Positions 1 to 64,000 of a stretch of 64,000 nt of DNA are shown one piece after another. Within the stretch, counting starts at the first letter, position 1; the number at the start of each line of letters is the position of its first letter. The notes under the pieces are model-generated. The model was not told the DNA's origin. It did not search any database and saw only the letters and a list, made by a program, of their open reading frames with translations. Origin of the DNA: a phage; NCBI GenBank assembly GCA_033648345.1, contig GCA_033648345.1_4121.1, one strand, 5' to 3'. The translations under genes were made by a program, and so were the position numbers.

Positions 1-27
1 GAGAGCCAAAAAAGAATGGAATAAACA

Positions 28-279
28 ATGCGACAAAGAATGAACCACAAAATGTATTGTAAACTATTGCAGACACTGGCACAGAAACACTATGACACGG
101 TATCTGAAATATTACCCTATGATATCATGCGTTTACTTCACTGTGAGGCCGAGATGCTTGTACTGATGACAGGCACTGATAAAAAAGCAATTGCCAAATC
201 AATAGATATGTTCATCGAAGCACAATGTCAACACATTAGAACCGAGATATGGAGACGAGAGAATGATAACACTAAATGA
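28..279 (+). CDS. Family A small protein (degenerate motif MTGTDKK)
   Basis: Track ORF 83 aa; first member of tiled array. Confidence 0.55.
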   Translation: MRQRMNHKMYCKLLQTLAQKHYDTVSEILPYDIMRLLHCEAEMLVLMTGTDKKAIAKSIDMFIEAQCQHIRTEIWRRENDNTK

Positions 280-478
280 GTTTCAGTATCATTGGAGGTT
301 ACAAGCTATAAGAAGGAAAGTTGTTAGTATTTCTTTAGACAAGTCTATTGCACAAGAGGACAAATGTGTTATAATAGCTGAAATGAAGTTGGGTGTATTC
401 GTAGGAACAAACTATCAAAACATCTACACTGACGTATTGTTAAGTGCCTTACGTAACAAGGTGATATCAAAAGAATGA
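263..478 (+). CDS. Family A small protein
   Basis: 71 aa; FVGTNYQN motif; overlaps upstream stop. Confidence 0.65.
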   Translation: MITLNEFQYHWRLQAIRRKVVSISLDKSIAQEDKCVIIAEMKLGVFVGTNYQNIYTDVLLSALRNKVISKE

Positions 479-693
479 GAAAATTAATAGGTTACGAATA
501 TGTTAAGCTTCTGAAAACATGTGCCAACAGAAGAGTAAAGATTCAATCTGATAAGAGCATCCCTGCCAACCTAAAACATGCAATGGTAGCTGAACTCTAT
601 GCAGGGGCACTCATAGGAACAAACTATCAACAAATGTATATAGACATGTGGGTTGATGCATTAGTCAAGGTGATCCAAAGTAAATGCAAATGA
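475..693 (+). CDS. Family A small protein
   Basis: 72 aa; LIGTNYQQ motif; ATGA overlap with upstream gene. Confidence 0.65.
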   Translation: MRKLIGYEYVKLLKTCANRRVKIQSDKSIPANLKHAMVAELYAGALIGTNYQQMYIDMWVDALVKVIQSKCK

Positions 694-932
694 TTAATTT
701 AAGTAAATCTGAATATAAAGAACGCCAAGCAAAAATCTTACCTAAACTTAATGAAATCCATTTCGGTGAAGTAAACAAACACGAAAATAAGATGATTATG
801 AAGCGTGAGACAAAGCTATGTGCATTCTTAGGAACTAACTATCAGGAGTATTATGTAGAGGAATATATAATTACACTTAAGAAATACATTGGGAGTAAAC
901 TAAGTAAATGTACGAGAAATGCAAATGATTAA
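684..932 (+). CDS. Family A small protein
   Basis: 82 aa; FLGTNYQE; N-term MQMINLSKSEY. Confidence 0.65.
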   Translation: MQMINLSKSEYKERQAKILPKLNEIHFGEVNKHENKMIMKRETKLCAFLGTNYQEYYVEEYIITLKKYIGSKLSKCTRNAND

Positions 933-1137
933 TTTAAGTAAAGATGAATATTATGATCGTCTTGCAAAAACTTATCCAGCACGTAACGCCGTTTATAATA
1001 GTAACATTATTGAACGCTCAAAGAAGTTGATTGTAGTAAATGAGATTAAGATGCTTTCAGTCTTAGGAACAAACTATCAAGAGAATGCTGTACTGTTGTT
1101 AATTGATGCCCTCAAGAGAGAGATACAAAGTAAATGA
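919..1137 (+). CDS. Family A small protein
   Basis: 72 aa; VLGTNYQE; N-term MQMINLSKDEY. Confidence 0.65.
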   Translation: MQMINLSKDEYYDRLAKTYPARNAVYNSNIIERSKKLIVVNEIKMLSVLGTNYQENAVLLLIDALKREIQSK

Positions 1138-1358
1138 TTAATTTATCTTTCCATGAATATCAAAAACGTTTAAATGCATCCAGAGATATAAGGATTCAAA
1201 TATTCAATAACAAAAGATTGAAGCCTGATATCAGAAAAATCAAAATTATAGAAGCAGAGTTATGCAACTTTCTAGGGACCAACTATCAGGCAGGTAAGGT
1301 AAAAAACTATCTTAGAGAACTAATGAATAGTATTGAAAATAAATGCGAGGGTAATTAA
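1134..1358 (+). CDS. Family A small protein
   Basis: 74 aa; FLGTNYQA; ATGA overlap. Confidence 0.65.
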   Translation: MINLSFHEYQKRLNASRDIRIQIFNNKRLKPDIRKIKIIEAELCNFLGTNYQAGKVKNYLRELMNSIENKCEGN

Positions 1359-1359
1359 C

Positions 1360-1623
1360 ATGAAAATGATTAATTTAAGTAAAGATGAATATACCGAGCG
1401 TATGACAAAAATTACGCACAAACGTAATACAATCTATCACAACCCAGAAATTCAACACAGTAAGAAGATGATTATGATGCGTGAGTTAAAGATGGGTGTA
1501 TTCTTAGGAACAAACTATCAAGATACAGAAGTAAATCGCTTAATCGCGGAGTTACTACTGGAAATCAAAGGTAAGCTGTACTTTTATCAAATGACCCGTC
1601 CACTAAGGTGTACTGATCGATGA
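1360..1623 (+). CDS. Family A small protein
   Basis: Track ORF 1333..1623; in-frame ATG at 1360 (MKMINLSKDEY) directly follows upstream stop; FLGTNYQD. Confidence 0.6.
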   Translation: MKMINLSKDEYTERMTKITHKRNTIYHNPEIQHSKKMIMMRELKMGVFLGTNYQDTEVNRLIAELLLEIKGKLYFYQMTRPLRCTDR

Positions 1624-1862
1624 ATATTGTGAATAACATCAGAATAGCAGAAAGATTTGATAGAATTGGGGAAGCTCTGAGAAGATACGATAAAGAATAT
1701 GGTCATTTAAGCTTTTCTATAGAAAAGAGATATGAACTTGAAGCAGAGTTTAAAATGCAGTTCCTCTTAGGTACACAGTATCAAAACCAATATGTAGAAA
1801 AATGGATTTCACTTTTAATCCAGACAATTTACGTAAGGAACATTAAATGCAAAATGAAATGA
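1620..1862 (+). CDS. Family A small protein
   Basis: 80 aa; LLGTQYQN; ATGA overlap. Confidence 0.65.
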   Translation: MNIVNNIRIAERFDRIGEALRRYDKEYGHLSFSIEKRYELEAEFKMQFLLGTQYQNQYVEKWISLLIQTIYVRNIKCKMK

Positions 1863-2107
1863 TATACTTAACACATGATGAGTTAACAGAAAGACTAGAT
1901 AAATCCAAAAAACTTACAAATAAACTTCCTCACAACACAAACCAAACCCCAGCGGAAAGGAGTGCAGAAGTTTTATTCCAAACATTACCATACCTTCTTG
2001 GAACTGATAGGCAAGAGTATCACATTGAACGTATAATTAAATATCTCAAAATTACTATTAAGGAAAAAGTAAATGCAAATGCAAATGAAATACTTAACAG
2101 ACGATGA
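1847..2107 (+). CDS. Family A small protein
   Basis: 86 aa; LLGTDRQEY; near-duplicate of next gene. Confidence 0.65.
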   Translation: MQNEMIYLTHDELTERLDKSKKLTNKLPHNTNQTPAERSAEVLFQTLPYLLGTDRQEYHIERIIKYLKITIKEKVNANANEILNRR

Positions 2108-2330
2108 GTTAAAAGAACGATTAATTAAATCCAGAAAACTTACAAATCAACTTCCAATCGACACAAACAAGTCACATGCCGAAAGGAGTGCAGAAGTTTT
2201 ATACATTCAACTCCTGTACTTTCTTGGAACTGACAGACAAGAGTATTACATTGAAAGTATGCTTCGATATCTTAAATTCTCTATAAAGGAAAAGATACAT
2301 GCTCAAGAATTTAAAAATCCTAACAGTTAA
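2073..2330 (+). CDS. Family A small protein
   Basis: 85 aa; FLGTDRQEY; close paralog of 1847..2107. Confidence 0.65.
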   Translation: MQMQMKYLTDDELKERLIKSRKLTNQLPIDTNKSHAERSAEVLYIQLLYFLGTDRQEYYIESMLRYLKFSIKEKIHAQEFKNPNS

Positions 2331-2556
2331 TGAATATCATAAGATTGTAATGAAAACTAATAGTGCAATTTCTAAAAAATCAAACCCAAAGTACATACTG
2401 GAACACACATTCGAAGAACGCCAATTAGCTCTAGTTGAAGCAAAACTTCTTGCACTCCTAGGAACAAACTATCAGGAAGAATACATTAGAAAACTAATAT
2501 ACCTTTTAACTAAACACATCAGGAAAAGAAAAAAGCATGAAGCACTTGACAGATGA
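2299..2556 (+). CDS. Family A small protein
   Basis: 85 aa; LLGTNYQEE. Confidence 0.65.
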   Translation: MLKNLKILTVNEYHKIVMKTNSAISKKSNPKYILEHTFEERQLALVEAKLLALLGTNYQEEYIRKLIYLLTKHIRKRKKHEALDR

Positions 2557-2767
2557 TGAACATGGGCTTATAGTAATGGATGTAATCAACATCGAATACA
2601 AAAAGTTGATACGCTACCGTTGTTATGAAGATAAGCAACTCGTTCTAGCAGAACAGAAGTTGTTTCGACTCTTAAACACAAACTTCCAAGCACAATACGA
2701 AGAATCGTATTTGTACCTACTGTCGAGGAAAGCAAAAAGAGATTATGAAAATTTTAAGCCACAGTGA
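2537..2767 (+). CDS. Family A small protein
   Basis: 76 aa; LLNTNFQAQ variant. Confidence 0.6.
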   Translation: MKHLTDDEHGLIVMDVINIEYKKLIRYRCYEDKQLVLAEQKLFRLLNTNFQAQYEESYLYLLSRKAKRDYENFKPQ

Positions 2768-2960
2768 ACAAACAGAATTGTTAATCTTTAATACAAGTAA
2801 ATTCTTAAACATAACATTGTCTGATATAGATGATGATGAAAAAGAGTTACTTAGAGCAGATTTAAGAGTTCTTTTATATATTGGAACTAACTTCCAAGAG
2901 CAATTCGTTGAGGACTACATCGATGAACTTAAAGAATCTGTACTGAGAACATGCAAATGA
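2745..2960 (+). CDS. Family A small protein
   Basis: 71 aa; YIGTNFQEQ. Confidence 0.65.
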   Translation: MKILSHSEQTELLIFNTSKFLNITLSDIDDDEKELLRADLRVLLYIGTNFQEQFVEDYIDELKESVLRTCK

Positions 2961-3184
2961 AAATCCTTTCACCAAGTGAATACCACGAACTATTAAGTAG
3001 TTTAATTCTAAAATTGTATATAGCAAAGACCACAGATTTACCTGATGAAGAAAAAAATATTCTAATGAGTGAAATCTATGTTAATTCTACCCTAGGGACT
3101 AACTATCAAGAATGTAATATTAATGATTACATCAAAGAACTAAAAAGGTTTATCCAATGCAAATGCGAATCATTACCGAAGTAG
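2951..3184 (+). CDS. Family A small protein
   Basis: 77 aa; TLGTNYQEC; close paralog of next gene. Confidence 0.65.
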   Translation: MQMKILSPSEYHELLSSLILKLYIAKTTDLPDEEKNILMSEIYVNSTLGTNYQECNINDYIKELKRFIQCKCESLPK

Positions 3185-3408
3185 AATACCTAACAATCAT
3201 AAATGGACTGTTTTCGAAGTTATTTGCCATTAACACATCAAAACTTCCAGATACTGATAAAATTATTAAGTTAAATGAAATCTACGTTCAAGCTACTCTA
3301 GGAACAAACTATCAAGAAGCCAATGTGTATAATTACATTAATACACTCAAAAGGGTAATAAAATTAAAATGCACAGACAGCACAAACAGCCAATACACAA
3401 ACCCCTAG
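3157..3408 (+). CDS. Family A small protein
   Basis: 83 aa; TLGTNYQEA. Confidence 0.65.
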   Translation: MQMRIITEVEYLTIINGLFSKLFAINTSKLPDTDKIIKLNEIYVQATLGTNYQEANVYNYINTLKRVIKLKCTDSTNSQYTNP

Positions 3409-3608
3409 GAACAGCAGAATACATTGAACTAATGGCTGCAAACTTCTCATCCTTTAAGAAACTGATGCAAGAATCAAATAATGATTTAGAATATCATATC
3501 AAAAGTTCAGATTTAAGAATGCTTCTCACCCTAGACACAGATTCCCAAGAGCGATTTGTCAATGAGCATATTAGAGCACTTTTAAATGGCATCAGGGATA
3601 AACTATGA
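3369..3608 (+). CDS. Family A small protein (divergent)
   Basis: 79 aa; LTLDTDSQE variant of motif. Confidence 0.55.
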   Translation: MHRQHKQPIHKPLGTAEYIELMAANFSSFKKLMQESNNDLEYHIKSSDLRMLLTLDTDSQERFVNEHIRALLNGIRDKL

Positions 3609-3820
3609 AGGAAATATCAAATCAAGAGTACTTGGCACTATTCAGGAAGAATAATCACAAATATATGGCACTTGATTCAAGAACTGATATAAGTGAACTT
3701 GAAAAAAATCTTTTGCGTTCAGAGATGATAGTACTGACACTCTTAGGAACACAGCATCAAGAGAGAACTGTTAATTCACACATAGAGATTCTTATGCAGA
3801 TAGTACAGGAAAAGATATGA
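3605..3820 (+). CDS. Family A small protein
   Basis: 71 aa; LLGTQHQE; ATGA overlap. Confidence 0.65.
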   Translation: MKEISNQEYLALFRKNNHKYMALDSRTDISELEKNLLRSEMIVLTLLGTQHQERTVNSHIEILMQIVQEKI

Positions 3821-4038
3821 GAATCATAACACAACAAGATATGCTTAAGTTCGCAAGGGTTCATGCATCTGAATTTGATGCTATATTATCAAAAAGTTAC
3901 AACAACCCTTATACACAAGATGTACATTACAGTGAATTATGGATGTATATACTTTTAGGTACAGATCATCAAGAGCAAGCAGTACAGAAGTATTTGACAG
4001 CTTTACGTGATGCTACAGCTAATGGAGTACGTGTTTAA
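3817..4038 (+). CDS. Family A small protein
   Basis: 73 aa; LLGTDHQEQ; ATGA overlap. Confidence 0.65.
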   Translation: MRIITQQDMLKFARVHASEFDAILSKSYNNPYTQDVHYSELWMYILLGTDHQEQAVQKYLTALRDATANGVRV

Positions 4039-4039
4039 T

Positions 4040-4282
4040 ATGAAAGTACTGACAGAACTAGAAATGTATCATAGATTTAATAAGTACTATCATTTACTTA
4101 AGCCTATACAGAGGATTAAATGTCCATTTGAAGAGAAACAGGTTTTAATCTATGAGCACAAGTTCTTTGTATCATTAGGTACAGATCAACAAGAGTACTA
4201 TTTGACGTTGTACTTGATTACATTAATAGATTTCATTCACTATAAAACCACACAATCTAATAAAGAGAAATATGAAAACTAA
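4040..4282 (+). CDS. Family A small protein
   Basis: Track ORF 4007..4282; in-frame ATG at 4040 (MKVLTELEMY) follows upstream stop; SLGTDQQEY. Confidence 0.6.
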   Translation: MKVLTELEMYHRFNKYYHLLKPIQRIKCPFEEKQVLIYEHKFFVSLGTDQQEYYLTLYLITLIDFIHYKTTQSNKEKYEN

Positions 4283-4616
4283 TATACAACTCAAGGTATA
4301 TAAATCCTATGAACATATATATATCAAAAGTAGTCTATGTAGAGATGTAATGGACTACAAGGGTAAGCCATTCACAATTACGTATGATTCTTATATTAAT
4401 GATTTATATATATCATTTGTTAATTACGAAAATAAAATATACAAGCACGTTGATATTAAAGATTTAAGTACTTTATCACCAGAGGAATACTTTCAAGAAT
4501 CATTAGTATGGGATTTAGAATTTCCTATGCCATTAGTACATAAAATGATAGTACTAATGAAAGAAGCTAAACAGGAGCCTAATGGTGATTATGAAGAACA
4601 CATTATTGAGTACTGA
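4272..4616 (+). CDS. Family B protein (EEYFQESLVWD motif) embedded in family A array
   Basis: 114 aa; motif SPEEYFQESLVWD. Confidence 0.65.
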   Translation: MKTNIQLKVYKSYEHIYIKSSLCRDVMDYKGKPFTITYDSYINDLYISFVNYENKIYKHVDIKDLSTLSPEEYFQESLVWDLEFPMPLVHKMIVLMKEAKQEPNGDYEEHIIEY

Positions 4617-4619
4617 ACA

Positions 4620-4835
4620 ATGAAAAGATTATCATACAAAGATTACACCAATCTTATCAGGACTTTACAACCAGAAATTAGAAGAATTAATTCTCTTCCT
4701 ATATCTAATGAAGAATGTTCAGTACTGAAAGATGAGTTAATCTTAAAACACACAGTAGGAACAAACTATCAAGCTGATAGTGTTCGATATTTAATTTGGG
4801 GGTTGATGTGTCAAATAAAGTCCAGACAAGCTTGA
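4620..4835 (+). CDS. Family A small protein
   Basis: 71 aa; TVGTNYQAD. Confidence 0.65.
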   Translation: MKRLSYKDYTNLIRTLQPEIRRINSLPISNEECSVLKDELILKHTVGTNYQADSVRYLIWGLMCQIKSRQA

Positions 4836-4890
4836 CAGTACTCTTCATTACTGCTATAGTACACTAACGTTAATCATTAGGGTAAAAATT

Positions 4891-5136
4891 ATGTTAAATT
4901 TTTTAAATTTCCTTATCGTCTTGTGTATTGTTCTTGGGATTGCACCATTTGTATTGTATTTCATGGATTCAGATGAAATGCAGAAGATGAATTGCACAAA
5001 GACAGGACAGAGTAGAGTAGAGACGATTCTTATGCCTGTTACCGTTATTGTTAATAATATGCCCATTACAAACATGGTCCCTACCCTAACGACAACGTAC
5101 CAGTACTCTTGTACAGACGGAGAGAGGTGGAGATAA
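4891..5136 (+). CDS. Small membrane protein
   Basis: 81 aa; hydrophobic N-terminal helix LNFLIVLCIVLGIAPFVLYF; TAATG overlap with next gene. Confidence 0.5.
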   Translation: MLNFLNFLIVLCIVLGIAPFVLYFMDSDEMQKMNCTKTGQSRVETILMPVTVIVNNMPITNMVPTLTTTYQYSCTDGERWR

Positions 5137-5459
5137 TGCGTAAGTTCAATTGTATTGTACGTAAGAATTCATGTTACATTGTAGTAGCTGATTTTAATAC
5201 AGGTTCTGGGTTGAAGATATTTGAGTACAGAAAATGCAATAATTCTTTTCATTGGAAATTGGGTGCAAGAAAAGCAAAAACAATTTCAGTACCGAATTTA
5301 TGTTCTATCTCTGAAGAAGAAGAGTTTCAGTACTTGTTAGTACATGATGATTCTTTAGGATTTACATTCGAAGATATGAAGGAAGTACAAAAGCAGATGA
5401 TTGCACATTGTCATCTTCCAAAGAATTTTGTTCAACGCGTATGTGAATTCTACATATAA
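5136..5459 (+). CDS. Family B protein
   Basis: Track ORF 5109..5459; ATG at 5136 after RBS GAGAGGTGGAG; motif SEEEEFQYLLVHDD. Confidence 0.65.
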   Translation: MRKFNCIVRKNSCYIVVADFNTGSGLKIFEYRKCNNSFHWKLGARKAKTISVPNLCSISEEEEFQYLLVHDDSLGFTFEDMKEVQKQMIAHCHLPKNFVQRVCEFYI

Positions 5460-5468
5460 GAGAAGAAT

Positions 5469-5780
5469 ATGAAATTTAATATAGCAAAAACATCGAGTAT
5501 ATGTATTTTTGGTTATGCAGAAGAGTTAGGTGATATTGACATTCTTTTGTACAAAAAGGATGGTGTTATGCATTTCAAGTACCAGGATGAAGAGGCAGAC
5601 AATTATCTTTTACCTAATTTAGTACACATGCAGGAAGAGGAATTATTCCAGTACAGCCTTGTGTACGACATTGATATTTGCACGATGCCAGTATTAATTA
5701 GTATTCAAAAAGTGATGCTCGATATGTATGATAAGCTAATACAAGGTATGTCAGGGAGGATCATTGAAATTGATATATAA
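5469..5780 (+). CDS. Family B protein
   Basis: 103 aa; QEEELFQYSLVYDID. Confidence 0.65.
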   Translation: MKFNIAKTSSICIFGYAEELGDIDILLYKKDGVMHFKYQDEEADNYLLPNLVHMQEEELFQYSLVYDIDICTMPVLISIQKVMLDMYDKLIQGMSGRIIEIDI

Positions 5781-5808
5781 GAATTTACCTAAAGGAGATG
5801 CAATATAA

Positions 5809-6060
5809 ATGTACAAAAAAATAAACCGTTATTTGTATGCATCAAAGTACAGGGATTTTTGTTTACAAGGGGGAGATGACGATTTTGCTCTGAGGTTATC
5901 GGAATTTAATATGTTATTTTATCTTGGTACATCAGTACAAGAAGAAATGGTACAGAAATTTCTCAATCACCTTGGACGAAAAATTAATATACAAATTTTG
6001 ATGCTTAAGTTACAGAATGAGATAAATGAATATGAATCCAGAAATAGTTCAGGATCTTAA
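5809..6060 (+). CDS. Family A-like small protein
   Basis: 83 aa; YLGTSVQEE motif. Confidence 0.55.
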   Translation: MYKKINRYLYASKYRDFCLQGGDDDFALRLSEFNMLFYLGTSVQEEMVQKFLNHLGRKINIQILMLKLQNEINEYESRNSSGS

Positions 6061-6436
6061 AAAAGTAATATTTCTTTTGAATACAAGAAGCTCTTTATAT
6101 AAGGAGTTCAAGGATATTAAAACATCGTGTAATATAGATTTTTTTGAAACCATACATGCGGAGTTTCGTGATTTAATTGCAGATGCATTGTTTGAATTTT
6201 CCGAGAAATATCAAGGTACAGTCTTCGGTGTTAAGAATGTTCTTCGTCCAAGTACAGGTACAAGGAAGATTGAGTTATCACATTTTACAATTGGTAACAA
6301 CGATTTATTCAGTTATAACCCCAGTACATCTTTATATTTTATTCCTGTTTCAGACAAAAATCATCCTATTCATTACGGATGGATTATATCTTATACAATA
6401 AATGGGACGGAGTATCCTATTAAATGGCACGATTAG
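6026..6436 (+). CDS. Hypothetical protein
   Basis: 136 aa track ORF; start may be M1 or M3. Confidence 0.5.
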   Translation: MNMNPEIVQDLKKVIFLLNTRSSLYKEFKDIKTSCNIDFFETIHAEFRDLIADALFEFSEKYQGTVFGVKNVLRPSTGTRKIELSHFTIGNNDLFSYNPSTSLYFIPVSDKNHPIHYGWIISYTINGTEYPIKWHD

Positions 6437-6453
6437 GGTGTGAAGATTATAAT

Positions 6454-6576
6454 ATGAATATATTATTAAGAAATATTAATGCAGATTATTGTGTATGGGT
6501 TAAGAATAGAGATATGATGTATTATGATTTTTATTTAGATTGTGCCATTAAGCGTTTTTTAAGAGAAGAACATTAA
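6454..6576 (+). CDS. Small hypothetical protein (41 aa)
   Basis: Read by hand: fills gap, stop overlaps next start as TAATG; below track length cutoff. Confidence 0.3.
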   Translation: MNILLRNINADYCVWVKNRDMMYYDFYLDCAIKRFLREEH

Positions 6577-6758
6577 TGAAAACCGTTAATACAAAAGCAA
6601 TAAATGATTTAAATGATTCTTTATTAGTAAGTATCAAGATGTATTACAATATACATTTAAAGGGTGGTATAGATAATTACAATTATTATCTTTCATTAGT
6701 TACAATAGAACATTTAAATTATATAGATCAGTTATTACATCCAAATCCACCAAATTAA
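6576..6758 (+). CDS. Hypothetical protein
   Basis: 60 aa track ORF. Confidence 0.45.
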   Translation: MKTVNTKAINDLNDSLLVSIKMYYNIHLKGGIDNYNYYLSLVTIEHLNYIDQLLHPNPPN

Positions 6759-6769
6759 GGAATACCAAT

Positions 6770-7330
6770 ATGAATGATATTGAGTTATTGGTACATAAGA
6801 TTTGCACAATATCGTTTGTGCTGAACAATTCGAATACAGTACAGAGTTCCCTTTTAAGAATTAATAAAGTTGGGAGTAGTTTATATTTGGAAGTAAAAGC
6901 TGGTTTTGCAGGACAGTACAATGATAAAATCAAAGAAGAAGTTAAGGGAAGTGAAGATGCTTACATTGAGGTTTGTGCAACAGTTGGTTCAAATCCAATT
7001 TCAGTATCACCGTTAATGCGAAATGAAAATTCAGAATTTGATTCCAGTTTTGAAGGTTATTTGTGGTACAATTATGGTGATGATTATTTTATATATCAAA
7101 ATTCCAAAACGGATTATAGTGAAGAAGGTATAAAATTCATTGATCCTTACAATGAAGCAGAAGTATTTCAGACATCCCTAATATACAATACAAATCAAAT
7201 GAAGTATCTTATGTTGTTTAGTACAATGCATTTGAATCCATTGAAAGATAATTTAAAATTTTTCATTCGTTTAGAATTAGTTGATATTGCTTATGATCTT
7301 TTAATGCAAGGATATAGTTATGAAGTATAA
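6770..7330 (+). CDS. Family B protein
   Basis: 186 aa; NEAEVFQTSLIYNTN. Confidence 0.6.
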   Translation: MNDIELLVHKICTISFVLNNSNTVQSSLLRINKVGSSLYLEVKAGFAGQYNDKIKEEVKGSEDAYIEVCATVGSNPISVSPLMRNENSEFDSSFEGYLWYNYGDDYFIYQNSKTDYSEEGIKFIDPYNEAEVFQTSLIYNTNQMKYLMLFSTMHLNPLKDNLKFFIRLELVDIAYDLLMQGYSYEV

Positions 7331-7631
7331 AATGCTGTATACATTAACATTAATATATGTAGAATTAGAATCCGATTCAGATGCATGGAATTTGGTTAAA
7401 GAGGTCGATACCAATCAATGGTACATGGCAAATTTAGACGAACATGTTGTTACGGATTATTTTATAGATTTTAATACATTATCTGAAGAAGAATTTTTCC
7501 AAATGCAATTGGTGGTTGACATGTACGGACATGACATGGTAACATTAAGAAATATACAGAAAGTAGTTAATGAATTCCAAAGCAAGAAAGATTATGAGGT
7601 AGGAGCGTATTATGACATCGACGTACAGTGA
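7320..7631 (+). CDS. Family B protein
   Basis: 103 aa; SEEEFFQMQLVVD; close paralog of next gene. Confidence 0.65.
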   Translation: MKYKMLYTLTLIYVELESDSDAWNLVKEVDTNQWYMANLDEHVVTDYFIDFNTLSEEEFFQMQLVVDMYGHDMVTLRNIQKVVNEFQSKKDYEVGAYYDIDVQ

Positions 7632-7978
7632 AAGCAATGAGTACAATAGTTATGATATATAAAATGCTTTATACAGTATCGGGGATATATGTAGAATTAG
7701 AACCCGATTATCCAGATGGATGGAATTTTATTAAACGCTCCGAAAGAAATACATGGCACATGGCACATTTGGATAATGACGTAATATTAGACAATTTTGT
7801 GGATTTTAATACATTATCAGAAGAAGAATTCTTCCAAATGCAATGTGTGCTTGACACAAAAGGATTTGATGTGCTATTATTAAAGAATATACAAAAAGCT
7901 GTTAACGAATTAATATCCAATGACGAGTTAGGCAAAGTGAGGCTGTTCCATGATCTCGAAGTACCGTACCAGCAATGA
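7628..7978 (+). CDS. Family B protein
   Basis: 116 aa; SEEEFFQMQCVLD. Confidence 0.65.
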   Translation: MKAMSTIVMIYKMLYTVSGIYVELEPDYPDGWNFIKRSERNTWHMAHLDNDVILDNFVDFNTLSEEEFFQMQCVLDTKGFDVLLLKNIQKAVNELISNDELGKVRLFHDLEVPYQQ

Positions 7979-8519
7979 AATTCAGTACACCTACGCTAAT
8001 GCCATTCTTATGGGACAAAAGTTAGCTTGTATTGTTGCAGCCTTATATAATGTACAGAAAGCAGCACATAATAAAAAACCATATACAAGAATCATTAACG
8101 CATTCATGGGGTTTAAACCATCTGATTTTGATTCACATATTGCGTGCACAAGTTATTTTGACAAACGATTCAATACACCTGATACCCCAAATGCCCGTAG
8201 TGTTATTAGTCTTTTACAGTTTAATCCAACACCAGTTATATCAAAGAATGATTTGGATTACACATGGTACAATTCAAATCAAGATTCATTTTATTCTAAT
8301 GATCAATCGATTGAATATAATAAAATTAAATCAGAGGAAGCATTTTTTCAGGAATCATTATTTACACATGAACGTTCTTTGTTTTATAGTGTTATGTTGA
8401 GTACAGTATACAATAGTCCATTACACAAGAATAACAAAATTAATTTCAGTTTTTGTGCTTATGCGATTGATGGTGTTTATGAGTGCTTAATGGAGGTATT
8501 GAGTTATGAAGCTGAATAA
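7950..8519 (+). CDS. Family B protein
   Basis: 189 aa; SEEAFFQESLFTHE; RBS GTGAGG upstream of ATG. Confidence 0.6.
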   Translation: MISKYRTSNEIQYTYANAILMGQKLACIVAALYNVQKAAHNKKPYTRIINAFMGFKPSDFDSHIACTSYFDKRFNTPDTPNARSVISLLQFNPTPVISKNDLDYTWYNSNQDSFYSNDQSIEYNKIKSEEAFFQESLFTHERSLFYSVMLSTVYNSPLHKNNKINFSFCAYAIDGVYECLMEVLSYEAE

Positions 8520-8847
8520 TACATTTGATATTAAGAAGTTAAGAGAATGGTTTTATAGTATTGAAATTGAAGCCATTCCTTATCATACATATGAACAAAG
8601 TGATTTACAAAGTATTGATATCAGAGAGTTGTACAAATATTATCAGAGTGCATTAGAGATGCATAAGTTATTTTTGAGTACAAATTTCATTCTAAATTAC
8701 AATTTTGAGGAATTTAATAATTATAATTTAGTACAGAAATATGTAGTAGCAAAGTACATGTACAATCAAGGTATCAAAGGTTGCCTCGAATTCAATACCG
8801 TTCTTATTTTAGTTGAGGTAATTTTATGCACCGCATGTCTGATTTAG
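8506..8847 (+). CDS. Hypothetical protein
   Basis: 113 aa track ORF in tiling. Confidence 0.5.
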   Translation: MKLNNTFDIKKLREWFYSIEIEAIPYHTYEQSDLQSIDIRELYKYYQSALEMHKLFLSTNFILNYNFEEFNNYNLVQKYVVAKYMYNQGIKGCLEFNTVLILVEVILCTACLI

Positions 8848-9323
8848 AGTTCAGTTTAGATGCAGCCTTTAAATTTGTTCACAAAATAGAAACAATATAT
8901 CGTACATTATGTGCAATAACATCAGTATCAAAAGAGTTTGATGTTGGTGAAAGGTATCAGGTGTGGAATAATTCATTTTATAATAAAGAACATTCTGCGA
9001 CGGCATTTTATATTTTAGCATTTAATCCCAGCAATTGTTACCCTGAGAAGCATGAACGTTATCCAAATGACGACATGTGGTTTGAGTACAAAGAAGATGC
9101 TGATATGTCGTCAATTGTAGTTCCTGATGATTTTAATGCACAAGATTTAACAGAAGAGTGGTGGTTCCAGCAGAATTTAGTACATGATGATATTGATTTA
9201 TTTTTCTATATTGCATTTAAAATGCTTTATCACAACAATATAGTTAAAGAAAGTTTATCGTTTTCATGTCTATATATTGATGATTTGTACAATGAAATTC
9301 AAATAAACATGCCTGTATCGTAA
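8826..9323 (+). CDS. Family B protein
   Basis: 165 aa; TEEWWFQQNLVHDD. Confidence 0.6.
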   Translation: MHRMSDLEFSLDAAFKFVHKIETIYRTLCAITSVSKEFDVGERYQVWNNSFYNKEHSATAFYILAFNPSNCYPEKHERYPNDDMWFEYKEDADMSSIVVPDDFNAQDLTEEWWFQQNLVHDDIDLFFYIAFKMLYHNNIVKESLSFSCLYIDDLYNEIQINMPVS

Positions 9324-9341
9324 GATATGGGCTTTTTTTGT

Positions 9342-9370
9342 TTGACACGAGTACAAATGCATGGTACAAT
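9342..9370 (+). promoter_or_regulatory. Sigma70-like promoter TTGACA-N17-TACAAT
   Basis: Perfect -35 hexamer and near-consensus -10 in the intergenic gap; lies upstream of RBS TAAGGAG and the ATG at 9397. Confidence 0.55.
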
Positions 9371-9396
9371 GTGTAATCATTTTTAAGGAGATACCT

Positions 9397-9972
9397 ATGG
9401 AAAATTTTAAAATACCAGATGATTTCAATTCAGTACAAGAGATTGTACACAAGGTTCATTATATTTTTAATGAATTAATTATTGCCAATTCATCCGGTAT
9501 GCAAATTGAGTTAAAGGATATTGATAGAGAAGAAGTTTTTTTGGGTTCCCCAAATTCAATCATTCCTTTTTATGGACAAGATCGTTTATGGTTCATGAGA
9601 GATACCCCAATTGACAAATACAAAATACAAACAAAATCAGAGTTTTATTCTATTTTTGAATATCTTAATATTACATTACAAACACAAGATATAAATGCAA
9701 TGAGTGCCATGAGTGCAGAGGATTATTTTCAGTACAGTACAGTGTATAGTCCAGAAGAAATCTTTGTTGTTATGCTCGTTGCAAAATTGAGTACAGTTGA
9801 TTTTGGGACGTACCCAAATAAATCATTCAAGATTATTATTCCTGCATTCGTCGATCTTTATGATTTCATTGTGCACAAGAAAGAAAGTACAGTGTACGAT
9901 ATGTATCGTTCAAATATCAGTTTATTTGCATCAAGTGCAGTAAATGCAGTGATTACAGGGGAATTAAAATGA
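9397..9972 (+). CDS. Family B protein
   Basis: Track ORF 9361..9972 starts inside the promoter spacer; in-frame ATG at 9397 with RBS TAAGGAG; motif SAEDYFQYSTVYSPEE. Confidence 0.6.
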   Translation: MENFKIPDDFNSVQEIVHKVHYIFNELIIANSSGMQIELKDIDREEVFLGSPNSIIPFYGQDRLWFMRDTPIDKYKIQTKSEFYSIFEYLNITLQTQDINAMSAMSAEDYFQYSTVYSPEEIFVVMLVAKLSTVDFGTYPNKSFKIIIPAFVDLYDFIVHKKESTVYDMYRSNISLFASSAVNAVITGELK

Positions 9973-10577
9973 ACATAGACCAATTAATGAAGTACAGTAC
10001 AAATACAATTCCAGTGCTAAGTAAAGCATTAGATGCATTCAATGCTAAGTACCCTGAAGGTTCAGAGTTAAATATTCCTTTTACCACAGAAGGAATTGTT
10101 GATACGTACATTGTAAACATCAGTAGTACAGGTATTGTTTTGAAGCAAAAGTACGGCGAAAGTGAATATTATGGATTGAAGCTGGATAATATTTCAGGAG
10201 AGAAGACACCTTATGAGTTTTGGGTTCCGAATAACATTGAGTCATGGAAAACAAATATTAATAAGAGAGACGAAAGAAATTTACCTCTTGTACAAAATAA
10301 TGAAAAAAGAATTGACGTATTTTATTATTACAGTACAGCCCAGTTTCCAGAAGAGATTTATTTAAATTCAGAGGTGCATGAAGATATTGAATCATTTTTC
10401 TTTCAGTTATCATTGGTACAGGATATCATGCCTGTGCAAATGTTCAGGGATGAAATAAATTTAGCGAAAGAGATTTCGGATATGTTACCTGAATTTAGTG
10501 TTCTTTATGGTAGTAGAGCTTTACCTGAAAATGTATACAAAGAATTTATTTCCATTGTTAAAGGGTTGAATATATAA
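9969..10577 (+). CDS. Family B protein
   Basis: 202 aa; ESFFFQLSLVQD. Confidence 0.6.
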   Translation: MNIDQLMKYSTNTIPVLSKALDAFNAKYPEGSELNIPFTTEGIVDTYIVNISSTGIVLKQKYGESEYYGLKLDNISGEKTPYEFWVPNNIESWKTNINKRDERNLPLVQNNEKRIDVFYYYSTAQFPEEIYLNSEVHEDIESFFFQLSLVQDIMPVQMFRDEINLAKEISDMLPEFSVLYGSRALPENVYKEFISIVKGLNI

Positions 10578-10578
10578 T

Positions 10579-10773
10579 ATGACCGCCTATGATATCAAAC
10601 AAAGGCATACGAAGTTTGATTTGTTCACATACCAATTCCACAATGATATAGTGAATTTTAACATCAATGCGTCATTGCATCCTACATCACAAGATGATTT
10701 TGACAACAGAGTGCTTAACATCGTGGTGCTTTTGTGTTATAATCATTTCAGTGAATATTTTAACACAAGATAA
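10579..10773 (+). CDS. Hypothetical protein
   Basis: 64 aa track ORF. Confidence 0.45.
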   Translation: MTAYDIKQRHTKFDLFTYQFHNDIVNFNINASLHPTSQDDFDNRVLNIVVLLCYNHFSEYFNTR

Positions 10774-10786
10774 GGTTGAGGCACAC

Positions 10787-11305
10787 ATGTATCAGGCCAA
10801 GTACAATACATCATATGCATTTGCACACAACATTTTGAAGATCATCAAAGCGTTAGAGGGTGGATTGCTTAGTCATAAGTACACCAAAGTAGGTGACAAT
10901 TGGTTCAGAAATGATGATGAGTTCAGAAGTCATAAGATTGTTTACAGCAATAATTACAGTGCCAATTACCTTCAGGATGTTGCTATGTGCTTCGAATACG
11001 TGTTACAGTTCAGGGGTTCCATCAGTCCAGAGCTAAGAGAACACATGTACATTCGATACCTACCAATGCTTAAGGATGAGAAAACAATATTCAATTCAGT
11101 ACACCACAGAGTACGAGAGAGAACATTCAGGGATATTTTAGAAGATGAAGCTGCATATTTCCAGCAATCATTGATTGATGCTCCTGATGTGTTACAGATG
11201 CAGAATTTGTATAATGTATTAGATGCGAACATCGATACGGATATCTTTTTTTCCTTAAGTGATTATGAAACATTTTTGGAAGATTTAAAGGAAATAGGAT
11301 TATGA
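10787..11305 (+). CDS. Family B protein
   Basis: Track ORF 10667..11305; in-frame ATG at 10787 after RBS AAGGTTGAGG; EDEAAYFQQSLIDAPD. Confidence 0.6.
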   Translation: MYQAKYNTSYAFAHNILKIIKALEGGLLSHKYTKVGDNWFRNDDEFRSHKIVYSNNYSANYLQDVAMCFEYVLQFRGSISPELREHMYIRYLPMLKDEKTIFNSVHHRVRERTFRDILEDEAAYFQQSLIDAPDVLQMQNLYNVLDANIDTDIFFSLSDYETFLEDLKEIGL

Positions 11306-11646
11306 GTAGATTTTCAGTTTATATAGTAAACGTCAGTAAAGATGGTAGTTTAATTGAATTTGATGTAGTTGATGACAATGATAATTCATATTGTATTAAG
11401 GTACAGGACAATGATGTACAGTTCAGTACAAGGACAAATTTTGAAAATCCAGTCCAAGTTCCGAATTTCATAGAAGATGAAGCTGCACGATTCCAATACG
11501 AAACGGCCTTTGATAATTTAGCGATGCATATTATTATGCAACAGAGTTTAGTTCAATTGCTTCAGGTATTCAGACAAAATATATATGTACACGAAGTGTC
11601 GATTAATGGCATTCAAAGTTCCGTTTTGTTCAGTACAAATATGTAA
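11302..11646 (+). CDS. Family B protein
   Basis: 114 aa; EDEAARFQYETAFD. Confidence 0.6.
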   Translation: MSRFSVYIVNVSKDGSLIEFDVVDDNDNSYCIKVQDNDVQFSTRTNFENPVQVPNFIEDEAARFQYETAFDNLAMHIIMQQSLVQLLQVFRQNIYVHEVSINGIQSSVLFSTNM

Positions 11647-11656
11647 GGAAAGTACA

Positions 11657-12211
11657 ATGAGTTCAATGAGTTTATTAGATACATTAGAAAAAGACAGAAG
11701 TGCCATTAAGAGATTAAAAAATCTTGTCCAGAGCATTGCGAACAACGCTGAGAAGTTCAGTGACAATCTTAGTATAGGTGATATAACCAGTACAGGAATA
11801 AAATCCCTGAAGTCAGATTTATTAATTCATAAGGAAGATAAATTATTATTTGTATTGAGTTCAGATTTAATGGTTGCAAGTAATGGTTTCAATTCGATAT
11901 CAACACAAGATGGTAGCACAGGATTATATCTATCACAGGGTGTCCAGACGAACGAACAAAAGTGTTTTAGTTCAGGAGTACAGAATCCCTTTAAGTTCAG
12001 TACAGAACAAGCTACAGAGCTTTTAGATGCTTCAGAAGAGATGTTATTTCAGTACAAAACGGTTCATACAGATTTTGAATTACGATGCATGTACGCTGTT
12101 AAGCATTATGTTCAGGAGTTCGAGAATTTAAGTTATCTTTTAGTTCGAACGAATACAAAGAACATTGGTGCATTAGAAGATTACATTTCAAAAGTTGTTA
12201 AAGGGTGCTAA
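11657..12211 (+). CDS. Family B protein
   Basis: Track ORF 11585..12211; in-frame ATG at 11657 (MSSMSLLD); SEEMLFQYKTVHTD. Confidence 0.6.
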   Translation: MSSMSLLDTLEKDRSAIKRLKNLVQSIANNAEKFSDNLSIGDITSTGIKSLKSDLLIHKEDKLLFVLSSDLMVASNGFNSISTQDGSTGLYLSQGVQTNEQKCFSSGVQNPFKFSTEQATELLDASEEMLFQYKTVHTDFELRCMYAVKHYVQEFENLSYLLVRTNTKNIGALEDYISKVVKGC

Positions 12212-12220
12212 AGGGTGCTG

Positions 12221-12382
12221 ATGAAAGAGTTATTTGAAGAACAGTTCGATACATATGTGGATAATATTCTTTATTCCAGTCGTGCTAGTCAACGAGGAAA
12301 TCGTGCTTACAACATAGATTACCTATTAACGGTGCTGAGTTCACAGTACACCTACGCTGTGCAGAGGACATATTATGGATAA
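12221..12382 (+). CDS. Small hypothetical protein (53 aa)
   Basis: Read by hand; stop overlaps next ATG (ATGGATAA); below track cutoff. Confidence 0.3.
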   Translation: MKELFEEQFDTYVDNILYSSRASQRGNRAYNIDYLLTVLSSQYTYAVQRTYYG

Positions 12383-12578
12383 TTTTAGAGATGTTGCTAA
12401 GGAGAAGTTCAAGTGCAGTTTAGATTACGGTTTAAATGATTTTCTTACATGCACAATGTACAGGAATGATGATTATGAGCAATCCGTAATTTCGTTGCAC
12501 AGATATTTCGAAATAATTTACGCAAGATATCTTAGAAGGTTAGATGGGATAGGGGATTGGAATTATGATTACGTTTGA
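12375..12578 (+). CDS. Hypothetical protein
   Basis: 67 aa track ORF. Confidence 0.45.
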   Translation: MDNFRDVAKEKFKCSLDYGLNDFLTCTMYRNDDYEQSVISLHRYFEIIYARYLRRLDGIGDWNYDYV

Positions 12579-12789
12579 AGAGCCGGAAGTAGTATATTGC
12601 TATAGTGTGAAAGGTTTTGAATACATGATGGATTCGATTTTGAAGGATACATATTTGGTTCAGATTGCAGTTACAGATAATACAGATAATGCATTACAGC
12701 GAGTATTGAATATATACGAGAGGACGAGTCGAAGGCTTTGTGCATTGAAAAGGATTGAAGAAATCAAGCTTTCTAGGCTGAATAAATAG
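12565..12789 (+). CDS. Hypothetical protein
   Basis: 74 aa track ORF. Confidence 0.45.
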   Translation: MITFEEPEVVYCYSVKGFEYMMDSILKDTYLVQIAVTDNTDNALQRVLNIYERTSRRLCALKRIEEIKLSRLNK

Positions 12790-12986
12790 AGACGTTTCGT
12801 TTTCACAGGCCGCAGGGGGGGGTCAAAAAAAATTTTCGCTGAAAAACATGTTAAGGTATATGTTTAATATAAAGTTTTAAAATGTGTTCACAGAGTACAG
12901 TTCATGTTTCCTGAAACAAAAAATACCCCGCCGCGAACGTTCTCCTTATATTGGAGTTTACCTTATTAATTACAGTTGAGATTAAG

Positions 12987-13364
12987 ATGGAAATAAAATA
13001 TAATGATTTTTGTGCAAGGACATGGATGTACACTGGTGAGTTAGTTACGCACTCTAACTTATACAAGGGTGATTTAAACTACGCAAGGGACAAGATTTTA
13101 AAGTACTGGAATTCTGACTTTTATTTGATGGATTTTAGTACTGGGTTTAGGGGTAAAGCAACCGAGATGTTGGACTATACAGTACTTGATGATGCGGCAC
13201 TGTTTCAGGAGGCATTAGTATTTGATAAGAAGTACATCTGTACATTAGAAGAGATGATTGAAATCCAGCGTAGAATTAAATGTATTCACAGAGAATGTAT
13301 AGACATCTGGTGCAGTACTGGTGAGGCTGATTTCTGGAAATTTTTTAATCTAGGGGAAGAGTGA
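12987..13364 (+). CDS. Family B protein (DKKY subfamily)
   Basis: Track ORF 12951 begins with TTG; in-frame ATG at 12987; motif DDAALFQEALVFDKKYICTLEE. Confidence 0.6.
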   Translation: MEIKYNDFCARTWMYTGELVTHSNLYKGDLNYARDKILKYWNSDFYLMDFSTGFRGKATEMLDYTVLDDAALFQEALVFDKKYICTLEEMIEIQRRIKCIHRECIDIWCSTGEADFWKFFNLGEE

Positions 13365-13720
13365 TGGAATTTGATTTTGTAATATCAGTACATTCTTTTA
13401 AGAACAGTTTTCAGTACTTTTGTAATTTAAACAAAGGTGATTTAATGCACAGTGCAAATGAGTATATTCATTACACTCAGGGTAAATTTACATTCATTGA
13501 TTACAGTTCATTACAGTATCCGCATCAGGATATGCCGGATTATACAGTACTTGATGAGGCTGAACTATTTCAGGAGTCATTAGTATTTGATAAGAAGTAC
13601 TTGTGTACATTTGAAGAAGTAATTGCAATACAAAATGAAATGAAAGAGTATGACTCTTTGAATAAAGGCAATGTCAGTATTAATCAAGAATACAAATTCA
13701 ATATAGGAATTCCAGAATGA
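13361..13720 (+). CDS. Family B protein (DKKY subfamily)
   Basis: 119 aa; DEAELFQESLVFDKKYLCTFEE. Confidence 0.65.
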   Translation: MMEFDFVISVHSFKNSFQYFCNLNKGDLMHSANEYIHYTQGKFTFIDYSSLQYPHQDMPDYTVLDEAELFQESLVFDKKYLCTFEEVIAIQNEMKEYDSLNKGNVSINQEYKFNIGIPE

Positions 13721-14061
13721 CATTTGATTTTTCTATGTTTATACCTAAGATTAGTACTTCACTGGAAGTGTATTGCAATCTTAACAAAGGTGATTATGAA
13801 CACAAAATGGATCAGTACATTAAATTTAATGGTTCTTACTTTAGCTTCATTGATTATCAGGCCAAAGGAACAGTTGTAGAAAATATGAAAGACTATGCAA
13901 CTGTACATGGTGAGGCTGAAATATTTCAAGAGTCATTAATATTTGACAAGAAGTACTTGTGTACACTAGAGGAAGTTATTGAACTCCAACAGAAGATGAA
14001 AGAATATAGAAGAATCTGCATAGAGACTGATTCCAAAGATAGGTATTGTTTTAAGCTATGA
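13717..14061 (+). CDS. Family B protein (DKKY subfamily)
   Basis: 114 aa; GEAEIFQESLIFDKKYLCTLEE. Confidence 0.65.
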   Translation: MTFDFSMFIPKISTSLEVYCNLNKGDYEHKMDQYIKFNGSYFSFIDYQAKGTVVENMKDYATVHGEAEIFQESLIFDKKYLCTLEEVIELQQKMKEYRRICIETDSKDRYCFKL

Positions 14062-14243
14062 ATAAAAAAGAACAAATGGAATCATTCATGAATACAATAC
14101 TTCGACGATTCGTAATTGATATTAGACATAACAACAGCATTAGGAATGATATGTACTTCGGTACATATGATATTAGTGAATTGTATATAGCTAATATTCA
14201 CATGGTTTACCGAGATTATATCAAGACACAACACAGGAGTTGA
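14058..14243 (+). CDS. Hypothetical protein
   Basis: 61 aa track ORF, ATGA overlap. Confidence 0.45.
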   Translation: MNKKEQMESFMNTILRRFVIDIRHNNSIRNDMYFGTYDISELYIANIHMVYRDYIKTQHRS

Positions 14244-14244
14244 T

Positions 14245-14715
14245 ATGAGTTTTGCAAGAGCATTAGAAATTGCTAAGTTAATTGATTTATGTAAAAAGGA
14301 AATAGTACTCAATCGTCTCAATGGGTATCTATTCAAGGAAGGTAAAGCTTATTGTCGAATGATATACGATGACAGTAGTGAGTACATTCACATGTACGAA
14401 GAAAACTTAGATTCTTCTGAAACAACACTCACTGGGTGTGATGTTAATCTGGAAGATAATTACATGTACTTCTGTCGTGATGCTGATATTTTAATACAAT
14501 ATACTGACATTATAACTGGTACAGCAGAAAAACATCTTCCGTATTCAGTACTGGATAATGACTGGGGAAGTGAAGAGTTCTACTTCCAGCAGAATACTAT
14601 CTACGAGGAAGATGTGCTTGACAAGCTTGTCATTCTGTGGTACTTTAATAATACCGATTGTCCTAGCTTCTATCTGGACTTGGATCTACTACGAGTTATT
14701 AAAGAGGATATATGA
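14245..14715 (+). CDS. Family B protein (WYF subfamily)
   Basis: 156 aa; GSEEFYFQQNTIYEEDVLDKLVILWYF. Confidence 0.65.
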   Translation: MSFARALEIAKLIDLCKKEIVLNRLNGYLFKEGKAYCRMIYDDSSEYIHMYEENLDSSETTLTGCDVNLEDNYMYFCRDADILIQYTDIITGTAEKHLPYSVLDNDWGSEEFYFQQNTIYEEDVLDKLVILWYFNNTDCPSFYLDLDLLRVIKEDI

Positions 14716-15152
14716 GTTTAGCAAGTGCACTTAAACTGGCACACAAAATACATCACTTCCACGATAACATAAAAAGTGGTTTCTATGGTGATAAAGTAAG
14801 TGCATTTGGTAATGAGTATTATCTATCAGGTATAAAGACATACTCTGATGATATTTTACTTATGGGCCATGATAAAGACAATACTATACAGTACTCTTCA
14901 TGTAGTCAATATACTAGTTTTTTTGTATATATTCCAGGTACTAAGATTACTTTTGACACATCAAATACACCTGTTGACTTCGGGGTACTTGATGGGCCGT
15001 GGGGTACTGAAGAGTATTACTTCCAACAGAGTCTTATTTTTAACCAAGAAATGCTTGATTCCTTGGTTGTTTTGTGGTACTTTAAGGAATTGAATTTTGA
15101 ACCCTTCTTCCTTGACTGGGGAGCATGTGAATATTTAAGTACAGGGGATTAG
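14712..15152 (+). CDS. Family B protein (WYF subfamily)
   Basis: 146 aa; GTEEYYFQQSLIFNQEMLDSLVVLWYF. Confidence 0.65.
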   Translation: MSLASALKLAHKIHHFHDNIKSGFYGDKVSAFGNEYYLSGIKTYSDDILLMGHDKDNTIQYSSCSQYTSFFVYIPGTKITFDTSNTPVDFGVLDGPWGTEEYYFQQSLIFNQEMLDSLVVLWYFKELNFEPFFLDWGACEYLSTGD

Positions 15153-15154
15153 TA

Positions 15155-15643
15155 ATGTCATTACAAAGTGCATTGAAAGAAGCAAAGAAGATTCATGAGT
15201 ACATGATTATGGTACAAGAAGGTTCAGTTCCTGGGGTGTATAAAACATCTGATACTGAATTTTTTGTAAAAGACCGCGACGATTATGATGAGTCAGAGAT
15301 ACATGCAGAAACGTTAGTACTACACACTGATACGGGTGATACTGATGACTGTGAATATCATATGTACAATCAATACATTAGTTATTGTAGAGATGAAGAT
15401 ATTATAATTTACAGCCCTGATTACGATGATTATGACACAATTATTCCGTATTCAGTACTGGATGGTCCGTGGGACAGTGAGGAATATTACTTCCAGAACA
15501 GTACTGTGTACAATGAAGAAGAATTAGATGTTATTGTAATTATGTGGTACTTTAAAAGTATTGGTTCTGGTAGTTTCTATTTCGATTATGAATACGTAGA
15601 GAATACTGTAGGGGAAGATAATGTCATTACGAAGTGCTCTTGA
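15155..15643 (+). CDS. Family B protein (WYF subfamily)
   Basis: 162 aa; DSEEYYFQNSTVYNEEELDVIVIMWYF. Confidence 0.65.
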   Translation: MSLQSALKEAKKIHEYMIMVQEGSVPGVYKTSDTEFFVKDRDDYDESEIHAETLVLHTDTGDTDDCEYHMYNQYISYCRDEDIIIYSPDYDDYDTIIPYSVLDGPWDSEEYYFQNSTVYNEEELDVIVIMWYFKSIGSGSFYFDYEYVENTVGEDNVITKCS

Positions 15644-16064
15644 TAAAGCAAAAGAACTACAGGCATATATTGAAGATATTAAGGCTGGGAAGTTCGAAGA
15701 AGTATACAAAGCCGAGAATGGTAACTACTACAAGGATTGTGATTTTGCTACAACTACAGTTATTCTTGGGTTGAATTCCAAAAGTCCCGCAGATTTTTCA
15801 CAATACAATCCAGATGCAGAATTTATCAGTTATGCTTATGGTGGTGAAATCCGTTTTTATAATCGCAGCAGACCTTTAAAATTGAACTTTGAAGTACTGA
15901 AAGGTCCGTGGGATAGTGAAGAGTATTACTTCCAGAATAGTACTTTGTATGATGATGAAGTACTAGATACTTTAGTTATTATGTGGTACTTTAAAAGTAT
16001 TGATAGTACAAGATTTTATTTGGATTATGAATATGTACGTGAAGCATATAAGGGCAAACGATGA
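15621..16064 (+). CDS. Family B protein (WYF subfamily)
   Basis: 147 aa; DSEEYYFQNSTLYDDEVLDTLVIMWYF. Confidence 0.65.
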   Translation: MSLRSALDKAKELQAYIEDIKAGKFEEVYKAENGNYYKDCDFATTTVILGLNSKSPADFSQYNPDAEFISYAYGGEIRFYNRSRPLKLNFEVLKGPWDSEEYYFQNSTLYDDEVLDTLVIMWYFKSIDSTRFYLDYEYVREAYKGKR

Positions 16065-16375
16065 AATTCTTATACAGTATTCAGTACATTCCAGGTACAA
16101 TTAGTTTAATGTATTTCTTCGATCATGATAATTTCCAGCAACTTGCCGTTAGAAGATGTAATGAATCTTTAATGATTGAATATCTTCACGATTGTGATTA
16201 TATTCCCGACTTTCTTGAATGCGATTACAGTGATGATCATGAAACATTTCTTTTTCAGGAATCACTTATATGGGATAAGAGAATTAATTTTCATGCCTTA
16301 ATTGAGATACAAAAACAAGTGAAGTACTACTGGGATTACTTAATTACCCAAAAATATATAGAGATTGAAATATAA
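16061..16375 (+). CDS. Family B protein
   Basis: 104 aa; HETFLFQESLIWDKRIN. Confidence 0.6.
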   Translation: MKFLYSIQYIPGTISLMYFFDHDNFQQLAVRRCNESLMIEYLHDCDYIPDFLECDYSDDHETFLFQESLIWDKRINFHALIEIQKQVKYYWDYLITQKYIEIEI

Positions 16376-16818
16376 TGTACGAAAGTGATCTTAAGCACGC
16401 TGAGGAATTAGTTAATATAGTAAAGTTCTTTCAAAATAATGTAAAGTACTTAGACGACAAAGGGGCATATATTAGTACTATAAGTGTTGGTACAGATATT
16501 CTAGGATTAGGTAATGAATATAAGTACGAGTCCCATGATTATGATTTGGAATTCAAGTACTTCGAATGGAATTCTGGGACTTTCTATTCAATCGATGAAA
16601 GTGGGGGATACATTGAATTCACAGAAGAAGAAGTACTATTCTTAAATTCAGAATATGCTTACTTCCAGTACAGTACTATATACCCAAGTAGTGCATTAAG
16701 AGCTTTAGTAGTTTTTAATGCATTTCTGAAAGAGAACTTTAATAATTCTATATTCATTGATTTAAATTATGTATATGAACTAAATCAGGTGATATATATG
16801 GAGTCCAGAAAAAAATGA
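16375..16818 (+). CDS. Family B protein
   Basis: 147 aa; SEYAYFQYSTIYPSS. Confidence 0.6.
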   Translation: MYESDLKHAEELVNIVKFFQNNVKYLDDKGAYISTISVGTDILGLGNEYKYESHDYDLEFKYFEWNSGTFYSIDESGGYIEFTEEEVLFLNSEYAYFQYSTIYPSSALRALVVFNAFLKENFNNSIFIDLNYVYELNQVIYMESRKK

Positions 16819-17270
16819 GTTACGAAAGTGCAATCAAGAAAGCAAATGATATTCTAAAAGTTGTTAAGTTCTTCAAAGAAAATCCTGAATACGTAGATGA
16901 TGAACGAAGAGAAGTTTCTAATGGCACGAAGATTACAATTGATTCTTTATTTGACACTAGCAACAACAACTGTAGTACTATTGAATTAGCATACGATTAT
17001 ATTTCATTGAACAGAAAATATGATGAAGTTACGATAGAGCGTCATGAGAATGAAGAATCTTTTAAAATTTCTGATATTTTATCTCTGAGTACAGAAGAAG
17101 GGTACTTTCAGGGAAGTACTGTTTATAATGAAGGAACACTTGACAATCTATGTACATTTAGTGTACTATATCAGAAGTCAGTACTGGATATATTTTATCT
17201 AGACACTGAAAAACTTGATAGGTTAGTTGATTTCGTTACTATAGAAGAGGCATCCTTTGAGAAAAATTAA
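16815..17270 (+). CDS. Family B protein
   Basis: 151 aa; TEEGYFQGSTVYNEG. Confidence 0.6.
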   Translation: MSYESAIKKANDILKVVKFFKENPEYVDDERREVSNGTKITIDSLFDTSNNNCSTIELAYDYISLNRKYDEVTIERHENEESFKISDILSLSTEEGYFQGSTVYNEGTLDNLCTFSVLYQKSVLDIFYLDTEKLDRLVDFVTIEEASFEKN

Positions 17271-17793
17271 TATTAATGATTATGATGCATTACAAGATTT
17301 ATCAAAAAAGATTCGCACTATCGTACCAGTACTGAAAAAATGCAGTACTGGATTAATCGATCCTAGTACTGTTGTTAATGAGAAGTACAATTTTCATTAT
17401 GTATTACAGGGTACTGGGGCATTCCAGAAGTGTGAGGTGCGTGAGAAACACGTAATTGATACATCATTGTTTTCTATTGGTGCACCTATGTCGAATAATA
17501 CTATTTTCCTGGATGACGCAGGAAATATTCAACAATTAACATTTAAGAAAAGGAAAAAGAACAATAACATTGGTGTGTACGCGATGAAGTGGGGTCAACC
17601 TGATTTGAAGCGTGAAATTCACATCCCTAAGTACAATTACAATTCATTTGAAGAACAGTGCTTTCAACTATCTTGTACTGATCCTGACTATGCTATTATT
17701 CAGTTCTATATGGAATTGCAGATTGCATTTAACAGTAATTTGTATATTAACTTATTGGCGATGAACATCGATGAAGTATTCAAAAACATTTAA
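17257..17793 (+). CDS. Family B protein
   Basis: 178 aa; FEEQCFQLSCTDPD. Confidence 0.55.
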   Translation: MRKININDYDALQDLSKKIRTIVPVLKKCSTGLIDPSTVVNEKYNFHYVLQGTGAFQKCEVREKHVIDTSLFSIGAPMSNNTIFLDDAGNIQQLTFKKRKKNNNIGVYAMKWGQPDLKREIHIPKYNYNSFEEQCFQLSCTDPDYAIIQFYMELQIAFNSNLYINLLAMNIDEVFKNI

Positions 17794-17989
17794 TCGAATT
17801 GAATACATGAGAACTGTGAGTGCAGTGTGGGACATATGGTTCACTACTAAACCAAAAATGGATTACCATGACTTTAAGCTATTGTTCTTCGTTGGTTCTA
17901 ATAAACAGGACGTTGCAATGAAGGGTTATATTGAGCACTTACAGGAACTAATACAGAAGAGGATTTATGAAAATAATAGACCAAAGTGA
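17771..17989 (+). CDS. Family A-like small protein
   Basis: 72 aa; FVGSNKQD variant. Confidence 0.5.
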   Translation: MKYSKTFNRIEYMRTVSAVWDIWFTTKPKMDYHDFKLLFFVGSNKQDVAMKGYIEHLQELIQKRIYENNRPK

Positions 17990-18161
17990 CATTGATAAAC
18001 TCTTCGGTATATACTCTAAAAGAATGATGCAAATATCAGACTCATTTAGTACTGAATTCAAAGAATTAAAAGTACTGATGTATTTGGGCACACAGTATCA
18101 GGAACAAGTTGTTAAAGAATATATTGATTCTTTACAGAAGGATATCCGTTATGTACAATGA
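17967..18161 (+). CDS. Family A-like small protein
   Basis: 64 aa; YLGTQYQEQ. Confidence 0.55.
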   Translation: MKIIDQSDIDKLFGIYSKRMMQISDSFSTEFKELKVLMYLGTQYQEQVVKEYIDSLQKDIRYVQ

Positions 18162-18705
18162 ACTTGACTTGACATTTGAGCGTGTAAAAATCTTCATTGA
18201 AACTTATCTTATGCATGAAACTATACTGAAAACAAAAGGAATATGGTTCACTGATAAATTTCTTACTCTAGCTATGAGAGGTGGAATGAAACATCTGTAC
18301 TGCACAGATAATGCAAGAATTTCAGTACTGAATTATGATGAAAGTGTAGCATCCAGTACCAGTTTAATTTCTACATACAATGATAATGTTATTAGTATTA
18401 TGTGCAATATGAATGTCCCATCTATTTCTGTATATAAAAACTGTGATAGTTCATTGGGGTACAAGATTGAGCAGTACTTATATCCTAACACAGAAGAAAA
18501 CATCTTTCAAAATAGTCTTATGTGGGATGATACATCTACTAAGTGCATATATCTTTATAATAAATTAAAAGAGTACATTGTTGATAGTTCAATTAGTACT
18601 GCTGTATTCAGTGTTACTGTTTTTAATGATAATCGTGAAGATATGAGTTATTACAGAGACATTGTAAGAATACATGCAATGTATAAGGATCTACTATGTT
18701 ATTAA
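18151..18705 (+). CDS. Family B protein
   Basis: Track ORF 18109..18705; in-frame ATG at 18151 (MYNELDL); TEENIFQNSLMWDD. Confidence 0.55.
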   Translation: MYNELDLTFERVKIFIETYLMHETILKTKGIWFTDKFLTLAMRGGMKHLYCTDNARISVLNYDESVASSTSLISTYNDNVISIMCNMNVPSISVYKNCDSSLGYKIEQYLYPNTEENIFQNSLMWDDTSTKCIYLYNKLKEYIVDSSISTAVFSVTVFNDNREDMSYYRDIVRIHAMYKDLLCY

Positions 18706-19298
18706 ATGCAAATAAATGTTGTAGTACTGAGGTTCATTTGTATTTTAAGAAATTAGTAAATGATATTATCTATATGCAAGAAATCATTTATCACAAAAGA
18801 ATGGACTTAGAAAAAGCATTAGTTCAGTTCTCTTTTAATCTCGATGGTGATATATCGTTAGATGGTGATGGATTGCGTATAGCATTTGACGGTAATACAA
18901 ATAGGGTTTTCTTTTGGATAGATAATAAATTATGTTCATCAATATGTCGTACTTTTTATAACCCTATTTCGGACTTATATCAATTGGTGTATTCTAAAGG
19001 TGCAGTTGAAGCATCATACGGTGATAGCTTTGCACTAGGAAAGAGTATCCCATATATGCAATCATTTGATATTGAATTAGTCAGTACTGATGAAGATGCA
19101 ATGTTCACAAATGATATAACAATGCAGCGTGAATCTGCAATGAGATATATTACAAATTCTATGCATACATTCTTCGAAAGAACAGAATTTGATAATGTGT
19201 ATATAGCAAATGTAAATATTTTTACTGACCTTTGTCAGTTCTTGAGAAGTATTTTTGATTTCGATGAAAGCTATTGTAAGCTTTATACTGAGGTTTAA
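18696..19298 (+). CDS. Hypothetical protein (weak family B motif)
   Basis: 200 aa; TDEDAMFTNDITM. Confidence 0.5.
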   Translation: MLLNANKCCSTEVHLYFKKLVNDIIYMQEIIYHKRMDLEKALVQFSFNLDGDISLDGDGLRIAFDGNTNRVFFWIDNKLCSSICRTFYNPISDLYQLVYSKGAVEASYGDSFALGKSIPYMQSFDIELVSTDEDAMFTNDITMQRESAMRYITNSMHTFFERTEFDNVYIANVNIFTDLCQFLRSIFDFDESYCKLYTEV

Positions 19299-19303
19299 AT
19301 GCC

Positions 19304-19663
19304 ATGAATACCATTAGTATTACGTACTACACAACGAAAAAATACGTTTGTTGTTTACTTTCGTTAAAGACAAATGATGATATGTTTGAAATGGCGGCAT
19401 ATACATTAGAATTGTCAGAAGATGGATTTCAATGTCATGAAGCGTACTCAAATACACGTGAAGATACAATTGATACTACGCTAATGCAAGAAGATGAGTT
19501 ATTTCAAGAAAGTTTAGTATGGGATAAAAAATACTATTGTGATTTTGATTTTCTTTGTTTAATCCAGAAAGAAATGAAAAGGATCTTCGACAATTATCCG
19601 GTGAAGAGATTGAGTACTAAGCCGGAGCAGTACAGGAGAATTTTATTCCGTTATGAAGACTGA
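19304..19663 (+). CDS. Family B protein (DKKY subfamily)
   Basis: 119 aa; QEDELFQESLVWDKKYYCDFD. Confidence 0.65.
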   Translation: MNTISITYYTTKKYVCCLLSLKTNDDMFEMAAYTLELSEDGFQCHEAYSNTREDTIDTTLMQEDELFQESLVWDKKYYCDFDFLCLIQKEMKRIFDNYPVKRLSTKPEQYRRILFRYED

Positions 19664-19991
19664 ATTAGTAAAAATAATGTACGCAACTCACACTAAGTTA
19701 TTATTGGTTAAAATGGATTATAACAGAAAACATAATGAATTCTGTACATTAATCCGAAATGAGGAATCATTTACATTGCGTACCAATGATAAGCCAATGC
19801 TAACTATAAATGATTTTTCATGTTTAGATACAGGTGAATTGTTCCAGGAGTCATTAGTACTGGATAGTAGTATACATTTGGAAATTGAAGTACTACAACA
19901 GTACCAGATACTTTTGAATCGTATTATGGAAAATTATCCATGTGAAGTTGGTGGACCAATGCAATTCAAATCAAAGATGTATGAATTATGA
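19653..19991 (+). CDS. Family B protein
   Basis: 112 aa; DTGELFQESLVLDSS. Confidence 0.6.
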   Translation: MKTELVKIMYATHTKLLLVKMDYNRKHNEFCTLIRNEESFTLRTNDKPMLTINDFSCLDTGELFQESLVLDSSIHLEIEVLQQYQILLNRIMENYPCEVGGPMQFKSKMYEL

Positions 19992-19998
19992 GGTTAGT

Positions 19999-20532
19999 AT
20001 GTTAGATAAAATAAAGAACAAGGGTACACAATACAATCATCTTAAGTTGGATACGTTCGAGGCAGCAATCAGTACTGCACAAGATATAATTGATATTATC
20101 AAGTACATTAAAGAAAATAAGTTAAAATGTGTGAAAACGCCAGAACGTACAATGTACAAAGATGACGACCTTCACGTATCAGTTGTTAAGCCAAAAGATA
20201 AGGATGGTAATAGAGATTTCTATAATAACAGTGGACAGTATGAATGTGAATATGATCCCGAATTTAGAGGTGGATTCATGTGCTTCAGTAAAACAGATAC
20301 TTCACATGTTGAGATACGTACATTAAAAGGTCTAGGTAGATTTGAGTTCATGGATATAGAACTAAATGAAGAAAACTACTTCCAACAATCATTACTTAAT
20401 ACTGAATACAATTTAGGTGTACTATTCATGTACAAGTACTTATATGAGCACTTAAATGAAGACTTCTATCTGGACTTAGAAGATTACCATTTAGTATGGA
20501 AAGAAATGGTAGAACTTCGTGAGAACTCTTGA
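19999..20532 (+). CDS. Family B protein
   Basis: Track ORF 19942..20532; in-frame ATG at 19999 after RBS GAGG; NEENYFQQSLLNTEYNLGVLFMYKY. Confidence 0.55.
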   Translation: MLDKIKNKGTQYNHLKLDTFEAAISTAQDIIDIIKYIKENKLKCVKTPERTMYKDDDLHVSVVKPKDKDGNRDFYNNSGQYECEYDPEFRGGFMCFSKTDTSHVEIRTLKGLGRFEFMDIELNEENYFQQSLLNTEYNLGVLFMYKYLYEHLNEDFYLDLEDYHLVWKEMVELRENS

Positions 20533-20558
20533 CACCCTCCAAATCTTTGTGATATAAT
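20529..20558 (+). promoter_or_regulatory. Sigma70-like promoter TTGACA-N18-TGaTATAAT (extended -10)
   Basis: Consensus -35 overlapping upstream stop codon, consensus -10 with TG extension, 34 nt upstream of ATG at 20592. Confidence 0.6.
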
Positions 20559-20591
20559 CTCTTTATATTAATTGTAAAGGGTTATATCACA

Positions 20592-21071
20592 ATGTCCAAA
20601 GACCTATCATTTAGCAATGCACAAAAAATCGCACAAAATATCATTAAACTTCATAAGTTCCTTTTAACAGTTAAAGAGAATATAATTCTCCCACGATGCA
20701 CACTTTATGCGTACAAAAATTATTTGTCAATGAATAGCAATTTGTTGCATACTACAGATGAGAATTTCTGTGGTATTCGTGTACTTGACGATGCACCATC
20801 AGGGGATTTTATCTCATATTGTTTCCATACATCTGATAGTTTTAAGTACTATCATCCTAGATCTGATGATGATGATGAATATGACACATTTAATGTTAGA
20901 TCAGAAGAAGAATTCTTCCAGTACAGTACTTTGTACAATGAGAGAATCGTGTTTAGTTCTACAATTTTTACAGTACTTAAAGATGAACTCAATGACGCAA
21001 ATGATAGATTCTATATGGATTTAAACTTCGTAGATGAAATCATTGAGTACATGGAGAAAAATGGTCTATGA
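20592..21071 (+). CDS. Family B protein
   Basis: 159 aa; SEEEFFQYSTLYNERIV. Confidence 0.65.
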   Translation: MSKDLSFSNAQKIAQNIIKLHKFLLTVKENIILPRCTLYAYKNYLSMNSNLLHTTDENFCGIRVLDDAPSGDFISYCFHTSDSFKYYHPRSDDDDEYDTFNVRSEEEFFQYSTLYNERIVFSSTIFTVLKDELNDANDRFYMDLNFVDEIIEYMEKNGL

Positions 21072-21550
21072 TTACAACAGAATATGATTACGATGGTGTT
21101 TTAGAATTTGCATCTAACATTCATCGCATTGCAAAGGAGTTCAGAAGTCCCCAACCTTTCGGTGGAATGCCTTTTGGTGGAATGTTCCAATATGACCAAT
21201 TCAGTTCAACCAAAGGAAGACTTGCCTTTAAAAATAATAGGGACAATCAAGTATATGCTGAGTACTTTGACGATAATGACTTTCATTACAGAGGTGAATA
21301 TATTTCATATTGCCAAGGGTCCGATTTGAAGATTAACATTGATACATTTAGAGATTCAGTGTTTATCCCTTATAGTGAGTTAGTTTTCATGACAGAAGAA
21401 ATGTACTTCCAAGAGTCTTGTATTCATGATGCAAAAGTACTTAATGCTATATTACTTTATGGTGCACTACTTCATCATTACAAATACAAACAACGATTCT
21501 TTTTAGATTTAGATGTATACCATAAATGCGTGGATTATTTGAATGCATAA
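21068..21550 (+). CDS. Family B protein
   Basis: 160 aa; TEEMYFQESCIHDAKVL. Confidence 0.6.
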   Translation: MITTEYDYDGVLEFASNIHRIAKEFRSPQPFGGMPFGGMFQYDQFSSTKGRLAFKNNRDNQVYAEYFDDNDFHYRGEYISYCQGSDLKINIDTFRDSVFIPYSELVFMTEEMYFQESCIHDAKVLNAILLYGALLHHYKYKQRFFLDLDVYHKCVDYLNA

Positions 21551-21905
21551 TACAACAACAATTCAGTACATGACGGATGGCAATGATTGCTTTGCTTCAA
21601 GATATGAATTCATCAAGAACCATTTCGTAACCTATATCCCTGAATATAATCAGTTTTATCTACAGATTTACCAAAATGATTCATATATGAATGAGATATA
21701 TTCTGAAATAAAAATCCCTGATTATAGTACTTTATCAGAAGAGGAATTGTTTCAGGAGAGCACTGTCAATACTGAAGATGTGTACGAACTAATGGAATAC
21801 CAGAAGGTACTTAAATATTTCCATGAAGTTCAGGATATACAAATGGATAGTGTTAAAACGTGGAATTATAACACATACGAGGTAAATTATGTTCGAAATG
21901 ATTAA
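21543..21905 (+). CDS. Family B protein
   Basis: 120 aa; SEEELFQESTVNTEDV. Confidence 0.6.
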   Translation: MHNTTTIQYMTDGNDCFASRYEFIKNHFVTYIPEYNQFYLQIYQNDSYMNEIYSEIKIPDYSTLSEEELFQESTVNTEDVYELMEYQKVLKYFHEVQDIQMDSVKTWNYNTYEVNYVRND

Positions 21906-22302
21906 AATTATGCAACGATGCATTGTTGACCAACATGGAATATATGGATATAGTTTAAGTGCAGCTATTGACAAAAACAAAACAACCTATGTAAGCTATA
22001 ATGCAGTACTTGGATTTGATATATTCATTAATGCCAACAATAAAATCAAACAAGCCAAAGATGTATCTATAATGACCCCTGATGAGCTATTTCAGTACAG
22101 CTTAGTTCTGCCGGGCTGTATTGATTTACAACGCCTAGGAGCTATACAGAAGGTTTTACGCGAACATAAAGTACAACCAAATAAAATTACACACATTCCA
22201 GAAACATTCTACAAACCCATAGAAGTAGAAACACCTGATTATATGTTAAGTGATGATGAGTTCTACAAGAAACACTTCCCTGGTAAAGTTTGGAGAGACT
22301 AA
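21889..22302 (+). CDS. Family B protein
   Basis: 137 aa; TPDELFQYSLVLPG. Confidence 0.6.
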   Translation: MFEMIKIMQRCIVDQHGIYGYSLSAAIDKNKTTYVSYNAVLGFDIFINANNKIKQAKDVSIMTPDELFQYSLVLPGCIDLQRLGAIQKVLREHKVQPNKITHIPETFYKPIEVETPDYMLSDDEFYKKHFPGKVWRD

Positions 22303-22784
22303 TGAACCGAAAGTACAGAGAAACTATGAAGTTCGCTAAGGAGTGTTTAGAGACAGTTGATTTCATTTTCGATAACAAAGACTCACTGGGTCATCACTTC
22401 GTAATTACAAAGAAAGAAGATAAGAGATACAAGTGTCAAAGATTAGGATACAGTATTGAGTTCTCCTTAATGATTGATGGAATGATAAACTCCTTATATG
22501 AATGTGGTAAGACTGATTACCTTTCATTTAGATCATGGAGTGAAGGTATCATGTTCTTGAGAACAAATGGAGTTTTATATCCGTTTCTTGATGATTTATC
22601 AGAAGAAAGTTACTTTCAAAATAGTTTAATTTACACAGAAAAAGAACTCAAGATGCTATTCATTATGTCGTACTTTAAAAAGTACTGCAATTTTAAATCA
22701 TTATCTTTTGAGATCTCTGCAATGAAAGTATTCATTAAAAATGTAAAAGAATTAAAGAGGATTTACGATGTACATAGAAAATGA
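22302..22784 (+). CDS. Family B protein (WYF subfamily)
   Basis: Track ORF 22290 begins with TTG; ATG at 22302 overlaps upstream stop (TAATG); SEESYFQNSLIYTEKELKMLFIMSYF. Confidence 0.6.
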   Translation: MNRKYRETMKFAKECLETVDFIFDNKDSLGHHFVITKKEDKRYKCQRLGYSIEFSLMIDGMINSLYECGKTDYLSFRSWSEGIMFLRTNGVLYPFLDDLSEESYFQNSLIYTEKELKMLFIMSYFKKYCNFKSLSFEISAMKVFIKNVKELKRIYDVHRK

Positions 22785-23310
22785 TAATGTAAAATGCATT
22801 GCCGACATTTGTATAAAATTAATGAAAATTTTCATTAACCCAAAATACAAGACTCGTTCTTTACGTCATAATATTGATGATCATTGTGTAATTACTATTC
22901 TAGGTAGTATGCTTGATGTAAAGTACGATGGTAAATTGTTATTCGGTATACGAGAAGAGAAGATAGATGATGTCTTCTTTTCTCCTAAAGATAAGTTTGA
23001 ACCTTCTGATTATAAAGTAATTATTCGTGATGATAGTATCTACATTAGTAGTGACTATTCAAATTACGTCGAACAGATATACACTGAAAATGTTGACTAC
23101 AACCATGAACTACTAGATTTACCAACATCAGACATAGATATGGAGAGAATCAAATTTTCATTATCAAATAATGAGTACTTAGGTATACAAACATATTATG
23201 CACTTCAGGGAAAGATTCCACCTGCGATGTATATAAGAATTGAGATTGGTAATGTATTCAGTGATACGGTTATATCAATTGCTGATAAAATATTGAAGGT
23301 ACAATTATGA
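22768..23310 (+). CDS. Hypothetical protein
   Basis: 180 aa track ORF; no clear family motif. Confidence 0.5.
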   Translation: MYIENDNVKCIADICIKLMKIFINPKYKTRSLRHNIDDHCVITILGSMLDVKYDGKLLFGIREEKIDDVFFSPKDKFEPSDYKVIIRDDSIYISSDYSNYVEQIYTENVDYNHELLDLPTSDIDMERIKFSLSNNEYLGIQTYYALQGKIPPAMYIRIEIGNVFSDTVISIADKILKVQL

Positions 23311-23864
23311 ATTTTACTAATTATAATTTACATAGACTTGAATTACGTCATTGTATTGCATTTGCAAAAACATTAATGTGCATCATTGATACACTATCAT
23401 CTAAAACTTTTCGAAAGGATAATGATTTATGCCTTAAAAAAGGTAAAGTACAAAAATACGATTATACAGATGAAACGTATTTTGATATCTTTTTGGGAAC
23501 AAATGATAGTACAAGAGTAGGATGTTTGGGAACAGTTGGGACACATTGCTTTACATGGAATCCAAATTCAAGTACAGTACGAATTGACACCAACGATACA
23601 TGTTATGCTGACCTTAGTACTGAATCTGATTTAGAATCAGTTATGTTCCAACACATGTTAATCCATAAACCAAATGAAATTCTTTATCTTGTTGCTTTTA
23701 GTTATCTCTTACAAAATTATAAATCAGGTTTTACTATTGAAACTGATATCGATGAGATTATGGATGAGATTCCTAGTTTAAAAGATATTCTTGAAGAAAA
23801 AGATTTCTATCAGGACTTTAGAGATTTATACAACATGCACAGGGAGTTATCTGATAATGAATAA
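23307..23864 (+). CDS. Family B protein (divergent)
   Basis: 185 aa; LESVMFQHMLIHKPNE. Confidence 0.55.
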   Translation: MNFTNYNLHRLELRHCIAFAKTLMCIIDTLSSKTFRKDNDLCLKKGKVQKYDYTDETYFDIFLGTNDSTRVGCLGTVGTHCFTWNPNSSTVRIDTNDTCYADLSTESDLESVMFQHMLIHKPNEILYLVAFSYLLQNYKSGFTIETDIDEIMDEIPSLKDILEEKDFYQDFRDLYNMHRELSDNE

Positions 23865-24375
23865 AGATGATATTCTAATCAGACTAATCAACAGTCTGTT
23901 AAAATTCGTGAATAGTGATAGTGATACACACAATGTAGGTGACATTGAATTCAAATCATTTGGAATGTACGGTGAGGACAAAACATATTATGCATCAATG
24001 AAATTCCAAGATTATTATGAAATGTTAATTGCGTTAACATACGAAGATGTGGACCCAAGATGGAGTTCCAGTATTTCTCTGTCGAGAATGGTAATTCGTA
24101 GTAAACATCGTTACATTTCGTCAAAGAATACTCCTAATTTGTTTGATATTGTTTTGAATGAAAATACCAACCCCCCATCTAAACATGATATCGTACCTTT
24201 AACTGATGAAGTACAGTTTCAATTGAGTACCATTTGTGATGAAGATGTGATATCATGTATGAAAATTTACGAGAAGATTGGTAGTGATATCCCTAAGAAC
24301 TATTACATAACAATAGATGGAACGTACCTCCGAGATGAGGCTCTAGCGTACATTGACAGCGTTTTACCAAAATAA
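23857..24375 (+). CDS. Family B protein (divergent)
   Basis: Track ORF 23791..24375; in-frame ATG near 23857 (MNKDDILIR); TDEVQFQLSTICDEDV. Confidence 0.5.
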   Translation: MNKDDILIRLINSLLKFVNSDSDTHNVGDIEFKSFGMYGEDKTYYASMKFQDYYEMLIALTYEDVDPRWSSSISLSRMVIRSKHRYISSKNTPNLFDIVLNENTNPPSKHDIVPLTDEVQFQLSTICDEDVISCMKIYEKIGSDIPKNYYITIDGTYLRDEALAYIDSVLPK

Positions 24376-24397
24376 AGACCCTTATGGGTCTTTTTGT
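24375..24397 (+). terminator. Rho-independent terminator
   Basis: AGACCC-TTAT-GGGTCT hairpin followed by TTTTT immediately after stop codon. Confidence 0.65.
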
Positions 24398-24406
24398 GTT
24401 TAGTGC

Positions 24407-24435
24407 TTTACATGAGCATTCAGGTGTGTTATAAT
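24407..24435 (+). promoter_or_regulatory. Sigma70-like promoter TTTACA-N17-TATAAT
   Basis: Follows terminator; TG-rich extended -10 region; 28 nt upstream of ATG 24463. Confidence 0.5.
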
Positions 24436-24462
24436 CGCTTTTAACAGAGTACAGGAGAAGAT

Positions 24463-25026
24463 ATGAGTACTGAATTAATTAAAGAAATCACATTGTTGGT
24501 AAAGCATTGTTTTAAGTTCATTGATGATAATGGTTCACGCCAGTACATTAAAGTTAATGAGAAATATAACATTAACGTCCTAAAGAATGAAACCGTTAAC
24601 AGTTATGCAAACATTGAGTTAGATGTTGAGGACAAATACACAGCATTACACATCATTTCGTCCGGCGATAGAAAACAAGATTATCGTTCTACATTTTATG
24701 ATGATAGTGTTACTGTTGGTTATAAATTTCATAAAAATAAAATTGCCTATAAGAATACATACACACATGAAGTAATTGAAGAGTACAATTATAAAATTAA
24801 AAAAGACGAGTACGATGTACTTTTATTCAATGCGAACCTCATACACAACGCTGGTACTGTTCGCAATCTTATGTTAGCATATGAAATTCCAAAGATTATA
24901 GAAAGAAATGAATTGATAATCTTTAAAACTATATTAAAATTCAGTACAGAAGAATTAGAAGATCTAGTACTGGCTCTTAAGACGTTCATCAATGAACATG
25001 TACCTGTTAAATTAGAGGACTTATAA
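24463..25026 (+). CDS. Hypothetical protein
   Basis: 187 aa track ORF with RBS GGAGAAG. Confidence 0.55.
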   Translation: MSTELIKEITLLVKHCFKFIDDNGSRQYIKVNEKYNINVLKNETVNSYANIELDVEDKYTALHIISSGDRKQDYRSTFYDDSVTVGYKFHKNKIAYKNTYTHEVIEEYNYKIKKDEYDVLLFNANLIHNAGTVRNLMLAYEIPKIIERNELIIFKTILKFSTEELEDLVLALKTFINEHVPVKLEDL

Positions 25027-25610
25027 TGCAAGCTGAACACATTCAAATTATGAAATTGATGCATGACATTGCAGAACTATCTGAAAAGCACAACATTACT
25101 GAACATGAGCCTATTGGAAATTATCGTCTTAAAGTTGAATGCAAATCACCATATCGTTTTGGTTCAGTAGTACTGGAGTCTTATAAAGTTTACGATTATG
25201 GAACGACGAAAAAAGGTTCATGGGATACTATGGCAATGTATATCCGAACATCAAGGCATAGTGAGCAAATCGGTTCCATTACTCCAAACATGATATTTGT
25301 CAATGCTTTACACGAAGATATTAATCGAATTGTTGAATCTAATTTTGATGACGTAGAGAATGATACATATTTGGAAATTCCACCAGAACTAGATCAATGT
25401 GAAGACATTCGCGAAGGATACATTTTTCAGAGATCAGTACTTGACAACTTCAAGGAATTTGAGTACATGATGCTTTGCTATGAAACTGCAAAAGCTATTG
25501 ACACTGGTGAATTGGTAATGTATAGTAAGTTCATTAACTGTGAATCCGATACATTAAAAGAGCTACACACGGCAATCAAAAACATCAAGGATACATATGA
25601 ACGCTTATAG
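25026..25610 (+). CDS. Family B protein (divergent)
   Basis: 194 aa; IREGYIFQRSVLDNF. Confidence 0.55.
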   Translation: MQAEHIQIMKLMHDIAELSEKHNITEHEPIGNYRLKVECKSPYRFGSVVLESYKVYDYGTTKKGSWDTMAMYIRTSRHSEQIGSITPNMIFVNALHEDINRIVESNFDDVENDTYLEIPPELDQCEDIREGYIFQRSVLDNFKEFEYMMLCYETAKAIDTGELVMYSKFINCESDTLKELHTAIKNIKDTYERL

Positions 25611-26175
25611 TTATATGACAGCCCGACACCAACAGCTATATGATATCAGTACAAAAATGTTATCAATTGTTAGTAGTGCAAAAGAAATTGAAAAACAATA
25701 CCTCATCCGTGATGTAGCAATTTCATCTAAATGTTGGTCCAATGAATATTACGATCACGGTATTCTTACTATTTCTGGGGCTAGAAATATTTGTATTGTA
25801 AAAAATAAAAATAAAAGTAATGAAGAGTGTGAGATTAGAACCGATATACAAATTAAGGATGATGGAAGTTTTTCACACCACCCATTCCATATTAGTACTA
25901 TTGGTGTTTTATATAATATTAAAGTACTATTCGGTGATGAAGAGTATGTGTTAAAAGCTATCAATCCAGATTCAAGTACAGTTGAAGAAGAACTGTTCCA
26001 GATGAGCACTGTTATACCTGAAGAGGTTCTTAGTACTGTTATTTTTTGTAGTTTAATTTATCACACATACAAAAAGTACCAGTTCGATTTCCACATTTTA
26101 GGAACGTACATCTTCAATACTTTGAATGTTGATCGTTTAAAAGCATTAAATGCAGCAATGGATAAGGTGCTATAA
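25597..26175 (+). CDS. Family B protein
   Basis: 192 aa; VEEELFQMSTVIPEE. Confidence 0.6.
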   Translation: MNAYSYMTARHQQLYDISTKMLSIVSSAKEIEKQYLIRDVAISSKCWSNEYYDHGILTISGARNICIVKNKNKSNEECEIRTDIQIKDDGSFSHHPFHISTIGVLYNIKVLFGDEEYVLKAINPDSSTVEEELFQMSTVIPEEVLSTVIFCSLIYHTYKKYQFDFHILGTYIFNTLNVDRLKALNAAMDKVL

Positions 26176-26603
26176 TGACAAGAGATGAATGCTTATACAT
26201 ATGGGATATAATTGAAACTACACTTTCAAATCCAGAAAATTATAAAACAAAAAAAAGACAACGACACAAAATATGGATAGATTTGTTCGTTGAGGGCATA
26301 CACGCAGTGACTATTTGGGATTCACCGAGGGCATCATCATCTACTCTGTTGGACAATGAATGCATTGATTGCATTAATTCCACTTTTCATCTCCACGGTA
26401 CTACATATTTCGGCACATTTCTGGATATTGAAAGTAAAGATGATATTGATTCACTTGCTTTACAATACGGAGTACTGTATGATACTAAATTAATTTACGA
26501 TTTAGTACTAGCTTCTTATGTGTATAAATTAATGATGAAATATAATCATATTTCAGTTTCAGTTTATACTAAGGATATTCTTTCATTAAGAGACAAAACA
26601 TGA
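26175..26603 (+). CDS. Hypothetical protein (degenerate family B motif)
   Basis: 142 aa; SLALQYGVLYD. Confidence 0.5.
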   Translation: MTRDECLYIWDIIETTLSNPENYKTKKRQRHKIWIDLFVEGIHAVTIWDSPRASSSTLLDNECIDCINSTFHLHGTTYFGTFLDIESKDDIDSLALQYGVLYDTKLIYDLVLASYVYKLMMKYNHISVSVYTKDILSLRDKT

Positions 26604-27106
26604 GTTTATTAAATGCACGAGAATTAGTTGAGATGTATGAGATCTTATCTTCATATAAAAATTCTCCAAAAGATGTAATTCTCAACAAAAAGTTCCATGT
26701 CAATGTTGATCATATGAAAAATATAGATATGATTTCTTTAGTGGAAAGTCGTAAATCGGGTCTTGAGCGTGATATCATGCGTTTGATTTATATTACCAAA
26801 CCATCATATACTAATGATAGTTCAATTAGTAATGAGACGTTTTTGTACACTCCTTATACTGATTGTACTTTAGTTTCAATGTCTAATCAGAAACAAGATA
26901 CTATCCAATTCATCAATACCAGTACTGATAACATTGAAGAAAATGAATTCCAAAACAATACATTAAGTTCATGTAGTAGTGTTATAACCTTTATGTCATA
27001 TCTGTGGTCAATCAAATCAAATGCAATTGTATATAGTTCTAATTACACACAAGATAGTATTGTTGAATCATTTAAAGTTCTAAAGGAATACTATGAAAAT
27101 AACTAA
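26600..27106 (+). CDS. Family B protein (divergent)
   Basis: 168 aa; IEENEFQNNTLSS. Confidence 0.55.
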   Translation: MSLLNARELVEMYEILSSYKNSPKDVILNKKFHVNVDHMKNIDMISLVESRKSGLERDIMRLIYITKPSYTNDSSISNETFLYTPYTDCTLVSMSNQKQDTIQFINTSTDNIEENEFQNNTLSSCSSVITFMSYLWSIKSNAIVYSSNYTQDSIVESFKVLKEYYENN

Positions 27107-27674
27107 TGATTTTATTAGAAGCTTAGTGCACCCTATGCTTGGTGTTATGAAAAAACTACAGACTCTACCTGAAGACAACGATTACAAGTTTAATCGTTTT
27201 GATTCGGATGTGTTTTGTATTGAAATGGAAATTAATAACAATCGTTATTTTCATTTAAAATTCAAAGAATCGTCGAGTTCGCACTACAACTTTGACATGA
27301 ATTTTAAAATAAGCAATGATATTGAAGAAAACGCAATATCAAATCATATTAGCAGAAATGGTTTCATGCATAGAACTAATATGTTCAATAATAAAAACAG
27401 TATTATATCTAAATGGAATCATCAATTCACTAAAATTTGTGATATTGATTGCAGTACATTTGGTGAAGAACAATACTTTCAGTTAAGTACAATACATGAA
27501 CTTCCACCATATGATTGTGTAAAAACATGGTTTGATATTCATAATATAATTGATGATGCAATCGTACTTCCATTTGGGTTGTCAATATCATATACTGCAC
27601 CTAAAACGTTTGTTTTTACTGAAGATATGATTATGAAAAAGATATGGGCGATGATCCCACTTATGCTTGATTAA
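27093..27674 (+). CDS. Family B protein
   Basis: 193 aa; GEEQYFQLSTIHELP. Confidence 0.6.
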   Translation: MKITNDFIRSLVHPMLGVMKKLQTLPEDNDYKFNRFDSDVFCIEMEINNNRYFHLKFKESSSSHYNFDMNFKISNDIEENAISNHISRNGFMHRTNMFNNKNSIISKWNHQFTKICDIDCSTFGEEQYFQLSTIHELPPYDCVKTWFDIHNIIDDAIVLPFGLSISYTAPKTFVFTEDMIMKKIWAMIPLMLD

Positions 27675-27685
27675 CGGAGAACTAC

Positions 27686-28237
27686 ATGAATCAAAGTCAT
27701 GATCTTTTTAAATTATGTGCATCCAAAGATGTGGAAGGATGGGCAGATAAAATCAATACAATTATTAACCGTTATCTTGGCTTCTGTGCACGATCACGAA
27801 GTGAAGGTTCAATGCGTTTCCAAATAACCATGACAATCGATGGTGTTACGATTTATGTCAACGAAGAACGTCTTGGTATTAATCTCTATGATAGTTGTGT
27901 CTTTGCTATTCACCAGAAAATGGGGGCAGGTTGGGGTTGTAATAATATGAACACCAATGCATTTTTCTGGGTAGGTCATAGCAACACAGTACTTGATCCT
28001 TCAAAGAAATCAAACCTTTTAGATGATAATTTGGTATATGATTTAGCTTACTCTGAAGAACAACATTTCCAGTTAAGTACATTGCATAATTTAGTCAAAT
28101 ATGAAGATTGTATCAAAGCATTAGAATTATGCCATTCACTTGAACTTAAAGAAAAATTGATACAAATTTACCCATTGTTCTTCCATGAAGAAGTACAATG
28201 CACACTAGATCATATTTTATATGGGTACGACAAATGA
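27686..28237 (+). CDS. Family B protein
   Basis: 183 aa; SEEQHFQLSTLHNL. Confidence 0.6.
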   Translation: MNQSHDLFKLCASKDVEGWADKINTIINRYLGFCARSRSEGSMRFQITMTIDGVTIYVNEERLGINLYDSCVFAIHQKMGAGWGCNNMNTNAFFWVGHSNTVLDPSKKSNLLDDNLVYDLAYSEEQHFQLSTLHNLVKYEDCIKALELCHSLELKEKLIQIYPLFFHEEVQCTLDHILYGYDK

Positions 28238-28836
28238 GAAAAAGTTATCAAGAAGCTATTGACCTAATTCGAGAAGTTATTAAGGCGGCTCCAGGTGCGA
28301 TAGCATTCAAGAAGTCCCTATATAAAAAGTATGGTCCCATGTCAAGTATGTGCTGTCAAAAGAAACGTAGTAAATTTACTACGCAGTACTGGCATGATTC
28401 TATTATCCTGAGTAATGAACATCAGCGTATTTTAACAATCGAATCAGTAGATAATCAATATGGTGAAGGAATGATTTGTGTTCCTGACTATGATGAAATT
28501 AATTTCAATTGTGGAGATTATGAGACAACATTATTATTACACGAGGGTTACCCTGAAGGTGATGTAATGGCAGAGTATAATCCAAAAACCAAAATACTGA
28601 AACGTGGTATGCAGTTCAAAATCAATAACAAAGATGATGTGGAAGCAGCACTAATGCAACTTAGTACTAGTGAACCTATCACTATTGATGTAGAAGAGTT
28701 ATGGGGCATCATTTCAGTACTTAATGAGTGTTATAAAATTAAATCATTACATAAGTACTCTATCATTTTACATACTAATTGTGCAATGATAAAATGCAAG
28801 AACATACAAGAGATGGTGGTTCCAGATGAACTTTAA
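28234..28836 (+). CDS. Hypothetical protein (degenerate family B motif)
   Basis: Track ORF 28198..28836; in-frame ATG at 28234 gives ATGA overlap; EAALMQLSTSEP. Confidence 0.5.
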   Translation: MRKSYQEAIDLIREVIKAAPGAIAFKKSLYKKYGPMSSMCCQKKRSKFTTQYWHDSIILSNEHQRILTIESVDNQYGEGMICVPDYDEINFNCGDYETTLLLHEGYPEGDVMAEYNPKTKILKRGMQFKINNKDDVEAALMQLSTSEPITIDVEELWGIISVLNECYKIKSLHKYSIILHTNCAMIKCKNIQEMVVPDEL

Positions 28837-29410
28837 AGAAATAGAAAGTAAAATTAAGTACTTCAAAGATATTAAAAAACTTTGGGAAAAGTATAAAATT
28901 GATTATCAGTTCCAAGATGATGATACTGTTCAAAGCATTGATATTAATATTCGTGTGAAGTTTAAGAATGGCAATTATGGCGAAGTTAAATTGAATGCTA
29001 TTGGTGTATTCCTTAAGGATTATGATGGTTCTTCACTCGCTCAATTCGATTTCACACCTGATCCTGATGATATGTTATTGAGTGAAGTCAATGCATATGA
29101 CCTTGAGATGTTTAATGGTAAACCTTTACTATTCCGCTTATCAGATGAATGGGATGAGGTTTACTACACATACAAAGATGGTGTGATTCGAGACGTAAAT
29201 GATGAAGTAGTAAATGATATGGAAGAACGTCTATTTCAAGAATCATGTGTGTCATCGGAGTCATATACATATCAATATCTACTTGACATGTTCGATTTGT
29301 ATAGTAAAATAGATTCAGAAATGAGTACATTGGGTATTCATTATCTTACAATCAACGACTTTGCACAACTTGAAACAGCGGTTAAAGCACTGGTCAAAGT
29401 ACTGAAATAG
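28826..29410 (+). CDS. Family B protein
   Basis: 194 aa; MEERLFQESCVSSES. Confidence 0.55.
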   Translation: MNFKEIESKIKYFKDIKKLWEKYKIDYQFQDDDTVQSIDINIRVKFKNGNYGEVKLNAIGVFLKDYDGSSLAQFDFTPDPDDMLLSEVNAYDLEMFNGKPLLFRLSDEWDEVYYTYKDGVIRDVNDEVVNDMEERLFQESCVSSESYTYQYLLDMFDLYSKIDSEMSTLGIHYLTINDFAQLETAVKALVKVLK

Positions 29411-29419
29411 GAATGAATA

Positions 29420-29833
29420 ATGAAACTGTATCATGCGAGTACTGTAAAAATTGATAACTTTTATATCCCGTATGGTGGCCTTCATATGGGAGGTAAACAC
29501 AGTGCTTTAGAAGCTGCATTACGCAAACTGAGAAGCCCACTAAACGTCGTTGACGCTGATACAGTATACTTGCATACCTTAGAAGTTGATGTTGATAACG
29601 TGCTTCTATGGACGGATATGGGCAGTGATGATGAATGGCGTGGAGTGATTGAGTACTGCGAAATTAACGGCTATGATGCAGTTCAGTACCAAAACGATTA
29701 CGAACCAGATACAGTTCCTAGCTATATGATTTGGGATACGTCTAAGGTTCGCATTATTGAAGTTGATGCGATGCATATGGATGAAGCTGAAATGATCATC
29801 GAAGATTTCCTTGATGAATATGAAGGTGTATAA
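29420..29833 (+). CDS. Hypothetical protein
   Basis: 137 aa track ORF; acidic C-terminus. Confidence 0.55.
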   Translation: MKLYHASTVKIDNFYIPYGGLHMGGKHSALEAALRKLRSPLNVVDADTVYLHTLEVDVDNVLLWTDMGSDDEWRGVIEYCEINGYDAVQYQNDYEPDTVPSYMIWDTSKVRIIEVDAMHMDEAEMIIEDFLDEYEGV

Positions 29834-30351
29834 TGATTGAACCTATGACAGTACTAGCACGTACTAAATTATTATTGAAGATTGGTGAGATATTCACTGA
29901 TATTTTGTACAGTGGGATTGATATACATGAATTAGGCATTAAGCAACCGTGGGAAATAACCAAGTTCTCTGCGTTCTATCGTTTATCATATAAAGGGGAA
30001 ACGGTTCTGGACTGGAACCCCAAAGCCAAATTCATGGAATATGCGGCGTTATATGGAAGCAATGGTGGTATAACAAATAATTTTAAAGAAATTAAAGTCC
30101 TAATTGGGTCAAAGGAATTTAATGATCTACTATATCCAGAATTTAAGTTAACAGAAGAATTAATATTTCAGTACTCTTTGATTTTAAAAGATCTTAATGA
30201 TTTAGAGTACTACAAAGAGTTAGTAGATATTTTTATTAATACTCGACTTTCAAAAGATATTGTGATATTCTGGTATGTTGAGTATGTTACAGAGGAATTG
30301 CTTGAAGAATTTCTTCTAAATATGACAGCAATCAAGGAGAAGTTATGTTAG
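29833..30351 (+). CDS. Family B protein
   Basis: 172 aa; TEELIFQYSLILKD. Confidence 0.6.
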   Translation: MIEPMTVLARTKLLLKIGEIFTDILYSGIDIHELGIKQPWEITKFSAFYRLSYKGETVLDWNPKAKFMEYAALYGSNGGITNNFKEIKVLIGSKEFNDLLYPEFKLTEELIFQYSLILKDLNDLEYYKELVDIFINTRLSKDIVIFWYVEYVTEELLEEFLLNMTAIKEKLC

Positions 30352-30818
30352 ACATTTTAGGAAACATCGATACAGCAAATTATTTTATTCAAGATGCACT
30401 GTTCAATACAGTACAGAAAGGGTTGGATGTACGATGTAATATCCATCAGGGAGATGGGTATTTTGTTGATATCACAGAAACACGCAAGAACGTGTTCAAT
30501 TTAAACATTACCACATTAGCACGTCAGAACATTGCACGCATTCTGGTTAATAAAGATGAAATAGTTCTTCGTTATAATTCCAAATTCTTATTCACATACA
30601 AGAAGAAGACTGACATGTTCAGTACTAATTTGTTTGATGAACCCTTCAATCTGGAAGACTTAGAAGCAACTTTCTTTACACAGAACACTATGCTGAAATT
30701 CAATGATGTTGAATTTTCATCAGAAGTAATGTCTGAAACACTACAAATGGTTAAGGTAGTATTCTATGCTTTTCAACAGTTTAACGAAGAACGAAACAAG
30801 GTTAACAACAACAGATGA
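30345..30818 (+). CDS. Family B protein (divergent)
   Basis: 157 aa; LEATFFTQNTMLKF. Confidence 0.5.
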   Translation: MLDILGNIDTANYFIQDALFNTVQKGLDVRCNIHQGDGYFVDITETRKNVFNLNITTLARQNIARILVNKDEIVLRYNSKFLFTYKKKTDMFSTNLFDEPFNLEDLEATFFTQNTMLKFNDVEFSSEVMSETLQMVKVVFYAFQQFNEERNKVNNNR

Positions 30819-31179
30819 ACTAATCGCGGCGATGGGAGCCAATGAGAAATACTTCAATGGGATTCATTTTTTTAAAACAGATCTTAGTGAAAGTAAAGTA
30901 CTATATGTGTATGGTTCCCAGTACTGCATTGTCACAAAGCACCCAGATTCGATTTCACTAAAATTTAACACTTATTCAAAAAACTTCTTGACGATTAATA
31001 AAAGCAATGTTACTATGTCTGGTATAGGGAATCAGGTTGTTGAGATTCCTTTGGACTCAATTGATTCTATTGAGTTCTTTCAATACGAGTGCTTAGGTGT
31101 TGATTTTGGTACTGTCAGTACTGAATCTATGCGAACATTAATTAATTTACTTAAAGGTAAAGTTCATGCTTTTAACTAA
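30766..31179 (+). CDS. Family B protein (divergent)
   Basis: 137 aa; SIEFFQYECLGVD; start uncertain (53 nt overlap with upstream gene; alternative ATG at 30832). Confidence 0.5.
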   Translation: MLFNSLTKNETRLTTTDELIAAMGANEKYFNGIHFFKTDLSESKVLYVYGSQYCIVTKHPDSISLKFNTYSKNFLTINKSNVTMSGIGNQVVEIPLDSIDSIEFFQYECLGVDFGTVSTESMRTLINLLKGKVHAFN

Positions 31180-31666
31180 TTCGATGAAGAATTCATTTAA
31201 AATTATCAAAGAAATACTAAATGGGTCTAAAACTTCTAGTGGGTCTTCCTTTACTAGTGACCAGATCCAACACAGTACAAAGGATTGTACTGTAATCTTT
31301 GGGTTACATAGTCTGCGTTTGACAATAGTAAATAATATTGATAACACAGCAATTGTAATCACCCCATGTCATATTCAGAATGAAACAGGTGCATACTTAC
31401 ACCACATGGGGACTGTATTCTACATCTTCAATACTGAAGAAAACATTGTTAAAGAATACAACACACTCAATGTTGATGCAGGTGAGTTATTCCAATTGAG
31501 TACTGTCAATGATTGTAACTTCAGTGACAATGCAGAAGTACTTCCATTGTTTCTAAGTCTTCTCAATAACATGGAAAAACTAACCATTGCATACAACAAA
31601 AGTGACGTACCGCAAGCAGTATTGAATATCACCGAAGCAATGGAGAAATACAAAGCTGTGACCTAA
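31166..31666 (+). CDS. Family B protein
   Basis: 166 aa; DAGELFQLSTVNDC. Confidence 0.55.
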   Translation: MLLTNSMKNSFKIIKEILNGSKTSSGSSFTSDQIQHSTKDCTVIFGLHSLRLTIVNNIDNTAIVITPCHIQNETGAYLHHMGTVFYIFNTEENIVKEYNTLNVDAGELFQLSTVNDCNFSDNAEVLPLFLSLLNNMEKLTIAYNKSDVPQAVLNITEAMEKYKAVT

Positions 31667-31708
31667 TATATGTGCACATGGAGTGCCTTTGAAGATCAAG
31701 GATAGATC

Positions 31709-32182
31709 ATGGAGATTAAAACTGTTGAGAATGGAAAGATAGATGACATTTTAGAGTTGGACGCATTCAAAGTTCATGATATAATGTTCAATGTAAAGGA
31801 CATAATTCAGTGCTTGTTTTTATGCAGTAAAACTATGCACGACTTCTTTCACAATCCAAATACTAATGTTTTCATACTAACAATCAGTACTAGCAATTCG
31901 TTTATCATGGGTATGCCTATGAGTACAAATGACGAGTACATTGATTGTGTTATTCGTAACAATGATAATATTACCCCACAATCTGAAGTACGTAAGAAAA
32001 AGAATACATACACTATCAAAGATGATAAAATCATGATGTGTTGTAGTAAAGGGTTTATTTTGGATAATTTTAAAGTGAAAGATAGTTATCATGATTTTAA
32101 AGTATCAGAGACACAAACTAATGTAGTTCTTTACGCAAGTGATATTGAAAGCCTAACAGTTAAAGATCCCGATTTGGAGTAA
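31709..32182 (+). CDS. Hypothetical protein
   Basis: 157 aa track ORF. Confidence 0.5.
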   Translation: MEIKTVENGKIDDILELDAFKVHDIMFNVKDIIQCLFLCSKTMHDFFHNPNTNVFILTISTSNSFIMGMPMSTNDEYIDCVIRNNDNITPQSEVRKKKNTYTIKDDKIMMCCSKGFILDNFKVKDSYHDFKVSETQTNVVLYASDIESLTVKDPDLE

Positions 32183-32184
32183 GT

Positions 32185-32316
32185 ATGGCTAAAAATGTAA
32201 ACAACTTTGTACAAAAGCATATGAATGAGTTTAATAAACCTCAAACACATGTGGACCGTAAAAAAGCAATGAAGAATGGTAAAGTAAAACACAAGTCGAG
32301 ATTTATTCTCGACTAA
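32185..32316 (+). CDS. Small basic protein (43 aa)
   Basis: Read by hand; RBS GGAGTAAG; Lys-rich; 3' end forms the terminator hairpin. Confidence 0.3.
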   Translation: MAKNVNNFVQKHMNEFNKPQTHVDRKKAMKNGKVKHKSRFILD

Positions 32317-32322
32317 TTTTTT
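32295..32322 (+). terminator. Rho-independent terminator
   Basis: GTCGAG-ATTTATT-CTCGAC hairpin followed by TAATTTTTT. Confidence 0.6.
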
Positions 32323-32349
32323 GTCCGAAATTTAGGAGATTGTATTACT

Positions 32350-33198
32350 ATGGATACAACAGATTTTCGTAATTTCAAAAAGTATTCAGTACTTGAACAT
32401 ATCAACGAATTTCTGAATTCCCCAACACCATTTGGTATCAGTACATCAGATACATACGATGGATATAGAATCTTCCCATGCAATGACTTTCAAATTTCTG
32501 TCAAAAAAGGTACTTCAAAAGAAGTTGCAATTCGTGATGTAGTACTGTATAGCGATTCTTCTATTTCTTACTGTCATGATGTGAACAATTTTGAATCTCT
32601 TTCAACACCTAATTGTTCATACTACAAATCCAATGACACAATGATGTACAAAGAAGAACACATCAATGGGGTTTCGTTTTATAAAACCGCCAGCGATAAA
32701 TCATATACATCTAGAGATGATTTTGGAAAATATACATGCACTATGTATACGGATGATGAAAAATCAAATCGTATTCATTCATTCGAATCCAAATTCAAAG
32801 AGAGTGAAGTTTCAAATATCACTATACAAGAAAAGGTTACCGAAGATGGTGTTGTGTATCGTAGTACTGCATTCTTCCGAATGAAAGATATTGCAACTGG
32901 TCGCCCAATGATGTATAATATTGACATATTCATGAAAGGTGAATCATCGGAAGTGGTGATTAGTACTGGTTATCGTGCCAACTACACATTTACAATGGAA
33001 TCACCTGATGCATCGTTGGTACATCTATTCAACAATTTATATACTTTCCAATTCGAACTTGGTTTCGAAACAAATGAATATCAAATATTTGAGATATTAA
33101 AAAGTAATATTATTAATAAATTGGAATATTACTTCAAGTTAGGCGGGAAGATGAACATAGTTAATACTATGTTACGCAACATAAAAGAAACAATGTAA
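32350..33198 (+). CDS. Hypothetical protein
   Basis: 282 aa track ORF with RBS AGGAG. Confidence 0.6.
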   Translation: MDTTDFRNFKKYSVLEHINEFLNSPTPFGISTSDTYDGYRIFPCNDFQISVKKGTSKEVAIRDVVLYSDSSISYCHDVNNFESLSTPNCSYYKSNDTMMYKEEHINGVSFYKTASDKSYTSRDDFGKYTCTMYTDDEKSNRIHSFESKFKESEVSNITIQEKVTEDGVVYRSTAFFRMKDIATGRPMMYNIDIFMKGESSEVVISTGYRANYTFTMESPDASLVHLFNNLYTFQFELGFETNEYQIFEILKSNIINKLEYYFKLGGKMNIVNTMLRNIKETM

Positions 33199-33214
33199 TT
33201 ATGGAGGATTTGGT

Positions 33215-33508
33215 ATGGATACTAAATTCAAACTTATTTTCAAAACAGAGCCGTATATCCCTTATACTGGTGAACGTTTTATTCCACCTGGTGCAGTGGA
33301 GATTGAGCATCCTGATGGAACAAAATTGTATCTCAGCCCATGTTCGTATGAACGTGCAGTTGAAATGCTAATTATGAATAGCAAACATTGTAGTAATAAG
33401 TACATTAGCTACTTATACAATGAACATATTCTAGAATTTAATGATGAGAATATGTTTATGCTGGCTATTAACGATTTCAATAACTGGCACGAAAGTTTGA
33501 CTATTTGA
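33215..33508 (+). CDS. Hypothetical protein
   Basis: 97 aa track ORF with RBS GGAGGA. Confidence 0.55.
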   Translation: MDTKFKLIFKTEPYIPYTGERFIPPGAVEIEHPDGTKLYLSPCSYERAVEMLIMNSKHCSNKYISYLYNEHILEFNDENMFMLAINDFNNWHESLTI

Positions 33509-33518
33509 TAAAATATTG

Positions 33519-33546
33519 TGGACATGACAATTCCTTGTGATATAAT
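33519..33546 (+). promoter_or_regulatory. Sigma70-like promoter TGGACA-N16-TGaTATAAT (extended -10)
   Basis: Intergenic; GTGATATAAT box shared with other promoters in window. Confidence 0.5.
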
Positions 33547-33579
33547 GTTCACATCTTTTTTTGATAAATGGAGATATAG

Positions 33580-33966
33580 ATGAATACAAGTTCTGTTCTA
33601 AAAGCTATTGGTGGTGTACTTCTGATTGAAGTCCAGGGTGAACCTAAGCTATGTTGCTTAGAAGACATGAAGAATACTAAACACTTCAGTACTGGACAGA
33701 TTTTCAATGCTATTCGTGTTCTTAACGACAAATCAGTACAAGACTATGGAAAGGTATGGCCTTCGTATGTAAATCCTGAAGGTGAAATTAGTGCTGATTG
33801 GAAAACAATTGAAGCAGTACGTGTGAGTTGTGAGAGCGATTGGGATTTCATCGTTGAAGTATGTGACCAACTGCAAGAAGATGTGCCAGAGATTGTCGAA
33901 CGTAAAGAAGTTCTAGCACAACTTGATAAATTCCGTCACGGTACTCTACCGTATGACGTAATCTAA
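33580..33966 (+). CDS. Hypothetical protein
   Basis: 128 aa track ORF, RBS AAATGGAGAT. Confidence 0.55.
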   Translation: MNTSSVLKAIGGVLLIEVQGEPKLCCLEDMKNTKHFSTGQIFNAIRVLNDKSVQDYGKVWPSYVNPEGEISADWKTIEAVRVSCESDWDFIVEVCDQLQEDVPEIVERKEVLAQLDKFRHGTLPYDVI

Positions 33967-34017
33967 TCTGATTTATTAAAAACTATCTAACTAACATTAT
34001 ATAAAAAGGAATTTAAA

Positions 34018-34323
34018 ATGGAAGACAACGGAATGAAATTTGATATGTTTGAAGGTGTACCAGAGTTCGATTTCAATAAACTTGAAAATGGTGAAGAATC
34101 AGAACTAGTAAGTGTTACACTAAAATCAGATACCAAAAAGAAATATTCCCCATCAGTTCGTGCTCGTTCTCAAGAAGAATATGAAACCTTCATTGAGAGT
34201 ATTCATTACGAAACGTTCCATCATGCAGATGGTACTCCGTATGAAGTTCGTGTTACAGTACTGAAGCCTGAAGTAAACCCAATGGAAAATCTACGTCCTG
34301 TTTACTGCTGGGCAAGCCACTAA
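34018..34323 (+). CDS. Hypothetical protein
   Basis: 101 aa track ORF, RBS AAAGGAAT. Confidence 0.55.
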   Translation: MEDNGMKFDMFEGVPEFDFNKLENGEESELVSVTLKSDTKKKYSPSVRARSQEEYETFIESIHYETFHHADGTPYEVRVTVLKPEVNPMENLRPVYCWASH

Positions 34324-34332
34324 TAAACCAAA

Positions 34333-34362
34333 GGACGGGATATAATATCTCGTCTTTTTTTT
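34333..34362 (+). terminator. Rho-independent terminator
   Basis: GACGGGA-TATAATA-TCTCGTC hairpin (one G.U pair) followed by T8. Confidence 0.6.
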
Positions 34363-34374
34363 GTCTGGAGATAT

Positions 34375-35223
34375 ATGAAACTTTATCTAATCGTTGACTA
34401 CAGTAAGGGTTATTATGACTACGCAGAAGAATCTGAAGGGTATTGCTCGTCTACTAATGTCAATGTACGCACCAGTAATACACATGAGCATGAATCTATT
34501 ACAAACCTAAAAGATTTCATCGCATATCGAGCATTTGAAAAGAATTTCTGTCGTAGTAGATATTCGAAATTTGAGTACCCGTTAATTGATGTTCCTGATG
34601 AATTGATGTTCCAGTTAATGCTCACTGGAGTACAAGATTATGATTACATCGCGTACAATCACATTACTAAGAAAATTTATATCGGTACGTCAACACATGA
34701 CATTTCTATGTATGCATCATGCCCCGATGATCGAATGAATGATAGAAAATCATACTATAGTGGATCAGTTGGTTCAAATGATTCATTAAATGAAAATTTA
34801 TTCTTTGAGTACGAGTTTGATAATCATCGAGGGAATAAAGACCGAGAAGATTATTGTACTAAAATTGATAGTTCAAATGGATATGAAGAAGTGAAAGAAG
34901 CGATAATGCCATATATCCTTGACAAGTACTACAAAGATTTTCAGTACTGTAGTAATTTTCTAATCCGAAATTCTATCATAATCGGTCGTCAAAGTACTGC
35001 ATTCTCTAAGTACTACAATGATTCCCCTGTTGCTGAAAATGAAAACTGTAATATTCTCTCAATTCCACGTGAAGATATGGTATTCATGTTCACATCTTTC
35101 ATTGAAGATGATGAGTTGTATGTAAAAAACAAGCACAGGTTCATGCCAAGTAAGATTGAGGTTATGAGAAGCTTAAGTGCAGATATCTTAACTAATTTCA
35201 CTGAAAAAACAGAATACAACTGA
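34375..35223 (+). CDS. Hypothetical protein (weak family B motif)
   Basis: 282 aa; PDELMFQLMLTGVQD. Confidence 0.55.
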   Translation: MKLYLIVDYSKGYYDYAEESEGYCSSTNVNVRTSNTHEHESITNLKDFIAYRAFEKNFCRSRYSKFEYPLIDVPDELMFQLMLTGVQDYDYIAYNHITKKIYIGTSTHDISMYASCPDDRMNDRKSYYSGSVGSNDSLNENLFFEYEFDNHRGNKDREDYCTKIDSSNGYEEVKEAIMPYILDKYYKDFQYCSNFLIRNSIIIGRQSTAFSKYYNDSPVAENENCNILSIPREDMVFMFTSFIEDDELYVKNKHRFMPSKIEVMRSLSADILTNFTEKTEYN

Positions 35224-35253
35224 GACATACCATAAGTTTATGATATAATGTAA

Positions 35254-35285
35254 GGTGACAGCAGAATATGTTGTCGCCTTTTTTT
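35254..35285 (+). terminator. Rho-independent terminator
   Basis: GGUGACAGC-AGAAUAU-GUUGUCGCC hairpin (two G.U pairs) followed by T7; a GTTTATGATATAAT -10-like box sits immediately upstream. Confidence 0.5.
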
Positions 35286-35289
35286 AATC

Positions 35290-35904
35290 CTGAAAGGTTC
35301 CATATGGAAATGATTAAAGCCTAATCCACTCGAAAAGTAGAGGGTAGATGAGTAGTCCTTTCAGTACGAACAGCAAATGAAACCCGTTAGATGATGGCAT
35401 AGTTTGAACCACTCACGGCAATGCGGCTGTATAAAGAACTCCAATAGGATAAAGAGAGTTCCTCGATAGACATATAAGGATCGCACCTTACCAATTATCT
35501 AAGGGAGATTTCATGAGAAATTTGCGGTCGTAATTTATACAATATAGTTGCGTCCAAAATTCGTGAAATCAAATACAAGTACTGGTCATATGGTATTTGT
35601 ATTATGTGTCGGGATGTTTAAGACCGACGACCGTTGCTACAAGAACCGCGATAGAGAGAAACAGAGCAACCCGCTTTCGCCTCGTAAGAGAATTCGTGAT
35701 ATGAACTATGTGAAGGCCACCAGCGTCAAACTTTTTTTGTTCTTTCCCCTGCGGGGGGATGAAATATGCTCAAGCAAACCCCGTCAATATTAATTAAAAC
35801 AAATCATAGTACTTTCGTCGAATTATACACGCTTCGCATGTCTAATTCGACTGGTGTTGATGAAGTCAACGCCATGTACAGTCATTGATGTTTCCATAGG
35901 AATA
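35290..35904 (+). other. Non-coding island, GC-richer than surroundings; candidate structured RNA or cis element
   Basis: About 600 bp without a convincing ORF in a genome otherwise tiled with genes; contains a perfect 9 bp inverted repeat (35817..35825 / 35843..35851), a GTTGCT...AGCAAC stem, a GTCGG...CCGAC stem and a CCCCTGCGGGGGG element. Confidence 0.4.
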
Positions 35905-36450
35905 ATGATGTCATTTATTAAAAAATCTAAAAGCGTCACTTATAAAACACTAGAATTTGTTGATTCAGATAATCAGAACCAAGACCAAGAGGATTTTACT
36001 GGTTTTGTTGTGATTAAAGAAAAGGGATGTATTTCGTACATCAAAGAGTTGCAGTGCGGTTTTGAATTAACTTCCATTAAGTTATTCCCAACCAAGAAGC
36101 CTACAATTCTTAAAGCTCGTTATGGGAACTACTACGAAGAGCGTTATAGTAATAATCTAATCAGTGCGAAAGCACATATCGTCAATGGAGAACTAGAAGG
36201 AGAATATAGAAAATTCAACCCACAAGGAAAATGTGTTTGGGTTAAATACTTCAATTCAGGAAATGATGTAACATCAGAAATTATTGAGTTTTTAGGTTTA
36301 ACATGTACCCTTGAAACTCTTCATGATTACAAATTTAATACTGAAGAAGAGTTTAATCTGATGATGCGTTATGGATCACATTTTAAATTTTTATATGAAT
36401 ACAACATTGACAGTAGTACTTTTGATGACATAGTACTTAACTGTCTATAA
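35905..36450 (+). CDS. Hypothetical protein
   Basis: Track ORF 35854..36450; in-frame ATG at 35905 preceded by AGGAATA. Confidence 0.55.
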   Translation: MMSFIKKSKSVTYKTLEFVDSDNQNQDQEDFTGFVVIKEKGCISYIKELQCGFELTSIKLFPTKKPTILKARYGNYYEERYSNNLISAKAHIVNGELEGEYRKFNPQGKCVWVKYFNSGNDVTSEIIEFLGLTCTLETLHDYKFNTEEEFNLMMRYGSHFKFLYEYNIDSSTFDDIVLNCL

Positions 36451-36466
36451 TCAAAGGAAATTATGT

Positions 36467-36991
36467 ATGTCGAAGAAGGATGCTTCGAAGAAAAAACAAT
36501 CAGTACATTTCAGTACTGGAAAAGATAACTGGACTACTCCAAAGGATTTCTTTGAAGATTTGGATGAACTCTGGGAATTTACACTAGATGCAGCGTGTGT
36601 CAAAGAAACTGCATTGTGTGATAAGTTCTTTACACCAGAAGACAATTCACTTGAACAGGACTGGGGAAACAATATCGTGTGGCTCAACCCACCGTACAGT
36701 GATTTGAAAACGTGGTTATCTAAGGCAGTTGATGCATATAACAAAGGTGCTACAGTACTGATACTTGTACCTTCACGTACCGATACGGTTGCGTTTCAGA
36801 ACTATGCATCAAAAGAATGCGACTGTATTTGTTTTATAAAAGGTCGCTTAAAGTTCGGTATCCCTGAAGAACCAGATAAAAAGACTGACAGTGCTCCATT
36901 CCCTAGTTGTTTAATAGTACTGGATAAGTATTTGACTCCAGCTAAAATCAACTATCTTAAATCTATTGGTCAGGTGATGAAGAACATATGA
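36467..36991 (+). CDS. dam: DNA N6-adenine methyltransferase, phage Dam family
   Basis: 174 aa; motifs WTTP, LDAAC and the NPPY catalytic tetrapeptide (VWLNPPYSD) characteristic of the small phage Dam family. Confidence 0.75.
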   Translation: MSKKDASKKKQSVHFSTGKDNWTTPKDFFEDLDELWEFTLDAACVKETALCDKFFTPEDNSLEQDWGNNIVWLNPPYSDLKTWLSKAVDAYNKGATVLILVPSRTDTVAFQNYASKECDCICFIKGRLKFGIPEEPDKKTDSAPFPSCLIVLDKYLTPAKINYLKSIGQVMKNI

Positions 36992-37521
36992 AAGAAACAT
37001 GTATATTATCATTTATGAGATGTAACCCAATACATCACGGACATGGTTTAGTGTTTGAAAAAGCTCAAGCACTACAAGAACAGTACAATGCTGATTTGAA
37101 AATATTCCTTAGTACCAGTACTGATGCCGTCAAAAACCCATTACCTCCTGAACTGAAAATGTACTATACAGAAGGATTTTACCCATCTGTACAAGAAAAT
37201 ATCTATACAGAAGATAATCTGTTTGATATAATGAGAGAACTGGATGGAAAGTACTTAGATGTTCTTTTCATATGTGGTTCAGATAGACTTGAACCATTCC
37301 AAAAAACACTTGACACGTACAATGGGAAGTTATATAATTTTTGTTCAATCAAGGCAGTTCAAGCTGGAATTGACCGAAATGTAAGTCGCTACAGTTCCAC
37401 ACAGATGCGTGAGTTTGCCAAGAATGAAGATTTTAATAGCTTCAGTACTTTTCTACCTGGTAATGATGATGCACTGAAAATTAAACTATTTGAAGATGTA
37501 ATAAAATACATGAGGAAATAA
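36988..37521 (+). CDS. Nucleotidyltransferase, HxGH (HIGH) motif family (cytidylyl/adenylyltransferase-like)
   Basis: 177 aa; N-terminal FMRCNPIHHGHGLV matches the (T/H)xGH nucleotide-binding signature; exact substrate not assignable. Confidence 0.5.
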   Translation: MKETCILSFMRCNPIHHGHGLVFEKAQALQEQYNADLKIFLSTSTDAVKNPLPPELKMYYTEGFYPSVQENIYTEDNLFDIMRELDGKYLDVLFICGSDRLEPFQKTLDTYNGKLYNFCSIKAVQAGIDRNVSRYSSTQMREFAKNEDFNSFSTFLPGNDDALKIKLFEDVIKYMRK

Positions 37522-37523
37522 CT

Positions 37524-37817
37524 ATGTCAGTACTGTTTAAAACTAACCCAGTACTTTGGGATCAGAATGAGGATTCGGGTTTCCGTTCAATCCATGTTGA
37601 ATTCAAAGGTAATACGGTGGTTGCAATCATTGCAAACAAAACTTTAGGAAACTGGACTGCACAAGTTGTTCCTATGGGATATTCTTATACATCTGATGAA
37701 GTTGCGTTTCTGGCTGAATTATATAGTCAAACACCATTCATCATCAATGTTCTAGAGCGTAGTGATAAGTTAACACATGACGAAGTAATTGACTTCCTGG
37801 CGAACTTACATGTCTGA
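37524..37817 (+). CDS. Hypothetical protein
   Basis: 97 aa track ORF. Confidence 0.5.
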   Translation: MSVLFKTNPVLWDQNEDSGFRSIHVEFKGNTVVAIIANKTLGNWTAQVVPMGYSYTSDEVAFLAELYSQTPFIINVLERSDKLTHDEVIDFLANLHV

Positions 37818-38097
37818 TGATTCGAATCTAACAGGTTATTTTTTGCAAGAATCAATGATCAAATTCAGTGAACATTTTCCAGTACTAGATGGTGTGGAGA
37901 TGTGGCATGTAAAACCACTCTTCCACACTTTCAGTAAAGAGCACAAAATGTTATTGACTGAGGCTTGTAAATCGAATAAAATATGCCAAATCAAGATTGG
38001 TGTAAATGTCTACAAAGGATTAGTCATCTTTTTTGACAACAACAGCAACTACTTTTATATTGTTAAGGAGCATTACGTTGACAAATACAAATACTAA
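37810..38097 (+). CDS. Hypothetical protein
   Basis: Track ORF 37789..38097; in-frame ATG at 37810 (MSDDSNL) overlaps upstream stop. Confidence 0.5.
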   Translation: MSDDSNLTGYFLQESMIKFSEHFPVLDGVEMWHVKPLFHTFSKEHKMLLTEACKSNKICQIKIGVNVYKGLVIFFDNNSNYFYIVKEHYVDKYKY

Positions 38098-38689
38098 TAC
38101 ATACTTTCGTTATCTTCGCCTAGGGCTTTCCCTACGCCCAATCCGTGGTAAGTGTGATTCACTTGCTGATTTGGATTATGCATATGCATTACATTGTGAT
38201 GGTGTTCAATATGTATTAGGTGACTATGGCACATTCGAAGAATCCAATGACAGTTCAGAAATTATTGCTGGTGTTGCTAACCTTAACAACATTGCCAATA
38301 GTTCTCGTCATGAAATCGTTCTTGAAATTCAGAACTTCATTGAGAAAAATACTGGCAAGCGTACATGGTCATATGTCGGTACTGATGCACAAATGTCAAT
38401 CGCATTTGGTAACGAAGATGGTTATGTAGCACAACTTATTATGGATTTCGAATCAGAAGAGAAGTTCCTAGAATACAAGGAAAAAATCATCCAATCCTTG
38501 TTGCAAATGGGTATTCCTGAAGATCGTATGCCTGAAATTCAAAGCATTGATGAGTTTGTTCTTATCCCATCTGATGAAAAATATGATGCGATGTTTACAG
38601 CACTGAACATTCCTGGTGTAGTTGTTGAGTACTTCGATGATGGTGATGGTGACATTTACCTAGATCTCGACGACGATGATGATGAATAA
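38033..38689 (+). CDS. Hypothetical protein with poly-acidic C-terminus
   Basis: 218 aa track ORF; no in-frame ATG near 5' end so start is uncertain (TTG/GTG); ends YFDDGDGDIYLDLDDDDDE. Confidence 0.45.
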   Translation: MTTTATTFILLRSITLTNTNTNTYFRYLRLGLSLRPIRGKCDSLADLDYAYALHCDGVQYVLGDYGTFEESNDSSEIIAGVANLNNIANSSRHEIVLEIQNFIEKNTGKRTWSYVGTDAQMSIAFGNEDGYVAQLIMDFESEEKFLEYKEKIIQSLLQMGIPEDRMPEIQSIDEFVLIPSDEKYDAMFTALNIPGVVVEYFDDGDGDIYLDLDDDDDE

Positions 38690-38695
38690 CACATA

Positions 38696-38723
38696 TAGCC
38701 CGACATAAGTTCGGGCTATTTTT
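38696..38723 (+). terminator. Rho-independent terminator
   Basis: TAGCCCGA-CATAAGT-TCGGGCTA 8 bp hairpin followed by TTTTT. Confidence 0.7.
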
Positions 38724-38735
38724 GTAAGGGGAAAT

Positions 38736-39005
38736 ATGAATTACAAACATATACAATTCACTTATATGGAATTATTTAAATTACACCATAATCACAGAAG
38801 TACTAACACAATTAATAAAAATGCGTTTACTCATAAATTATGGTCAAATTACCTAGAAGAATTACGTGAGTATTTTATTGATACTGAAATTTTCATTAAT
38901 GGAAAAAAACGAAAGATACTTAGAGTCGATAGTTTTGGTGGTAGATTAGTACTTTCATATAAATTTGATAACGACTTATTCTCTGTTGATTTGGTGAATA
39001 TATGA
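38736..39005 (+). CDS. Family C small protein
   Basis: 89 aa; N-terminal HIQFTYMELF; paralog of the next four genes. Confidence 0.6.
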   Translation: MNYKHIQFTYMELFKLHHNHRSTNTINKNAFTHKLWSNYLEELREYFIDTEIFINGKKRKILRVDSFGGRLVLSYKFDNDLFSVDLVNI

Positions 39006-39262
39006 ATTATAAAGATTTCCAATTAACATTCAAGTGCATTCGTGACCTAGCAAATAAAAATAATAGTATATTTTTAGAAGATACATGTATTGAAATGATT
39101 AATATTGTGCGTGAGAGGATTAAAGAAAAATTCAGTACTGTAATTATCAACAACGATCATGCAGAATTTTCAGATATAATCATTAAGCTCGATGGTAAAG
39201 TAGAGGTACAGTTCTACACTGATTTTGGATTTACGAGTGTTCCTCTGGAGATATTCCCTTGA
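39002..39262 (+). CDS. Family C small protein
   Basis: 86 aa; DFQLTFKCI; ATGA overlap. Confidence 0.6.
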   Translation: MNYKDFQLTFKCIRDLANKNNSIFLEDTCIEMINIVRERIKEKFSTVIINNDHAEFSDIIIKLDGKVEVQFYTDFGFTSVPLEIFP

Positions 39263-39570
39263 AATTAAATTTGAATGATGTTCAATTCACGTATAAAAAT
39301 ATATATGGTTTGTATGACATGTATCTTTTTAGTGGGAAGATTGGTGAACATGTCGAATCAAAAGAATCACCATTTATTAATAATTACTATGATTACTTAG
39401 ATTCTATTGCTGAATATATAAAAAAGAATTACAGTACTTACACTGATGGAGATGATATATTTGAATATTCAGGTGTAAAATCTTATCAAGGTATTATCCA
39501 TGTAGAATTTCTTGAAAAAACTGATAGGGAATTTATGGAGATTAAAGTTATGAAGTTAACGGACCTATAA
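39259..39570 (+). CDS. Family C small protein
   Basis: 103 aa; DVQFTYKNIYGLY. Confidence 0.6.
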   Translation: MKLNLNDVQFTYKNIYGLYDMYLFSGKIGEHVESKESPFINNYYDYLDSIAEYIKKNYSTYTDGDDIFEYSGVKSYQGIIHVEFLEKTDREFMEIKVMKLTDL

Positions 39571-39580
39571 GAGTTGACAT

Positions 39581-39892
39581 ATGAATATTAATGATATACA
39601 ATTCACATACAAATTTTTGTATATCCAATACGCTACGGTTGATGCTGGAGAATATCTCTACGGTGAAATCTATCGTTCGGTATGGATAAAGTTTTTGGAT
39701 GAATTACATGAATATTACCATGATTTGTGTATAGTTCGTGATAATAAAATATACAAATTCCGCGATATTGTTAGTCATAGCGGTAAGCTACGATTGGAAT
39801 TAAGTACTGATAGTGATGTTGATTGGATTGGTGTAAATTTACTGGAGTTGGAGAATGAAAAACAACTTAAAGGAAATACAAGTATTTTATAA
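39581..39892 (+). CDS. Family C small protein
   Basis: 103 aa; DIQFTYKFLYIQY. Confidence 0.6.
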   Translation: MNINDIQFTYKFLYIQYATVDAGEYLYGEIYRSVWIKFLDELHEYYHDLCIVRDNKIYKFRDIVSHSGKLRLELSTDSDVDWIGVNLLELENEKQLKGNTSIL

Positions 39893-40139
39893 ATTCTTAT
39901 ACTTGTCATATGTAAAAGATGAGTACTATGAAAGTGTGTATTATTTTTTATGGCAACATTACCGTACTATAGTAAGAGATTCATATATAGGAAAATCTAT
40001 CATATCCAATGGTGAAAAATGTATATGTACTGATGTTGTTAGTTTTAATGGTTCTTTAACACTGTGTTTCAGATGCGATAATAATAGTGGGTCATTTTCA
40101 TTAAACGTATATCAGTTAGAAGGAATAAATTTTGAATAA
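39855..40139 (+). CDS. Family C small protein
   Basis: 94 aa; EIQVFYKFLYLSY. Confidence 0.6.
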   Translation: MKNNLKEIQVFYKFLYLSYVKDEYYESVYYFLWQHYRTIVRDSYIGKSIISNGEKCICTDVVSFNGSLTLCFRCDNNSGSFSLNVYQLEGINFE

Positions 40140-40332
40140 ATGTCCATATTGCAACAGTACTCAATTAGCTCGTTTCCGTTTAGATTCAGACTGGGCCACT
40201 GGTGCTGGTGATTTCTTTCCCATCAATGATGATTCGGAATACACTGAAGAACAGCACAAAGATTTTGATAAATCATGGCGACCTGACATTGAGTGCATTT
40301 ATTGCCTTAATTGTGAGCGTATCCATGACTAA
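40132..40332 (+). CDS. Zinc-ribbon protein
   Basis: 66 aa; paired CxxC motifs (CPYCNS ... CIYCLNC). Confidence 0.55.
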   Translation: MNKCPYCNSTQLARFRLDSDWATGAGDFFPINDDSEYTEEQHKDFDKSWRPDIECIYCLNCERIHD

Positions 40333-40588
40333 AGCTGAACTGATCGTGCAAACACTGCGTTTATTGAGGGATTTAGATATCCCACGCATGGATGTGAAAC
40401 TTGAAGATATCTACATTGAATCTCTTAGTGAAGATTACACCGATACCGTAATGATGCTGAATGACGTGCTTTATCGTATAGATAGCATCAGTCGTCTTGG
40501 AAGTACTTTAAAAGTGAATATGGAAAGAGTTGATAAACTTTACGTACATATATATAGTCTACCCATTTCAATATTAAACTATAGATGA
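40325..40588 (+). CDS. Hypothetical protein
   Basis: Track ORF 40202..40588; in-frame ATG at 40325 (MTKAELIV) overlaps upstream stop. Confidence 0.5.
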   Translation: MTKAELIVQTLRLLRDLDIPRMDVKLEDIYIESLSEDYTDTVMMLNDVLYRIDSISRLGSTLKVNMERVDKLYVHIYSLPISILNYR

Positions 40589-40875
40589 ATATTATATTGA
40601 TACAAAAAACATATGCGTTATTGATGAAAGAATATACTAATACTTATGATGAAAAGTGCAGTGCAAATCATAATATGTATAAATTCATTACTCAAGAGTA
40701 CAGGGATTATATATATGCTGCGTTAGTTGGTAGATATTTCAGTACTAAAAAACGTAAAGAACTCAAAGTTGTAGATATTACTTTTTTCTACAACGGGCAT
40801 ATAACAATTCATGGTGTGGAACATAATTCACAAATATATCGTAACTACTCATCCAATGAGGTAACATTTTTATGA
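40585..40875 (+). CDS. Family C small protein
   Basis: 96 aa; LIQKTYALLMKEY; ATGA overlap. Confidence 0.55.
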   Translation: MNIILIQKTYALLMKEYTNTYDEKCSANHNMYKFITQEYRDYIYAALVGRYFSTKKRKELKVVDITFFYNGHITIHGVEHNSQIYRNYSSNEVTFL

Positions 40876-41045
40876 GAGCATTATTTTTTATCTGGAGTCT
40901 TTTCTCACTAGCAGTACTGACAGTAAGTGGGATTTGTTTACTTTCGACAATGAATGTCTGGTACATTAATTTACTATTCCCATTCGTAGGTGTAGGTTTA
41001 GGATTTACTTTACATAGTGTTTGTAAGGATTTTAATGGCAAATAA
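40872..41045 (+). CDS. Small membrane protein (57 aa)
   Basis: Read by hand; ATGA overlap with upstream gene; two hydrophobic segments; below track cutoff. Confidence 0.35.
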   Translation: MRALFFIWSLFSLAVLTVSGICLLSTMNVWYINLLFPFVGVGLGFTLHSVCKDFNGK

Positions 41046-41319
41046 ATCGAATGAAGTACTTGTTGCTGAAACAATGAAGATGGTTTATGCCATAACAACT
41101 AGTAATGATTTGTCTTACCCAATTAAGTCCAAGTTGAGGGATATAACTCTTCAGGTTATACAGCAGTACTACAAATCTAAACACAAAAGTATTATTAATG
41201 TTTATCGTGACTATGAAAGGATTCGCATTTTGTTCTGGAACAAGAATCGAGTTCGTTCGGAATGTGATATAGAAAACTTTAAATTTGAGAATCTTTATTG
41301 TTACAAAGCGGGACAATAG
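41035..41319 (+). CDS. Hypothetical protein
   Basis: Track ORF 41017..41319; in-frame ATG at 41035 (MANKSNEV). Confidence 0.5.
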   Translation: MANKSNEVLVAETMKMVYAITTSNDLSYPIKSKLRDITLQVIQQYYKSKHKSIINVYRDYERIRILFWNKNRVRSECDIENFKFENLYCYKAGQ

Positions 41320-41337
41320 CTCAAGTGGTGATATAAT
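41311..41337 (+). promoter_or_regulatory. Candidate promoter with extended -10 (GTGATATAAT)
   Basis: TGaTATAAT box about 35 nt upstream of RBS AAGGAG; -35 weak (GGACAA). Confidence 0.4.
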
Positions 41338-41377
41338 ATTGGATGAGGAACAATAACTAACACAAGGAGTGTGTAAA

Positions 41378-42106
41378 GTGCTTGACCGTATCCGTTTCGC
41401 TACAGAGATGGCGAATCAACTCAATATTGCAAATTTCCAAATGTTAACATCTGTTATGGCTGAACATGCTGCGGCATATTCATCTAGCGGTATACAATGT
41501 GGACAAGCTAACATGTTAGCTGATGTTTATAGTGAAGTTCAAAGCAAACAATATAGCGTAAAGACATACAAGGATAAGTTCGTAAGTCTTTATATGAATG
41601 AAGATATTTCAGAAGACCGCAAATTCACCGATTTTATTATTGAACGCCGTATTAGTGGGGTTTCAGACCCAAATGCAGCAAGTGATATTGTATTCGATGA
41701 GGTATTAAAAGATATATATGAAAATGAATTGAAAAGTAAGAATCATTACAATGTACGTGAAACTAACACAGTGCTAGTTGGATATGATGAAGACGACCAA
41801 TATTTCTATTTTCGTATAACAGAAGTTCCATTTGAATATAAAAAACCATCCACTACATCGGTAAAAGAATTCACTGAGAAGAGTAAAAACTTCAAGAAAC
41901 ACGAAGGAAACCGTTGTAGTATTAATGGTTATGATGAAAATGGTGTTCATGTTTATGAATGGGTTTCACCTAATTGCCAAACATACACCCGTTGCTTAAA
42001 GAAACGTTATAATTTAGAAGATAATGAATCCTTCTACTTTAAAGTTAAGAAACAAGGTTATACTCGCCCTGAAGATTCAGAATTGATGGGTATGGTATAT
42101 TTCTAA
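41378..42106 (+). CDS. Hypothetical protein
   Basis: Track ORF 41369..42106 (GTG); second in-frame GTG at 41378 has better spacing from AAGGAG. Confidence 0.55.
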   Translation: MLDRIRFATEMANQLNIANFQMLTSVMAEHAAAYSSSGIQCGQANMLADVYSEVQSKQYSVKTYKDKFVSLYMNEDISEDRKFTDFIIERRISGVSDPNAASDIVFDEVLKDIYENELKSKNHYNVRETNTVLVGYDEDDQYFYFRITEVPFEYKKPSTTSVKEFTEKSKNFKKHEGNRCSINGYDENGVHVYEWVSPNCQTYTRCLKKRYNLEDNESFYFKVKKQGYTRPEDSELMGMVYF

Positions 42107-42115
42107 GGAACTGTT

Positions 42116-42397
42116 ATGGATTTTTACCTACACACATGGTCATACGAACAATACATTACATTATATCTTGAGATTATTAATACTGATCCCAGATATGGTT
42201 GTGATTTCGCTGATATTATAAAAGAGTATGCAGATGAGTTTGAGTTTGTATATCTTGGTTCTGAACTATTTGTAAAGAGTGTAGGTAAAACCGGACGCAT
42301 CACTGAAATTGATTATGATACTGTTAGTGTGAATTTCTATGTTGATTTTCCTTGTGATGGCGTTGATGGTGTATATTGTCTATATGAAATAATTTAA
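42116..42397 (+). CDS. Hypothetical protein
   Basis: 93 aa track ORF. Confidence 0.5.
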   Translation: MDFYLHTWSYEQYITLYLEIINTDPRYGCDFADIIKEYADEFEFVYLGSELFVKSVGKTGRITEIDYDTVSVNFYVDFPCDGVDGVYCLYEII

Positions 42398-42404
42398 ATT
42401 TTAA

Positions 42405-42428
42405 GGCCAGCGTTTGCTGGTCTTTTTT
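42405..42428 (+). terminator. Rho-independent terminator
   Basis: GCCAGC-GTTT-GCTGG hairpin followed by TCTTTTTT. Confidence 0.55.
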
Positions 42429-42441
42429 CGCAGGTACAAAG

Positions 42442-42744
42442 ATGCTCAGTATAGATTTAATTAACAGTACTATAAAGTTGTTGGCTGATGTAGTGAGAGA
42501 ATCCAATGGAACTGTATACACATCAATGTATAAAATCTTTGAACGATACATCAAGGATTGTAATATATCCTTATATGGACTGGCTGTTGATATAGACGAC
42601 CACTATGAAATTAATACTTCATATAAAACTGGAATGTTAATTGGTATTAATATAAAGATGGGATATTTTCCTTATTACTGTATAGGATTACCAGATAGTA
42701 CTATGGTAGATTACCCAGCCAGTACTATTAAACTAAGAGGATAG
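42442..42744 (+). CDS. Hypothetical protein
   Basis: 100 aa track ORF. Confidence 0.5.
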   Translation: MLSIDLINSTIKLLADVVRESNGTVYTSMYKIFERYIKDCNISLYGLAVDIDDHYEINTSYKTGMLIGINIKMGYFPYYCIGLPDSTMVDYPASTIKLRG

Positions 42745-42748
42745 AATT

Positions 42749-43438
42749 TTGATTAAAGATTTAGATAGAATTTTATATGTACTGAGGGGTGTAATTACAT
42801 TACAACCACAGGTTAATCGTATGGAGAGAGCCTTTGAATTAAAATCAAGAGAAACTCCATATTCACATATATCAAATGTAGTTGGATCATTCAGTACTGA
42901 AGACTCGCCTTATGATATTTGTGTATGTGAAGTACAGCCAAGTTCGGATCTTGGATTTGCTATTTTTGATAAAAATCAAAATCTCATTAGTATGTTTCAG
43001 TGCAATAATCCTTTTTGGAAAACATGCCTGTATCCAGAGTGGGCTATGCTTGATCCAACAAAGAGTTCCATTAAAGTATATGACTCTAAAAATGATGAAG
43101 TCGTTATTGATTTGGATGAGTCAATGTCAGAGGAAGAACACTTTCAGCTAATGATGATGCGTGCTATGCCTGAGTACCATGCAATGATTAACACGGTGCA
43201 ATACATTAAGGATACCATGCCATCATTGCGTACACATGAGTTTTGCCATCCTGTATTGTATGAACATTTGGATTTAGATTTCAGTACTATTAAATTTAAA
43301 GATAATGTTATTAATTACATTCAAGAGAATGTTAAATTTGATTTTATTAGTACAATGACAAATAATCCAAATACTAATTTCAGGCATCAGTACAATGAAT
43401 CTTTGTCTGGTGGTCGTGATACAACTTGGTGGAAATAA
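42749..43438 (+). CDS. Family B-like protein
   Basis: 229 aa; TTG start after RBS AGAGGA; motif SEEEHFQLMMMRAM. Confidence 0.5.
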   Translation: MIKDLDRILYVLRGVITLQPQVNRMERAFELKSRETPYSHISNVVGSFSTEDSPYDICVCEVQPSSDLGFAIFDKNQNLISMFQCNNPFWKTCLYPEWAMLDPTKSSIKVYDSKNDEVVIDLDESMSEEEHFQLMMMRAMPEYHAMINTVQYIKDTMPSLRTHEFCHPVLYEHLDLDFSTIKFKDNVINYIQENVKFDFISTMTNNPNTNFRHQYNESLSGGRDTTWWK

Positions 43439-43439
43439 T

Positions 43440-43703
43440 ATGAATATCCAAGATAGATTGCAATTGTTGCACACACTTGAAGAAGCTGCTTTTGAACTTG
43501 TTAATAAAATTGCACAAGAACTCCCAAAAGGAACCAAAGTTCGTGTTCGTGAAATGGATTATTTAACGGGAAAAATTGATGAAAAAGTTCTAACAGTGAT
43601 CAAAGTAACATACTATGAATCTGAGTTATCAATTCAATGTAAGTCGGATAATGGTTACGTTTCCTACTATGGCACAGATGTAGATATAGAGGTAATAAAA
43701 TGA
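43440..43703 (+). CDS. Family D small protein
   Basis: Track ORF 43395..43703; in-frame ATG at 43440; PKGTKVRVREMDY...VIKVTY pattern shared with family D. Confidence 0.5.
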   Translation: MNIQDRLQLLHTLEEAAFELVNKIAQELPKGTKVRVREMDYLTGKIDEKVLTVIKVTYYESELSIQCKSDNGYVSYYGTDVDIEVIK

Positions 43704-44842
43704 CCCTTTTACAAATATATGAAGATTTAATGCACTTATGTAATACCCGTGAGGCTTTCTTTTATGTGGATCATAAAAGTCCTGCTGGTGGAACGTATCG
43801 TGTATTCAGTTATCGTCTAGCATCATATACTGATTTCATGCAACCCAATGCATTAGAAACCCGTGGTTCTATGTGGGAAATTGATGAAGAAGGTAATATG
43901 ATTCGTTGTGCTGCTCGTACTATGAAAAAGTTCTTCAATGCTTACGAGAATCCTGCTACAATGTTCCCTGCTGATACCACATTCGATGACATTGCAGTAG
44001 TGATGCCTAAGTTGGATGGTTCAGTAATCAGTACTTACCGTGATAATGACGGTGTAATTCGTTGTAAATCACATACTGCATTGTATTCAGACCATGCGAT
44101 TAACAGTGCTCGTCTTCTCAATGAGAACCAAAATTTGTATCAATACATTGACGAAGCAGACCGTTTGGGCTATACTGTTAATCTGGAGTATACAAGTCCA
44201 GAGTACCGTATTGTATTACCATATCAGGTTGAACAATTATTTGTACTAAACGTTCGCAATCGTAAGAGTGGTGAACTATTATGTGGTTCTGCATTACGTA
44301 ATAAGTTCCCATGCCTTGCACAGTACAGTACTAACATGACAGGTAAAGATATTCATCACACTTTCCCTGCTCGTGCTACATTCAAAGAAAGTGTTGAAGA
44401 AGTTAAGAAAATGCTTGACATTGAAGGTTTTGTGTGCATCCTAAATAATGGTACAATGTGCAAAATCAAAACCGACTGGTATTGTTCTTTGCATTTAACG
44501 AAAGACAGTATTATAATCGATTCCCATTTATATGAAGCTGTATTAAATGGTTCGAGTGATGATTTAAAACAGTTGTTCAGTACTGACGAATATGCTACCC
44601 AAAAGATATTAAGAATGGAACAACTAGTCTTTTCGTGCTATAATGCTTTACAAGATGAAGTTGAAAGCTTCGTCAAGGAACACAAGCACTTGGAGCGAAA
44701 GGAATTCGCTAAGAAGGTTCAGGAGTGTTTAACTAATGAACTGAATCGTCAGGGCTTGGCCTTTGCAATGTACAACAATAAGAAAGTCGATTACAAAGAG
44801 ACTCTTATTAAGTACATGAAAATTGTACTAAAGGATTTTTAG
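43700..44842 (+). CDS. rnlA: RNA ligase 1 (T4 RnlA-like)
   Basis: 380 aa; N-terminal region closely matches T4 Rnl1 from memory (FFYxDxxSxxGxTYRxFSYxxASYxD...ALExRG); KxDG adenylation motif MPKLDGS; C-terminal KIKxDWY. Confidence 0.8.
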   Translation: MTLLQIYEDLMHLCNTREAFFYVDHKSPAGGTYRVFSYRLASYTDFMQPNALETRGSMWEIDEEGNMIRCAARTMKKFFNAYENPATMFPADTTFDDIAVVMPKLDGSVISTYRDNDGVIRCKSHTALYSDHAINSARLLNENQNLYQYIDEADRLGYTVNLEYTSPEYRIVLPYQVEQLFVLNVRNRKSGELLCGSALRNKFPCLAQYSTNMTGKDIHHTFPARATFKESVEEVKKMLDIEGFVCILNNGTMCKIKTDWYCSLHLTKDSIIIDSHLYEAVLNGSSDDLKQLFSTDEYATQKILRMEQLVFSCYNALQDEVESFVKEHKHLERKEFAKKVQECLTNELNRQGLAFAMYNNKKVDYKETLIKYMKIVLKDF

Positions 44843-44871
44843 TACTATCTAGCCTAGCACAAGGAGAAGTG

Positions 44872-45126
44872 ATGGCTAAACCTAAGTATAAAAATGACGG
44901 TTCCCTTTCTCCGACAGAATTCAGGAAAATACAAGAAGAAATCGATGAATTACAGCACAAACGCTCTAAGAAAGGTGTGAAGATTAGTAAGAAACGAATC
45001 GAGAATACTTTCGGGTGTAGTAGTACTGAATACAAGAAGAAAAGGAAACCAAAAGGTGTTAAGCCGAGAATACATGATGTAACTCGCTATACATCAAAAC
45101 GTGAAAATAAATTCGACCCACTATAA
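44872..45126 (+). CDS. Small highly basic protein
   Basis: Track ORF 44869 (GTG); ATG at 44872 after AAGGAGAAG; Lys/Arg-rich. Confidence 0.5.
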   Translation: MAKPKYKNDGSLSPTEFRKIQEEIDELQHKRSKKGVKISKKRIENTFGCSSTEYKKKRKPKGVKPRIHDVTRYTSKRENKFDPL

Positions 45127-45135
45127 GGAGTTCAT

Positions 45136-45372
45136 ATGAAAGTTGAAGTTCAGCATAGTATTGTTCAGGATATGTCAGTAGTTAAATTTCTTTCCTTGAA
45201 AGATTATTTCAGATGTATCAAGTTCCTAGAAGAATCTCAATTACAGTGGACCCCATTAAAGTACAGTTCATCCAATGATACTGCTAGTATTCGTTGTGAT
45301 GAATCTGTACTTGTGAAAATCTCCAAGCGATTTGGGATTGGGAAATACAATGATAAACAATGCACAAAGTAA
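45136..45372 (+). CDS. Hypothetical protein
   Basis: 78 aa track ORF. Confidence 0.5.
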   Translation: MKVEVQHSIVQDMSVVKFLSLKDYFRCIKFLEESQLQWTPLKYSSSNDTASIRCDESVLVKISKRFGIGKYNDKQCTK

Positions 45373-45661
45373 TTTACTATATATAAAGTCAGTAGAAGCT
45401 GAAATTAAAAATTCAGTACAAACTATCGTCGATGAAATGATTGACAAATACAAGAGCAATCTTATTGGAAAGAAAGTCAGATGTTGGGATTACACATTCA
45501 AACACTGGTACGATTCCGAGATTGTGAAAGTTGATGTGAATACTGATAGTAATGGTCTAATTAATGGTATTGCGTATATTGGTGTTTTAATACGCAAGGG
45601 AACACCACAGGAATGGCTCACATATCATAATATAGAGCATGTTAAATTTTTAGAGGATTAA
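45350..45661 (+). CDS. Family D small protein
   Basis: Track ORF 45332..45661; in-frame ATG at 45350; LIGKKVRCWDY...IVKVDV. Confidence 0.5.
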   Translation: MINNAQSNLLYIKSVEAEIKNSVQTIVDEMIDKYKSNLIGKKVRCWDYTFKHWYDSEIVKVDVNTDSNGLINGIAYIGVLIRKGTPQEWLTYHNIEHVKFLED

Positions 45662-45664
45662 AGG

Positions 45665-46597
45665 ATGCCAACTATCACACTAACAGTTGGATTGCCTGGG
45701 TGTGGTAAAACTACATGGGCAGTGCAAGAGATTAAAAAAGCCAAATCCAAGACTATCAACATCAACCGTGATGATATTCGTGAATCTATGGCTGGGTCAC
45801 ATGATGCTTACAAATTCAACGATGCTAATGAGCAGTACGTAACTAATTTACAGTTCAGTGCAGCAAATTCAGCAGCAGAGAATGGTTGGAACATCATCAT
45901 ATCCGATACGAACCTTAAACAACATTTCCGTAATCTATGGAAAGTATGGGCTATAGATAATGGTTATGATTACAAAGAAAAGAACTTCTATGATGATTTT
46001 GTACCTAATGAAGACCGTGGTGCAGATGTTCATGAATTCTTTAAGATTAAAGAGTTCGTAAAACTTTGTAAGAAATATAACCTCCAGCGTGAGCGTTCAG
46101 TACAAGATAATATCATTGACACTATGGCAGATACGTACTATTATAGTAAAGCATTGCACATTGGTTACTATGGTAATTCACGAGAAGCTGCTATTATCGT
46201 TGATATCGACGGTACTCTTGCTCATAAATGGGGCCGTAACCCGTTCGATGAAAGTACTGTACTCCAGGATACACCAGACGAAGAAGTTATTTTATCTGTT
46301 ATCGCTGAAGCAGTTTTTCATAAACGCAAGATTATCGTCATGAGTGGGCGTACTGAAGGGTGTCGTGCTGATACCGAACAGTGGCTTAAGAATTGGGGTG
46401 TTCCTTATGATGCGTTGTTTATGCGAGGCATCGATGACAAACGTCCTGATGATGTTGTAAAATTCGACCTGTACATGAAAAATGTGGTTGATCATTACGA
46501 TGTTAAAAAGGTTTATGATGATAGATCACAAGTTGTATTCATGTGGCGTAAGCTACTTGGGTTGAAAGTAATGCAAGTTGCTGAAGGTAATTTCTAA
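45665..46597 (+). CDS. pseT: Polynucleotide 5'-kinase / 3'-phosphatase (T4 Pnk-like)
   Basis: 310 aa; N-terminal P-loop GLPGCGKTTWA and NINRDD; C-terminal HAD phosphatase motif VDIDGTLA, VMSGR, KVYDDRSQVV; collinear with T4 Pnk from memory. Confidence 0.85.
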   Translation: MPTITLTVGLPGCGKTTWAVQEIKKAKSKTININRDDIRESMAGSHDAYKFNDANEQYVTNLQFSAANSAAENGWNIIISDTNLKQHFRNLWKVWAIDNGYDYKEKNFYDDFVPNEDRGADVHEFFKIKEFVKLCKKYNLQRERSVQDNIIDTMADTYYYSKALHIGYYGNSREAAIIVDIDGTLAHKWGRNPFDESTVLQDTPDEEVILSVIAEAVFHKRKIIVMSGRTEGCRADTEQWLKNWGVPYDALFMRGIDDKRPDDVVKFDLYMKNVVDHYDVKKVYDDRSQVVFMWRKLLGLKVMQVAEGNF

Positions 46598-46603
46598 TAC
46601 AAA

Positions 46604-46633
46604 AGGGATCATATATTGGTCCCTTTTTCTTTT
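46604..46633 (+). terminator. Rho-independent terminator
   Basis: AGGGATCA-TATAT-TGGTCCCT hairpin followed by TTTTTCTTTT, 7 nt after the pseT stop. Confidence 0.65.
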
Positions 46634-46646
46634 AAGGTACATTATA

Positions 46647-46823
46647 GTGAATGTAACAACACAGATGTTATTACGAAATGAATACTTAGAAAATATAGAA
46701 AGATTCTATAGAATGTCTTTGTATAAAAATAAGCATAAAAAATATAGTTTTGATAAACTACTAAATTCTAGTACTGAAGATTATCTATTTTCATCAATGT
46801 TTTATGTGAGAGGATTATTGTAA
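46647..46823 (+). CDS. Small hypothetical protein
   Basis: Track ORF 46578..46823 crosses the terminator so its 5' part is rejected; in-frame GTG at 46647 (or ATG 46665) after AAGG. Confidence 0.3.
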   Translation: MNVTTQMLLRNEYLENIERFYRMSLYKNKHKKYSFDKLLNSSTEDYLFSSMFYVRGLL

Positions 46824-47083
46824 TGGATAAATTTCACACAGATATATCACAGATAGGTAATCTTATCAATAGTCTAATTACTGATTTAGAAGAAAAGTAC
46901 TTAGGACGAAATGTATACTTAGAAATGTATGAAACATATGGTGTTATTGATATGATTTATTACAGTGCATTGAAGTGTGAAATACGTTTAACTGTATGTT
47001 TATATGAAAAAGGTACATTTAAAAGAAGTACTGCAATTCGCCAAGTTGGAGTTGATGACATGGAATTATACGAGGAACAATGA
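46823..47083 (+). CDS. Family D small protein
   Basis: 86 aa; YLGRNVYLEMY...EIRLTV. Confidence 0.5.
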   Translation: MDKFHTDISQIGNLINSLITDLEEKYLGRNVYLEMYETYGVIDMIYYSALKCEIRLTVCLYEKGTFKRSTAIRQVGVDDMELYEEQ

Positions 47084-47334
47084 TGTTTGAGCAGGACTTA
47101 GAGCTATTCAAAAGTTATATCGAGTACTTAGTTACATTAGAAAAAGAGCTAACTACAAAGTATAAAGGTATTCGTGTTCTGTGCTGGTATGATGATTCGG
47201 ATTATAAACGTGAACTAACAATCGACCGAATCTATTTCATTGACGGTGTATTGAATGTGCATGGTGTAAATGATTTTGGACATTCATATACTTATTCGAA
47301 TAATGCTAAATTCAAGAGGATCGACCATGAATGA
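47080..47334 (+). CDS. Family D small protein
   Basis: 84 aa; YKGIRVLCWYDD...VLNVHGV; ATGA overlap. Confidence 0.5.
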   Translation: MMFEQDLELFKSYIEYLVTLEKELTTKYKGIRVLCWYDDSDYKRELTIDRIYFIDGVLNVHGVNDFGHSYTYSNNAKFKRIDHE

Positions 47335-47629
47335 GTACTATCAAAATTTATTCAATTACATAAAACAAATAGATGATCTTGCTTTCGATTTTCTTAGTAC
47401 TGAAAAAGTTCTTGAACCTCTCTATTATGATTGTATTAGTTCACTATGTTTAGATGAAAAAGAGATATTAGCAAACAACTTACCATCCACGGTCTGTACA
47501 ATCAATGGTTCCAAGGCATTAGTGTGCGAGGTTAATTTTCATAAATCACTTAATACAATTGTTTACAAGTTCGATAACACTGTGTTTAAACATGTAACAA
47601 GTAATATTAAATCTGTGAGGTTCTTATGA
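47327..47629 (+). CDS. Hypothetical protein
   Basis: Track ORF 47270..47629; in-frame ATG at 47327 (MNEYYQ) gives ATGAATGA overlap. Confidence 0.5.
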   Translation: MNEYYQNLFNYIKQIDDLAFDFLSTEKVLEPLYYDCISSLCLDEKEILANNLPSTVCTINGSKALVCEVNFHKSLNTIVYKFDNTVFKHVTSNIKSVRFL

Positions 47630-47922
47630 ATTTAAAACTTTTGTTAGAACAGGTACATTTATTGTATAGCTGTGCTGATGGTTCTGATAAGGAGTATAGT
47701 GAAGTTTATTTAGAACTGTTTAGAACGGAAATACACATAATTAGAAGATACTTAATTGATAATAAAACTGAAGTAAAAGTTAGATACCATAATGGTACTT
47801 TAAAGAATGGTATAATTATTGGATTGATAGTTACACGAATGTCTAGTAATATTAAAGTTGCAGTTAGATTAATGACTGATGATGGTGTCTACACCATAGA
47901 AGTAAGTGAGATTATATATTAA
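47626..47922 (+). CDS. Family D small protein
   Basis: 98 aa; KTEVKVRYHNG...VAVRL; ATGA overlap. Confidence 0.5.
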   Translation: MNLKLLLEQVHLLYSCADGSDKEYSEVYLELFRTEIHIIRRYLIDNKTEVKVRYHNGTLKNGIIIGLIVTRMSSNIKVAVRLMTDDGVYTIEVSEIIY

Positions 47923-48228
47923 ATGGATATACAAACATTCAATAAACTAAAGTACTATGACAATGGTTTTGCTATTATCATTGATGAACTAGATGGAATA
48001 CCATATGAGTATCATAATGATGTAATGAAGATAGTAAAAAGTATTTGTAATGATTTAAAAACTATTTTCGAAAATGAATATGTATACGACTTAGGTACAA
48101 ACAATAAGAAACTATACATAAAGAAATTCTGTGGAACGCATTGTGGTCTGATGGTTGATTTAGGTTTAAGTGCTGACAACAATTTCGAAGCATGTAGTTT
48201 ATATCTGGATGAAATGCGAATCTCATGA
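47923..48228 (+). CDS. Hypothetical protein
   Basis: 101 aa track ORF. Confidence 0.5.
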   Translation: MDIQTFNKLKYYDNGFAIIIDELDGIPYEYHNDVMKIVKSICNDLKTIFENEYVYDLGTNNKKLYIKKFCGTHCGLMVDLGLSADNNFEACSLYLDEMRIS

Positions 48229-48254
48229 GACATATCTTGATTCGGTGATATAAT
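48227..48254 (+). promoter_or_regulatory. Candidate promoter GAGACA-N16-TGaTATAAT
   Basis: Extended -10 GTGATATAAT about 20 nt upstream of RBS GGAGTAG and the GTG start at 48286. Confidence 0.45.
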
Positions 48255-48285
48255 TTCATTACAACACTGACATGGAGTAGTTGTT

Positions 48286-48615
48286 GTGAATAACGATTTT
48301 TTAAAAATGTGGGAAAAAACAATAGTAATTCTATCTAGTTCATTAATGCACATTTTCAGTACTGATAATTCTTATAGTTCACATACATTTGATTTAATAT
48401 GTAATAACTATGTAAATGGTATATCAGATGAAATATGTCCATTCATTGCGTATTCACCGGATGGTATTGAAGAATTTAATATATGCAACATCAGTTGTGG
48501 TTTTGGTGATTGGCTTGTGTTAAATGATCGAGGTGGAATCTGTTTATACATCGAAGATATTGGTAAATTTATATACAAAGGAGTAGAATATGTTAACAAT
48601 CGCAGCAGTTATTAG
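48286..48615 (+). CDS. Hypothetical protein
   Basis: 109 aa; GTG start with RBS GGAGTAG. Confidence 0.5.
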   Translation: MNNDFLKMWEKTIVILSSSLMHIFSTDNSYSSHTFDLICNNYVNGISDEICPFIAYSPDGIEEFNICNISCGFGDWLVLNDRGGICLYIEDIGKFIYKGVEYVNNRSSY

Positions 48616-49186
48616 TGTACTTGGTGTAGTTATTGCAGGTATGCTTGCATACAATTACAATCGTAGTGTTATCGGCTATGTACTACTTAGTCTAGTACTA
48701 ACCCCAGTACTCACCATCGTTACTTTATTAGTTCTAGGTGAACGTAATATCAACTTCATGATTAATGATAAACGTGATCAGGTTACACCAGAACCTGAAA
48801 AAGTTATTCCTGAAGAACAAGAAGAACTTAAAGTTGAAGTTCAAATGCAAGTGAATGTTCACAATGCACTTGATGAAACTGATCCAAAAGTTAATGTTAC
48901 TGTTGTTCCTGTCGTCAATGAAGTAAAGCCTAAAGCAGCACCGAAAAGTACTAAAGCACCAAAGAACACCAAAACTACAAAGAAAGCTCGCTATACTAAA
49001 GGGAAGAATAAAAACAAAGTCCAAGATGAACCACAACAAGGTACACACGACCATACTTCCCATATTATTACAGCAGCCACCACCGCAGCAATCGTAACGC
49101 CATATATCTCTTCTGCTGATACTGGTTCATATGATAGCTCTAGCTGTGATTCAAGCTCTAGTTCAAGTTCCGGTAGCTGTGATTAA
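48590..49186 (+). CDS. Membrane protein with Lys-rich linker and Ser/Cys-rich C-terminus
   Basis: 198 aa; two N-terminal hydrophobic helices, KPKAAPKSTKAPKNTKTTKK stretch, terminal SSSCDSSSSSSSGSCD. Confidence 0.55.
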   Translation: MLTIAAVISVLGVVIAGMLAYNYNRSVIGYVLLSLVLTPVLTIVTLLVLGERNINFMINDKRDQVTPEPEKVIPEEQEELKVEVQMQVNVHNALDETDPKVNVTVVPVVNEVKPKAAPKSTKAPKNTKTTKKARYTKGKNKNKVQDEPQQGTHDHTSHIITAATTAAIVTPYISSADTGSYDSSSCDSSSSSSSGSCD

Positions 49187-49188
49187 CA

Positions 49189-49521
49189 ATGAAACATCTT
49201 GCACAATATAATCAGTACTTGATCGCGTTGCATCAAATGAAAGATGATTTCTATAAAAGTGCAGAAACAGAACTCGTCGGTAAGATAGTAAAATTTACTG
49301 ACGAGTACATCAACCGATATGCGGAAATAGACGATGATCCAGAGTATGAATCATACTACCAGTACATAAATTCCAATACAAGAATGAGAATTATTGAAAT
49401 TATGAAATACGGTATACGTTTAATTGCACAAGTAGAATACATCAATCACGATGCAATTGATGCCGCTGCCTTTGGTGATGAAATAAGTTTAGAATATCTT
49501 ATTCAAATTGATGAGGAATAA
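49189..49521 (+). CDS. Family D small protein
   Basis: 110 aa; LVGKIVKFTDEY. Confidence 0.45.
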   Translation: MKHLAQYNQYLIALHQMKDDFYKSAETELVGKIVKFTDEYINRYAEIDDDPEYESYYQYINSNTRMRIIEIMKYGIRLIAQVEYINHDAIDAAAFGDEISLEYLIQIDEE

Positions 49522-49523
49522 TA

Positions 49524-49739
49524 ATGACTACCTTTTTTGCAATATATGGATTTGTTGCTTTTTGCTCATTTATATGTAACTTTCTAGTACTGAATTGGAA
49601 ATGTTTCAAAGATGAAATCATAACTGCAATGAGTCTACAATCAGCAGCACTGATGGCTATAATTTGGCCAGTAACTATGGTGTATCTTTTTATCTCAATA
49701 ACAAAAGATATTATATCCCACTTCAAGAGAAAGAAATAA
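49524..49739 (+). CDS. Small membrane protein
   Basis: 71 aa; two hydrophobic segments. Confidence 0.5.
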   Translation: MTTFFAIYGFVAFCSFICNFLVLNWKCFKDEIITAMSLQSAALMAIIWPVTMVYLFISITKDIISHFKRKK

Positions 49740-49993
49740 TGTTCAACACCGACTATTCACATTTGCGATATCTTATGTCTTTGGCTGATGATTTTATTAA
49801 TGATTTGAAGCCGAAGTATATTGGACAAGAAGTACGTTTGATAAACTCAAGGGGTTATGGGAAGTACATTATCGCTGATATGTATATTAGCGGTGGTGAA
49901 TGGCGTTTCAAAGTTAATACGTATCTTAAAGATGGTTCTTTTGCAGGTACACAAGTTACAAAACACACTAACATTATATGGTTGGAACAATAA
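49739..49993 (+). CDS. Family D small protein
   Basis: Track ORF 49664..49993; ATG at 49739 overlaps upstream stop (TAATG); YIGQEVRLINSRGYGKY...WRFKV. Confidence 0.5.
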   Translation: MFNTDYSHLRYLMSLADDFINDLKPKYIGQEVRLINSRGYGKYIIADMYISGGEWRFKVNTYLKDGSFAGTQVTKHTNIIWLEQ

Positions 49994-50736
49994 TGAAACA
50001 TTTTTTGGAAGTTACAGTACCGGATGATAAAGATTTATATATCGTTGGTGATTTACACGGTAATGGAAAACTGTGGGATGCTACCAAGAAAGAATTTGGC
50101 ATTACCAATAATGACTATGTTTTTTGTGTAGGTGATGTTATTGACCGTGGTGACCAGAATTCCAAACTACTGTTTGAATTCCTTTTCGGTGAAAACCGTT
50201 TTATGATTGCTGGGAACCACGAGATGATGTGTGTGGACTCCGAAACAATGAGGGATTGGTATCATTGCTGGCAAAGTAATGGTGGTGATAAATTTCTTGA
50301 TGAAGTTGGTGAGACAGGTATACAGTTCTTTCGTCAGTACTTAAAGGAACTCCCTATGATTATCCAAATCAATCACCGAGGATTGAAGATTGGACTAGTT
50401 CATGCTGGTGTTCCATTGGAATATACAACATGGGAACGTTTCGTTAGTGGGACAAAATCACTTAGTGCTGATATAATTGAGAAGTGCTTGTGGGAACGTG
50501 ATACATTCGACTACTGCAAGAAAAATAACACATATTACGTCCCTAGACTTGATGGTATCCATTGCGTCTTTAGTGGTCATACCGCAGTATCCGACCCACT
50601 CATTTATGGTAATCGTATCTGGATTGATAGTCAGTTCTTAACTGGTGATTTGACTCTTGCAACTCCCCAAAGTGGTGGGATGAGATACTTACGTAAAGAA
50701 AAAGATGAGTACTCATTTAACCGCTTCAAAAGGTAA
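49993..50736 (+). CDS. Ser/Thr protein phosphatase (lambda PPase-type metallophosphoesterase)
   Basis: Track ORF 49978..50736; ATG at 49993 overlaps upstream stop; motifs GDLHG, GDVIDRG, GNHE, GHT. Confidence 0.8.
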   Translation: MKHFLEVTVPDDKDLYIVGDLHGNGKLWDATKKEFGITNNDYVFCVGDVIDRGDQNSKLLFEFLFGENRFMIAGNHEMMCVDSETMRDWYHCWQSNGGDKFLDEVGETGIQFFRQYLKELPMIIQINHRGLKIGLVHAGVPLEYTTWERFVSGTKSLSADIIEKCLWERDTFDYCKKNNTYYVPRLDGIHCVFSGHTAVSDPLIYGNRIWIDSQFLTGDLTLATPQSGGMRYLRKEKDEYSFNRFKR

Positions 50737-50740
50737 TAAT

Positions 50741-51010
50741 ATGCATGATGTAGTTAAAAAATACTTAAATGATAGATATGTTGTGAAAAAATCTATTAAT
50801 TCTATCCTAAAAGACCATGCTAATCAAATACGTGAGATTCTATCAAAGAAACTTATTGGTTGCTCAGTTGAATTCAACTACAAAAAGAATGTGGTGAAGA
50901 GTGGAGTTATTAGTCGTGTAGTTGCTGTTTATGACCAAAATGTATATGTTGAAATTGAATATGATGGTAAATTATTACAATTAAGTACTGAAGATTTAAC
51001 ATTTTTATAA
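50741..51010 (+). CDS. Family D small protein
   Basis: Track ORF 50705..51010; in-frame ATG at 50741; LIGCSVEFNYKKN...VYVEIEY. Confidence 0.5.
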   Translation: MHDVVKKYLNDRYVVKKSINSILKDHANQIREILSKKLIGCSVEFNYKKNVVKSGVISRVVAVYDQNVYVEIEYDGKLLQLSTEDLTFL

Positions 51011-51020
51011 GGAAATAGAA

Positions 51021-51248
51021 ATGAAAGTAATTCAAGTTATGGTAGAAAAATACCAAACTGAAGATGGTCGTATTTTTGATTCAGCAAAACAAGCTGAACA
51101 CCATGAACGTATTATTTCTGGTACACGTAAAGTGTGCCCTACATGTAATGGTACACAACAAGTTCCATCTGAAGACTATCGCAGTTATTATGCTTGTCCA
51201 CATTGTGATGGTAAAGGGTTTGTAGAAAAACAAGAGGTATGGAAATGA
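51021..51248 (+). CDS. Small zinc-finger protein (DnaJ-type CxxCxGxG repeats)
   Basis: 75 aa; CPTCNGTQ and CPHCDGKG motifs. Confidence 0.55.
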   Translation: MKVIQVMVEKYQTEDGRIFDSAKQAEHHERIISGTRKVCPTCNGTQQVPSEDYRSYYACPHCDGKGFVEKQEVWK

Positions 51249-51658
51249 AATTATATTGCTTAACAAACATGTACTGCCAAGGTGTACAAGCTGGCATTCA
51301 AGCATTTCATGCTGGCATAAAACTAATTAAAGAATATGAAGGTACTGCTTTCAGTACTATTATTGATGAATGGTATTATGACCACGAAACTATTGTAGTA
51401 CTAAATGCTGGTGGTCATGATAAGTTAAATTCTTATTATGATGACCTTTGTAAGCAGGGAAAAGTGCCATTCGCTAAATTCAATGAAGCCGGATTAAATG
51501 ATGCAACTACATGTGTAGCAGTACTATGTACATCTGAAATGGTTGAAGACATGTCTGTTATGCGTATGAATCTTCCTGCTGGGGATCAACTAATGCAAGT
51601 AAAATATGGTGCATTGTTTAACACATTAAAAGCAATTAGCACAATGAGGACTGTTTGA
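51239..51658 (+). CDS. Hypothetical protein
   Basis: 139 aa track ORF; alternative ATG at 51245 gives ATGA overlap. Confidence 0.5.
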   Translation: MEMKLYCLTNMYCQGVQAGIQAFHAGIKLIKEYEGTAFSTIIDEWYYDHETIVVLNAGGHDKLNSYYDDLCKQGKVPFAKFNEAGLNDATTCVAVLCTSEMVEDMSVMRMNLPAGDQLMQVKYGALFNTLKAISTMRTV

Positions 51659-52857
51659 TGGATTTTCCAGAGAAGTTATTTGTGGCTCGTTCATATGTAA
51701 ATCATAACCAAGTTACTGGTTACATTATAGATGCCACAAAATCACACACAAAAGCGTTTGAGACTAAAAAAGAAAAGGCCGAGTACTGGGCTAAGAAAAA
51801 CAATCTACCTTCACTATGGATTGATAATGTGCCTACAATTGGGTTTTCTGTGGTACATAAGCTCACTGTTCATGCTCGCGAAACATACTTCACCATACGT
51901 CACCCTGAAGGTTTCGAGTTCTTGGTGAGTGCTAAAAACATGAACGACCTTATCATCAACAATGATATTGTTAAGGGTGTATTTGTTGAACCTATGTTCT
52001 TTAATAATAGTTTAGAACTAATTAACGGTAAAACTAAAACCTTTGCTAAATTGGTTGAGAAGGAGAATAAGAAAGAACATCAAAAAGAAGTTGTTTCTAA
52101 ATTGAAAGTGGGTGATGGTTTTAGACACAATAAGGAAGATTACTATTATTGTGGTAAAGTAAATGCTATTTGTATCAAGAAAACTAAAGAGTTTTCATTT
52201 TCTGATAAGAGTTCCAAGTATCACTTAGTATATAATACTACTCGTGGGACATATGCTCTTAATGCTCGTCTTGAAACTTATGCGTTAGAACCAAGTGCTG
52301 CACTGAATGTAAAAACTACAGTTCAAGATGAAATTGTTAAAGCTAATGCATTTTGGCAAAATATCCAACGAAATCGCAGTAACCCATTATGTGAAAGCAA
52401 TATTCCAGTACTGATAAGTGATAAGTCGTTTAAAGCACAAGATTTGAAAGTAAAGTACGAAGAAATCAATCCTGATGATATAATGAGTAATGGACGATTC
52501 AACGAGAACGTACCGTTCATGACTAAAGTTGGTGACCAAGCATATCGTGTTTTCTTTGGTGTAAAGAACAATACAACCAGAAGTTATTATGGTCGTAATG
52601 GTGATTATATTCTTCAATACACTGATACATTTGAACGATACAGTGCATATCCAGTTGAAATTGATGCTAATGGAATTATGACAATGGATGTGGATTTAAA
52701 CGAACATGTATCATTTGGTACATGGAATGGATACCGTTCTCCTTTCTTCCCACCAACTGAAAATAAAACAGCATCAACTCGTTACTACCAAGAAAAACCT
52801 TGTCACGTCCAGCTATCACTAAGTAATAAACTTTACATTGGAAAGTATTATCTATAA
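51655..52857 (+). CDS. Hypothetical protein (400 aa)
   Basis: Long track ORF with ATGA overlap; no recognisable motif. Confidence 0.6.
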   Translation: MMDFPEKLFVARSYVNHNQVTGYIIDATKSHTKAFETKKEKAEYWAKKNNLPSLWIDNVPTIGFSVVHKLTVHARETYFTIRHPEGFEFLVSAKNMNDLIINNDIVKGVFVEPMFFNNSLELINGKTKTFAKLVEKENKKEHQKEVVSKLKVGDGFRHNKEDYYYCGKVNAICIKKTKEFSFSDKSSKYHLVYNTTRGTYALNARLETYALEPSAALNVKTTVQDEIVKANAFWQNIQRNRSNPLCESNIPVLISDKSFKAQDLKVKYEEINPDDIMSNGRFNENVPFMTKVGDQAYRVFFGVKNNTTRSYYGRNGDYILQYTDTFERYSAYPVEIDANGIMTMDVDLNEHVSFGTWNGYRSPFFPPTENKTASTRYYQEKPCHVQLSLSNKLYIGKYYL

Positions 52858-52868
52858 GGGAATATACA

Positions 52869-54287
52869 ATGAGCATTTTAGCAATTCTTGAAAGCATTAA
52901 AAATACTAGCAGTACTCTGGGTAAAAAAGCTATCCTTGAACAAAACAAAGATAATCAAACATTACAAAAAGTACTGAAATATACACTAGACCCTTCAATT
53001 GTAAGTGGATATAAAAAGCTACCACAAGCTGATGATCTATACCAACATATGACATTAGACGAAGCAATTGATAAGCTAGAATGCATTTACAAACGTGGTG
53101 TGACCGGAAATGCTGGGCGTGACTTCATTTCTTCAGTACTGGGTTCTGTATCAGAAGATGACCAGGAAGTTCTTCGTAAAATGCTCACGAAGAACCTTGA
53201 TTGTGGTATCCAAGAAAAGAACTGTAATGATGTGTTCGGGAAAGGTTTCATCAAAGACGAACCATACATGCGTTGTTCTTTGATTGACAAAAAGACTGCA
53301 AAGAACATTAACTTCAAAGATTATGGTTATGCTATATCAGAAGTGAAGATGGATGGTCAGTACTTGAACCACGTTGTCATTAATGGTTCATTAACTTCTA
53401 CATCCCGTAATGGCAAACTATACGACTTCCTGGGTTGTCGTGATGGTGAAATGGCAGGTCTTGCTCACATCATCCAAAGTAAAGATGAACGTTTTAGTAG
53501 TGGTGTAGTCTTTATGGGTGAAGGTGTAGTACTGGACAATGATGGAGAAACCATTCTCCCACGCACTACTGGTAACGGTATCATTCAGAAAGCTGGTAAA
53601 GATAGCATCAGTCAAAATGAAGCAATGCGTACTGTATTCGTTCTATGGGATGTTGTTCCATATGATGCATTTTGTGAAGGTGTATGGAATGTAAAACGTA
53701 AAGAACGCCGCGAGATCTTAGTAGATGCAATTAACGAACTCGGTAGTGATTTTGTTCGTATGGTTGGATTCCGTAAAGTTCTAAACATCAAAGAAGCATT
53801 TGAGTACAATAGTGAACTAATGAACGAAGGTGAAGAGGGTTCAGTACTGAAATGTGAAGATGGTATCTGGAAATCTCACACTTCTCCTAAGCAATTGAAA
53901 ATGAAACTTAAAATGCAATTGGACTTGCGTATTGTTGGTTTCAATGAAGGTGAAGGTAAGCGTAAAGGTAGCCTTGGTTCTTTACAACTGGAAAGTGCTT
54001 GTGGTACATTGAAAGTTAATGTAGGTACTGGAATTAAAGAGAAAGACGCAGAATGGACGTTTAAAACCATTTGGGAAAGAATGCAAGAACTCATTGGTCA
54101 AGTAGTGACAGTAGAGTGCAATGATATTGTATTCGATAAGCGTACTGGTGAGCCATCACTATTTTTACCAGTGTTTATTGAATTTAGATTTGACAAAAAC
54201 ACCTGTGACGACTATACTCGTATCTTAGAAATTCGTGATAGTGCTGTTGAGGTGTTCTCTAATAGTATTCTTGAATCACTCGGTTAA
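52869..54287 (+). CDS. ATP-dependent DNA ligase
   Basis: 472 aa; RBS AAGGGAAT; KxDG adenylation motif EVKMDGQY and downstream nucleotidyltransferase/OB-fold pattern in a T4-ligase-sized protein. Confidence 0.8.
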   Translation: MSILAILESIKNTSSTLGKKAILEQNKDNQTLQKVLKYTLDPSIVSGYKKLPQADDLYQHMTLDEAIDKLECIYKRGVTGNAGRDFISSVLGSVSEDDQEVLRKMLTKNLDCGIQEKNCNDVFGKGFIKDEPYMRCSLIDKKTAKNINFKDYGYAISEVKMDGQYLNHVVINGSLTSTSRNGKLYDFLGCRDGEMAGLAHIIQSKDERFSSGVVFMGEGVVLDNDGETILPRTTGNGIIQKAGKDSISQNEAMRTVFVLWDVVPYDAFCEGVWNVKRKERREILVDAINELGSDFVRMVGFRKVLNIKEAFEYNSELMNEGEEGSVLKCEDGIWKSHTSPKQLKMKLKMQLDLRIVGFNEGEGKRKGSLGSLQLESACGTLKVNVGTGIKEKDAEWTFKTIWERMQELIGQVVTVECNDIVFDKRTGEPSLFLPVFIEFRFDKNTCDDYTRILEIRDSAVEVFSNSILESLG

Positions 54288-54306
54288 TCATTTATAGGAG
54301 GTAATT

Positions 54307-55098
54307 ATGAAATTTGTTGTAACGTCAGACGTACACGGTGGCACTGATTACCTCCATAGTGGTGATTACAGTGATACAGTACTGATTATTGCAGGGGACT
54401 TTGATGAAGTTAAACGCAGTCGTTATCGTACTGGTATCGAATCCCTGTGCAAGCAGTTCAAGAATGTAGTACTGGTTCCTGGTAATCATGAGTACTACGG
54501 TTCAAACATTCACAAGACTAATAAAGTACTGTCCGATATGCAAGATGAGATTCCAAATTTCATCTTTTTGCAAAACAAATTTGTATGGCTGGATGGTGTA
54601 CTGCTGGTTGGTAGTACACTGTGGACTGACTTTGATAAAGGCAACGCACTGGTTAAGTTTGATGCTCAACAAAAGATGAATGATTATAAACACATTCGTC
54701 ATGGAACAACATCAGAACCGTGGAAACGTAAGCTCAAACCTGATGATGTTGAGTTCATGCATCATCAGGATAAACAATTTATCAAAAATTCAGTTAACAC
54801 AGTTCGTCTAATGAATGATAATGATTTCAAGGTTGTGGTGGTAACACATCATGCACCAAGTTATCAGAGTGTATCTCCGAGATACAAGAATGACTCACTG
54901 AATGGATGTTATTGTTCTGATATGGACCAGTACATCGAAGATTTGGGTGCTGATGTTTGGATTCATGGTCACGTTCATAGTAGCTTTGACTACAACATTG
55001 GGAAAACTCGTATCATTTGTAATCCAAGAGGTTATGAATCTTACAGTGGTGCATGTGAGAACTTCGATTACGATCCTAAATTTGTATTTGAAATCTAA
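54307..55098 (+). CDS. Calcineurin-like metallophosphoesterase
   Basis: 263 aa; RBS AGGAGG; motifs SDVHGG, AGDFDE, PGNHEYYG, THHAP, GHVH. Confidence 0.7.
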   Translation: MKFVVTSDVHGGTDYLHSGDYSDTVLIIAGDFDEVKRSRYRTGIESLCKQFKNVVLVPGNHEYYGSNIHKTNKVLSDMQDEIPNFIFLQNKFVWLDGVLLVGSTLWTDFDKGNALVKFDAQQKMNDYKHIRHGTTSEPWKRKLKPDDVEFMHHQDKQFIKNSVNTVRLMNDNDFKVVVVTHHAPSYQSVSPRYKNDSLNGCYCSDMDQYIEDLGADVWIHGHVHSSFDYNIGKTRIICNPRGYESYSGACENFDYDPKFVFEI

Positions 55099-55107
55099 GG
55101 TAATGTT

Positions 55108-55503
55108 ATGATACATACACTTCACATTGATGACAAAATGCTTGTTATATTGGGTAGCTGTCATTTGTATCGACGATGGGGTATGCGTATACTATACTCT
55201 TGTGATAAAACCCAATACTACAATCCTGATGGTACTGGCACTGTGATGAAAGATAGGTATAACTTCACCAGTGATGTAAGACAAGCAGACGATTTAGATT
55301 CATTTGTGGGAAAGGTGTATGTTCTTGTACATGATGATAGTCGTGGTGATGTGTTACCATTCAGTACTTTATCAATTAATACGTTCTTTAAATACGAACA
55401 ATTTTCAAATTCACTAAGAATGATTGAGATTGATTTTGATGACATCCCAGTTGGTATACGATATGAATTTCTTCATGCTCTTGCGTCAATAGGGGTGTAC
55501 TGA
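55108..55503 (+). CDS. Hypothetical protein
   Basis: 131 aa track ORF. Confidence 0.5.
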   Translation: MIHTLHIDDKMLVILGSCHLYRRWGMRILYSCDKTQYYNPDGTGTVMKDRYNFTSDVRQADDLDSFVGKVYVLVHDDSRGDVLPFSTLSINTFFKYEQFSNSLRMIEIDFDDIPVGIRYEFLHALASIGVY

Positions 55504-55886
55504 TGGAAAATATCGTTGTGTATGTAATTGAGTACAATGATAAAATAAAGTACGTAATTAATGGTTATAAACATTACTCCAGTGCAGCCAGAAAGCTGGA
55601 AATATATTCAAAAGAAGCAAGAAACTACTGCTTAGATGATGATTCAGTTGAGGTTTGGATTGATGGAAATGCAGAGTACTTTGATGCTAACTTCTATGAA
55701 GATCTTGACAAATCAAATGAATTATACATTTATGTAGAAAATGAACGTTATTACACAAATTCTTTGTTTGACATTACCGACTCTACGGTGTATGATAATG
55801 CTATGGTTAAGTTGTTAAAGATTGACCACGATATGTTTAATAAACATACAATTTGCGGTTTACTCGATTTTTTAAGAAACTTGTAG
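55503..55886 (+). CDS. Hypothetical protein
   Basis: 127 aa track ORF, ATGA-type overlap. Confidence 0.5.
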   Translation: MENIVVYVIEYNDKIKYVINGYKHYSSAARKLEIYSKEARNYCLDDDSVEVWIDGNAEYFDANFYEDLDKSNELYIYVENERYYTNSLFDITDSTVYDNAMVKLLKIDHDMFNKHTICGLLDFLRNL

Positions 55887-55911
55887 ACAAATACGAACAC
55901 TGTGATATAAT
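55884..55911 (+). promoter_or_regulatory. Promoter TAGACA-N16-TGaTATAAT (extended -10)
   Basis: Same architecture as the element at 59410; 35 nt upstream of clpP RBS GAGGAAAA. Confidence 0.55.
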
Positions 55912-55945
55912 ACTCACATCAATGAAACAATAGAGGAAAATAACA

Positions 55946-56641
55946 ATGGTTGAACAATTCAATTTTGGTGGTTATGCTGGTGGTGAAGTTCGCAACATTT
56001 CTATTCCTTATGTAGTTGAAAAAGTTAATGGTGCAGAACGTACTTATGACCTAGCATCTCGTATGATGCAAGACCGTATCATTTTCCTTGATACTGACTT
56101 CAATGACCAAATGGCACATATCATCAAGCAACAATTGGTGTGGTTGGATTCTCAGGGTTCGGAACCAATTACCTTCTACATTAGTTCTCCTGGTGGTTCA
56201 GTACACGCAGGTTTGGGTATCGCTGACATTGCTAAGTCTTGTGTATCTCCTATCCGTACAGTAGTAATGGGTTATGCAGCATCAATGGGTTGTTATACTC
56301 AATCAGTAGTTGGTACTAAAGGTTTCCGTCTTGGCGGGAAGCGTTCTTACTTCATGTGTCACCAAGTAAGTTCCGGTACTCAGGGTTTGATTACTGATCA
56401 GAAGATTTCTTTGAAACACTCTGATGCATTGAACACACTATTGACGAAAGAAATTGCTGAAGCAGTTGGTGTATCACACGAACAACTACTGAAAGATGCG
56501 GATCGTGACCTGTGGTTGAACGCTGAAGAAGCACTCGAATACGGTGAACATGGTTTCATTGATGGTATCATCCTCGGACCACGCAACGAAGAAGGTAAGT
56601 ATCTCGTCAAACGTCGCGGTGGCGTTGAAGAGTGGGTCTAA
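55946..56641 (+). CDS. clpP: ATP-dependent Clp protease proteolytic subunit (ClpP)
   Basis: 231 aa; collinear with E. coli ClpP from memory: RIIFL, ISSPGGSV, catalytic-Ser context GYAASMG, His context MCHQ, EALEYG. Confidence 0.8.
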   Translation: MVEQFNFGGYAGGEVRNISIPYVVEKVNGAERTYDLASRMMQDRIIFLDTDFNDQMAHIIKQQLVWLDSQGSEPITFYISSPGGSVHAGLGIADIAKSCVSPIRTVVMGYAASMGCYTQSVVGTKGFRLGGKRSYFMCHQVSSGTQGLITDQKISLKHSDALNTLLTKEIAEAVGVSHEQLLKDADRDLWLNAEEALEYGEHGFIDGIILGPRNEEGKYLVKRRGGVEEWV

Positions 56642-56653
56642 TTTGAATTTCAT

Positions 56654-56983
56654 TTGATGCCTCATTTGGGGCATCTTATTTCTGGAGATTTTATGAAAGT
56701 TCTTGTACGTAATAATACTGAAGTCAATGATGTGTTAGATGATTCAGAGTTTATTAATACCGCATTAGATCAGATTAGTGCAGTGGCTATTGAATTGAAA
56801 GGTGTTGACGAGGCAGAACGAGTACTCAATGGTTTTTCTATTGTTCTCGAATTAATGCAAGAAGTTCTTATTAAAAAGAACATTAATCCAATTAACGCAG
56901 TTCAACACGCAGAAGCTATGCGTCAAGAACATGGCACATTCTCAGATAAAAAATTCATCAGTACTGACGAGGGGAAAGAATAA
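56654..56983 (+). CDS. Hypothetical protein
   Basis: 109 aa track ORF immediately after clpP. Confidence 0.5.
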   Translation: MMPHLGHLISGDFMKVLVRNNTEVNDVLDDSEFINTALDQISAVAIELKGVDEAERVLNGFSIVLELMQEVLIKKNINPINAVQHAEAMRQEHGTFSDKKFISTDEGKE

Positions 56984-56984
56984 T

Positions 56985-57431
56985 ATGTCTAATGCACAAT
57001 ACAAAGAAGGTTCTGCCGCGTTTAAAAACAAAGTAGTTTTTAACAATGAACAGCTAAAATCACAGCACCCATTATTCCGTCAAGGATATCGTGCTGCACA
57101 AGCTGAAGCTATGAAGAAAAATAACGTAACCTTCCCAACAACTCTGTATGATATTCCCAAACGTCCTTCAGTGTTTAAAGCAGAATGGACTGACATTATG
57201 GCAGCAACTAAACGTCCTCGTTTTGCTAAACTTCACACTGATGAAGGTCGCTGGATGTTGATGGGTATTATGAAAGCAGTTGAGAAACAGGCACATACTA
57301 TTGTTCGTTACAAAGACGTTGTAGCTATGGTTGATAAAGCATTTGATCTTATTCTCCAGTACGGTTATGATGAAGGTGTACTAACTGTTTCCGATTGTGA
57401 GCAGTACCAGTACACTCCATTCCAGAAATAA
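56985..57431 (+). CDS. Hypothetical protein
   Basis: Track ORF 56931..57431; in-frame ATG at 56985 after RBS GAGGGGAAAG. Confidence 0.5.
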   Translation: MSNAQYKEGSAAFKNKVVFNNEQLKSQHPLFRQGYRAAQAEAMKKNNVTFPTTLYDIPKRPSVFKAEWTDIMAATKRPRFAKLHTDEGRWMLMGIMKAVEKQAHTIVRYKDVVAMVDKAFDLILQYGYDEGVLTVSDCEQYQYTPFQK

Positions 57432-57438
57432 TTACTTA

Positions 57439-57467
57439 GGGAATCTTTCATGATTCCCATTTTATTT
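57439..57467 (+). terminator. Rho-independent terminator
   Basis: GGGAATC-TTTCAT-GATTCCC perfect 7 bp hairpin followed by ATTTTATTT. Confidence 0.7.
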
Positions 57468-57550
57468 GCTGCATATCAAAAATTATTGATCAAAAATTGA
57501 TCCATACAAGGTAAATACCCAAGGTGTAATTGTTAATAGGGTAGGTGGAT

Positions 57551-58069
57551 ATGCAGCAATATAAATTATCTGAAGATCAAAGTGATTTATTTTTCAATCA
57601 CATGTTTTTAATTGATGAATTTGCCGAAAGTTTAAATTCAGAGGCAATAGCTATAGTTAAAAAGTGGTATTCTTGCTATAACAAGAACAAAAAATGGTAT
57701 TGGTTGAATAGAAATTTAAAATCATTTCTAGGAACAATAACTAGTACTGATAGTATTGAACTAATATATAGTTCCATTGGCTATAGTTACTTAACCAAGC
57801 ATAATAATACGTCAATAGAGTCTGGCTTTAAAATCAAGCGTCTAATGAAATTGACGGGATTGAGTGCAGAAACTATACAAAACGATACAGAAAAGTTATG
57901 GAAGATTATAGAATTCATGAATAAAAATATGTCATTTATATATAGAAACTATGATATATTCACTGATGTACGACAATTTTATAAGAGTCCATATTCACTT
58001 AATGAGAAATATTTCCGACACATGGAATTATGCTCAACTATGGTTGATGAATGGAATTTAGAGGATTAA
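57551..58069 (+). CDS. Hypothetical protein
   Basis: Track ORF 57545 (GTG); ATG at 57551 after AGGGTAGG. Confidence 0.5.
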   Translation: MQQYKLSEDQSDLFFNHMFLIDEFAESLNSEAIAIVKKWYSCYNKNKKWYWLNRNLKSFLGTITSTDSIELIYSSIGYSYLTKHNNTSIESGFKIKRLMKLTGLSAETIQNDTEKLWKIIEFMNKNMSFIYRNYDIFTDVRQFYKSPYSLNEKYFRHMELCSTMVDEWNLED

Positions 58070-58070
58070 T

Positions 58071-58598
58071 ATGAAATACACTGCTCTTAGCCCAACTGAT
58101 ACTAAAGTATGGTTGAGTAATTTGAACAAAACTATTATTTTAACCAAAAAAGTGATATCAACAGCTAATTCATTAGATGTAAATATCAAGAAGAATGTTC
58201 TTAAATATCATCACCGAAGTAAACTTAGTACTTGGTACTCCAATATTTTTTACGGCTTATATGGGATGGATGATATTTTAATTGGTACATCATCTGGGTC
58301 ATGCTTCAGTGCTGGTGGTATGTGCTTTATGGATTTGGGTTTTTCATTATCCGATGAAGAAATCGAGTTTAAACAATTCCGTGACAAGTTACTGGGTTCG
58401 GGTGATATCAAGTTCTGTACAGAATTAATGGGAGCATGGGACGTTTATGCAGCGAAACCATTTGACATTGAAGAATCAGATGTGCTAAACTACCTTCGTG
58501 TTCTTAAAATACATTCGAACTGTAAAACCAAATTACAATCCCTAGGAGTATATGATGAAACACTTGACGTGGTTGAAGATAGCCGAAGTCGTGGCTGA
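58071..58598 (+). CDS. Hypothetical protein
   Basis: 175 aa track ORF. Confidence 0.5.
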   Translation: MKYTALSPTDTKVWLSNLNKTIILTKKVISTANSLDVNIKKNVLKYHHRSKLSTWYSNIFYGLYGMDDILIGTSSGSCFSAGGMCFMDLGFSLSDEEIEFKQFRDKLLGSGDIKFCTELMGAWDVYAAKPFDIEESDVLNYLRVLKIHSNCKTKLQSLGVYDETLDVVEDSRSRG

Positions 58599-59028
58599 AG
58601 AGAGTAAATGCATTTCACAGAAAGTTGGTTGTGTTATTGTTAAAAATAACCGAGTATTGAGTACTGGTTATAATGGCACTCCATCTAAACAACCTAACTG
58701 CTGTGACGCTAATAAGCACTTAGTTAATGGTGGACGTTTCCAAGACTGGGTTAGCGATGACGCAAAGCATGAACACCATGAATGGAGTAATATCCATGAA
58801 ATCCATGCTGAAATGAATGCATTGTTATACAGTTCACCTACCGAACGTCAGGGAGCAACACTTTACACAACGCTGCAACCATGCTATACTTGTTCTAAGT
58901 TGATCGCGGGAAGTGGTATTGCTCGCGTGATTTATCACAAAAGTTATCCTCGCACTCCACCAGAAGCTATTAAAGTACTGGAAGATGCTGGGATTATTGT
59001 AAATTGCATTTATGATAAGGGGTTGTGA
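58552..59028 (+). CDS. cd: dCMP deaminase
   Basis: 158 aa; zinc-binding cytidine/deoxycytidylate deaminase signature HAEMNA and PCYTC; N-terminus aligns with T4 Cd from memory (xESKCxSxKVGxVIxKNxRxxSTGYNGxP). Confidence 0.85.
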   Translation: MMKHLTWLKIAEVVAEESKCISQKVGCVIVKNNRVLSTGYNGTPSKQPNCCDANKHLVNGGRFQDWVSDDAKHEHHEWSNIHEIHAEMNALLYSSPTERQGATLYTTLQPCYTCSKLIAGSGIARVIYHKSYPRTPPEAIKVLEDAGIIVNCIYDKGL

Positions 59029-59291
59029 CTTTGACTTTCTTGATTTTAGGTATTCCATTTGCAGTTGTGATTCTTGTACTCTTAGTGATGATGGTATTAA
59101 ATGATAATACTACTCCACCAGTGATGCGTAATCATGAAGTACGATTTTCAGCACAAAACAACAAGTACTACATTGTAAATTGTTTAACTTGTAAAGAGTA
59201 TAAAGTAACTGGTAAATTTGGTTTTACCATTTATTATAAAGACCGTGTTGAAGCTGACATGATTTGTCAGAAACTTAATACGGTAGAATAA
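59025..59291 (+). CDS. Small membrane protein
   Basis: 88 aa; GTG start; N-terminal helix LILGIPFAVVILVLLVMMVL. Confidence 0.5.
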   Translation: MTLTFLILGIPFAVVILVLLVMMVLNDNTTPPVMRNHEVRFSAQNNKYYIVNCLTCKEYKVTGKFGFTIYYKDRVEADMICQKLNTVE

Positions 59292-59320
59292 AAAAAGGAG
59301 CCATAAGGCTCCTTTTTCTT
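59292..59320 (+). terminator. Rho-independent terminator
   Basis: A-tract, AGGAGCC-ATAA-GGCTCCT hairpin, then TTTTTCTTTT. Confidence 0.75.
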
Positions 59321-59409
59321 TTGTTAGTACACAACTTGTTTGAATTTCAGGAAAACTCTTAGAACCAACAACGAGTTCAGTACTACCACGTTATTTGTTG
59401 ACAAAAGCA

Positions 59410-59437
59410 TAGACATTATACATTCGTGTGATATAAT
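59410..59437 (+). promoter_or_regulatory. Promoter TAGACA-N16-TGaTATAAT (extended -10)
   Basis: Same architecture as 55884; in 280 bp intergenic region; a second weaker TTGACT-N15-TATAAT lies at about 59506..59532. Confidence 0.5.
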
Positions 59438-59572
59438 CATTCAAAAGAAGGTACAAAGGCGGGGTGATTCTGTGAGGGAATTTGTGAAGTGATATAAAAA
59501 ACAATTTGACTTAAGTTAAATCTTCCTATAATATTATTTATGTAATCAACAATCAACTAAGAGGGTTAACCA

Positions 59573-60181
59573 GTGGTACGATTATGTAAAGAAATCATCC
59601 AATCTATTATTATTATTTTCTTAATTAACTTTCCTGCAAGTGCAGGTGTTGAAAGAAAAAGTATCATTAGATATGATGAATCTAAACAGACAGTTCAGTT
59701 CATTTCAACTTTAACTGAAAATACTGTAAACCGTTTGATGGTTTTTAGAGAAACACACCCATTTGACACTATCATCATTACGTCACCTGGTGGTGATTTT
59801 GATGCGGGAGTGGCACTAGGAAATTTTGTCAATGATAACAATTTAACAATTATTGTTGAAAGATATTGTAATTCTTCTTGCACTATCGCATTCTTTAGTG
59901 CTAATATAGAAAACAGATACATGATGAAGGACTCAATTCTAGGTCTACATAATGTGTCAATCGAAAGTAAAGCACGAAATAGTGATGACACATACATATC
60001 AGTTCGCCAAATGACTATTTTTGCTGAACAGCTATCAACTAAGGTTGGTGTTCTATTTGCGTTATATGCAGCGAATGGTATTCCTCCAGAATTGTTAGTG
60101 GAGGTTAGTAAGGTTCGTGGTAATGAAGTTGTGAGACTTACACCAGATCAGTTGCTCGAATTAGGTAGTATCATTCATTAG
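59573..60181 (+). CDS. Secreted ClpP/SppA-like serine peptidase (putative)
   Basis: 202 aa; GTG start after RBS AGAGGG; N-terminal signal-like hydrophobic segment; ITSPGGDFDAG resembles the ClpP/S49 xSPGG motif. Confidence 0.45.
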   Translation: MVRLCKEIIQSIIIIFLINFPASAGVERKSIIRYDESKQTVQFISTLTENTVNRLMVFRETHPFDTIIITSPGGDFDAGVALGNFVNDNNLTIIVERYCNSSCTIAFFSANIENRYMMKDSILGLHNVSIESKARNSDDTYISVRQMTIFAEQLSTKVGVLFALYAANGIPPELLVEVSKVRGNEVVRLTPDQLLELGSIIH

Positions 60182-60273
60182 TATTAGATACAAAATAATA
60201 ATATTATAATAAGAGGATGATAAAGTGGTACATCCTTTGTTATAAGTTCACATACACTAGGAGTGTATAAACT

Positions 60274-60534
60274 ATGACAAATTTACAAAACTTAACATCT
60301 CTTGTTTTTTATGCAACAACTATTGTATATTGCATTACATTAGTTTTAACATGTTTCATCTATAAAGACTACAAACGTGGTTTTATGGATTCCAGTACAC
60401 ACAAATTTGCATCCAAGTTCGAAGCAGGAATTTACTATGTTCTATCAATTTCTTATGGAGCATGTTTACTTACACTAGGGTTGCTGATATACTGGTTGTA
60501 TACGGCACTTTTTGCACAAGGAGTTATTTCATGA
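60274..60534 (+). CDS. Small membrane protein
   Basis: 86 aa; two hydrophobic segments; RBS AGGAGTG. Confidence 0.5.
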   Translation: MTNLQNLTSLVFYATTIVYCITLVLTCFIYKDYKRGFMDSSTHKFASKFEAGIYYVLSISYGACLLTLGLLIYWLYTALFAQGVIS

Positions 60535-61124
60535 CTTGTATTATCGCTCACACAAATGGCACATCTTCCTTCATCGCTGGTGATAAATTAGGAAGCAATG
60601 GTTTCACTAAAGCAGTTCAAACTGAGCCTAAAGTGTTTGAGAAAGAGTTCATTAAACTCAATGAGGATGGTCTTACTCGCACTAAAGAAGTAATGGCGTT
60701 AGGGTATACTACATCGTTCCGCATGGGTCAGTTGTTGAATTACAACCTAACTCTACCAGAACAAGTTGCAGGGGAAACCTTTTCACAGTATCTAGTACTG
60801 AAAGTTATTCCTATCATTCGTCAAATGTTTAAAGATGAATGGGGTGCTCGTGATGCATCACAAGACGTTGGTGGTGGTCAGTTCATTATTCTTCATAATC
60901 ATACGATTTATGAAGTTCAAGAAGACTTTTCAGTACTGCAACCTAAAACACAAATTACTGCTGTCGGAAGTGGGACTTATCATGCAATTGCATCCATGTC
61001 AGCGTATATTGAAGTTCAAGAAGAAACCAATGTTCAGTTACATGAACGTGTTGAGTCTATTTTCAAAATTGTCAGTGATAATGTAACAAGTGTTAGTCCA
61101 GAGTTTGATATTTTGAAATACTGA
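60531..61124 (+). CDS. HslV-like N-terminal nucleophile hydrolase (putative peptidase)
   Basis: Track ORF 60462..61124; ATG at 60531 gives ATGA overlap; N-terminus MTCIIAHTNG..FIAGD and internal AVGSGTYHAIASMSAY resemble HslV TTIVSVRRNG..IAGD and IGSGGPYAQAAARAL. Confidence 0.45.
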   Translation: MTCIIAHTNGTSSFIAGDKLGSNGFTKAVQTEPKVFEKEFIKLNEDGLTRTKEVMALGYTTSFRMGQLLNYNLTLPEQVAGETFSQYLVLKVIPIIRQMFKDEWGARDASQDVGGGQFIILHNHTIYEVQEDFSVLQPKTQITAVGSGTYHAIASMSAYIEVQEETNVQLHERVESIFKIVSDNVTSVSPEFDILKY

Positions 61125-61155
61125 GAATAATAATTATAAAGAGAGAGTATATCTG

Positions 61156-61347
61156 ATGGCATACATAGTTTACGAGTGGATTTTTTGTTTCATAGTTGTG
61201 TTTATTTGTGTGGTGTTATACAATCATACTAAATGTTTATACCGAGAATTCAGGAATGGTAATAAACATGGACACAATAAGTGGATGTATGTCTATCATA
61301 TTGCTATCATTGTATTTTTAGTATTAAACTTGATACTTTTTATATAA
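61156..61347 (+). CDS. Small membrane protein
   Basis: 63 aa; two hydrophobic helices. Confidence 0.5.
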   Translation: MAYIVYEWIFCFIVVFICVVLYNHTKCLYREFRNGNKHGHNKWMYVYHIAIIVFLVLNLILFI

Positions 61348-61356
61348 GGAGTAAAT

Positions 61357-62109
61357 GTGATATCAGATAAATTTATACAAAATGCTGGGAACAAAAGATT
61401 ACTTATAATTTCAGGGGCAGGTCTTTCAGTTGAGAGCGGGATGGAACCATTCCGCTTTGATGATGGGTTGTGGGACAATTTCAAAATTAATGATGTTTGT
61501 AACATTGCACGACTTAGTTCTAAGTATCATATAGTTCATTCATTTTATAATACATTGCGTGTAAAATTAGGTGAATGTCATCCTAATGAAATGCATTACT
61601 TTATTAAATCATTAGAAGATTTGTATGGTGATTGTTTTTTACACATGACTTCTAATATGGATGATCTATATACTAGAATTGGTGGAACCGAACTCAAACT
61701 ACACGGCAATTTATGTGAAGTAATTGAGAACTTTTCTATTAATACTGATGATTACAATGTCATTAATTGTGGTTATGAACCATATATCCCTAAAGCTGAT
61801 GTTTTTGCAAAACCAAATGTAGTGATGATTGGTGAGTATCATCGCTACGTTGATGGGGTACGTCTCCCCATTTATGAAGAACGAAATGAAGTGTTGAAAA
61901 GTCTCACAGAAAATGATACAGTTGTAGTTATTGGAAGTAGTGATACAGTACTGGTATGGTCCAGACTAGCTGGTGCACTTCCATGCTATAGTGTAAATGT
62001 TAACATCCGAAAAAATGATAATGATTTTCTTTTTAATGAGAAGGTCATCAAACCTGCGACGAAAGCAATTCCACAGGTTGAAACTATAATTAAGGAACGA
62101 ATGCGATGA
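61357..62109 (+). CDS. Sir2-family NAD-dependent protein deacylase / ADP-ribosyltransferase
   Basis: 250 aa; GTG start after AAGGAG; sirtuin signature ISGAGLSVESGMEPFR (consensus GAGISxxSGIPxFR), HG catalytic His context LHGNL, GSS motif VIGSSDTV. Confidence 0.7.
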   Translation: MISDKFIQNAGNKRLLIISGAGLSVESGMEPFRFDDGLWDNFKINDVCNIARLSSKYHIVHSFYNTLRVKLGECHPNEMHYFIKSLEDLYGDCFLHMTSNMDDLYTRIGGTELKLHGNLCEVIENFSINTDDYNVINCGYEPYIPKADVFAKPNVVMIGEYHRYVDGVRLPIYEERNEVLKSLTENDTVVVIGSSDTVLVWSRLAGALPCYSVNVNIRKNDNDFLFNEKVIKPATKAIPQVETIIKERMR

Positions 62110-62657
62110 GTAAAGCTGAAGTACCACTGGGACAACTGGGGAAACGTGCAAATTTTGTATTCTGTTTCTTTTATGCAAAAGAATGTACCCCATACTCTGG
62201 TTATGAACTAAATGATATTCCAGTGGTTAACTTAGTACTCCTACAAGTGCGTTGGGATGGATTGTTGGGTGCATGTGGTGGAACAGTTGAAAGTACTGAT
62301 AAGTCATTAGAAGATGCGTTACAACGTGAAGTACAAGAAGAAATGAACTATATCATTGACAAAAGTCGCCTGTCTCCATTAAAATCACTTGAATTGTTTC
62401 CAGAGGGTCACTCACATAGCTATAGTTATGAAATGACTTATGCTGAACTTAAAAAACTTCGTGATAATTATGCATATGGCAAACATGCTAGTGCAGAGGT
62501 GGCTGGTGTAAATTTATGTCACATCTCTCGTTATTCGAAGGGACAAAATCGAGAAGCAGGATATAATAATCTTATGACACAGAACTTCATCGGAACTGCG
62601 AAACAAGAATTAGAGTATCTTGTACAAAAAGAAAACTTACTAATCAGCTATCTATAG
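62106..62657 (+). CDS. Nudix hydrolase
   Basis: 183 aa; ATGA overlap with Sir2 gene; Nudix box GACGGTVESTDKSLEDALQREVQEEMN fits Gx5Ex7REUxEExGU. Confidence 0.7.
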   Translation: MSKAEVPLGQLGKRANFVFCFFYAKECTPYSGYELNDIPVVNLVLLQVRWDGLLGACGGTVESTDKSLEDALQREVQEEMNYIIDKSRLSPLKSLELFPEGHSHSYSYEMTYAELKKLRDNYAYGKHASAEVAGVNLCHISRYSKGQNREAGYNNLMTQNFIGTAKQELEYLVQKENLLISYL

Positions 62658-62666
62658 GAGTTTAAA

Positions 62667-62987
62667 ATGTCGTACTCAATGTTCTTGGATGATATTCGTG
62701 ATTATCAAAAATATTATCCTGACCAAGAGATGGTATTGTGTCGTGACTACGAAAGTGCATGTGAATACGTAATCAAAAATGGAATTCCAGCATTTGTCTC
62801 ATTTGACCATGACTTGGGTGACTTGAGTACAGATGAGAAAACTGGATACACTTTTGCCAAATTTCTAATTGATTATATGTTTGAGCATAATATTAAAGAA
62901 CCATTTAAATACTATGTACATAGTAGTAATCCAGTAGGGAAAGTTAATATTGAAACTTACTTAACTAATGGATTTAATGCACTATGA
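62667..62987 (+). CDS. Hypothetical protein
   Basis: 106 aa; conserved-looking SFDHDLGD and YVHSSNPVG segments; function not assignable. Confidence 0.5.
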   Translation: MSYSMFLDDIRDYQKYYPDQEMVLCRDYESACEYVIKNGIPAFVSFDHDLGDLSTDEKTGYTFAKFLIDYMFEHNIKEPFKYYVHSSNPVGKVNIETYLTNGFNAL

Positions 62988-63286
62988 TTTCAACACATAT
63001 CAAGAGTCTTATTTGCACAACGCTATTAGGTATAGGTGTTCTGTGGTTCAGTTCATATCATGAGAACACTAAACGTTATAATATTCATTACAATACAGCG
63101 ACTGTAACAGGATTAGGTCAATGTAATGAAAATAAATGCTCATTTACTTATAAAACCAGTACTGGTGAAGTTCGTAATGGGTTATCAAGAGATCCAGTAT
63201 CAATTGGTCAACTAGTTTACCAGGAATGCTGGGAGGAAAAGGCTCGTGGTTCAAGATGTTATGTTGAATACGAACCGAGCATGTAA
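62984..63286 (+). CDS. Membrane-anchored hypothetical protein
   Basis: 100 aa; N-terminal TM helix; four Cys in the soluble part. Confidence 0.5.
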   Translation: MISTHIKSLICTTLLGIGVLWFSSYHENTKRYNIHYNTATVTGLGQCNENKCSFTYKTSTGEVRNGLSRDPVSIGQLVYQECWEEKARGSRCYVEYEPSM

Positions 63287-63347
63287 TATTCCGAGTCACT
63301 AACCATTAGTCGAGTACAAGGATGTACTCATAACTCAAGGATGTTTT

Positions 63348-64000
63348 ATGAAAAAATATACAATTGACACAAACGTACTACTATCTGATCCAAATGCTAC
63401 CATTGCTTTTGATGGAGCAGCTATCATTCTACCGTTCACAGTACTTGAAGAATTGGATTCAATCAAAAGTCGTAATGTGGATGTTTCCCGTGATGCTCGT
63501 GTTGCAATCCGTAACATTGAAGCAATCCTTTCTGATGCATCACATGAAGAAATTAGTAGTACTGGTGTTAATATTGCTGATGTTCATACTAATATGAGTC
63601 CTGAAAGCAAATTGTTTGTTATTACAAGCGAAGAAGCTGAAGCACTAATTCGTACTGCTGGTAACGAAGAGAAAGTTCAAACTCTTCTAAAAAGCACAGT
63701 ACCAGATGATAAAATCATTTTAGTAGCATTAGCAACTGATTCAGTACTGGTTACCCGTGATATCAATATGCGTATCAAGGCTCTAAGCTACGGGGTGGAA
63801 GTTCAAGATTATCGTCATGATATCGTGATTGGTGATAGTGATTTGATTCACATTGGTCAACATCACCTCGACCTAGATTTTTGGGATGTGTATAGCAATC
63901 TAACTGATGTGTCTATCCAATCTGAACAAGTTGGTCGCCGTTTGTATCACTACATTCCAAAAAGCTTGATTGAACATATCATGCCACAAAATATTTGCAT
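63348..64000 (+). CDS. PIN-domain protein, probably PhoH2/YlaK-like (3' end beyond window)
   Basis: Read by hand (no stop inside window, so absent from track); RBS CAAGGATG; N-terminus YTIDTNVLLSDPNA...ILPFTVLEELDSIK matches the PIN domain found at the N-terminus of PhoH-like ATPases. Confidence 0.5.
   Translation, partial: MKKYTIDTNVLLSDPNATIAFDGAAIILPFTVLEELDSIKSRNVDVSRDARVAIRNIEAILSDASHEEISSTGVNIADVHTNMSPESKLFVITSEEAEALIRTAGNEEKVQTLLKSTVPDDKIILVALATDSVLVTRDINMRIKALSYGVEVQDYRHDIVIGDSDLIHIGQHHLDLDFWDVYSNLTDVSIQSEQVGRRLYHYIPKSLIEHIMPQNIC

What the first reader, a model, noticed from the sequence alone, without database searches (positions are those of the whole stretch)
43700..46633. T4-type tRNA repair pair (RNA ligase 1 and polynucleotide kinase/phosphatase) closed by a terminator
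RnlA and Pnk together repair anticodon-loop breaks made by host anticodon nucleases (PrrC-type) in T4. Both are present here with high motif-level similarity to the T4 proteins, separated by three small genes (one of family D), and followed immediately by a strong terminator. Their presence implies the host range includes strains with tRNA-targeting defence, and places the small genes between them under suspicion of related function.
Basis: partly seen in the sequence, partly recalled or inferred. Interest (0 to 1): 0.5.

Follow-up and report, generated by a model that had tools for sequence, protein, structure and literature searches.

The report
Phage tRNA repair genes, already annotated
This stretch of a giant E. 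coli phage carries intact copies of the two phage T4 enzymes that mend cut tRNAs, which is already annotated in sister genomes; the only new lead is a small unknown gene that always travels with the kinase and is sometimes fused to it.

Summary
The window is an Asteriusvirus jumbo coliphage, 99.4% identical to WPEC5, Ecwhy_1 and fEgEco12. It carries five tightly packed, co-directional genes:
- rnlA (43700-44842)
- an 84-aa basic gene
- a 78-aa gene (s78)
- a 103-aa gene
- pnk (45665-46597)

A hairpin plus U-tract terminator follows at 46601-46637.

Both enzymes are 38% identical to T4 Rnl1 and Pnk. They keep every catalytic residue I checked, including Lys104 of KxDG and Asp180/Asp182 of DxDGT. 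The one exception is motif Ia of the ligase, where T4 Lys119 is His, a substitution shared by this phage clade.

GenBank records already name both genes, and the phAPEC6 paper already suggests they counter Prr. The finding is therefore correct but known.

Of the three small genes:
- **The 103-aa gene** is variable, and absent from four Salmonella isolates.
- **s78** is more conserved than the enzymes (67-70% against 58-64%). It lies immediately upstream of pnk or overlaps it in every Mimasvirus genome and metagenomic contig examined; in Asteriusvirus coliphages and RaK2, small genes separate them. It is fused in frame to pnk in two Salmonella phages, so it may be an accessory partner of Pnk.

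The inference about host range is untested.

The parts
43395..43703 (+). Small gene (102 aa, PHROG 28139, unknown function) directly upstream of rnlA. Its stop overlaps the rnlA start.
   Evidence: ORF; PHROG hit; the phmmer network links it to 45350-45661 through RaK2 ORF463.
43700..44842 (+). rnlA: T4-type RNA ligase 1 (380 aa), with the adenylyltransferase domain and the Rnl1-specific C-terminal domain. The AMP-accepting lysine is K104, in K104-L-D-G107.
   Evidence: In a 150-sequence family alignment, R55, K77, F79, K104, D106, G107, E163, E242, G243, K255, K257 and Y261 are all kept. Motif Ia reads K123-S124-H125, where T4 has K117-S118-K119.
44872..45126 (+). s85: 84-aa very basic protein (pI 10.1, 25 Lys+Arg), PHROG 15306, unknown function. 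It is conserved directly after rnlA in Rak2-like phages.
   Evidence: It is 59% identical to CBB gp084 and 28% to RaK2 ORF465. The AlphaFold model has low confidence (pLDDT 68): helical with a disordered basic tail.
45136..45372 (+). s78: 78-aa protein, PHROG 14730, unknown function, with a compact beta-beta-alpha-beta-beta-alpha domain (residues 1-70). It is the most conserved gene of the cluster. It lies immediately upstream of pnk or overlaps it in the Mimasvirus genomes and metagenomic contigs examined (small genes intervene in Asteriusvirus coliphages and RaK2), and it is fused in frame to pnk in two Salmonella isolates.
45350..45661 (+). It is dispensable and is swapped between strains.
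   Evidence: G17/121Q carry two genes here, one only 34% identical to this one. The gene is deleted in the SD Salmonella phages and absent in CBB and metagenomic relatives.
45665..46597 (+). pnk (pseT): bifunctional polynucleotide 5'-kinase / 3'-phosphatase (310 aa). It has the P-loop G9-LPGCGK15-T16 and the phosphatase nucleophile D180 in D180-I-D182-G-T184. It carries a clade-specific insertion of about 20 aa at residues ~108-132.
   Evidence: In a 121-sequence family alignment, K15, T16, D36, R39, R142 (= T4 R126), D180, D182, R191, R229, D262 and D286 are all kept.
46601..46637 (+). Intrinsic terminator: 11-bp stem, 5-nt loop, then TCTTTT. It starts 3 nt after the pnk stop codon.
   Evidence: The G17 record annotates a terminator at the same place. 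A hairpin plus U-tract sits at the same position after pnk in CBB and XbC2; it is less clear in RaK2.

Best explanation
This is the RNA 'healing and sealing' module of a Rak2-like jumbo phage (genus Asteriusvirus). It is homologous to, and in the same gene order as, T4 rnlA ... pseT.

Inferred mechanism, from what is established for T4:
1. [quoted passage not shown]
2. Pnk heals both ends. Its C-terminal DxDxT phosphatase (nucleophile Asp180) removes the 3' phosphate. Its N-terminal P-loop kinase (Lys15, Asp36, Arg39, Arg142) phosphorylates the 5'-OH.
3. Rnl1 seals the break through Lys104-AMP and AppRNA intermediates. Its C-terminal domain directs it to tRNA.

The five genes are tightly packed and co-directional, and the terminator after pnk marks the 3' end of the unit.

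What is shown and what is inferred:
- Shown here: homology, domain architecture, conservation of the catalytic residues, conserved gene order and a conserved terminator position.
- Inferred: enzymatic activity, tRNA as the substrate and an anti-defence role.
- Likely but unproven: the 78-aa protein, and perhaps the 84-aa basic protein, work with Pnk.
For: - Profile and structure-database matches to T4 Rnl1 and T4 Pnk, including an NCBIfam equivalog score above its cut-off.
- 38% identity to each T4 protein over the full length.
- All checked catalytic residues of both Pnk domains are kept against a family alignment of 121 Pnk sequences. All checked Rnl1 residues except T4 Lys119 are kept against a 150-sequence alignment (window, T4 and 148 Rnl1 representatives).
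- The Rnl1 C-terminal domain is present. PMC6379707 states that this domain gives T4 Rnl1 its specificity for anticodon-loop breaks.
- T4 has the same order and orientation: rnlA, four unrelated genes, then pseT.
- The module is conserved in CBB, RaK2, XbC2 and metagenomic contigs while its flanking genes differ. In a more distant relative, rnlA directly overlaps pnk.
- The terminator is positionally conserved.
- GenBank records annotate both genes. The phAPEC6 paper proposes the anti-Prr role. Jumbo-phage RNA repair by Rnl1 plus PNK-HAD has been surveyed in PMC7824862.
Against: - There is no functional data for any Rak2-like phage.
- T4 Lys119 of motif Ia is His in this clade. The family alignment has Lys in 143 of 150 sequences, Arg in 4 and His in 3. 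From my memory of Wang et al. 2003 (J Biol Chem 278:29454), which I could not retrieve, K119A abolishes overall ligation at the RNA-adenylylation step. [quoted passage not shown] The ligase may therefore differ kinetically, although the substitution is fixed in a clade that is otherwise under strong constraint.
- No tRNA gene or other RNA element lies in the window.
- Nothing shows that natural hosts carry an anticodon nuclease.
- T4 Rnl1 has a second, non-catalytic role in tail-fibre attachment, which could contribute to retention of the gene.
Confidence: 0.8

Rival explanations
1. The pair is a general nucleic-acid end-repair kit rather than a dedicated anti-anticodon-nuclease tRNA repair system. 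It might reseal phage mRNAs or rRNA cut by host toxin RNases, or Pnk's 3'-phosphatase might serve DNA metabolism.
For: - The enzymes act on generic 5'-OH and 3'-phosphate ends.
- DNA-metabolism genes lie downstream in the sister genome: DNA ligase, dCMP deaminase, a metallophosphoesterase.
- Jumbo phages carry varied combinations of RNA ligases, which has been suggested to reflect different RNase threats (PMC7824862).
Against: - The Rnl1-specific C-terminal domain, which confers tRNA anticodon-loop specificity in T4, is retained (PMC6379707). Tyr246 of T4 is invariant in the family alignment.
- Tight linkage of ligase and kinase/phosphatase across genera fits a two-step RNA pathway.
Confidence: 0.12
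2. Rnl1 is kept mainly for a non-catalytic role such as tail-fibre attachment (as for T4 gp63), and its ligase activity is weakened by the Lys-to-His change in motif Ia.
For: - His replaces the Lys that is present in 143 of 150 family sequences.
- T4 and sister-phage records annotate the protein as a tail-fibre attachment catalyst.
Against: - Every other checked catalytic residue is kept and is invariant or nearly so across the family, which would not be expected if catalysis were dispensable.
- The gene stays linked to an intact pnk in all relatives examined.
- A more distant relative also has 'KSH' and overlaps pnk directly.
Confidence: 0.05
3. The 78-aa and 84-aa genes are unrelated passengers. 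Their position between rnlA and pnk reflects only shared ancestry of one phage clade, and the fusions to pnk in Salmonella isolates are neutral accidents or assembly errors.
For: - In T4 the genes between rnlA and pseT are functionally unrelated.
- All 71 genomes that carry s78 belong to one clade.
- The four SD phages come from one study and show four different junctions.
- T4 pseT is dispensable on ordinary laboratory hosts (my own knowledge).
- No fold match ties s78 to RNA repair.
- A relative with the same Pnk insertion has no s78 next to pnk.
Against: - s78 is more conserved than both enzymes: 70/67% against 58/64% and 58/63%.
- The rnlA-s85-s78-pnk core persists while the flanking genes change.
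- s78 overlaps the pnk start by 13 to 44 nt in several lineages.
- In SD-1_S14 pnk has lost its own start codon, so by that assembly it can be made only as the fusion.
Confidence: 0.55

Closest known systems
Phage T4 RnlA (gp63, RNA ligase 1) and PseT (polynucleotide kinase/phosphatase), the anti-PrrC tRNA restoration pathway
   Same: - Both proteins have the same domain architecture as their T4 counterparts and are 38% identical to them.
- All checked catalytic residues are kept except T4 Lys119.
- Gene order and orientation are the same, with rnlA upstream of pseT and small genes in between.
   Different: - The intervening genes are unrelated. T4 has alc, two spanins and pseT.1; the window has three small unknown genes.
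- Motif Ia has His in place of Lys.
- Pnk carries an insertion of about 20 aa in the kinase domain.
- The host phage is a ~350-380 kb jumbo phage.
rnlA-pnk clusters of other Rak2-like jumbo phages (PBECO4, 121Q, phAPEC6, G17; CBB, GAP32; RaK2, K64-1)
   Same: - DNA is 92-99% identical within Asteriusvirus, and both genes are already annotated there.
- Across genera the enzymes are 58-64% identical, the rnlA-s85-s78-pnk core is the same and a terminator follows pnk.
   Different: Only the variable slot differs. The window has one D-family gene, G17/121Q have two, RaK2 has three small genes of undetermined family, CBB has one unrelated gene between s85 and s78, and the Salmonella SD phages have none.
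Fungal/plant tRNA ligase Trl1 and bacterial Pnkp/Hen1 RNA repair systems
   Same: Same logic: heal the ends with a kinase plus a phosphoesterase, then seal with an Rnl1-like adenylyltransferase (PMC6379707).
   Different: - Trl1 is a single polypeptide with a cyclic phosphodiesterase domain and a different C-terminal domain, and it needs a 2'-phosphate.
- Bacterial Pnkp uses a metallophosphoesterase and a Hen1 methyltransferase.
- Neither feature is present here.

Membership tests
T4 Rnl1 family of ATP-dependent RNA ligases | Motif I KxDG with the AMP-accepting lysine | tested here: met
   K104-L-D-G107 aligns with T4 K99-E-D-G102. Lys and Asp are invariant in 150 of 150 family sequences.
T4 Rnl1 family of ATP-dependent RNA ligases | Nucleotidyltransferase motifs IV (EG...) and V (KxK), and the Rnl1-specific upstream residues Arg54, Lys75 and Phe77 | tested here: met
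   E242-G243, K255, K257, R55, K77 and F79 are all present.
T4 Rnl1 family of ATP-dependent RNA ligases | Motif Ia Ser-Lys (T4 S118-K119) | tested here: not met
   The window has S124-H125. The family column has Lys in 143 of 150 sequences, Arg in 4 and His in 3. His is shared by CBB, RaK2 and representatives P0041 and P0043. This is a clade-level variant and not a loss of family membership: the NCBIfam equivalog cut-off is still passed.
T4 Rnl1 family of ATP-dependent RNA ligases | Rnl1-specific C-terminal (tRNA-specificity) domain | tested here: met
   Pfam PF20819 T4_Rnl1_C, residues 268-379, E = 2.6e-16.
T4 Rnl1 family of ATP-dependent RNA ligases | RNA ligase activity on anticodon-loop breaks | not testable with these tools
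   Needs biochemistry.
T4 Pnkp (bifunctional 5'-kinase / 3'-phosphatase) | N-terminal P-loop kinase with Lys15, Ser/Thr16, Asp35, Arg38 and Arg126 | tested here: met
   K15, T16, D36, R39 and R142 are present. R142 aligns with T4 R126 only in the 121-sequence family alignment, where Arg occupies 118 of 121 positions; the pairwise alignment misplaced it.
T4 Pnkp (bifunctional 5'-kinase / 3'-phosphatase) | C-terminal DxDxT acylphosphatase with the Asp165 nucleophile, Asp167, Arg176, Arg213, Asp254 and Asp278 | tested here: met
   D180, D182, T184, R191, R229, D262 and D286 are present and invariant in 121 of 121 sequences. Pfam HAD_PNKP matches at 5.8e-43.
T4 anti-PrrC tRNA restoration system | Ligase and kinase/phosphatase encoded together in one phage genome | tested here: met
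   Both lie within 2.9 kb on the same strand.
T4 anti-PrrC tRNA restoration system | A host anticodon nuclease is active during infection, and the cleaved tRNA is restored by the phage enzymes | not testable with these tools
   No host data. The role has been suggested in the literature for the sister phage phAPEC6 but has not been shown (PMC7247149).
Rho-independent (intrinsic) terminator | G+C-containing hairpin immediately followed by a U-tract, downstream of a stop codon | tested here: met
   46601-46627 stem-loop plus TCTTTT; -14.4 kcal/mol, z = -3.6. The position is conserved in G17, CBB and XbC2. Termination activity itself was not tested.

The most novel reading that the evidence does not exclude
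The 78-aa protein (45136-45372) may be a previously unrecognised accessory subunit of the Rak2-like phage RNA repair module. It would bind Pnk as a targeting, regulatory or bridging factor. The 84-aa basic protein may be an RNA-binding helper.

The case rests on these points:
- s78 is more conserved than either enzyme.
- tblastn finds s78 in 71 phage records, and a Pnk segment specific to this clade also in 71 records with the same breakdown by host genus. The record lists were not intersected one by one.
- It sits immediately upstream of pnk or overlaps it in the Mimasvirus genomes and metagenomic contigs examined.
- It is fused in frame to pnk in two Salmonella isolates, one of which lacks a separate pnk start codon.

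Its fold has no significant structural neighbour.
Probability: 0.35. Interest if true: 0.5.

Novelty: already known. Interest (0 to 1): 0.22.

Why it matters
As stated, the finding adds nothing new. Both genes are named in the public records of this phage genus, and their likely anti-Prr role has been published. It is a sound annotation and a useful marker that this phage invests in countering attacks on tRNA.

Two details would interest RNA-repair specialists:
- A clade-wide His in place of the motif Ia lysine of Rnl1, which is a natural test of that residue's role.
- A small, highly conserved protein coupled to Pnk or fused to it. If it proves to be a partner, it would be the first accessory factor described for the T4-type healing enzyme.

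Tests of anticodon-nuclease defences (PrrC, RloC, Cas13a) against these therapeutic-candidate jumbo coliphages should take this module into account.

Tried and rejected
- **Paralogues of the third small gene inside the window.** BLASTP all-against-all, phmmer and an HMM seeded with the G17 orthologue found nothing. Only a network that includes RaK2 ORF463 links it to 43395-43703.
- **Small genes against T4 neighbours.** Comparison with alc, pseT.1-3, cd.1-5, 30.x and 31.x gave no similarity.
- **Family searches for the small genes.** Pfam at E <= 10 and NCBIfam at E <= 1 gave nothing credible.
- **Distant homologues.** s78 has only 35 clusters, all at least 58% identical in the alignment. s85 has only 5.
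- **s85 model.** Confidence was too low for a fold search.
- **Idea that s78 recognises the clade-specific Pnk insertion.** Each is found in 71 phage records with the same host-genus breakdown. A metagenomic relative, however, has the insertion but no s78 within 9 kb, and its rnlA overlaps pnk directly. I dropped this as specific evidence.
- **RNA scans.** The tRNA and Rfam scans of the window were empty.
- **Primary paper.** The T4 Rnl1 mutagenesis paper is not in the library, so the statement about K119 rests on my memory.
Full report
**What the window is.** The 3.9 kb around the finding is 99.4% identical to Escherichia phages WPEC5, Ecwhy_1 and fEgEco12. It is 92-98% identical to about 30 other jumbo coliphages and Salmonella phages of 310-386 kb, genus Asteriusvirus (PBECO4, 121Q, phAPEC6, G17). 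Most of those records already annotate 'RNA ligase (and tail fiber protein attachment catalyst)' and 'polynucleotide kinase' at the matching positions.

**Checking the observation.** All genes lie on the + strand and are tightly packed:
- a 102-aa gene (43395-43703) whose stop overlaps the rnlA start
- rnlA, 43700-44842
- an 84-aa gene, 44872-45126
- a 78-aa gene, 45136-45372
- a 103-aa gene, 45350-45661
- pnk, 45665-46597

Three nucleotides after the pnk stop there is an 11-bp hairpin (46601-46627) followed by TCTTTT. It folds at -14.4 kcal/mol with z = -3.6, and none of 200 shuffles folds as well. The G17 record annotates a terminator at the same place. A hairpin plus U-tract also follows pnk in Pectobacterium phage CBB and Xanthomonas phage XbC2 (UUCG loops), and less clearly in RaK2. 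The terminator is therefore a conserved feature and not a chance match.

**The ligase.** The 380-aa protein matches Pfam RNA_lig_T4_1 and T4_Rnl1_C, PHROG 562 (2e-107) and the NCBIfam equivalog TIGR02308 (288 bits, cut-off 242). Its best solved structure is T4 Rnl1 (1e-56). It is 38% identical to T4 RnlA.

I aligned it with T4 and 148 representatives from a library-wide HMMER search. The residues equivalent to T4 Arg54, Lys75, Phe77, Lys99, Asp101, Gly102, Glu159, Glu227, Gly228, Lys240, Lys242 and Tyr246 are all present, and all are invariant or nearly so in the family.

There is one exception. T4 Lys119 of motif Ia is His125 in the window. That column has Lys in 143 of 150 sequences, Arg in 4 and His in 3. 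The His is shared by CBB, RaK2 and two representatives, so it is a clade trait.

From memory of Wang et al. 2003, which the library does not hold, K119A blocks the RNA-adenylylation step. [quoted passage not shown] I read the change as a variant worth testing and not as loss of function, because everything else is under tight constraint.

**The kinase/phosphatase.** The 310-aa protein matches Pfam HAD_PNKP (5.8e-43) and AAA_33, PHROG 505 (3.5e-94) and the T4 Pnk structure 1ltq (5.8e-38). It is 38% identical to T4 PseT.
- The kinase residues Lys15, Thr16 (Ser in T4), Asp36 and Arg39 are kept.
- The phosphatase residues Asp180, Asp182, Thr184, Arg191, Arg229, Asp262 and Asp286 are kept.
- The pairwise alignment appeared to lose T4 Arg126. 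A 121-sequence family alignment places window Arg142 in that column, where Arg occupies 118 of 121 positions.
- The Rak2-like clade carries an extra ~20 residues (about 108-132) in the kinase domain that T4 lacks.

**Comparison with T4 and other relatives.** T4 has the same order and orientation: rnlA, then alc, pseT.3, pseT.2 and pseT.1, then pseT. None of those four genes resembles the window's small genes, and none has a role in RNA repair. Position alone is therefore weak evidence of function.

The same module is present in CBB (Mimasvirus), RaK2 (Alcyoneusvirus), XbC2 and several metagenomic contigs, while the genes flanking it differ. In a more distant metagenomic relative (44% identical ligase, also 'KSH'), rnlA overlaps pnk directly with nothing in between.

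**The three small genes.** None has a Pfam or NCBIfam match.

1. *The 103-aa gene ('family D').* This is the variable element.
   - G17 and 121Q carry two genes in its place, one only 34% identical.
   - CBB and the metagenomic contigs lack it.
   - Four Salmonella Asteriusviruses have deleted it.
   - Direct searches find no paralogue in the window. A phmmer network joins it to the gene just upstream of rnlA through RaK2 ORF463, so the family assignment is weakly supported.
   - It is unlikely to be part of the repair function.

2. *The 84-aa protein.* It is very basic (pI 10.1) and is predicted to be helical with a disordered tail, at low confidence. It follows rnlA in all relatives examined, at 59% identity in CBB and 28% in RaK2.

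3. *The 78-aa protein (s78).* This one stands out.
   - It is 70% and 67% identical to its CBB and RaK2 orthologues. The ligase scores 58% and 64%, and the kinase 58% and 63%.
   - The 5.8-billion-protein collection holds only 35 clusters of it, all at least 58% identical.
   - In the phage collection it occurs in 71 records. A Pnk segment specific to this clade also occurs in 71 records with the same breakdown by host genus. I did not intersect the two record lists one by one.
   - In CBB it overlaps the pnk start by 13 nt, and in the four metagenomic loci examined (two distinct gene arrangements) by 44 nt.
   - The four Salmonella phages join it to pnk with four different junctions. SD-15_S21 has an in-frame fusion of 383 aa. 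SD-1_S14 has an in-frame fusion of 378 aa in which pnk has lost its own Met-Pro, so by that assembly Pnk can be made only as the fusion. SD-2 and SD-6 have out-of-frame overlaps.

*Caveats on s78.* All carriers belong to one clade. The fusions come from one study and could be neutral or artefactual. The relative has the Pnk insertion without an adjacent s78.

**Most likely mechanism.** The established T4 pathway is restated in PMC12409363, PMC7824862 and PMC6379707, and in the T4 rnlA record note. On that basis, Pnk removes the 2',3'-cyclic or 3' phosphate through Asp180 and phosphorylates the 5'-OH. Rnl1 then seals the anticodon loop through Lys104-AMP. The homology, residues, architecture and synteny are shown here. 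Activity, substrate and the anti-defence role are inferred.

**Rival readings.**
- General end repair of other RNAs or DNA is possible. It is disfavoured because the tRNA-specificity domain is retained.
- A ligase-dead role for Rnl1 in tail-fibre attachment is unlikely, given the conservation of the active site.

**Verdict.** The finding is a correct, well-supported identification of a known and already annotated system. Its interest is low. The residual novelty lies in the conserved s78-Pnk coupling and in the His variant of motif Ia.

Noticed in passing
window 43700-44842 (Rnl1 residue 125): Motif Ia of the ligase reads K-S-H where T4 has K-S-K. The column has Lys in 143 of 150 family sequences, and His only in this jumbo-phage clade and one more distant relative.
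   Followed up: yes
window 45665-46597 (Pnk residues ~108-132): There is a clade-specific insertion of about 20 aa (FYDDFVPNEDRGADVHEFFKIKEF) in the kinase domain. It is absent from T4 Pnk and from most homologues, and it is present and longer in a metagenomic relative, L016.
   Followed up: partly
L007:2138-3289, L009:2138-3274, L010:2138-3287, L011:2138-3279 (Salmonella phages SD-15, SD-1, SD-2, SD-6): Four sibling Salmonella Asteriusviruses have lost the 103-aa gene. They join the 78-aa gene to pnk with four different junctions: two in-frame fusions and two out-of-frame overlaps. This could be real nested deletions or assembly noise.
   Followed up: yes
L008:3885-4625 (Escherichia virus TH47): A 246-aa ORF is inserted right after pnk and replaces the terminator region. 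Its Pfam matches to SegE GIY-YIG and NUMOD3 are weak and below the cut-offs. The last ~20 residues of Pnk differ there, which looks like a homing-endonuclease footprint.
   Followed up: partly
window 263-6060, 4272-22302, 14245-22784, 38736-40139: There are large arrays of paralogous small genes, mostly tandem and all on the + strand: a 21-member family of ~70-95 aa proteins, an 11-member family, an 8-member family and a 4-member family (BLASTP clustering).
   Followed up: no
window 42749-43438; 27093-27674; 27686-28237: The 229-aa gene two genes upstream of rnlA (PHROG 32531) has two paralogues about 15 kb away.
   Followed up: no
window ~49980-64000 (seen through the WPEC5 record, L017): Downstream neighbours include a NinI-like phosphatase, a T4 gp30-like ATP-dependent DNA ligase, a metallophosphoesterase, dCMP deaminase, a Sir2-like deacylase, a Nudix hydrolase and PhoH. 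This loosely echoes the T4 neighbourhood rnlA-pseT-cd-31-30.
   Followed up: no
L016:4001-6086 (metagenomic contig SRR29457796_392485): A more distant phage has rnlA overlapping pnk by 23 nt with no small genes between them. The pair lies next to NAPRTase, PRPP synthetase, a PLD-like protein and thymidine kinase genes.
   Followed up: partly
window 1-64000: There are no tRNA genes and no Rfam family hits anywhere in the 64 kb window.
   Followed up: yes

Follow-up and report, generated by a model that had tools for sequence, protein, structure and literature searches.

A 64-kb stretch of phage DNA (hereafter the window) carries three peptidase-like genes in one region, which raises the question of whether these genes serve capsid maturation, supply proteolytic chambers to the unfoldases of the host, or encode peptidases that act independently of one another. 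The window is 98.9% identical to the Rak2-like jumbo coliphages fEgEco12, WPEC5, and Ecwhy_1, and its source is an Asteriusvirus-related (Rak2-like) jumbo coliphage. The three genes are known gene content and are already called proteases in the records of those three phages. All three open reading frames (ORFs) proposed in the first-pass annotation are present exactly where it placed them (Table 1), and profile and structure searches bear out the identities that it gave, namely a ClpP, a ClpP-fold protein with a signal peptide, and an HslV-like Ntn hydrolase. The surrounding early/middle non-structural block also has DNA ligase, dCMP deaminase, Sir2, NUDIX, and PhoH genes; the neighbors of clpP are genes for the DNA ligase, a phosphoesterase, and the dCMP deaminase. 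The explanation that we consider probable, taken as a whole, is that the region carries three mechanistically independent peptidases: a ClpP that would work in a phage ClpAPS machine, an exported ClpP-fold peptidase, and an HslV-like ring peptidase.

Table 1. Genes, signal peptide, and putative regulatory signals of the peptidase region (window coordinates).
Feature	Coordinates	Strand	Details
Putative sigma-70-like extended -10 promoter, upstream of clpP	55884..55911	+	TAGACA-N13-TGaTATAAT; 11/12 consensus match with TG
Phage ClpP, MEROPS S14-type serine peptidase	55946..56641	+	231 aa; triad Ser113/His139/Asp188; Pfam PF00574
Putative intrinsic-terminator-like hairpin, directly 3' of clpP	56656..56675	+	8-bp stem, 5 GC pairs, T-rich tail
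Strong terminator-like hairpin	59292..59317	+	11-bp stem, then T run
Putative promoter, 5' of the exported ClpP-fold gene	59410..59437	+	Second copy of the extended -10 motif of clpP
Predicted exported ClpP-fold serine peptidase	59573..60181	+	202 aa; invariant S71-x-G73-G74, C99-x-S101-x-C103, H126
Predicted Sec signal peptide	59573..59644	+	aa 1-24; cleavage ASA↓G (…PASA↓G); positive n-region, 13-residue hydrophobic core, A-x-A site
Protein with two predicted transmembrane (TM) segments	60274..60534	+	86 aa; stop overlaps the HslV-like start codon
Proteasome/HslV-fold Ntn hydrolase	60531..61124	+	197 aa; invariant M1-T2-C3, D18, K34, G146-x-G148

The first of the three proteins matches Pfam CLP_protease with E=1.3e-41 (142.9 bits against a cut-off of 20.2) and ClpP in the PDB with E=3e-36, contains the segment SSPGG, and is 36% identical to E. 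coli ClpP. Its Ser-His-Asp triad withstood the alignment check that had been proposed for it: S113, H139, and D188 align with S111, H136, and D185 of E. coli ClpP (precursor numbering), and the triad is invariant in a four-sequence alignment. Judged by these residues, the phage ClpP appears catalytically complete, though divergent. The NCBIfam ClpP models score it at 153-156 bits (about 1e-45), below the equivalog cut-off (for TIGR00493, 153 against 308.6), and on sequence it is best regarded as a divergent ClpP, not as an orthologue of the host enzyme.

The claim that this ClpP is not a prohead protease had been based on the lack of capsid or scaffold genes next to it, and no capsid gene was found within the 64-kb window. 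Capsid genes sought elsewhere in relatives point the same way. In fEgEco12, a Peptidase_S77 gene (E=8e-21) is found outside the window, at a distance of about 122 kb from clpP; it lies between the genes for the portal and the major capsid protein, and the same arrangement is found in phAPEC6 and CBB (PMC7247149, PMC5259590). Capsid maturation in this phage group is the task of this T4 gp21-type enzyme, which shows no sequence relationship to any of the three peptidase genes. Identification of ClpP as a ClpP-related prohead protease was rejected, as it has neither portal, scaffold, or capsid genes beside it nor a scaffold fusion (its 231 aa cover only positions 56-262 of the 622-position PHROG 94 profile), and the NCBIfam model for ClpP-related head-maturation proteases (Clp_rel_HeadMat; cut-off 120 bits) gives it a score of 51 bits, far below its scores as a cellular ClpP. 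Database annotations as "head maturation protease" would nevertheless cast ClpP as a morphogenetic or virion-associated protease, and possibly the exported ClpP-fold protein too. That label is attached to the top PHROG match of ClpP (phrog_94) and to GenBank records; moreover, the ClpP of CBB (CBB_104) was found by mass spectrometry in virions with one peptide and 4.5% coverage (PMC5259590), and a nearby ORF (58071-58598) falls in a "virion structural protein" PHROG. We consider such a role highly improbable given the dedicated S77 protease that adjoins the scaffold, capsid, and portal genes, the score of ClpP under the cut-off of the head-maturation model, and the setting of clpP, which is surrounded by early metabolic genes and has a putative sigma-70-type promoter of its own. 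In addition, "Clp" is mentioned nowhere in the text of the phAPEC6 paper, nor in the table there that lists 62 virion proteins.

The first-pass annotation had further proposed that these proteins, having no cognate ATPase in view, may hijack host unfoldases. For ClpP, this proposal does not hold. The missing ATPase is an artefact of a view limited to the 64-kb window, in which no AAA+ unfoldase was found; outside it, the genomes of near-identical relatives encode their own ClpA and ClpS-like adaptor (as well as the S77 protease), so that partners from the host are not required for ClpP. In fEgEco12, the full-length ClpA (g327; 762 aa) is encoded about 88 kb downstream. It has AAA, AAA_lid_9, AAA_2, and ClpB_D2-small domains, has TIGR02639 ClpA as its best NCBIfam match, and aligns over residues 17-741 with E. 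coli ClpA (E=5.6e-178), an alignment that takes in the N-domain, D1, and D2. An AAA+ partner with an IGF-type docking loop is thus present in this 98.9%-identical genome: the ClpP-docking tripeptide of the phage ClpA is IGM ("RKSIGL" aligned to "KRSIGM"), and the tripeptide [IL]G[MVF] is kept in the ClpA of RaK2, GAP32, MIJ3, and Atu_ph07. Nine phage records have a ClpA with at least 99% identity; this count equals that of the closest relatives of the window, and EC.P1 and WPEC5 are in both lists. More broadly, conservation of ClpA extends to most Rak2-like phages (PMC6102473). When the family profile of the ClpS-like, ClpS-core protein of fEgEco12 (g414) was run against the PDB, all matches were ClpS chains (E=4.4e-5); the family has an invariant DD motif, and PF02617 is detected in several homologues.

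Phage ClpP would accordingly act as the proteolytic chamber in a ClpAPS machine encoded by the phage itself, in which the phage ClpA and the ClpS-core adaptor, encoded elsewhere in the genome, would unfold cytoplasmic substrates and deliver them to ClpP. The phage set resembles the bacterial ClpAPS system of E. coli in the fold family and Ser-His-Asp triad of ClpP, in a ClpA with N-domain, D1, D2, and an [IL]G[FLMV] docking loop, and in a ClpS-core adaptor with a conserved DD motif. It differs in that clpP, clpA, and the clpS-like gene all belong to the phage and, instead of forming an operon, are spread across about 170 kb, that ClpP falls under the NCBIfam equivalog cut-offs and has an extra C-terminal segment of about 20 residues, and that the ClpS-like protein has about 65 extra N-terminal residues. 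The pocket of ClpP is also altered: among the residues that we take to form the IGF-loop pocket of E. coli ClpP, Y60, F82, F112, and L114 are replaced by T76, S98, L129, and G131, and Y78, V106, M108, and I209 of phage ClpP are retained or conservative with respect to the same presumed list. These replacements leave the docking of any ClpA only putative. Among phages, the Clp gene sets of the Rak2-like Atu_ph07, CBB, RaK2, and PBECO4 have the same ClpP/ClpA orthologues with no substantive difference (PMC6102473, PMC5259590).

The second gene has a GTG start with a good Shine-Dalgarno sequence, and its product contains the segment TSPGG. The protein only just passes the Pfam CLP_protease cut-off (20.6 bits; threshold 20.2) and matches PHROG 26024 ("protease") at 3.7e-70. 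Of 159 representatives of this family, a hydrophobic segment at the N-terminus is found in 132, a lipobox-like motif in 18, and SxGG and CxSxC in 157 each; no conserved Asp was found in the family alignment. The protein in the window has all of the family features (N-terminal signal, SxGG, C-x-S-x-C, and a downstream His), and the INFPASA segment is invariant among its close homologues. This unnamed exported C-x-S-x-C ClpP-fold family, consisting of PHROG 26024 and bacterial relatives, is the least characterized part of the finding. The protein is predicted to be exported through Sec and would be an ATP-independent enzyme, located in the periplasm or held at the inner membrane by an anchor. 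Catalysis would probably rely on a Ser101-His126 dyad, and the two invariant cysteines that bracket the nucleophile elbow could form a disulfide in the oxidizing periplasm. Identity to the respective PBECO4 orthologue is 96% for ClpP and 88% for the third protein, but only 52% for the exported one, and this rapid divergence suggests that the latter acts on host envelope proteins. The proposed use of host unfoldases fails here too, since a cytoplasmic unfoldase cannot serve a protein with the predicted signal peptide. Among known proteins, SppA (S49) and NfeD/1510-N share its ClpP fold; like them, it is predicted to be extracytoplasmic and is therefore expected to be ATP-independent. It differs from them in conserving Ser and His with no Ser-Lys dyad, in having C-x-S-x-C, and in being a single small domain with a predicted cleavable signal peptide. 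An SppA/S49 signal peptide peptidase, as judged by a Ser-Lys dyad together with the S49 profile, was rejected. Some members of the family have weak Pfam NfeD1b_N matches.

The third protein starts with M-T-C, contains VGSG, and matches PHROG 1040 ("peptidase HslV family") at 2.6e-22. Its identity to HslV (MEROPS T1B) is 16-18%, and the NCBIfam HslV model NF003964 scores it at 19.1 against a cut-off of 137. The AF2 model (pLDDT 92.4) retrieved HslV (E=6e-10) and BPH (TM 0.71/0.75) with Foldseek. A longer start at 60462 was ruled out because all 72 homologues start at the Met of the shorter form. Among 33 sequences, T2, D18, K34, G146, and G148 are invariant, and the Ser of G-S-G is not. The family occurs in 198 phage records, including T5-like phages. 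These features are consistent with placement in a branch of the proteasome/HslV superfamily that is carried by phages; removal of the initiator Met would expose Thr1 with the Asp17/Lys33/GxG equivalents in place, and the protein probably forms a self-compartmentalized ring peptidase in the cytoplasm. With HslV, BPH, and the proteasome homologues PPH/AAH/CPH of phages (Fuchs et al. 2021, PMC8665760), it shares the Ntn proteasome fold and the Thr1/Asp17/Lys33/G-x-G equivalents; it is phage-encoded, with no adjoining ATPase and no propeptide beyond Met1. It differs in the invariant Cys at position 3 and in that no Pfam match, including proteasome, was found; in the Rak2-like clade, a beta-hairpin is inserted at columns 45-60 of alignment A1. 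PPH is set apart by its lack of helix H2 (PMC8665760), and a PPH-like identity was rejected as the model has this helix (H84-104).

It may still be asked whether the phage supplies proteolytic chambers only, which would dock onto host ClpX or ClpA (for ClpP) and HslU (for the HslV-like protein) and redirect host proteolysis. The window has no unfoldase, the axial N-terminal segment of ClpP resembles that of E. coli ClpP in the alignment, and tblastn searches of the entire fEgEco12 genome for homologues of ClpX, HslU, and Lon were negative (E. coli HslU matched only the ClpA D2 Walker region, E=0.001), so that only the host could supply a partner of the ClpX or HslU type. The phage's own ClpA with its IGM loop and the ClpS-like adaptor make this explanation unlikely, however, as do the presumed pocket residues of ClpP that differ from those of E. 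coli, the predicted export of the second protein, and the low identity of the third to HslV. The fold of the latter is at least as close to BPH, for which we know of no ATPase partner. It is also quite improbable that the second protein, the third, or both are not peptidases but have another chemistry (a ligase/transpeptidase like connectase, or an amidohydrolase) or are inactive scaffolds. The checks of catalytic residues that had been suggested for these two proteins came out in favor of peptidases: nucleophile and general base are invariant across distant homologues, as S101/H126 with the SxGG oxyanion motif and as T2/D18/K34, respectively. This conservation outweighs the lack of a conserved Asp in the second protein, the variable Ser of G-S-G in the third, and the existence of non-protease members of the proteasome superfamily, such as connectase (PMC8665760).

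The three independent peptidases of the preferred explanation also differ in their putative regulatory signals. The gene clpP is flanked by a putative promoter and a terminator hairpin (folding energy -14.3 kcal/mol, z=-2.9). The first-pass annotation had given each of the other two genes its own promoter or terminator, and this is correct for the exported ClpP-fold gene, which is preceded by both. The hairpin in question (-16.7 kcal/mol, z=-4.0; 0/200 shuffles as stable) closes an upstream unit consisting of the dCMP deaminase gene and an 88-aa TM ORF. The HslV-like gene has neither signal; its ATG overlaps the stop of the 86-aa ORF (ATGA at 60531-60534), which is preceded by a weak hairpin only. 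PBECO4 has an unannotated ORF in the same place, with 65% identity to this two-TM ORF. Finally, the extended -10 motif has five copies in the window, all on the + strand, compared with 0.16 expected.

The three peptidase-like genes that the first-pass annotation placed in the window encode ClpP (55946-56641), a putatively exported ClpP-fold protein (second gene; 59573-60181), and an HslV-like Ntn hydrolase (third gene; 60531-61124). All three ORFs are present at those coordinates, such that the observation itself was accurate. Over its full length, the 5.3-kb region shares 98.9% identity with nine jumbo coliphages (~350-385 kb; including WPEC5, vB_Ec-M-J, Ecwhy_1, and fEgEco12) and about 80% identity with the Asteriusvirus group (PBECO4, phAPEC6, G17, and 121Q), all of which are Rak2-like jumbo myoviruses. 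The genome of fEgEco12 (PP777464.1) was retrieved whole as the basis for partner searches outside the window. When the genome is ~375 kb in size and the partners are located 90-170 kb away, a system can seem incomplete in a 64-kb window. For the Rak2-like group, these genes and their annotation are already public, as is the presence of Clp partners. The novelty is modest and consists of the evidence for a complete ClpA/ClpS/ClpP set, a probable mislabeling as "head maturation protease," and the delineation of an exported C-x-S-x-C ClpP-fold family.

The phage ClpP matches Pfam CLP_protease (E=1.3e-41) and 109 ClpP sequences in PDB (top E=3e-36), and has 36% identity to E. coli ClpP. The Ser-His-Asp triad is in place in the alignment; Ser113, His139, and Asp188 occupy the positions of the E. 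coli triad and do not vary among the phage orthologs. The protein scores 153 bits against TIGR00493 (cut-off 308.6) and 51 bits against the ClpP-related head-maturation family (cut-off 120). By these scores, it is divergent, yet much nearer to cellular ClpP than to the head-maturation family. There are 19 additional residues at the N-terminus, a length comparable to that of the E. coli propeptide, and about 20 additional residues at the C-terminus. Several of the residues that we take to form the IGF pocket of E. coli ClpP are substituted in the alignment. These substitutions fit co-evolution with the phage ClpA, and they also weigh against taking ClpP-ClpA docking as more than putative.

With proteases present and no cognate ATPases in view, hijacking of the host unfoldases ClpX, ClpA, or HslU had been proposed. 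For ClpP this explanation fails, as the near-identical fEgEco12 has both a clpA gene (g327; g-numbers are fEgEco12 genes) and a ClpS-like gene (g414). The g327 product has ClpA as its top NCBIfam model and aligns with E. coli ClpA over residues 17-741 (E=5.6e-178); the alignment covers the N-domain, and a ClpB-type middle domain is absent. At the "IGL" tripeptide with which E. coli ClpA docks onto ClpP, g327 has "IGM," and the residues are IGV in RaK2, LGM in GAP32, and IGF in MIJ3 and Atu_ph07. Nine phage records have a ClpA of at least 99% identity, which is the same count as the closest relatives of the 5.3-kb region, with EC.P1 and WPEC5 named in both searches. The identity of the phage ClpA is 93% to Asteriusvirus, 75% to RaK2, and about 60% to the CBB/GAP32 group. 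The conservation of ClpA in most Rak2-like phages was noted already in the Atu_ph07 paper (PMC6102473). For g414 (181 aa), the family profile matches only ClpS chains in PDB (best E=4.4e-5), several homologs carry Pfam ClpS, and D82 and D83, the aligned counterparts of the DD that binds N-degrons in ClpS, do not vary in the family. When E. coli ClpX, HslU, and Lon were searched against the whole fEgEco12 genome by tblastn, only the ClpA D2 domain was found. A phage-encoded ClpAPS system is thus the most economical reading. For the second protein, hijacking of a host unfoldase could not apply, given its predicted export. Only for the HslV-like protein might hijacking still apply; host HslU or the phage ClpA may activate it, or it may act without either.

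The first-pass annotation, which called for a search for capsid genes elsewhere, was also right to reject a prohead-protease role for ClpP. Such genes were found in the fEgEco12 head module, which has its own protease. From the portal gene at 199.8 kb, the module continues with a structural protein, the "prohead core protein protease" at 202.8 kb, a scaffold-like protein, and, at 204.7 kb, the major capsid protein. The module's protease belongs to Pfam Peptidase_S77 (T4 gp21 type; E=8e-21) and is about 122 kb from clpP, which is located at 80.5 kb. The arrangement is the same in phAPEC6, in which the gp227 protease adjoins the gp225 capsid protein (PMC7247149), and in CBB with the protease CBB_255 (PMC5259590). 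Virion association is hinted at only by a single peptide of the CBB_104 ClpP in virion MS (PMC5259590). In several GenBank records, "head maturation protease" is probably a wrong label for these genes.

Close homologs of the exported ClpP-fold protein, which amount to 48 phage records and to 10 protein clusters, are restricted to Rak2-like jumbo phages. A profile search found 1492 more distant representatives of clusters at 50% identity (E<=0.001), including bacterial chromosomal genes (e.g., Ferrimonas). These relatives are almost all nameless, and one is a "hypothetical protein" of Ferrimonas balearica. Among 26 diverse members, S71, G73, G74, C99, S101, C103, and H126 are invariant, and neither an Asp nor a Lys is conserved family-wide. 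In the alignment with ClpP, S101 is at the position of the nucleophile and H126 at that of the histidine. Among 159 family representatives, C-x-S-x-C and SxGG are each found in 157, a strongly hydrophobic N-terminus in 132, and a lipobox-like motif in 18. The predicted signal peptide of the phage protein has a textbook form (MVRLCKE, a hydrophobic core, and PASA|G). Compared with the PBECO4 orthologs, this protein is only 52% identical, whereas ClpP and the HslV-like protein are 96% and 88% identical, respectively; the small membrane proteins encoded beside it are similarly variable (50-65%). By this measure, the exported protein evolves fast. We infer that it may be an ATP-independent periplasmic or envelope peptidase, possibly disulfide-stabilized, that would act on host envelope targets. 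The family is well populated, yet has no model of its own in Pfam or NCBIfam.

The HslV-like protein has no Pfam match and is assigned to PHROG 1040 (2.6e-22); one public database protein is 100% identical to it. Among 33 family sequences with identity down to 25%, M1, T2, C3, D18, K34, G146, and G148 are invariant, matching the apparatus of proteasome-family proteins (Thr1/Asp17/Lys33/G-x-G). Removal of Met would expose the Thr. The AF2 model (pLDDT 92.4) matches HslV (E=6e-10, TM 0.64/0.73) and BPH (TM 0.71/0.75) in Foldseek. Phage-borne proteasome homologs, namely PPH, AAH, and CPH, have been catalogued earlier (Fuchs et al., 2021; PMC8665760). Because the model retains helix H2, the protein is predicted not to be PPH-like. 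Members of the family are found in 198 phage records, among them T5-like Epseptimavirus, Aeromonas phages, and Vibrio phages, and the genes are usually located among early nucleotide-metabolism genes. No HslU homolog was found by tblastn in the whole fEgEco12 genome. A very divergent second HslV-like gene, g518 (305560-306057, or 25561-26058 in locus L011; 165 aa; phrog_24804), adjoins an RNA polymerase sigma factor gene in fEgEco12. It has a weak match to PHROG 1040 (2.8e-6) and no pairwise similarity to the HslV-like protein of the window, and its product may be a PPH-type proteasome homolog. In addition, L019, a phage contig of metagenomic origin that has a distant HslV-like gene, encodes a 604-aa FtsH-like protein (1029-2843; Peptidase_M41 and a weak AAA match) about 1.2 kb upstream, which is another phage-borne AAA protease near this family.

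For transcription and translation signals, the claim that the second and third genes are each preceded by their own promoter or terminator was correct for the second gene, which has both, and incorrect for the HslV-like gene, which has neither. With one mismatch allowed, the extended -10 motif has five copies in the window, all on the + strand, compared with 0.16 expected. Their consensus is (T/G)(A/G)GACA-N13-TGATATAAT, and this recurrent motif is probably the early/middle promoter type that the phage uses with host RNAP. The Shine-Dalgarno sequence of clpP is GAGGA; the second gene starts at GTG 59573 after AAGAGGG, and the third at ATG 60531 after AAGGAG, with the ATG overlapping the stop codon of an 86-aa ORF. 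Since all 72 HslV-like homologs (72/72) start with M-T-C, the shorter start of the third gene is correct. The HslV-like gene seems to share a transcript with the second gene, and its translation seems to be coupled to that of the 86-aa ORF.

Predicted transcription signals in the window and the clpA gene of fEgEco12
Feature	Coordinates	Strand	Context	Properties
Extended -10 promoter motif	55884-55911	+	upstream of clpP	TAGACA-N13-TGaTATAAT
Extended -10 promoter motif	59410-59437	+	upstream of second gene	TAGACA-N13-TGaTATAAT
Further extended -10 motif copy	33519-33546	+	motif search, window	
Further extended -10 motif copy	35222-35249	+	motif search, window	
Further extended -10 motif copy	48227-48254	+	motif search, window	
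Hairpin terminator	56656-56675		3' of clpP	z=-2.9
Hairpin terminator	59292-59317		upstream of second promoter	z=-4.0
clpA (g327)	168,077-170,365		fEgEco12	762 aa; AAA, AAA_lid_9, AAA_2, ClpB_D2-small

A conserved operon of the exported ClpP-fold and HslV-like genes was considered and rejected. In two distant phage lineages, an HslV-like gene does follow a ClpP-like gene and a small ORF, but the ClpP-like proteins there have no signal peptides; RaK2, XaC1, and a more distant Rak2-like contig (L014) have NAD-salvage genes instead of the HslV-like gene after the exported gene; and T5-like phages carry the HslV-like gene but no ClpP. For these reasons, the clustering is treated as lineage-specific. 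The 86-aa ORF (60274-60534) has two predicted TM segments and ends in ATGA over the HslV-like start; its PBECO4 counterpart (L002 7703-7957; 65% identity) is unannotated. Small membrane-protein genes are also found directly 5' of the HslV-like genes in T5-like Sw2 (DUF3307) and metagenomic L020, and are absent in four other contexts. Three of seven contexts (window/PBECO4, Sw2, and L020) are too few to claim a constant association. After the peptidases, the window has Sir2-family (PF02146, E=1.4e-19) and NUDIX genes (61357-62657). The same block is found in L014 (8697-13868) with an NMN-adenylyltransferase/NUDIX fusion, NAMPT, and an Acb1-like gene, which suggests an NAD+ salvage or counter-defense module. 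Between clpP and the second gene, an ORF (58071-58598) assigned to phrog_19307, a "virion structural protein" PHROG, has a 47-nt overlap with the start of a dCMP deaminase gene (58552-59028), and its PBECO4 counterpart is divided into two annotated genes. Two 282-aa ORFs in the window (32350-33198 and 34375-35223) were rejected as paralogs on comparison.

A joint reading, which we regard as tentative and rather unlikely to hold in full, is that the exported protein is one member of a large and unnamed family of ClpP-fold Ser-His peptidases that are periplasmic or lipoproteins. Their nucleophile elbow would be locked by a C-x-S-x-C disulfide, and Rak2-like jumbo phages would have recruited the family for the cleavage of host envelope proteins (e.g., for receptor destruction, superinfection exclusion, or lysis control). 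In parallel, phage ClpA, ClpS, and ClpP would together act as an orthogonal N-degron machine, rewiring proteolysis in the cytoplasm during takeover. Apart from this joint reading, if the mechanism inferred for the three peptidases is correct, the phage group would have two further peptidases besides a complete self-sufficient ClpAPS machine, namely an exported one of the ClpP fold that is independent of ATP and one that is proteasome-like. As a proteolytic toolkit for taking over the host, this set would be unusually rich. PADLOC defense models matched none of the proteins, and a literature search on "phage-encoded ClpP" found no papers.

Two other features of the fEgEco12 genome were observed. 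Gene lengths and order are the same at both ends (1-20000 and 355000-374733; L006 and L012), as exemplified by "protein spackle" at 5284-5583 and 359024-359323, which indicates a long terminal repeat, roughly 20 kb in size, in the record as deposited. Moreover, the segment at 330398-348732 (L012 399-18733) is a minus-strand series of 16 genes of ~1.1 kb with one + strand gene between them, and 12 of the products are annotated as chromosome-condensation (RCC1-like) or DNA-condensation proteins.

Follow-up and report, generated by a model that had tools for sequence, protein, structure and literature searches.

The tRNA ligase of yeast and plants, Trl1, combines a ligase, a kinase and a 2H cyclic phosphodiesterase, and acts with the 2'-phosphotransferase Tpt1/KptA. 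In phages, a type-1 sirtuin neighbourhood has been described by Iyer et al. 2022 (Viruses 14:1977, PMC9503650, section 3.7.3), with Serratia phage BF as its prototype, and predicted to be an NAD-using RNA-repair system in which the sirtuin is Tpt1/KptA-like. The same study reports one of its components, the cREC domain, in up to 18% of jumbo phages and says explicitly that a cyclic-phosphate phosphodiesterase role of this domain is a prediction; we found no later paper on cREC activity. NAD+ and ADP-ribose chemistry is also the business of the phage NARP1, NARP2 and NARP3 pathways, and the NARP2-type salvage pair (NAMPT and NMNAT-Nudix) was shown experimentally to counter NAD-depleting defences (PMC13464706). 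Finally, enzymes of the NUDT16 family are established by experiment as hydrolases of ADP-ribose and its conjugates and also act in decapping and on IDP (PMC6459841, PMC6582358): the human enzyme hydrolyses free ADP-ribose (PMC6459841) and takes ADP-ribose off modified proteins and off RNA ends that TRPT1 (human Tpt1) has modified (PMC6582358).

Here, we analyse a gene block at the end of a 64,000-nucleotide stretch of phage DNA (the window). The source is a 121Q/PBECO4-type jumbo coliphage, a giant phage of E. coli, with 99.7% identity to deposited genomes, and these near-identical genomes already carry the labels "Sir2-like" and "NUDIX hydrolase". An initial annotation had presented the Sir2-Nudix pair as a possible distinct solution that had not been described. 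This does not hold: the module is already known from computational work, as the predicted NAD-dependent RNA-repair system cited above, and from GenBank annotation, so that ours is a re-discovery whose biochemistry is a prediction.

Results

Organization of the block

The three co-directional open reading frames that the initial annotation had recognized at 61357-62987 are indeed present, with HMM E-values far beyond chance. They belong to a five-gene order, Sir2, NUDT16-like Nudix, cREC, a small membrane protein and PIN-PhoH (Table 1). The identity of cREC, the continuation into the last two genes and the T4-type Rnl1 and Pnkp of the window had escaped the initial annotation.

Table 1. Features of the block and candidate partners in the window.
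Feature	Coordinates	Strand	Profile or identifier
63-aa hydrophobic ORF directly upstream of Sir2, unit membership uncertain	61156..61347	+	g217 in fEgEco12
Sirtuin (Sir2 family), 250 aa, Zn-ribbon-less phage clade	61357..62109	+	PF02146, phrog_2162
NUDT16-like Nudix hydrolase, 183 aa	62106..62657	+	PF22327, phrog_9999
cREC (cyclic-phosphate-processing receiver-like) domain protein, 106 aa	62667..62987	+	PF20274
Small predicted membrane protein, 100 aa	62984..63286	+	phrog_14661 (E=1e-38)
PIN-PhoH gene, 5' part (PIN domain), cut by the window end	63348..64000	+	
T4 Rnl1-type RNA ligase, outside the operon, candidate RNA-repair partner	43700..44842	+	phrog_562
T4-type polynucleotide kinase-phosphatase (Pnkp), outside the operon, candidate partner	45665..46597	+	PF25109, AAA_33

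Sir2 starts with GTG, preceded by AAGGAG, and its TGA stop overlaps the ATG of the Nudix gene as ATGA (62106-62109), as first noted; the cREC stop overlaps the start of the membrane-protein gene in the same manner (ATGA). By sequence inspection, the small membrane protein carries a hydrophobic helix at its N-terminus. The complete PIN-PhoH gene encodes 479 aa in fEgEco12, and a full-length orthologue (locus L001) matches both PIN_4 (PF13638, E=4e-20) and PhoH (PF02562, E=8.5e-45). A scan detected no terminator within the block, and the promoter and terminator scans of the region gave an output no different from that of shuffled sequence; nothing in these scans contradicts a single transcription unit. 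The hydrophobic ORF directly upstream has no homologue upstream of Sir2 in other phage groups. A conserved small partner 5' of Sir2 was considered and dropped, the 60-90-aa ORFs found there in several groups being unrelated in an all-against-all phmmer comparison. Nucleotide-metabolism genes are frequent in the wider surroundings (dCMP deaminase, thymidine kinase, ribonucleotide reductases and a MazG-like gene).

A sirtuin that has lost its zinc ribbon

The Sir2 protein matches Pfam SIR2 (PF02146, E=1.4e-19, 71.1 bits for a cut-off of 24) and phrog_2162 (E=1e-73). Its residues 20-33 form the motif GAGLSVESGMEPFR, and the NAD-binding GAGxS..FR and QNxD N..D elements are kept together with the catalytic His (G20, A21, G22, S27, F32, R33, N100, D102 and H116), so that the sirtuin signature first reported is genuine and the catalytic His and Asn are not missing. 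Among these positions, G20, G22, S27, N100, D102 and H116 are invariant across the sirtuin clade, and H116 aligns with the catalytic His of CobB.

The closest PDB match, both by sequence and by predicted fold, is E. coli CobB. Together with class III sirtuins (SIRT5), CobB stands nearest in sequence and structure (28-29% identity, TM about 0.76-0.84) and shares the catalytic His, Asn and Asp and the GAG motif. The phage protein departs from these enzymes in four ways: (i), the four-Cys Zn ribbon is gone, with no CxxC between H116 and G159 and two non-conserved Cys only; (ii), the Y-x-x-R pair retains Y64 but has L67 in place of the Arg, a position taken by Leu or Met throughout the jumbo clade, whereas rV5-like and T5-like sirtuins retain the Arg, as does CobB; (iii), a 17-residue insertion follows the GE motif and, (iv), the score falls far under the NCBIfam deacylase equivalog cut-offs (89 bits vs 318). 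Outgroup sirtuins (P0029, L011, L023 and L026) retain CxxC..CxxC. Loss of the Zn ribbon and the replacement signature [DN][IV]GY..KPN[IV]V are common to the window sirtuin and to the rV5-like and T5-like sirtuins. These shared features place the three in the same clade, an assignment that rests on signatures in an alignment and not on a formal phylogeny.

Of the enzyme classes entertained in the initial annotation, lysine deacylases are thus the nearest in structure and the defence NADases found no match: ThsA, DSR and SIR2-HerA are absent from the top 50 Foldseek matches of Sir2, and the gene is not linked to SLOG, HerA or similar partners. Identity of the block with a known defence system was likewise rejected, PADLOC giving no significant match (none for Sir2 or cREC, a marginal one for the Nudix protein, E=0.0014).

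A NUDT16-type Nudix hydrolase and a cREC protein

The Nudix protein matches the Nudt16-like profile PF22327 over positions 4-161 of 161 (E=1.4e-18, 67.8 bits for a cut-off of 27), NUDIX PF00293 (E=2.4e-7) and phrog_9999 (E=7e-79), and its best PDB matches are human NUDT16 and X29 (E about 1e-11). Its Nudix box, first described as complete, has an intact catalytic R-E..E-E core but is the NUDT16-type variant G59-x5-D65-x8-R74-E75-V-Q-E78-E79-M-N81-Y and not the canonical GX5EX7REUXEEXGU; in the alignment its spacing equals that of human NUDT16, and the final Gly is replaced by Asn. Homology to human NUDT16 and Xenopus X29 extends over the full length, at about 30% identity, with the same variant box and equivalent catalytic and contact residues: R49, E75, E78, E79, E131, I162 and T164 correspond to human R50, E76, E79, E80, E136, I164 and S166. 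The conserved positions cover metal-binding and ADP-ribose-contact residues; human Gln170 is Glu168 in the phage protein, and the equivalent of human His24 is uncertain because that position lies outside the aligned region. Unlike these two enzymes, the phage protein shares its operon with a sirtuin and in some cases forms a fusion with cREC. By profile and alignment it is a member of the rare NUDT16 family, a detail added by the present analysis. Word-indexed homologue searches with Sir2 and Nudix returned the tight jumbo clade only, and an exhaustive search revealed a wider NUDT16-like family. A distant member (P0238) is fused to Ham1/ITPase, which indicates that the fold also serves inosine-nucleotide sanitation.

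The 106-aa protein listed third by the initial annotation is present and is not anonymous, since it matches cREC_REC (PF20274) above threshold (E=1.9e-23). It is modelled as a truncated receiver fold with a conserved acidic pocket; sequence comparison with the PDB gave no relative, even at E<=10.

Conservation and genomic context

Sir2, Nudix and cREC are co-linear in 69/71 phage records bearing this Nudix. The gene order is identical in 7/7 IMG/VR jumbo loci with intact flanks (Sir2 identity 46-90%), and three other genera, represented by BF, RaK2 and CBB, carry the block as well. In all of these, the small membrane protein sits between cREC and PIN-PhoH, the latter always being the next gene downstream in related phages. 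Nudix and cREC, separate genes in the window, form one polypeptide in L008, BF, CBB and P0163, and this fusion argues for consecutive steps on one molecule. Linkage, overlaps and fusion suggest that the genes from Sir2 to PIN-PhoH constitute one conserved unit of transcription and translation in RaK2/121Q-type jumbo phages, which is part of the tentative reading discussed below. As to the NAD/ADP-ribose-centred operon and the conserved neighbourhood put forward by the initial annotation, both are borne out: the sirtuin residues are kept, the genes travel together and the NUDT16 family acts on ADP-ribose. None of the observations that it had named as speaking against its proposal was made, given these residues and this co-occurrence.

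More distant relatives show other associations. In the rV5-like locus L017 an Rnl1-like ligase is followed by cREC, a kinase and Sir2, the kinase ORF of rV5-like phages having no phosphatase domain. A HAD_SAK_2 RNA-repair phosphatase is encoded near the sirtuin of the T5-like locus L040, and in T5-like loci 3-4 kb separate PhoH from Sir2. In sister genera (RaK2, BF, CBB, GAP32 and others; locus L008), the block is located just downstream of NAMPT and NMNAT-Nudix genes. A 2H gene intervenes in L008 and scores as the anti-CBASS Pfam family Acb1 (PF23474, E=1.4e-15); such an Acb1-like 2H gene is present in L003, L005, L007, L008, BF and CBB. The suggestion that the Sir2-Nudix pair replaces NadV/NAMPT-type salvage is therefore not supported, the block following the salvage pair in sister genera and the window lineage lacking that pair.

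Within the window, about 40 genes and 15-17 kb upstream of the block, lie the RNA ligase (phrog_562, E=8e-108; PDB 2C5U, T4 RNA ligase 1, E=1e-56) and Pnkp (HAD_PNKP PF25109, E=6e-43, plus AAA_33; PDB 1LTQ, T4 PNK, E=6e-38), the latter with a complete phosphatase domain. A CCA-adding enzyme and 6 tRNA genes are encoded elsewhere in the genome, with no tRNA gene in the window. A phmmer search of all ORFs of the 375-kb genome with the proteins of relatives found no homologue of 2H, NAMPT, NMNAT-Nudix or HAD_SAK, a single-sequence search that very divergent copies could escape, and none of the Acb1-like 2H of L008 (E<=1). Neither the window nor the complete fEgEco12 genome had a match to NAMPT or NMNAT-Nudix, and no 121Q-type phage was among the NAMPT matches. 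The annotated products of fEgEco12 include neither Adps and Namat (NARP1) nor NadR and PnuC (NARP3), as far as annotation goes. The ORF at 36988..37521, which the initial annotation had tentatively attached to the same metabolism as an HxGH nucleotidyltransferase, does exist and matches phrog_3041 ('cytidyltransferase', E=4e-52), with sub-threshold Pfam and NCBIfam matches and no PDB relative. As a candidate NMNAT of the system it was rejected, only its HxGH motif region resembling phage NMNATs (E=0.02-0.04), and its link to the module is unsupported.

Discussion

The locus is closest to the type-1 neighbourhood of Iyer et al.: the phage group, the sirtuin clade, the Nudix, cREC and PIN endoRNase partners and their order are the same, and no Macro gene is adjacent. 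It differs in that Nudix and cREC are fused in BF, in that the window genome has no 2H gene and no adjacent NAMPT and NMNAT-Nudix, and in that the Nudix protein was not classed as NUDT16-like in PMC9503650. The likeness to Trl1 plus Tpt1/KptA is one of proposed logic, an NAD+-dependent enzyme, an opener of cyclic phosphates and the disposal of an ADP-ribose cyclic-phosphate by-product, and it is mirrored in the side-by-side ligase, cREC, kinase and Sir2 genes of rV5-like phages. The folds are however unrelated (sirtuin vs ART-fold Tpt1, receiver-like cREC vs 2H), the phage activity is predicted, and the ligase and Pnkp of the window are T4-type and distant from the block. With the NARP pathways, the block shares NAD+/ADP-ribose chemistry and, in sister genera, a common border with a NARP2-type pair, but it contains no NAD+-synthesising enzyme and its sirtuin consumes NAD+.

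From the gene identities, the conservation of catalytic residues, the synteny, the fusion and the clade membership, we infer substrates and reactions as follows. We favour, with rather less than even confidence, a block that uses up NAD+ to act on a substrate with a phosphate or cyclic phosphate, likeliest damaged RNA ends, and afterwards breaks down the ADP-ribose by-product, as independently predicted by Iyer et al. (PMC9503650 section 3.7.3; PMC7824862). The sirtuin would transfer ADP-ribose from NAD+ to a 2'-phosphate of RNA (or to a terminal phosphate). cREC would open a cyclic phosphate, on the by-product of the sirtuin or at an RNA 2',3'-cyclic end, and the NUDT16-like Nudix would split the pyrophosphate into AMP and phosphoribose or strip ADP-ribose left on RNA ends. 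PIN-PhoH may contribute an RNA-directed ATPase or nuclease activity, sealing and end-healing may fall to Rnl1 and Pnkp, and in sister genera the adjacent NAMPT and NMNAT-Nudix would turn the freed nicotinamide back into NAD+.

RNA repair is supported because: (i), Zn-less relatives of the sirtuin have an RNA ligase, a kinase or a HAD phosphatase of RNA repair as gene neighbours; (ii), Rnl1 and Pnkp are in the window, and the CCA-adding enzyme and tRNA genes in the genome and, (iii), the enzymology of NUDT16 is matched by the ADP-ribose-contact and metal-binding residues kept in the phage Nudix. Several points count against it. We know of no sirtuin with a demonstrated activity on RNA or with a phosphate as nucleophile, and Sir2 is nearest to genuine lysine deacylases (CobB, Sir2Af, SIRT5) and retains their catalytic set. 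The phosphatase domain of T4 Pnkp removes 2',3'-cyclic, 3'- and 2'-phosphates and leaves no 2'-PO4; with a complete phosphatase domain in the Pnkp of this genome, the need for a Tpt1-like step is thus not obvious. PIN nucleases are metal-dependent and make no cyclic-phosphate ends. The distance to Rnl1 and Pnkp, the predicted status of the cREC activity and the occurrence of the NUDT16-like fold in Ham1/ITPase fusions weigh in the same direction.

The deacylase resemblance could be taken at face value. The sirtuin would then be a CobB-like lysine deacylase remodelling host or phage protein acylation, and the Nudix would clear 2''/3''-O-acyl-ADP-ribose to AMP and acyl-ribose-phosphate, much as yeast Ysa1 and human NUDT5 clear O-acyl-ADP-ribose. 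E. coli CobB, Sir2Af1/2 and SIRT5 are the closest matches in sequence and structure, the residues required (G20-A-G22, S27, F32, R33, N100, D102 and H116) are all present, public records label the gene a deacylase, and the top NCBIfam matches are deacylase models, all of them however far under their cut-offs. The Zn-ribbon module, which helps to form the peptide-binding cleft of canonical sirtuins, has lost all four Cys, and the class-III acyl-carboxylate Arg is replaced in the jumbo clade. Deacylation also gives cREC no role, and it explains neither the Nudix-cREC fusion nor the company that sister sirtuins keep with RNA ligase, kinase and HAD_SAK phosphatase; we consider it unlikely. A role in counter-defence seems equally improbable to us. 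Nudix and cREC would destroy NAD-derived messengers or toxic ADP-ribose derivatives (cyclic ADPR isomers, ADPr-1''-P, ADPr>P), or strip toxin-placed ADP-ribose from phage nucleic acid, and the sirtuin would ADP-ribosylate a host factor. Its appeal lies in the position of the block directly after the NARP2-type pair in L008, BF, CBB and RaK2, in the Acb1-like gene of L008, in the activity of NUDT16 on modified proteins and RNA ends, and in the argument of Iyer et al. that the Nudix, Macro and NADAR domains of phages are directed mainly against soluble ADP-ribose signals. The window genome, yet, keeps the block while having no NAMPT, NMNAT-Nudix or Acb1-like gene, which implies that the block functions without them. 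Degrading a signal needs no sirtuin, yet Sir2 is present in 69/71 records, and a sirtuin that consumes NAD+ cannot alone rescue NAD depletion. PADLOC was blank for sirtuin and cREC and marginal for Nudix, and the literature holds no experiment tying these three families to a defence system.

Nucleotide economy would make the Nudix a NUDT16-like house-cleaner of (d)IDP and (d)ITP, or have Sir2 and Nudix strip host NAD+ to AMP and ribose-phosphate that feed the replication of an AT-rich genome of about 350 kb. NUDT16 is an IDP/dIDP hydrolase, its distant homologue P0238 is fused to Ham1/ITPase, and nucleotide-metabolism genes abound nearby. The strict linkage and the fusion are nevertheless with cREC and Sir2 and not with nucleotide-pool enzymes, sister genera adjoin genes of NAD+ synthesis and not of NAD+ catabolism, and Sir2 resembles deacylases or transferases and not the SIR2_2-type NADases. 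We regard this possibility as very improbable.

Returning to RNA repair, it is tempting to speculate further, although we think the full picture doubtful: the Zn-less phage sirtuin may be the first to have a nucleic-acid phosphate as its physiological acceptor, as a non-homologous replacement of Tpt1/KptA, and cREC the first receiver-fold cyclic phosphodiesterase, with a NUDT16-type Nudix finishing the reaction. Together with the NAMPT and NMNAT of sister genera, they would form a closed phage cycle of NAD+ spending and rebuilding for the rescue of RNA that immune nucleases of the host have cleaved. Should the predicted chemistry hold, RNA phosphates would be a new substrate class for sirtuins, cREC would receive its first activity, and phages would mend the damage of immune nucleases by an NAD-dependent route that parallels tRNA splicing in eukaryotes. 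If the block acts in counter-defence, a new module against host immunity would join NARP2. In either case, its compact size, clear limits and high conservation make it a suitable target for enzymology.

Organization and conservation of the sirtuin block

The three co-directional ORFs of the initial annotation, and the ATGA overlap that couples the Nudix gene to the sirtuin gene, were confirmed from an ORF list and from the sequence itself (see table). The third ORF had been described as a small conserved protein and can now be identified as a cREC-domain protein. The profile matches of the predicted sirtuin, Nudix and cREC products are unambiguous, and the unit extends past 62987 into genes for a membrane protein and a PIN-PhoH protein. 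A terminator scan found no terminator-like site within the block, and a promoter scan gave the same result as shuffled sequence. Across 3 kb, the region shares 99.7% identity with the Escherichia phages Ecwhy_1 and fEgEco12; its identity to 121Q and PBECO4 is ~79%. All are jumbo myophages of ~350-385 kb. In the deposited records, the sirtuin gene is already labelled "Sir2-like protein / NAD-dependent protein deacylase" and its neighbour "NUDIX hydrolase"; for cREC the usual label is "hypothetical". The whole fEgEco12 record was used for genome context (window coordinate = record coordinate - 24597).

Locations of the block and of other genes discussed (window coordinates unless a record or related locus, L, is named; E-values for block genes are from profile searches)
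Feature	Location	Strand	Evidence and remarks
Sirtuin, 250 aa	61357-62109	+	GTG start, AAGGAG before it; motif GAGLSVESGMEPFR at residues 20-33; Pfam SIR2 E=1.4e-19, phrog_2162 E=1e-73
Nudix protein, 183 aa	62106-62657	+	ATG overlaps sirtuin TGA (ATGA); Pfam Nudt16-like PF22327 E=1.4e-18, phrog_9999 E=7e-79
cREC protein, 106 aa	62667-62987	+	Pfam cREC_REC PF20274 E=1.9e-23
Predicted membrane protein, 100 aa	62984-63286	+	phrog_14661; ATGA overlap with cREC stop
PIN-PhoH gene	from 63348, past window end	+	~60-nt gap after membrane-protein gene; full-length orthologue PIN_4 E=4e-20, PhoH E=8.5e-45
T4 Rnl1 homologue (RNA ligase 1, gp63 family)	43700-44842		phrog_562 E=8e-108; PDB 2C5U E=1e-56
Complete T4-type Pnkp	45665-46597		HAD_PNKP E=6e-43; PDB 1LTQ E=6e-38
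Two calcineurin-like phosphoesterases, PTH2-like peptidyl-tRNA hydrolase, ATP-dependent DNA ligase	49993-50736, 51245-51658, 52869-54287, 54307-55098		PTH2-like match E=1.2e-4, slightly under Pfam cut-off
ClpP-like and HslV-like genes	59573-60181 and 60462-61124		ClpP-like: PF00574 E=4e-4, phrog_26024; HslV-like: phrog_1040
Part of small-ORF run	~1-2700		fEgEco12 g073-g084
WGR-domain and DUF4326 proteins	L001 18562-19533 and 24807-25133, 3' of window end		E=1.3e-10 (WGR); E=3e-24 (DUF4326)
Salvage pair plus block	L008 3840-7753; L069 (BF) 2035-5950; L070 (RaK2) 1013-4671; L071 (CBB) 1-4918
CCA-adding enzyme, Nudix, weak Macro, Pth-like cluster	fEgEco12 record 121624-125273 (L063 21624-25273), outside window		Macro match E=5.7e-4, under Pfam cut-off

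Two peptidase-like genes lie just 5' of the block, and the HslV-like one keeps its position 5' of Sir2 in four related loci (L002, L003, L005 and L007). At the start of the window lies part of a run of ~28 successive ORFs of 65-85 aa on a single strand, beginning at g057 before the window; their stops and starts overlap or abut, all are annotated hypothetical, and the run looks like a tandem small-gene family.

Linkage was sampled in 59 IMG/VR loci with a Sir2 relative, counting jumbo-phage loci with intact flanks: all seven (7/7) keep the order Sir2, Nudix, cREC, membrane protein, PIN-PhoH on one strand, with Sir2 46-90% identical. The Nudix gene is present in only 71 records of the annotated phage database, 70 from RaK2/121Q/GAP32/CBB/BF-type jumbo phages and one a 63-kb record; in 69 of the 71, a concatenated Sir2+Nudix+cREC query was at least 80% covered in a single co-linear place. 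The same block occurs in BF, RaK2 and CBB, which represent three other genera; BF and CBB encode Nudix and cREC as a fusion, as does L008 in one 301-aa ORF. Sir2 and Nudix thus clearly co-occur in relatives, and the proposal of an NAD/ADP-ribose module is upheld.

The sirtuin and its clade

The best sequence match of the sirtuin is E. coli CobB (E ~2e-21). Its predicted structure (pLDDT 89.6) is nearest to CobB, Sir2Af1/2 and SIRT5; defence-type NADases were absent from the top 50 structure matches, and a PADLOC search gave no match. Residues G20, G22, S27, N100, D102 and H116 are invariant within the clade. None of the four cysteines of the Zn ribbon is present, and the class-III YxxR pair has lost its Arg, with L67 in that position. 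Among all retrieved phage sirtuins, Zn loss and the signature [DN][IV]GY..KPN[IV]V are common to the jumbo, rV5-like (~145 kb) and T5-like (~111 kb) groups, and the others retain CxxC..CxxC. We take these features as a shared derived character, which would make the window sirtuin a member of the phage-sirtuin group published as a "distinct clade". In the RaK2/K64-1 lineage (Sir2 of the RaK2-type contig L004; proteins P0012 and P0014), the cofactor loop has changed from GAG..FR to GNG..Y[HD] and N100, D102 and H116 are retained; the sirtuin of that lineage may be impaired or may bind NAD+ in a different way.

A NUDT16-like Nudix protein

The Nudix protein is a full-length NUDT16/X29 relative whose Nudix box is the NUDT16-type variant. 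In the structure of human NUDT16 with ADP-ribose, His24 and Ile164 provide stacking, Ser166 and Gln170 contact the adenine, Arg50 the alpha-phosphate, and Glu76, Glu80 and Glu136 the metal (PMC6459841). The phage equivalents in a HMMER alignment are R49, E75, E79, E131, I162, T164 and E168, so the nucleoside-diphosphate-X pocket is intact, with Glu in place of Gln where the base is read. Human Tpt1 (TRPT1) modifies RNA ends, and NUDT16 removes the ADP-ribose from them (PMC6582358), a direct experimental bridge from this Nudix family to Tpt1 chemistry. Only 222 representative clusters match at E<=1e-3 in a set of 1.84 billion proteins, making the family rare beyond animals and these phages. Its domains are fused to cREC, to Ham1/ITPase (distant homologue P0238) and to an HD domain (distant homologue P0218); the Ham1/ITPase partner makes an inosine-nucleotide role for the fold possible.

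Association with NAD salvage and prior predictions

The initial annotation set the module apart from NAMPT-type salvage, but the module does not replace such salvage: in L008, BF, CBB and RaK2, the block lies directly downstream of NMNAT-Nudix and NAMPT genes, a NARP2-type salvage pair. In all listed members outside Asteriusvirus, NAMPT is found 3-5 kb upstream of Nudix; 121Q-type phages lack it. L008, BF and CBB also carry a small 2H gene (~150 aa) that separates the salvage pair from the sirtuin, matching Pfam Acb1 (anti-CBASS; PF23474 E=1.4e-15) in L008 and annotated "RNA ligase" in BF and CBB. No NAMPT, NMNAT-Nudix, Acb1-like 2H or HAD_SAK gene was detected in the whole fEgEco12 genome. 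The window's 121Q-type lineage lacks NMNAT-Nudix, NAMPT and the 2H gene; because it retains the block without the salvage pair, block function is independent of the salvage genes. One reading of the adjacency is that it recycles NAD+ spent by a repair enzyme, nicotinamide being the sirtuin's by-product; another is an anti-defence island. The adjacency is not stressed in the accessible portion of the published description (PMC9503650). Some phage sirtuins that retain the Zn ribbon have, as judged by eye from the translations, an NAD-synthesis-like ORF directly 5': NAMPT-like in L023, and resembling an HxGH nucleotidyltransferase in L053/L054; sirtuins adjoining NAD salvage may thus recur beyond the jumbo clade.

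The cREC domain was defined in the jumbo-phage survey of Iyer et al. (PMC7824862). Their 2022 study proposes that the sirtuin is KptA/Tpt1-like and strips 2'-phosphates from RNA with NAD+, its partners processing ADPr>P, and calls cREC experimentally uncharacterised (PMC9503650). Full-text literature searches turned up no subsequent experiments on cREC or on phage sirtuins. The module, first put forward here as a possible distinct solution, is therefore already known from computational prediction and database annotation, and its suggested link to the window's HxGH protein is unsupported. Overall, the observation stands and its interpretation was partly right.

RNA-repair genes and possible functions

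In the rV5-like locus L017, the order is calcineurin-like phosphoesterase, Rnl1-like RNA ligase, cREC, P-loop kinase (without a phosphatase domain), Sir2, ATP-dependent DNA ligase and, further on, a MazG-like gene. The T5-like locus L040 reads NrdD, Sir2, HAD "Swiss-army-knife" RNA-repair phosphatase, and Sir2 and PhoH are 3-4 kb apart in T5-like loci. Yeast Trl1 comprises ligase, kinase and cyclic phosphodiesterase and acts with Tpt1, a set mirrored by the ligase/cREC/kinase/Sir2 arrangement of L017. By analogy, this parallel is the strongest contextual argument that cREC would be a cyclic phosphodiesterase and Sir2 a 2'-phosphotransferase analogue. The window itself encodes a T4-type tRNA repair pair, Rnl1 and Pnkp, ~800 bp apart; fEgEco12 annotates the ligase as "hypothetical protein" and the kinase as "polynucleotide 5'".

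Phosphoesterase, peptidyl-tRNA hydrolase and DNA ligase genes also occur in the window (see table); that calcineurin-like phosphoesterase, DNA ligase and MazG-like genes also surround rV5-like Sir2 hints at a shared ancestral neighbourhood. Genes for a protein with WGR, a PARP-associated domain, and for a DUF4326 protein lie 4-10 kb downstream of PIN-PhoH in L001, the latter flanked by anaerobic ribonucleotide reductase and its activase. Iyer et al. tie DUF4326 to NAD-utilising systems.

We tentatively favour a model in which the block would perform NAD-dependent RNA-end processing, followed by by-product disposal. Against it, we know of no sirtuin with a phosphate acceptor, Rnl1 and Pnkp do not adjoin the block, and the phage Pnkp carries its own phosphatase domain, so there is no obvious need for a Tpt1-like step. 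The sirtuin also looks like a deacylase, a resemblance that speaks for CobB-like deacylation with clearance of O-acyl-ADP-ribose, which we nonetheless judge unlikely. The initial suggestion of counter-defence, here directed at NAD-derived signals or at toxins that ADP-ribosylate, is helped by the NARP2-type pair beside the block in L008, BF, CBB and RaK2, and seems to us similarly improbable. Nucleotide sanitation or NAD catabolism is very unlikely, and a small share is left to something else.

Elsewhere, the fEgEco12 genome encodes a CCA-adding enzyme, two further Nudix proteins, a sub-threshold Macro domain, Pth-like proteins and six tRNAs. If real, the Macro domain could provide the ADP-ribose-1''-phosphatase step of a Tpt1-type pathway.
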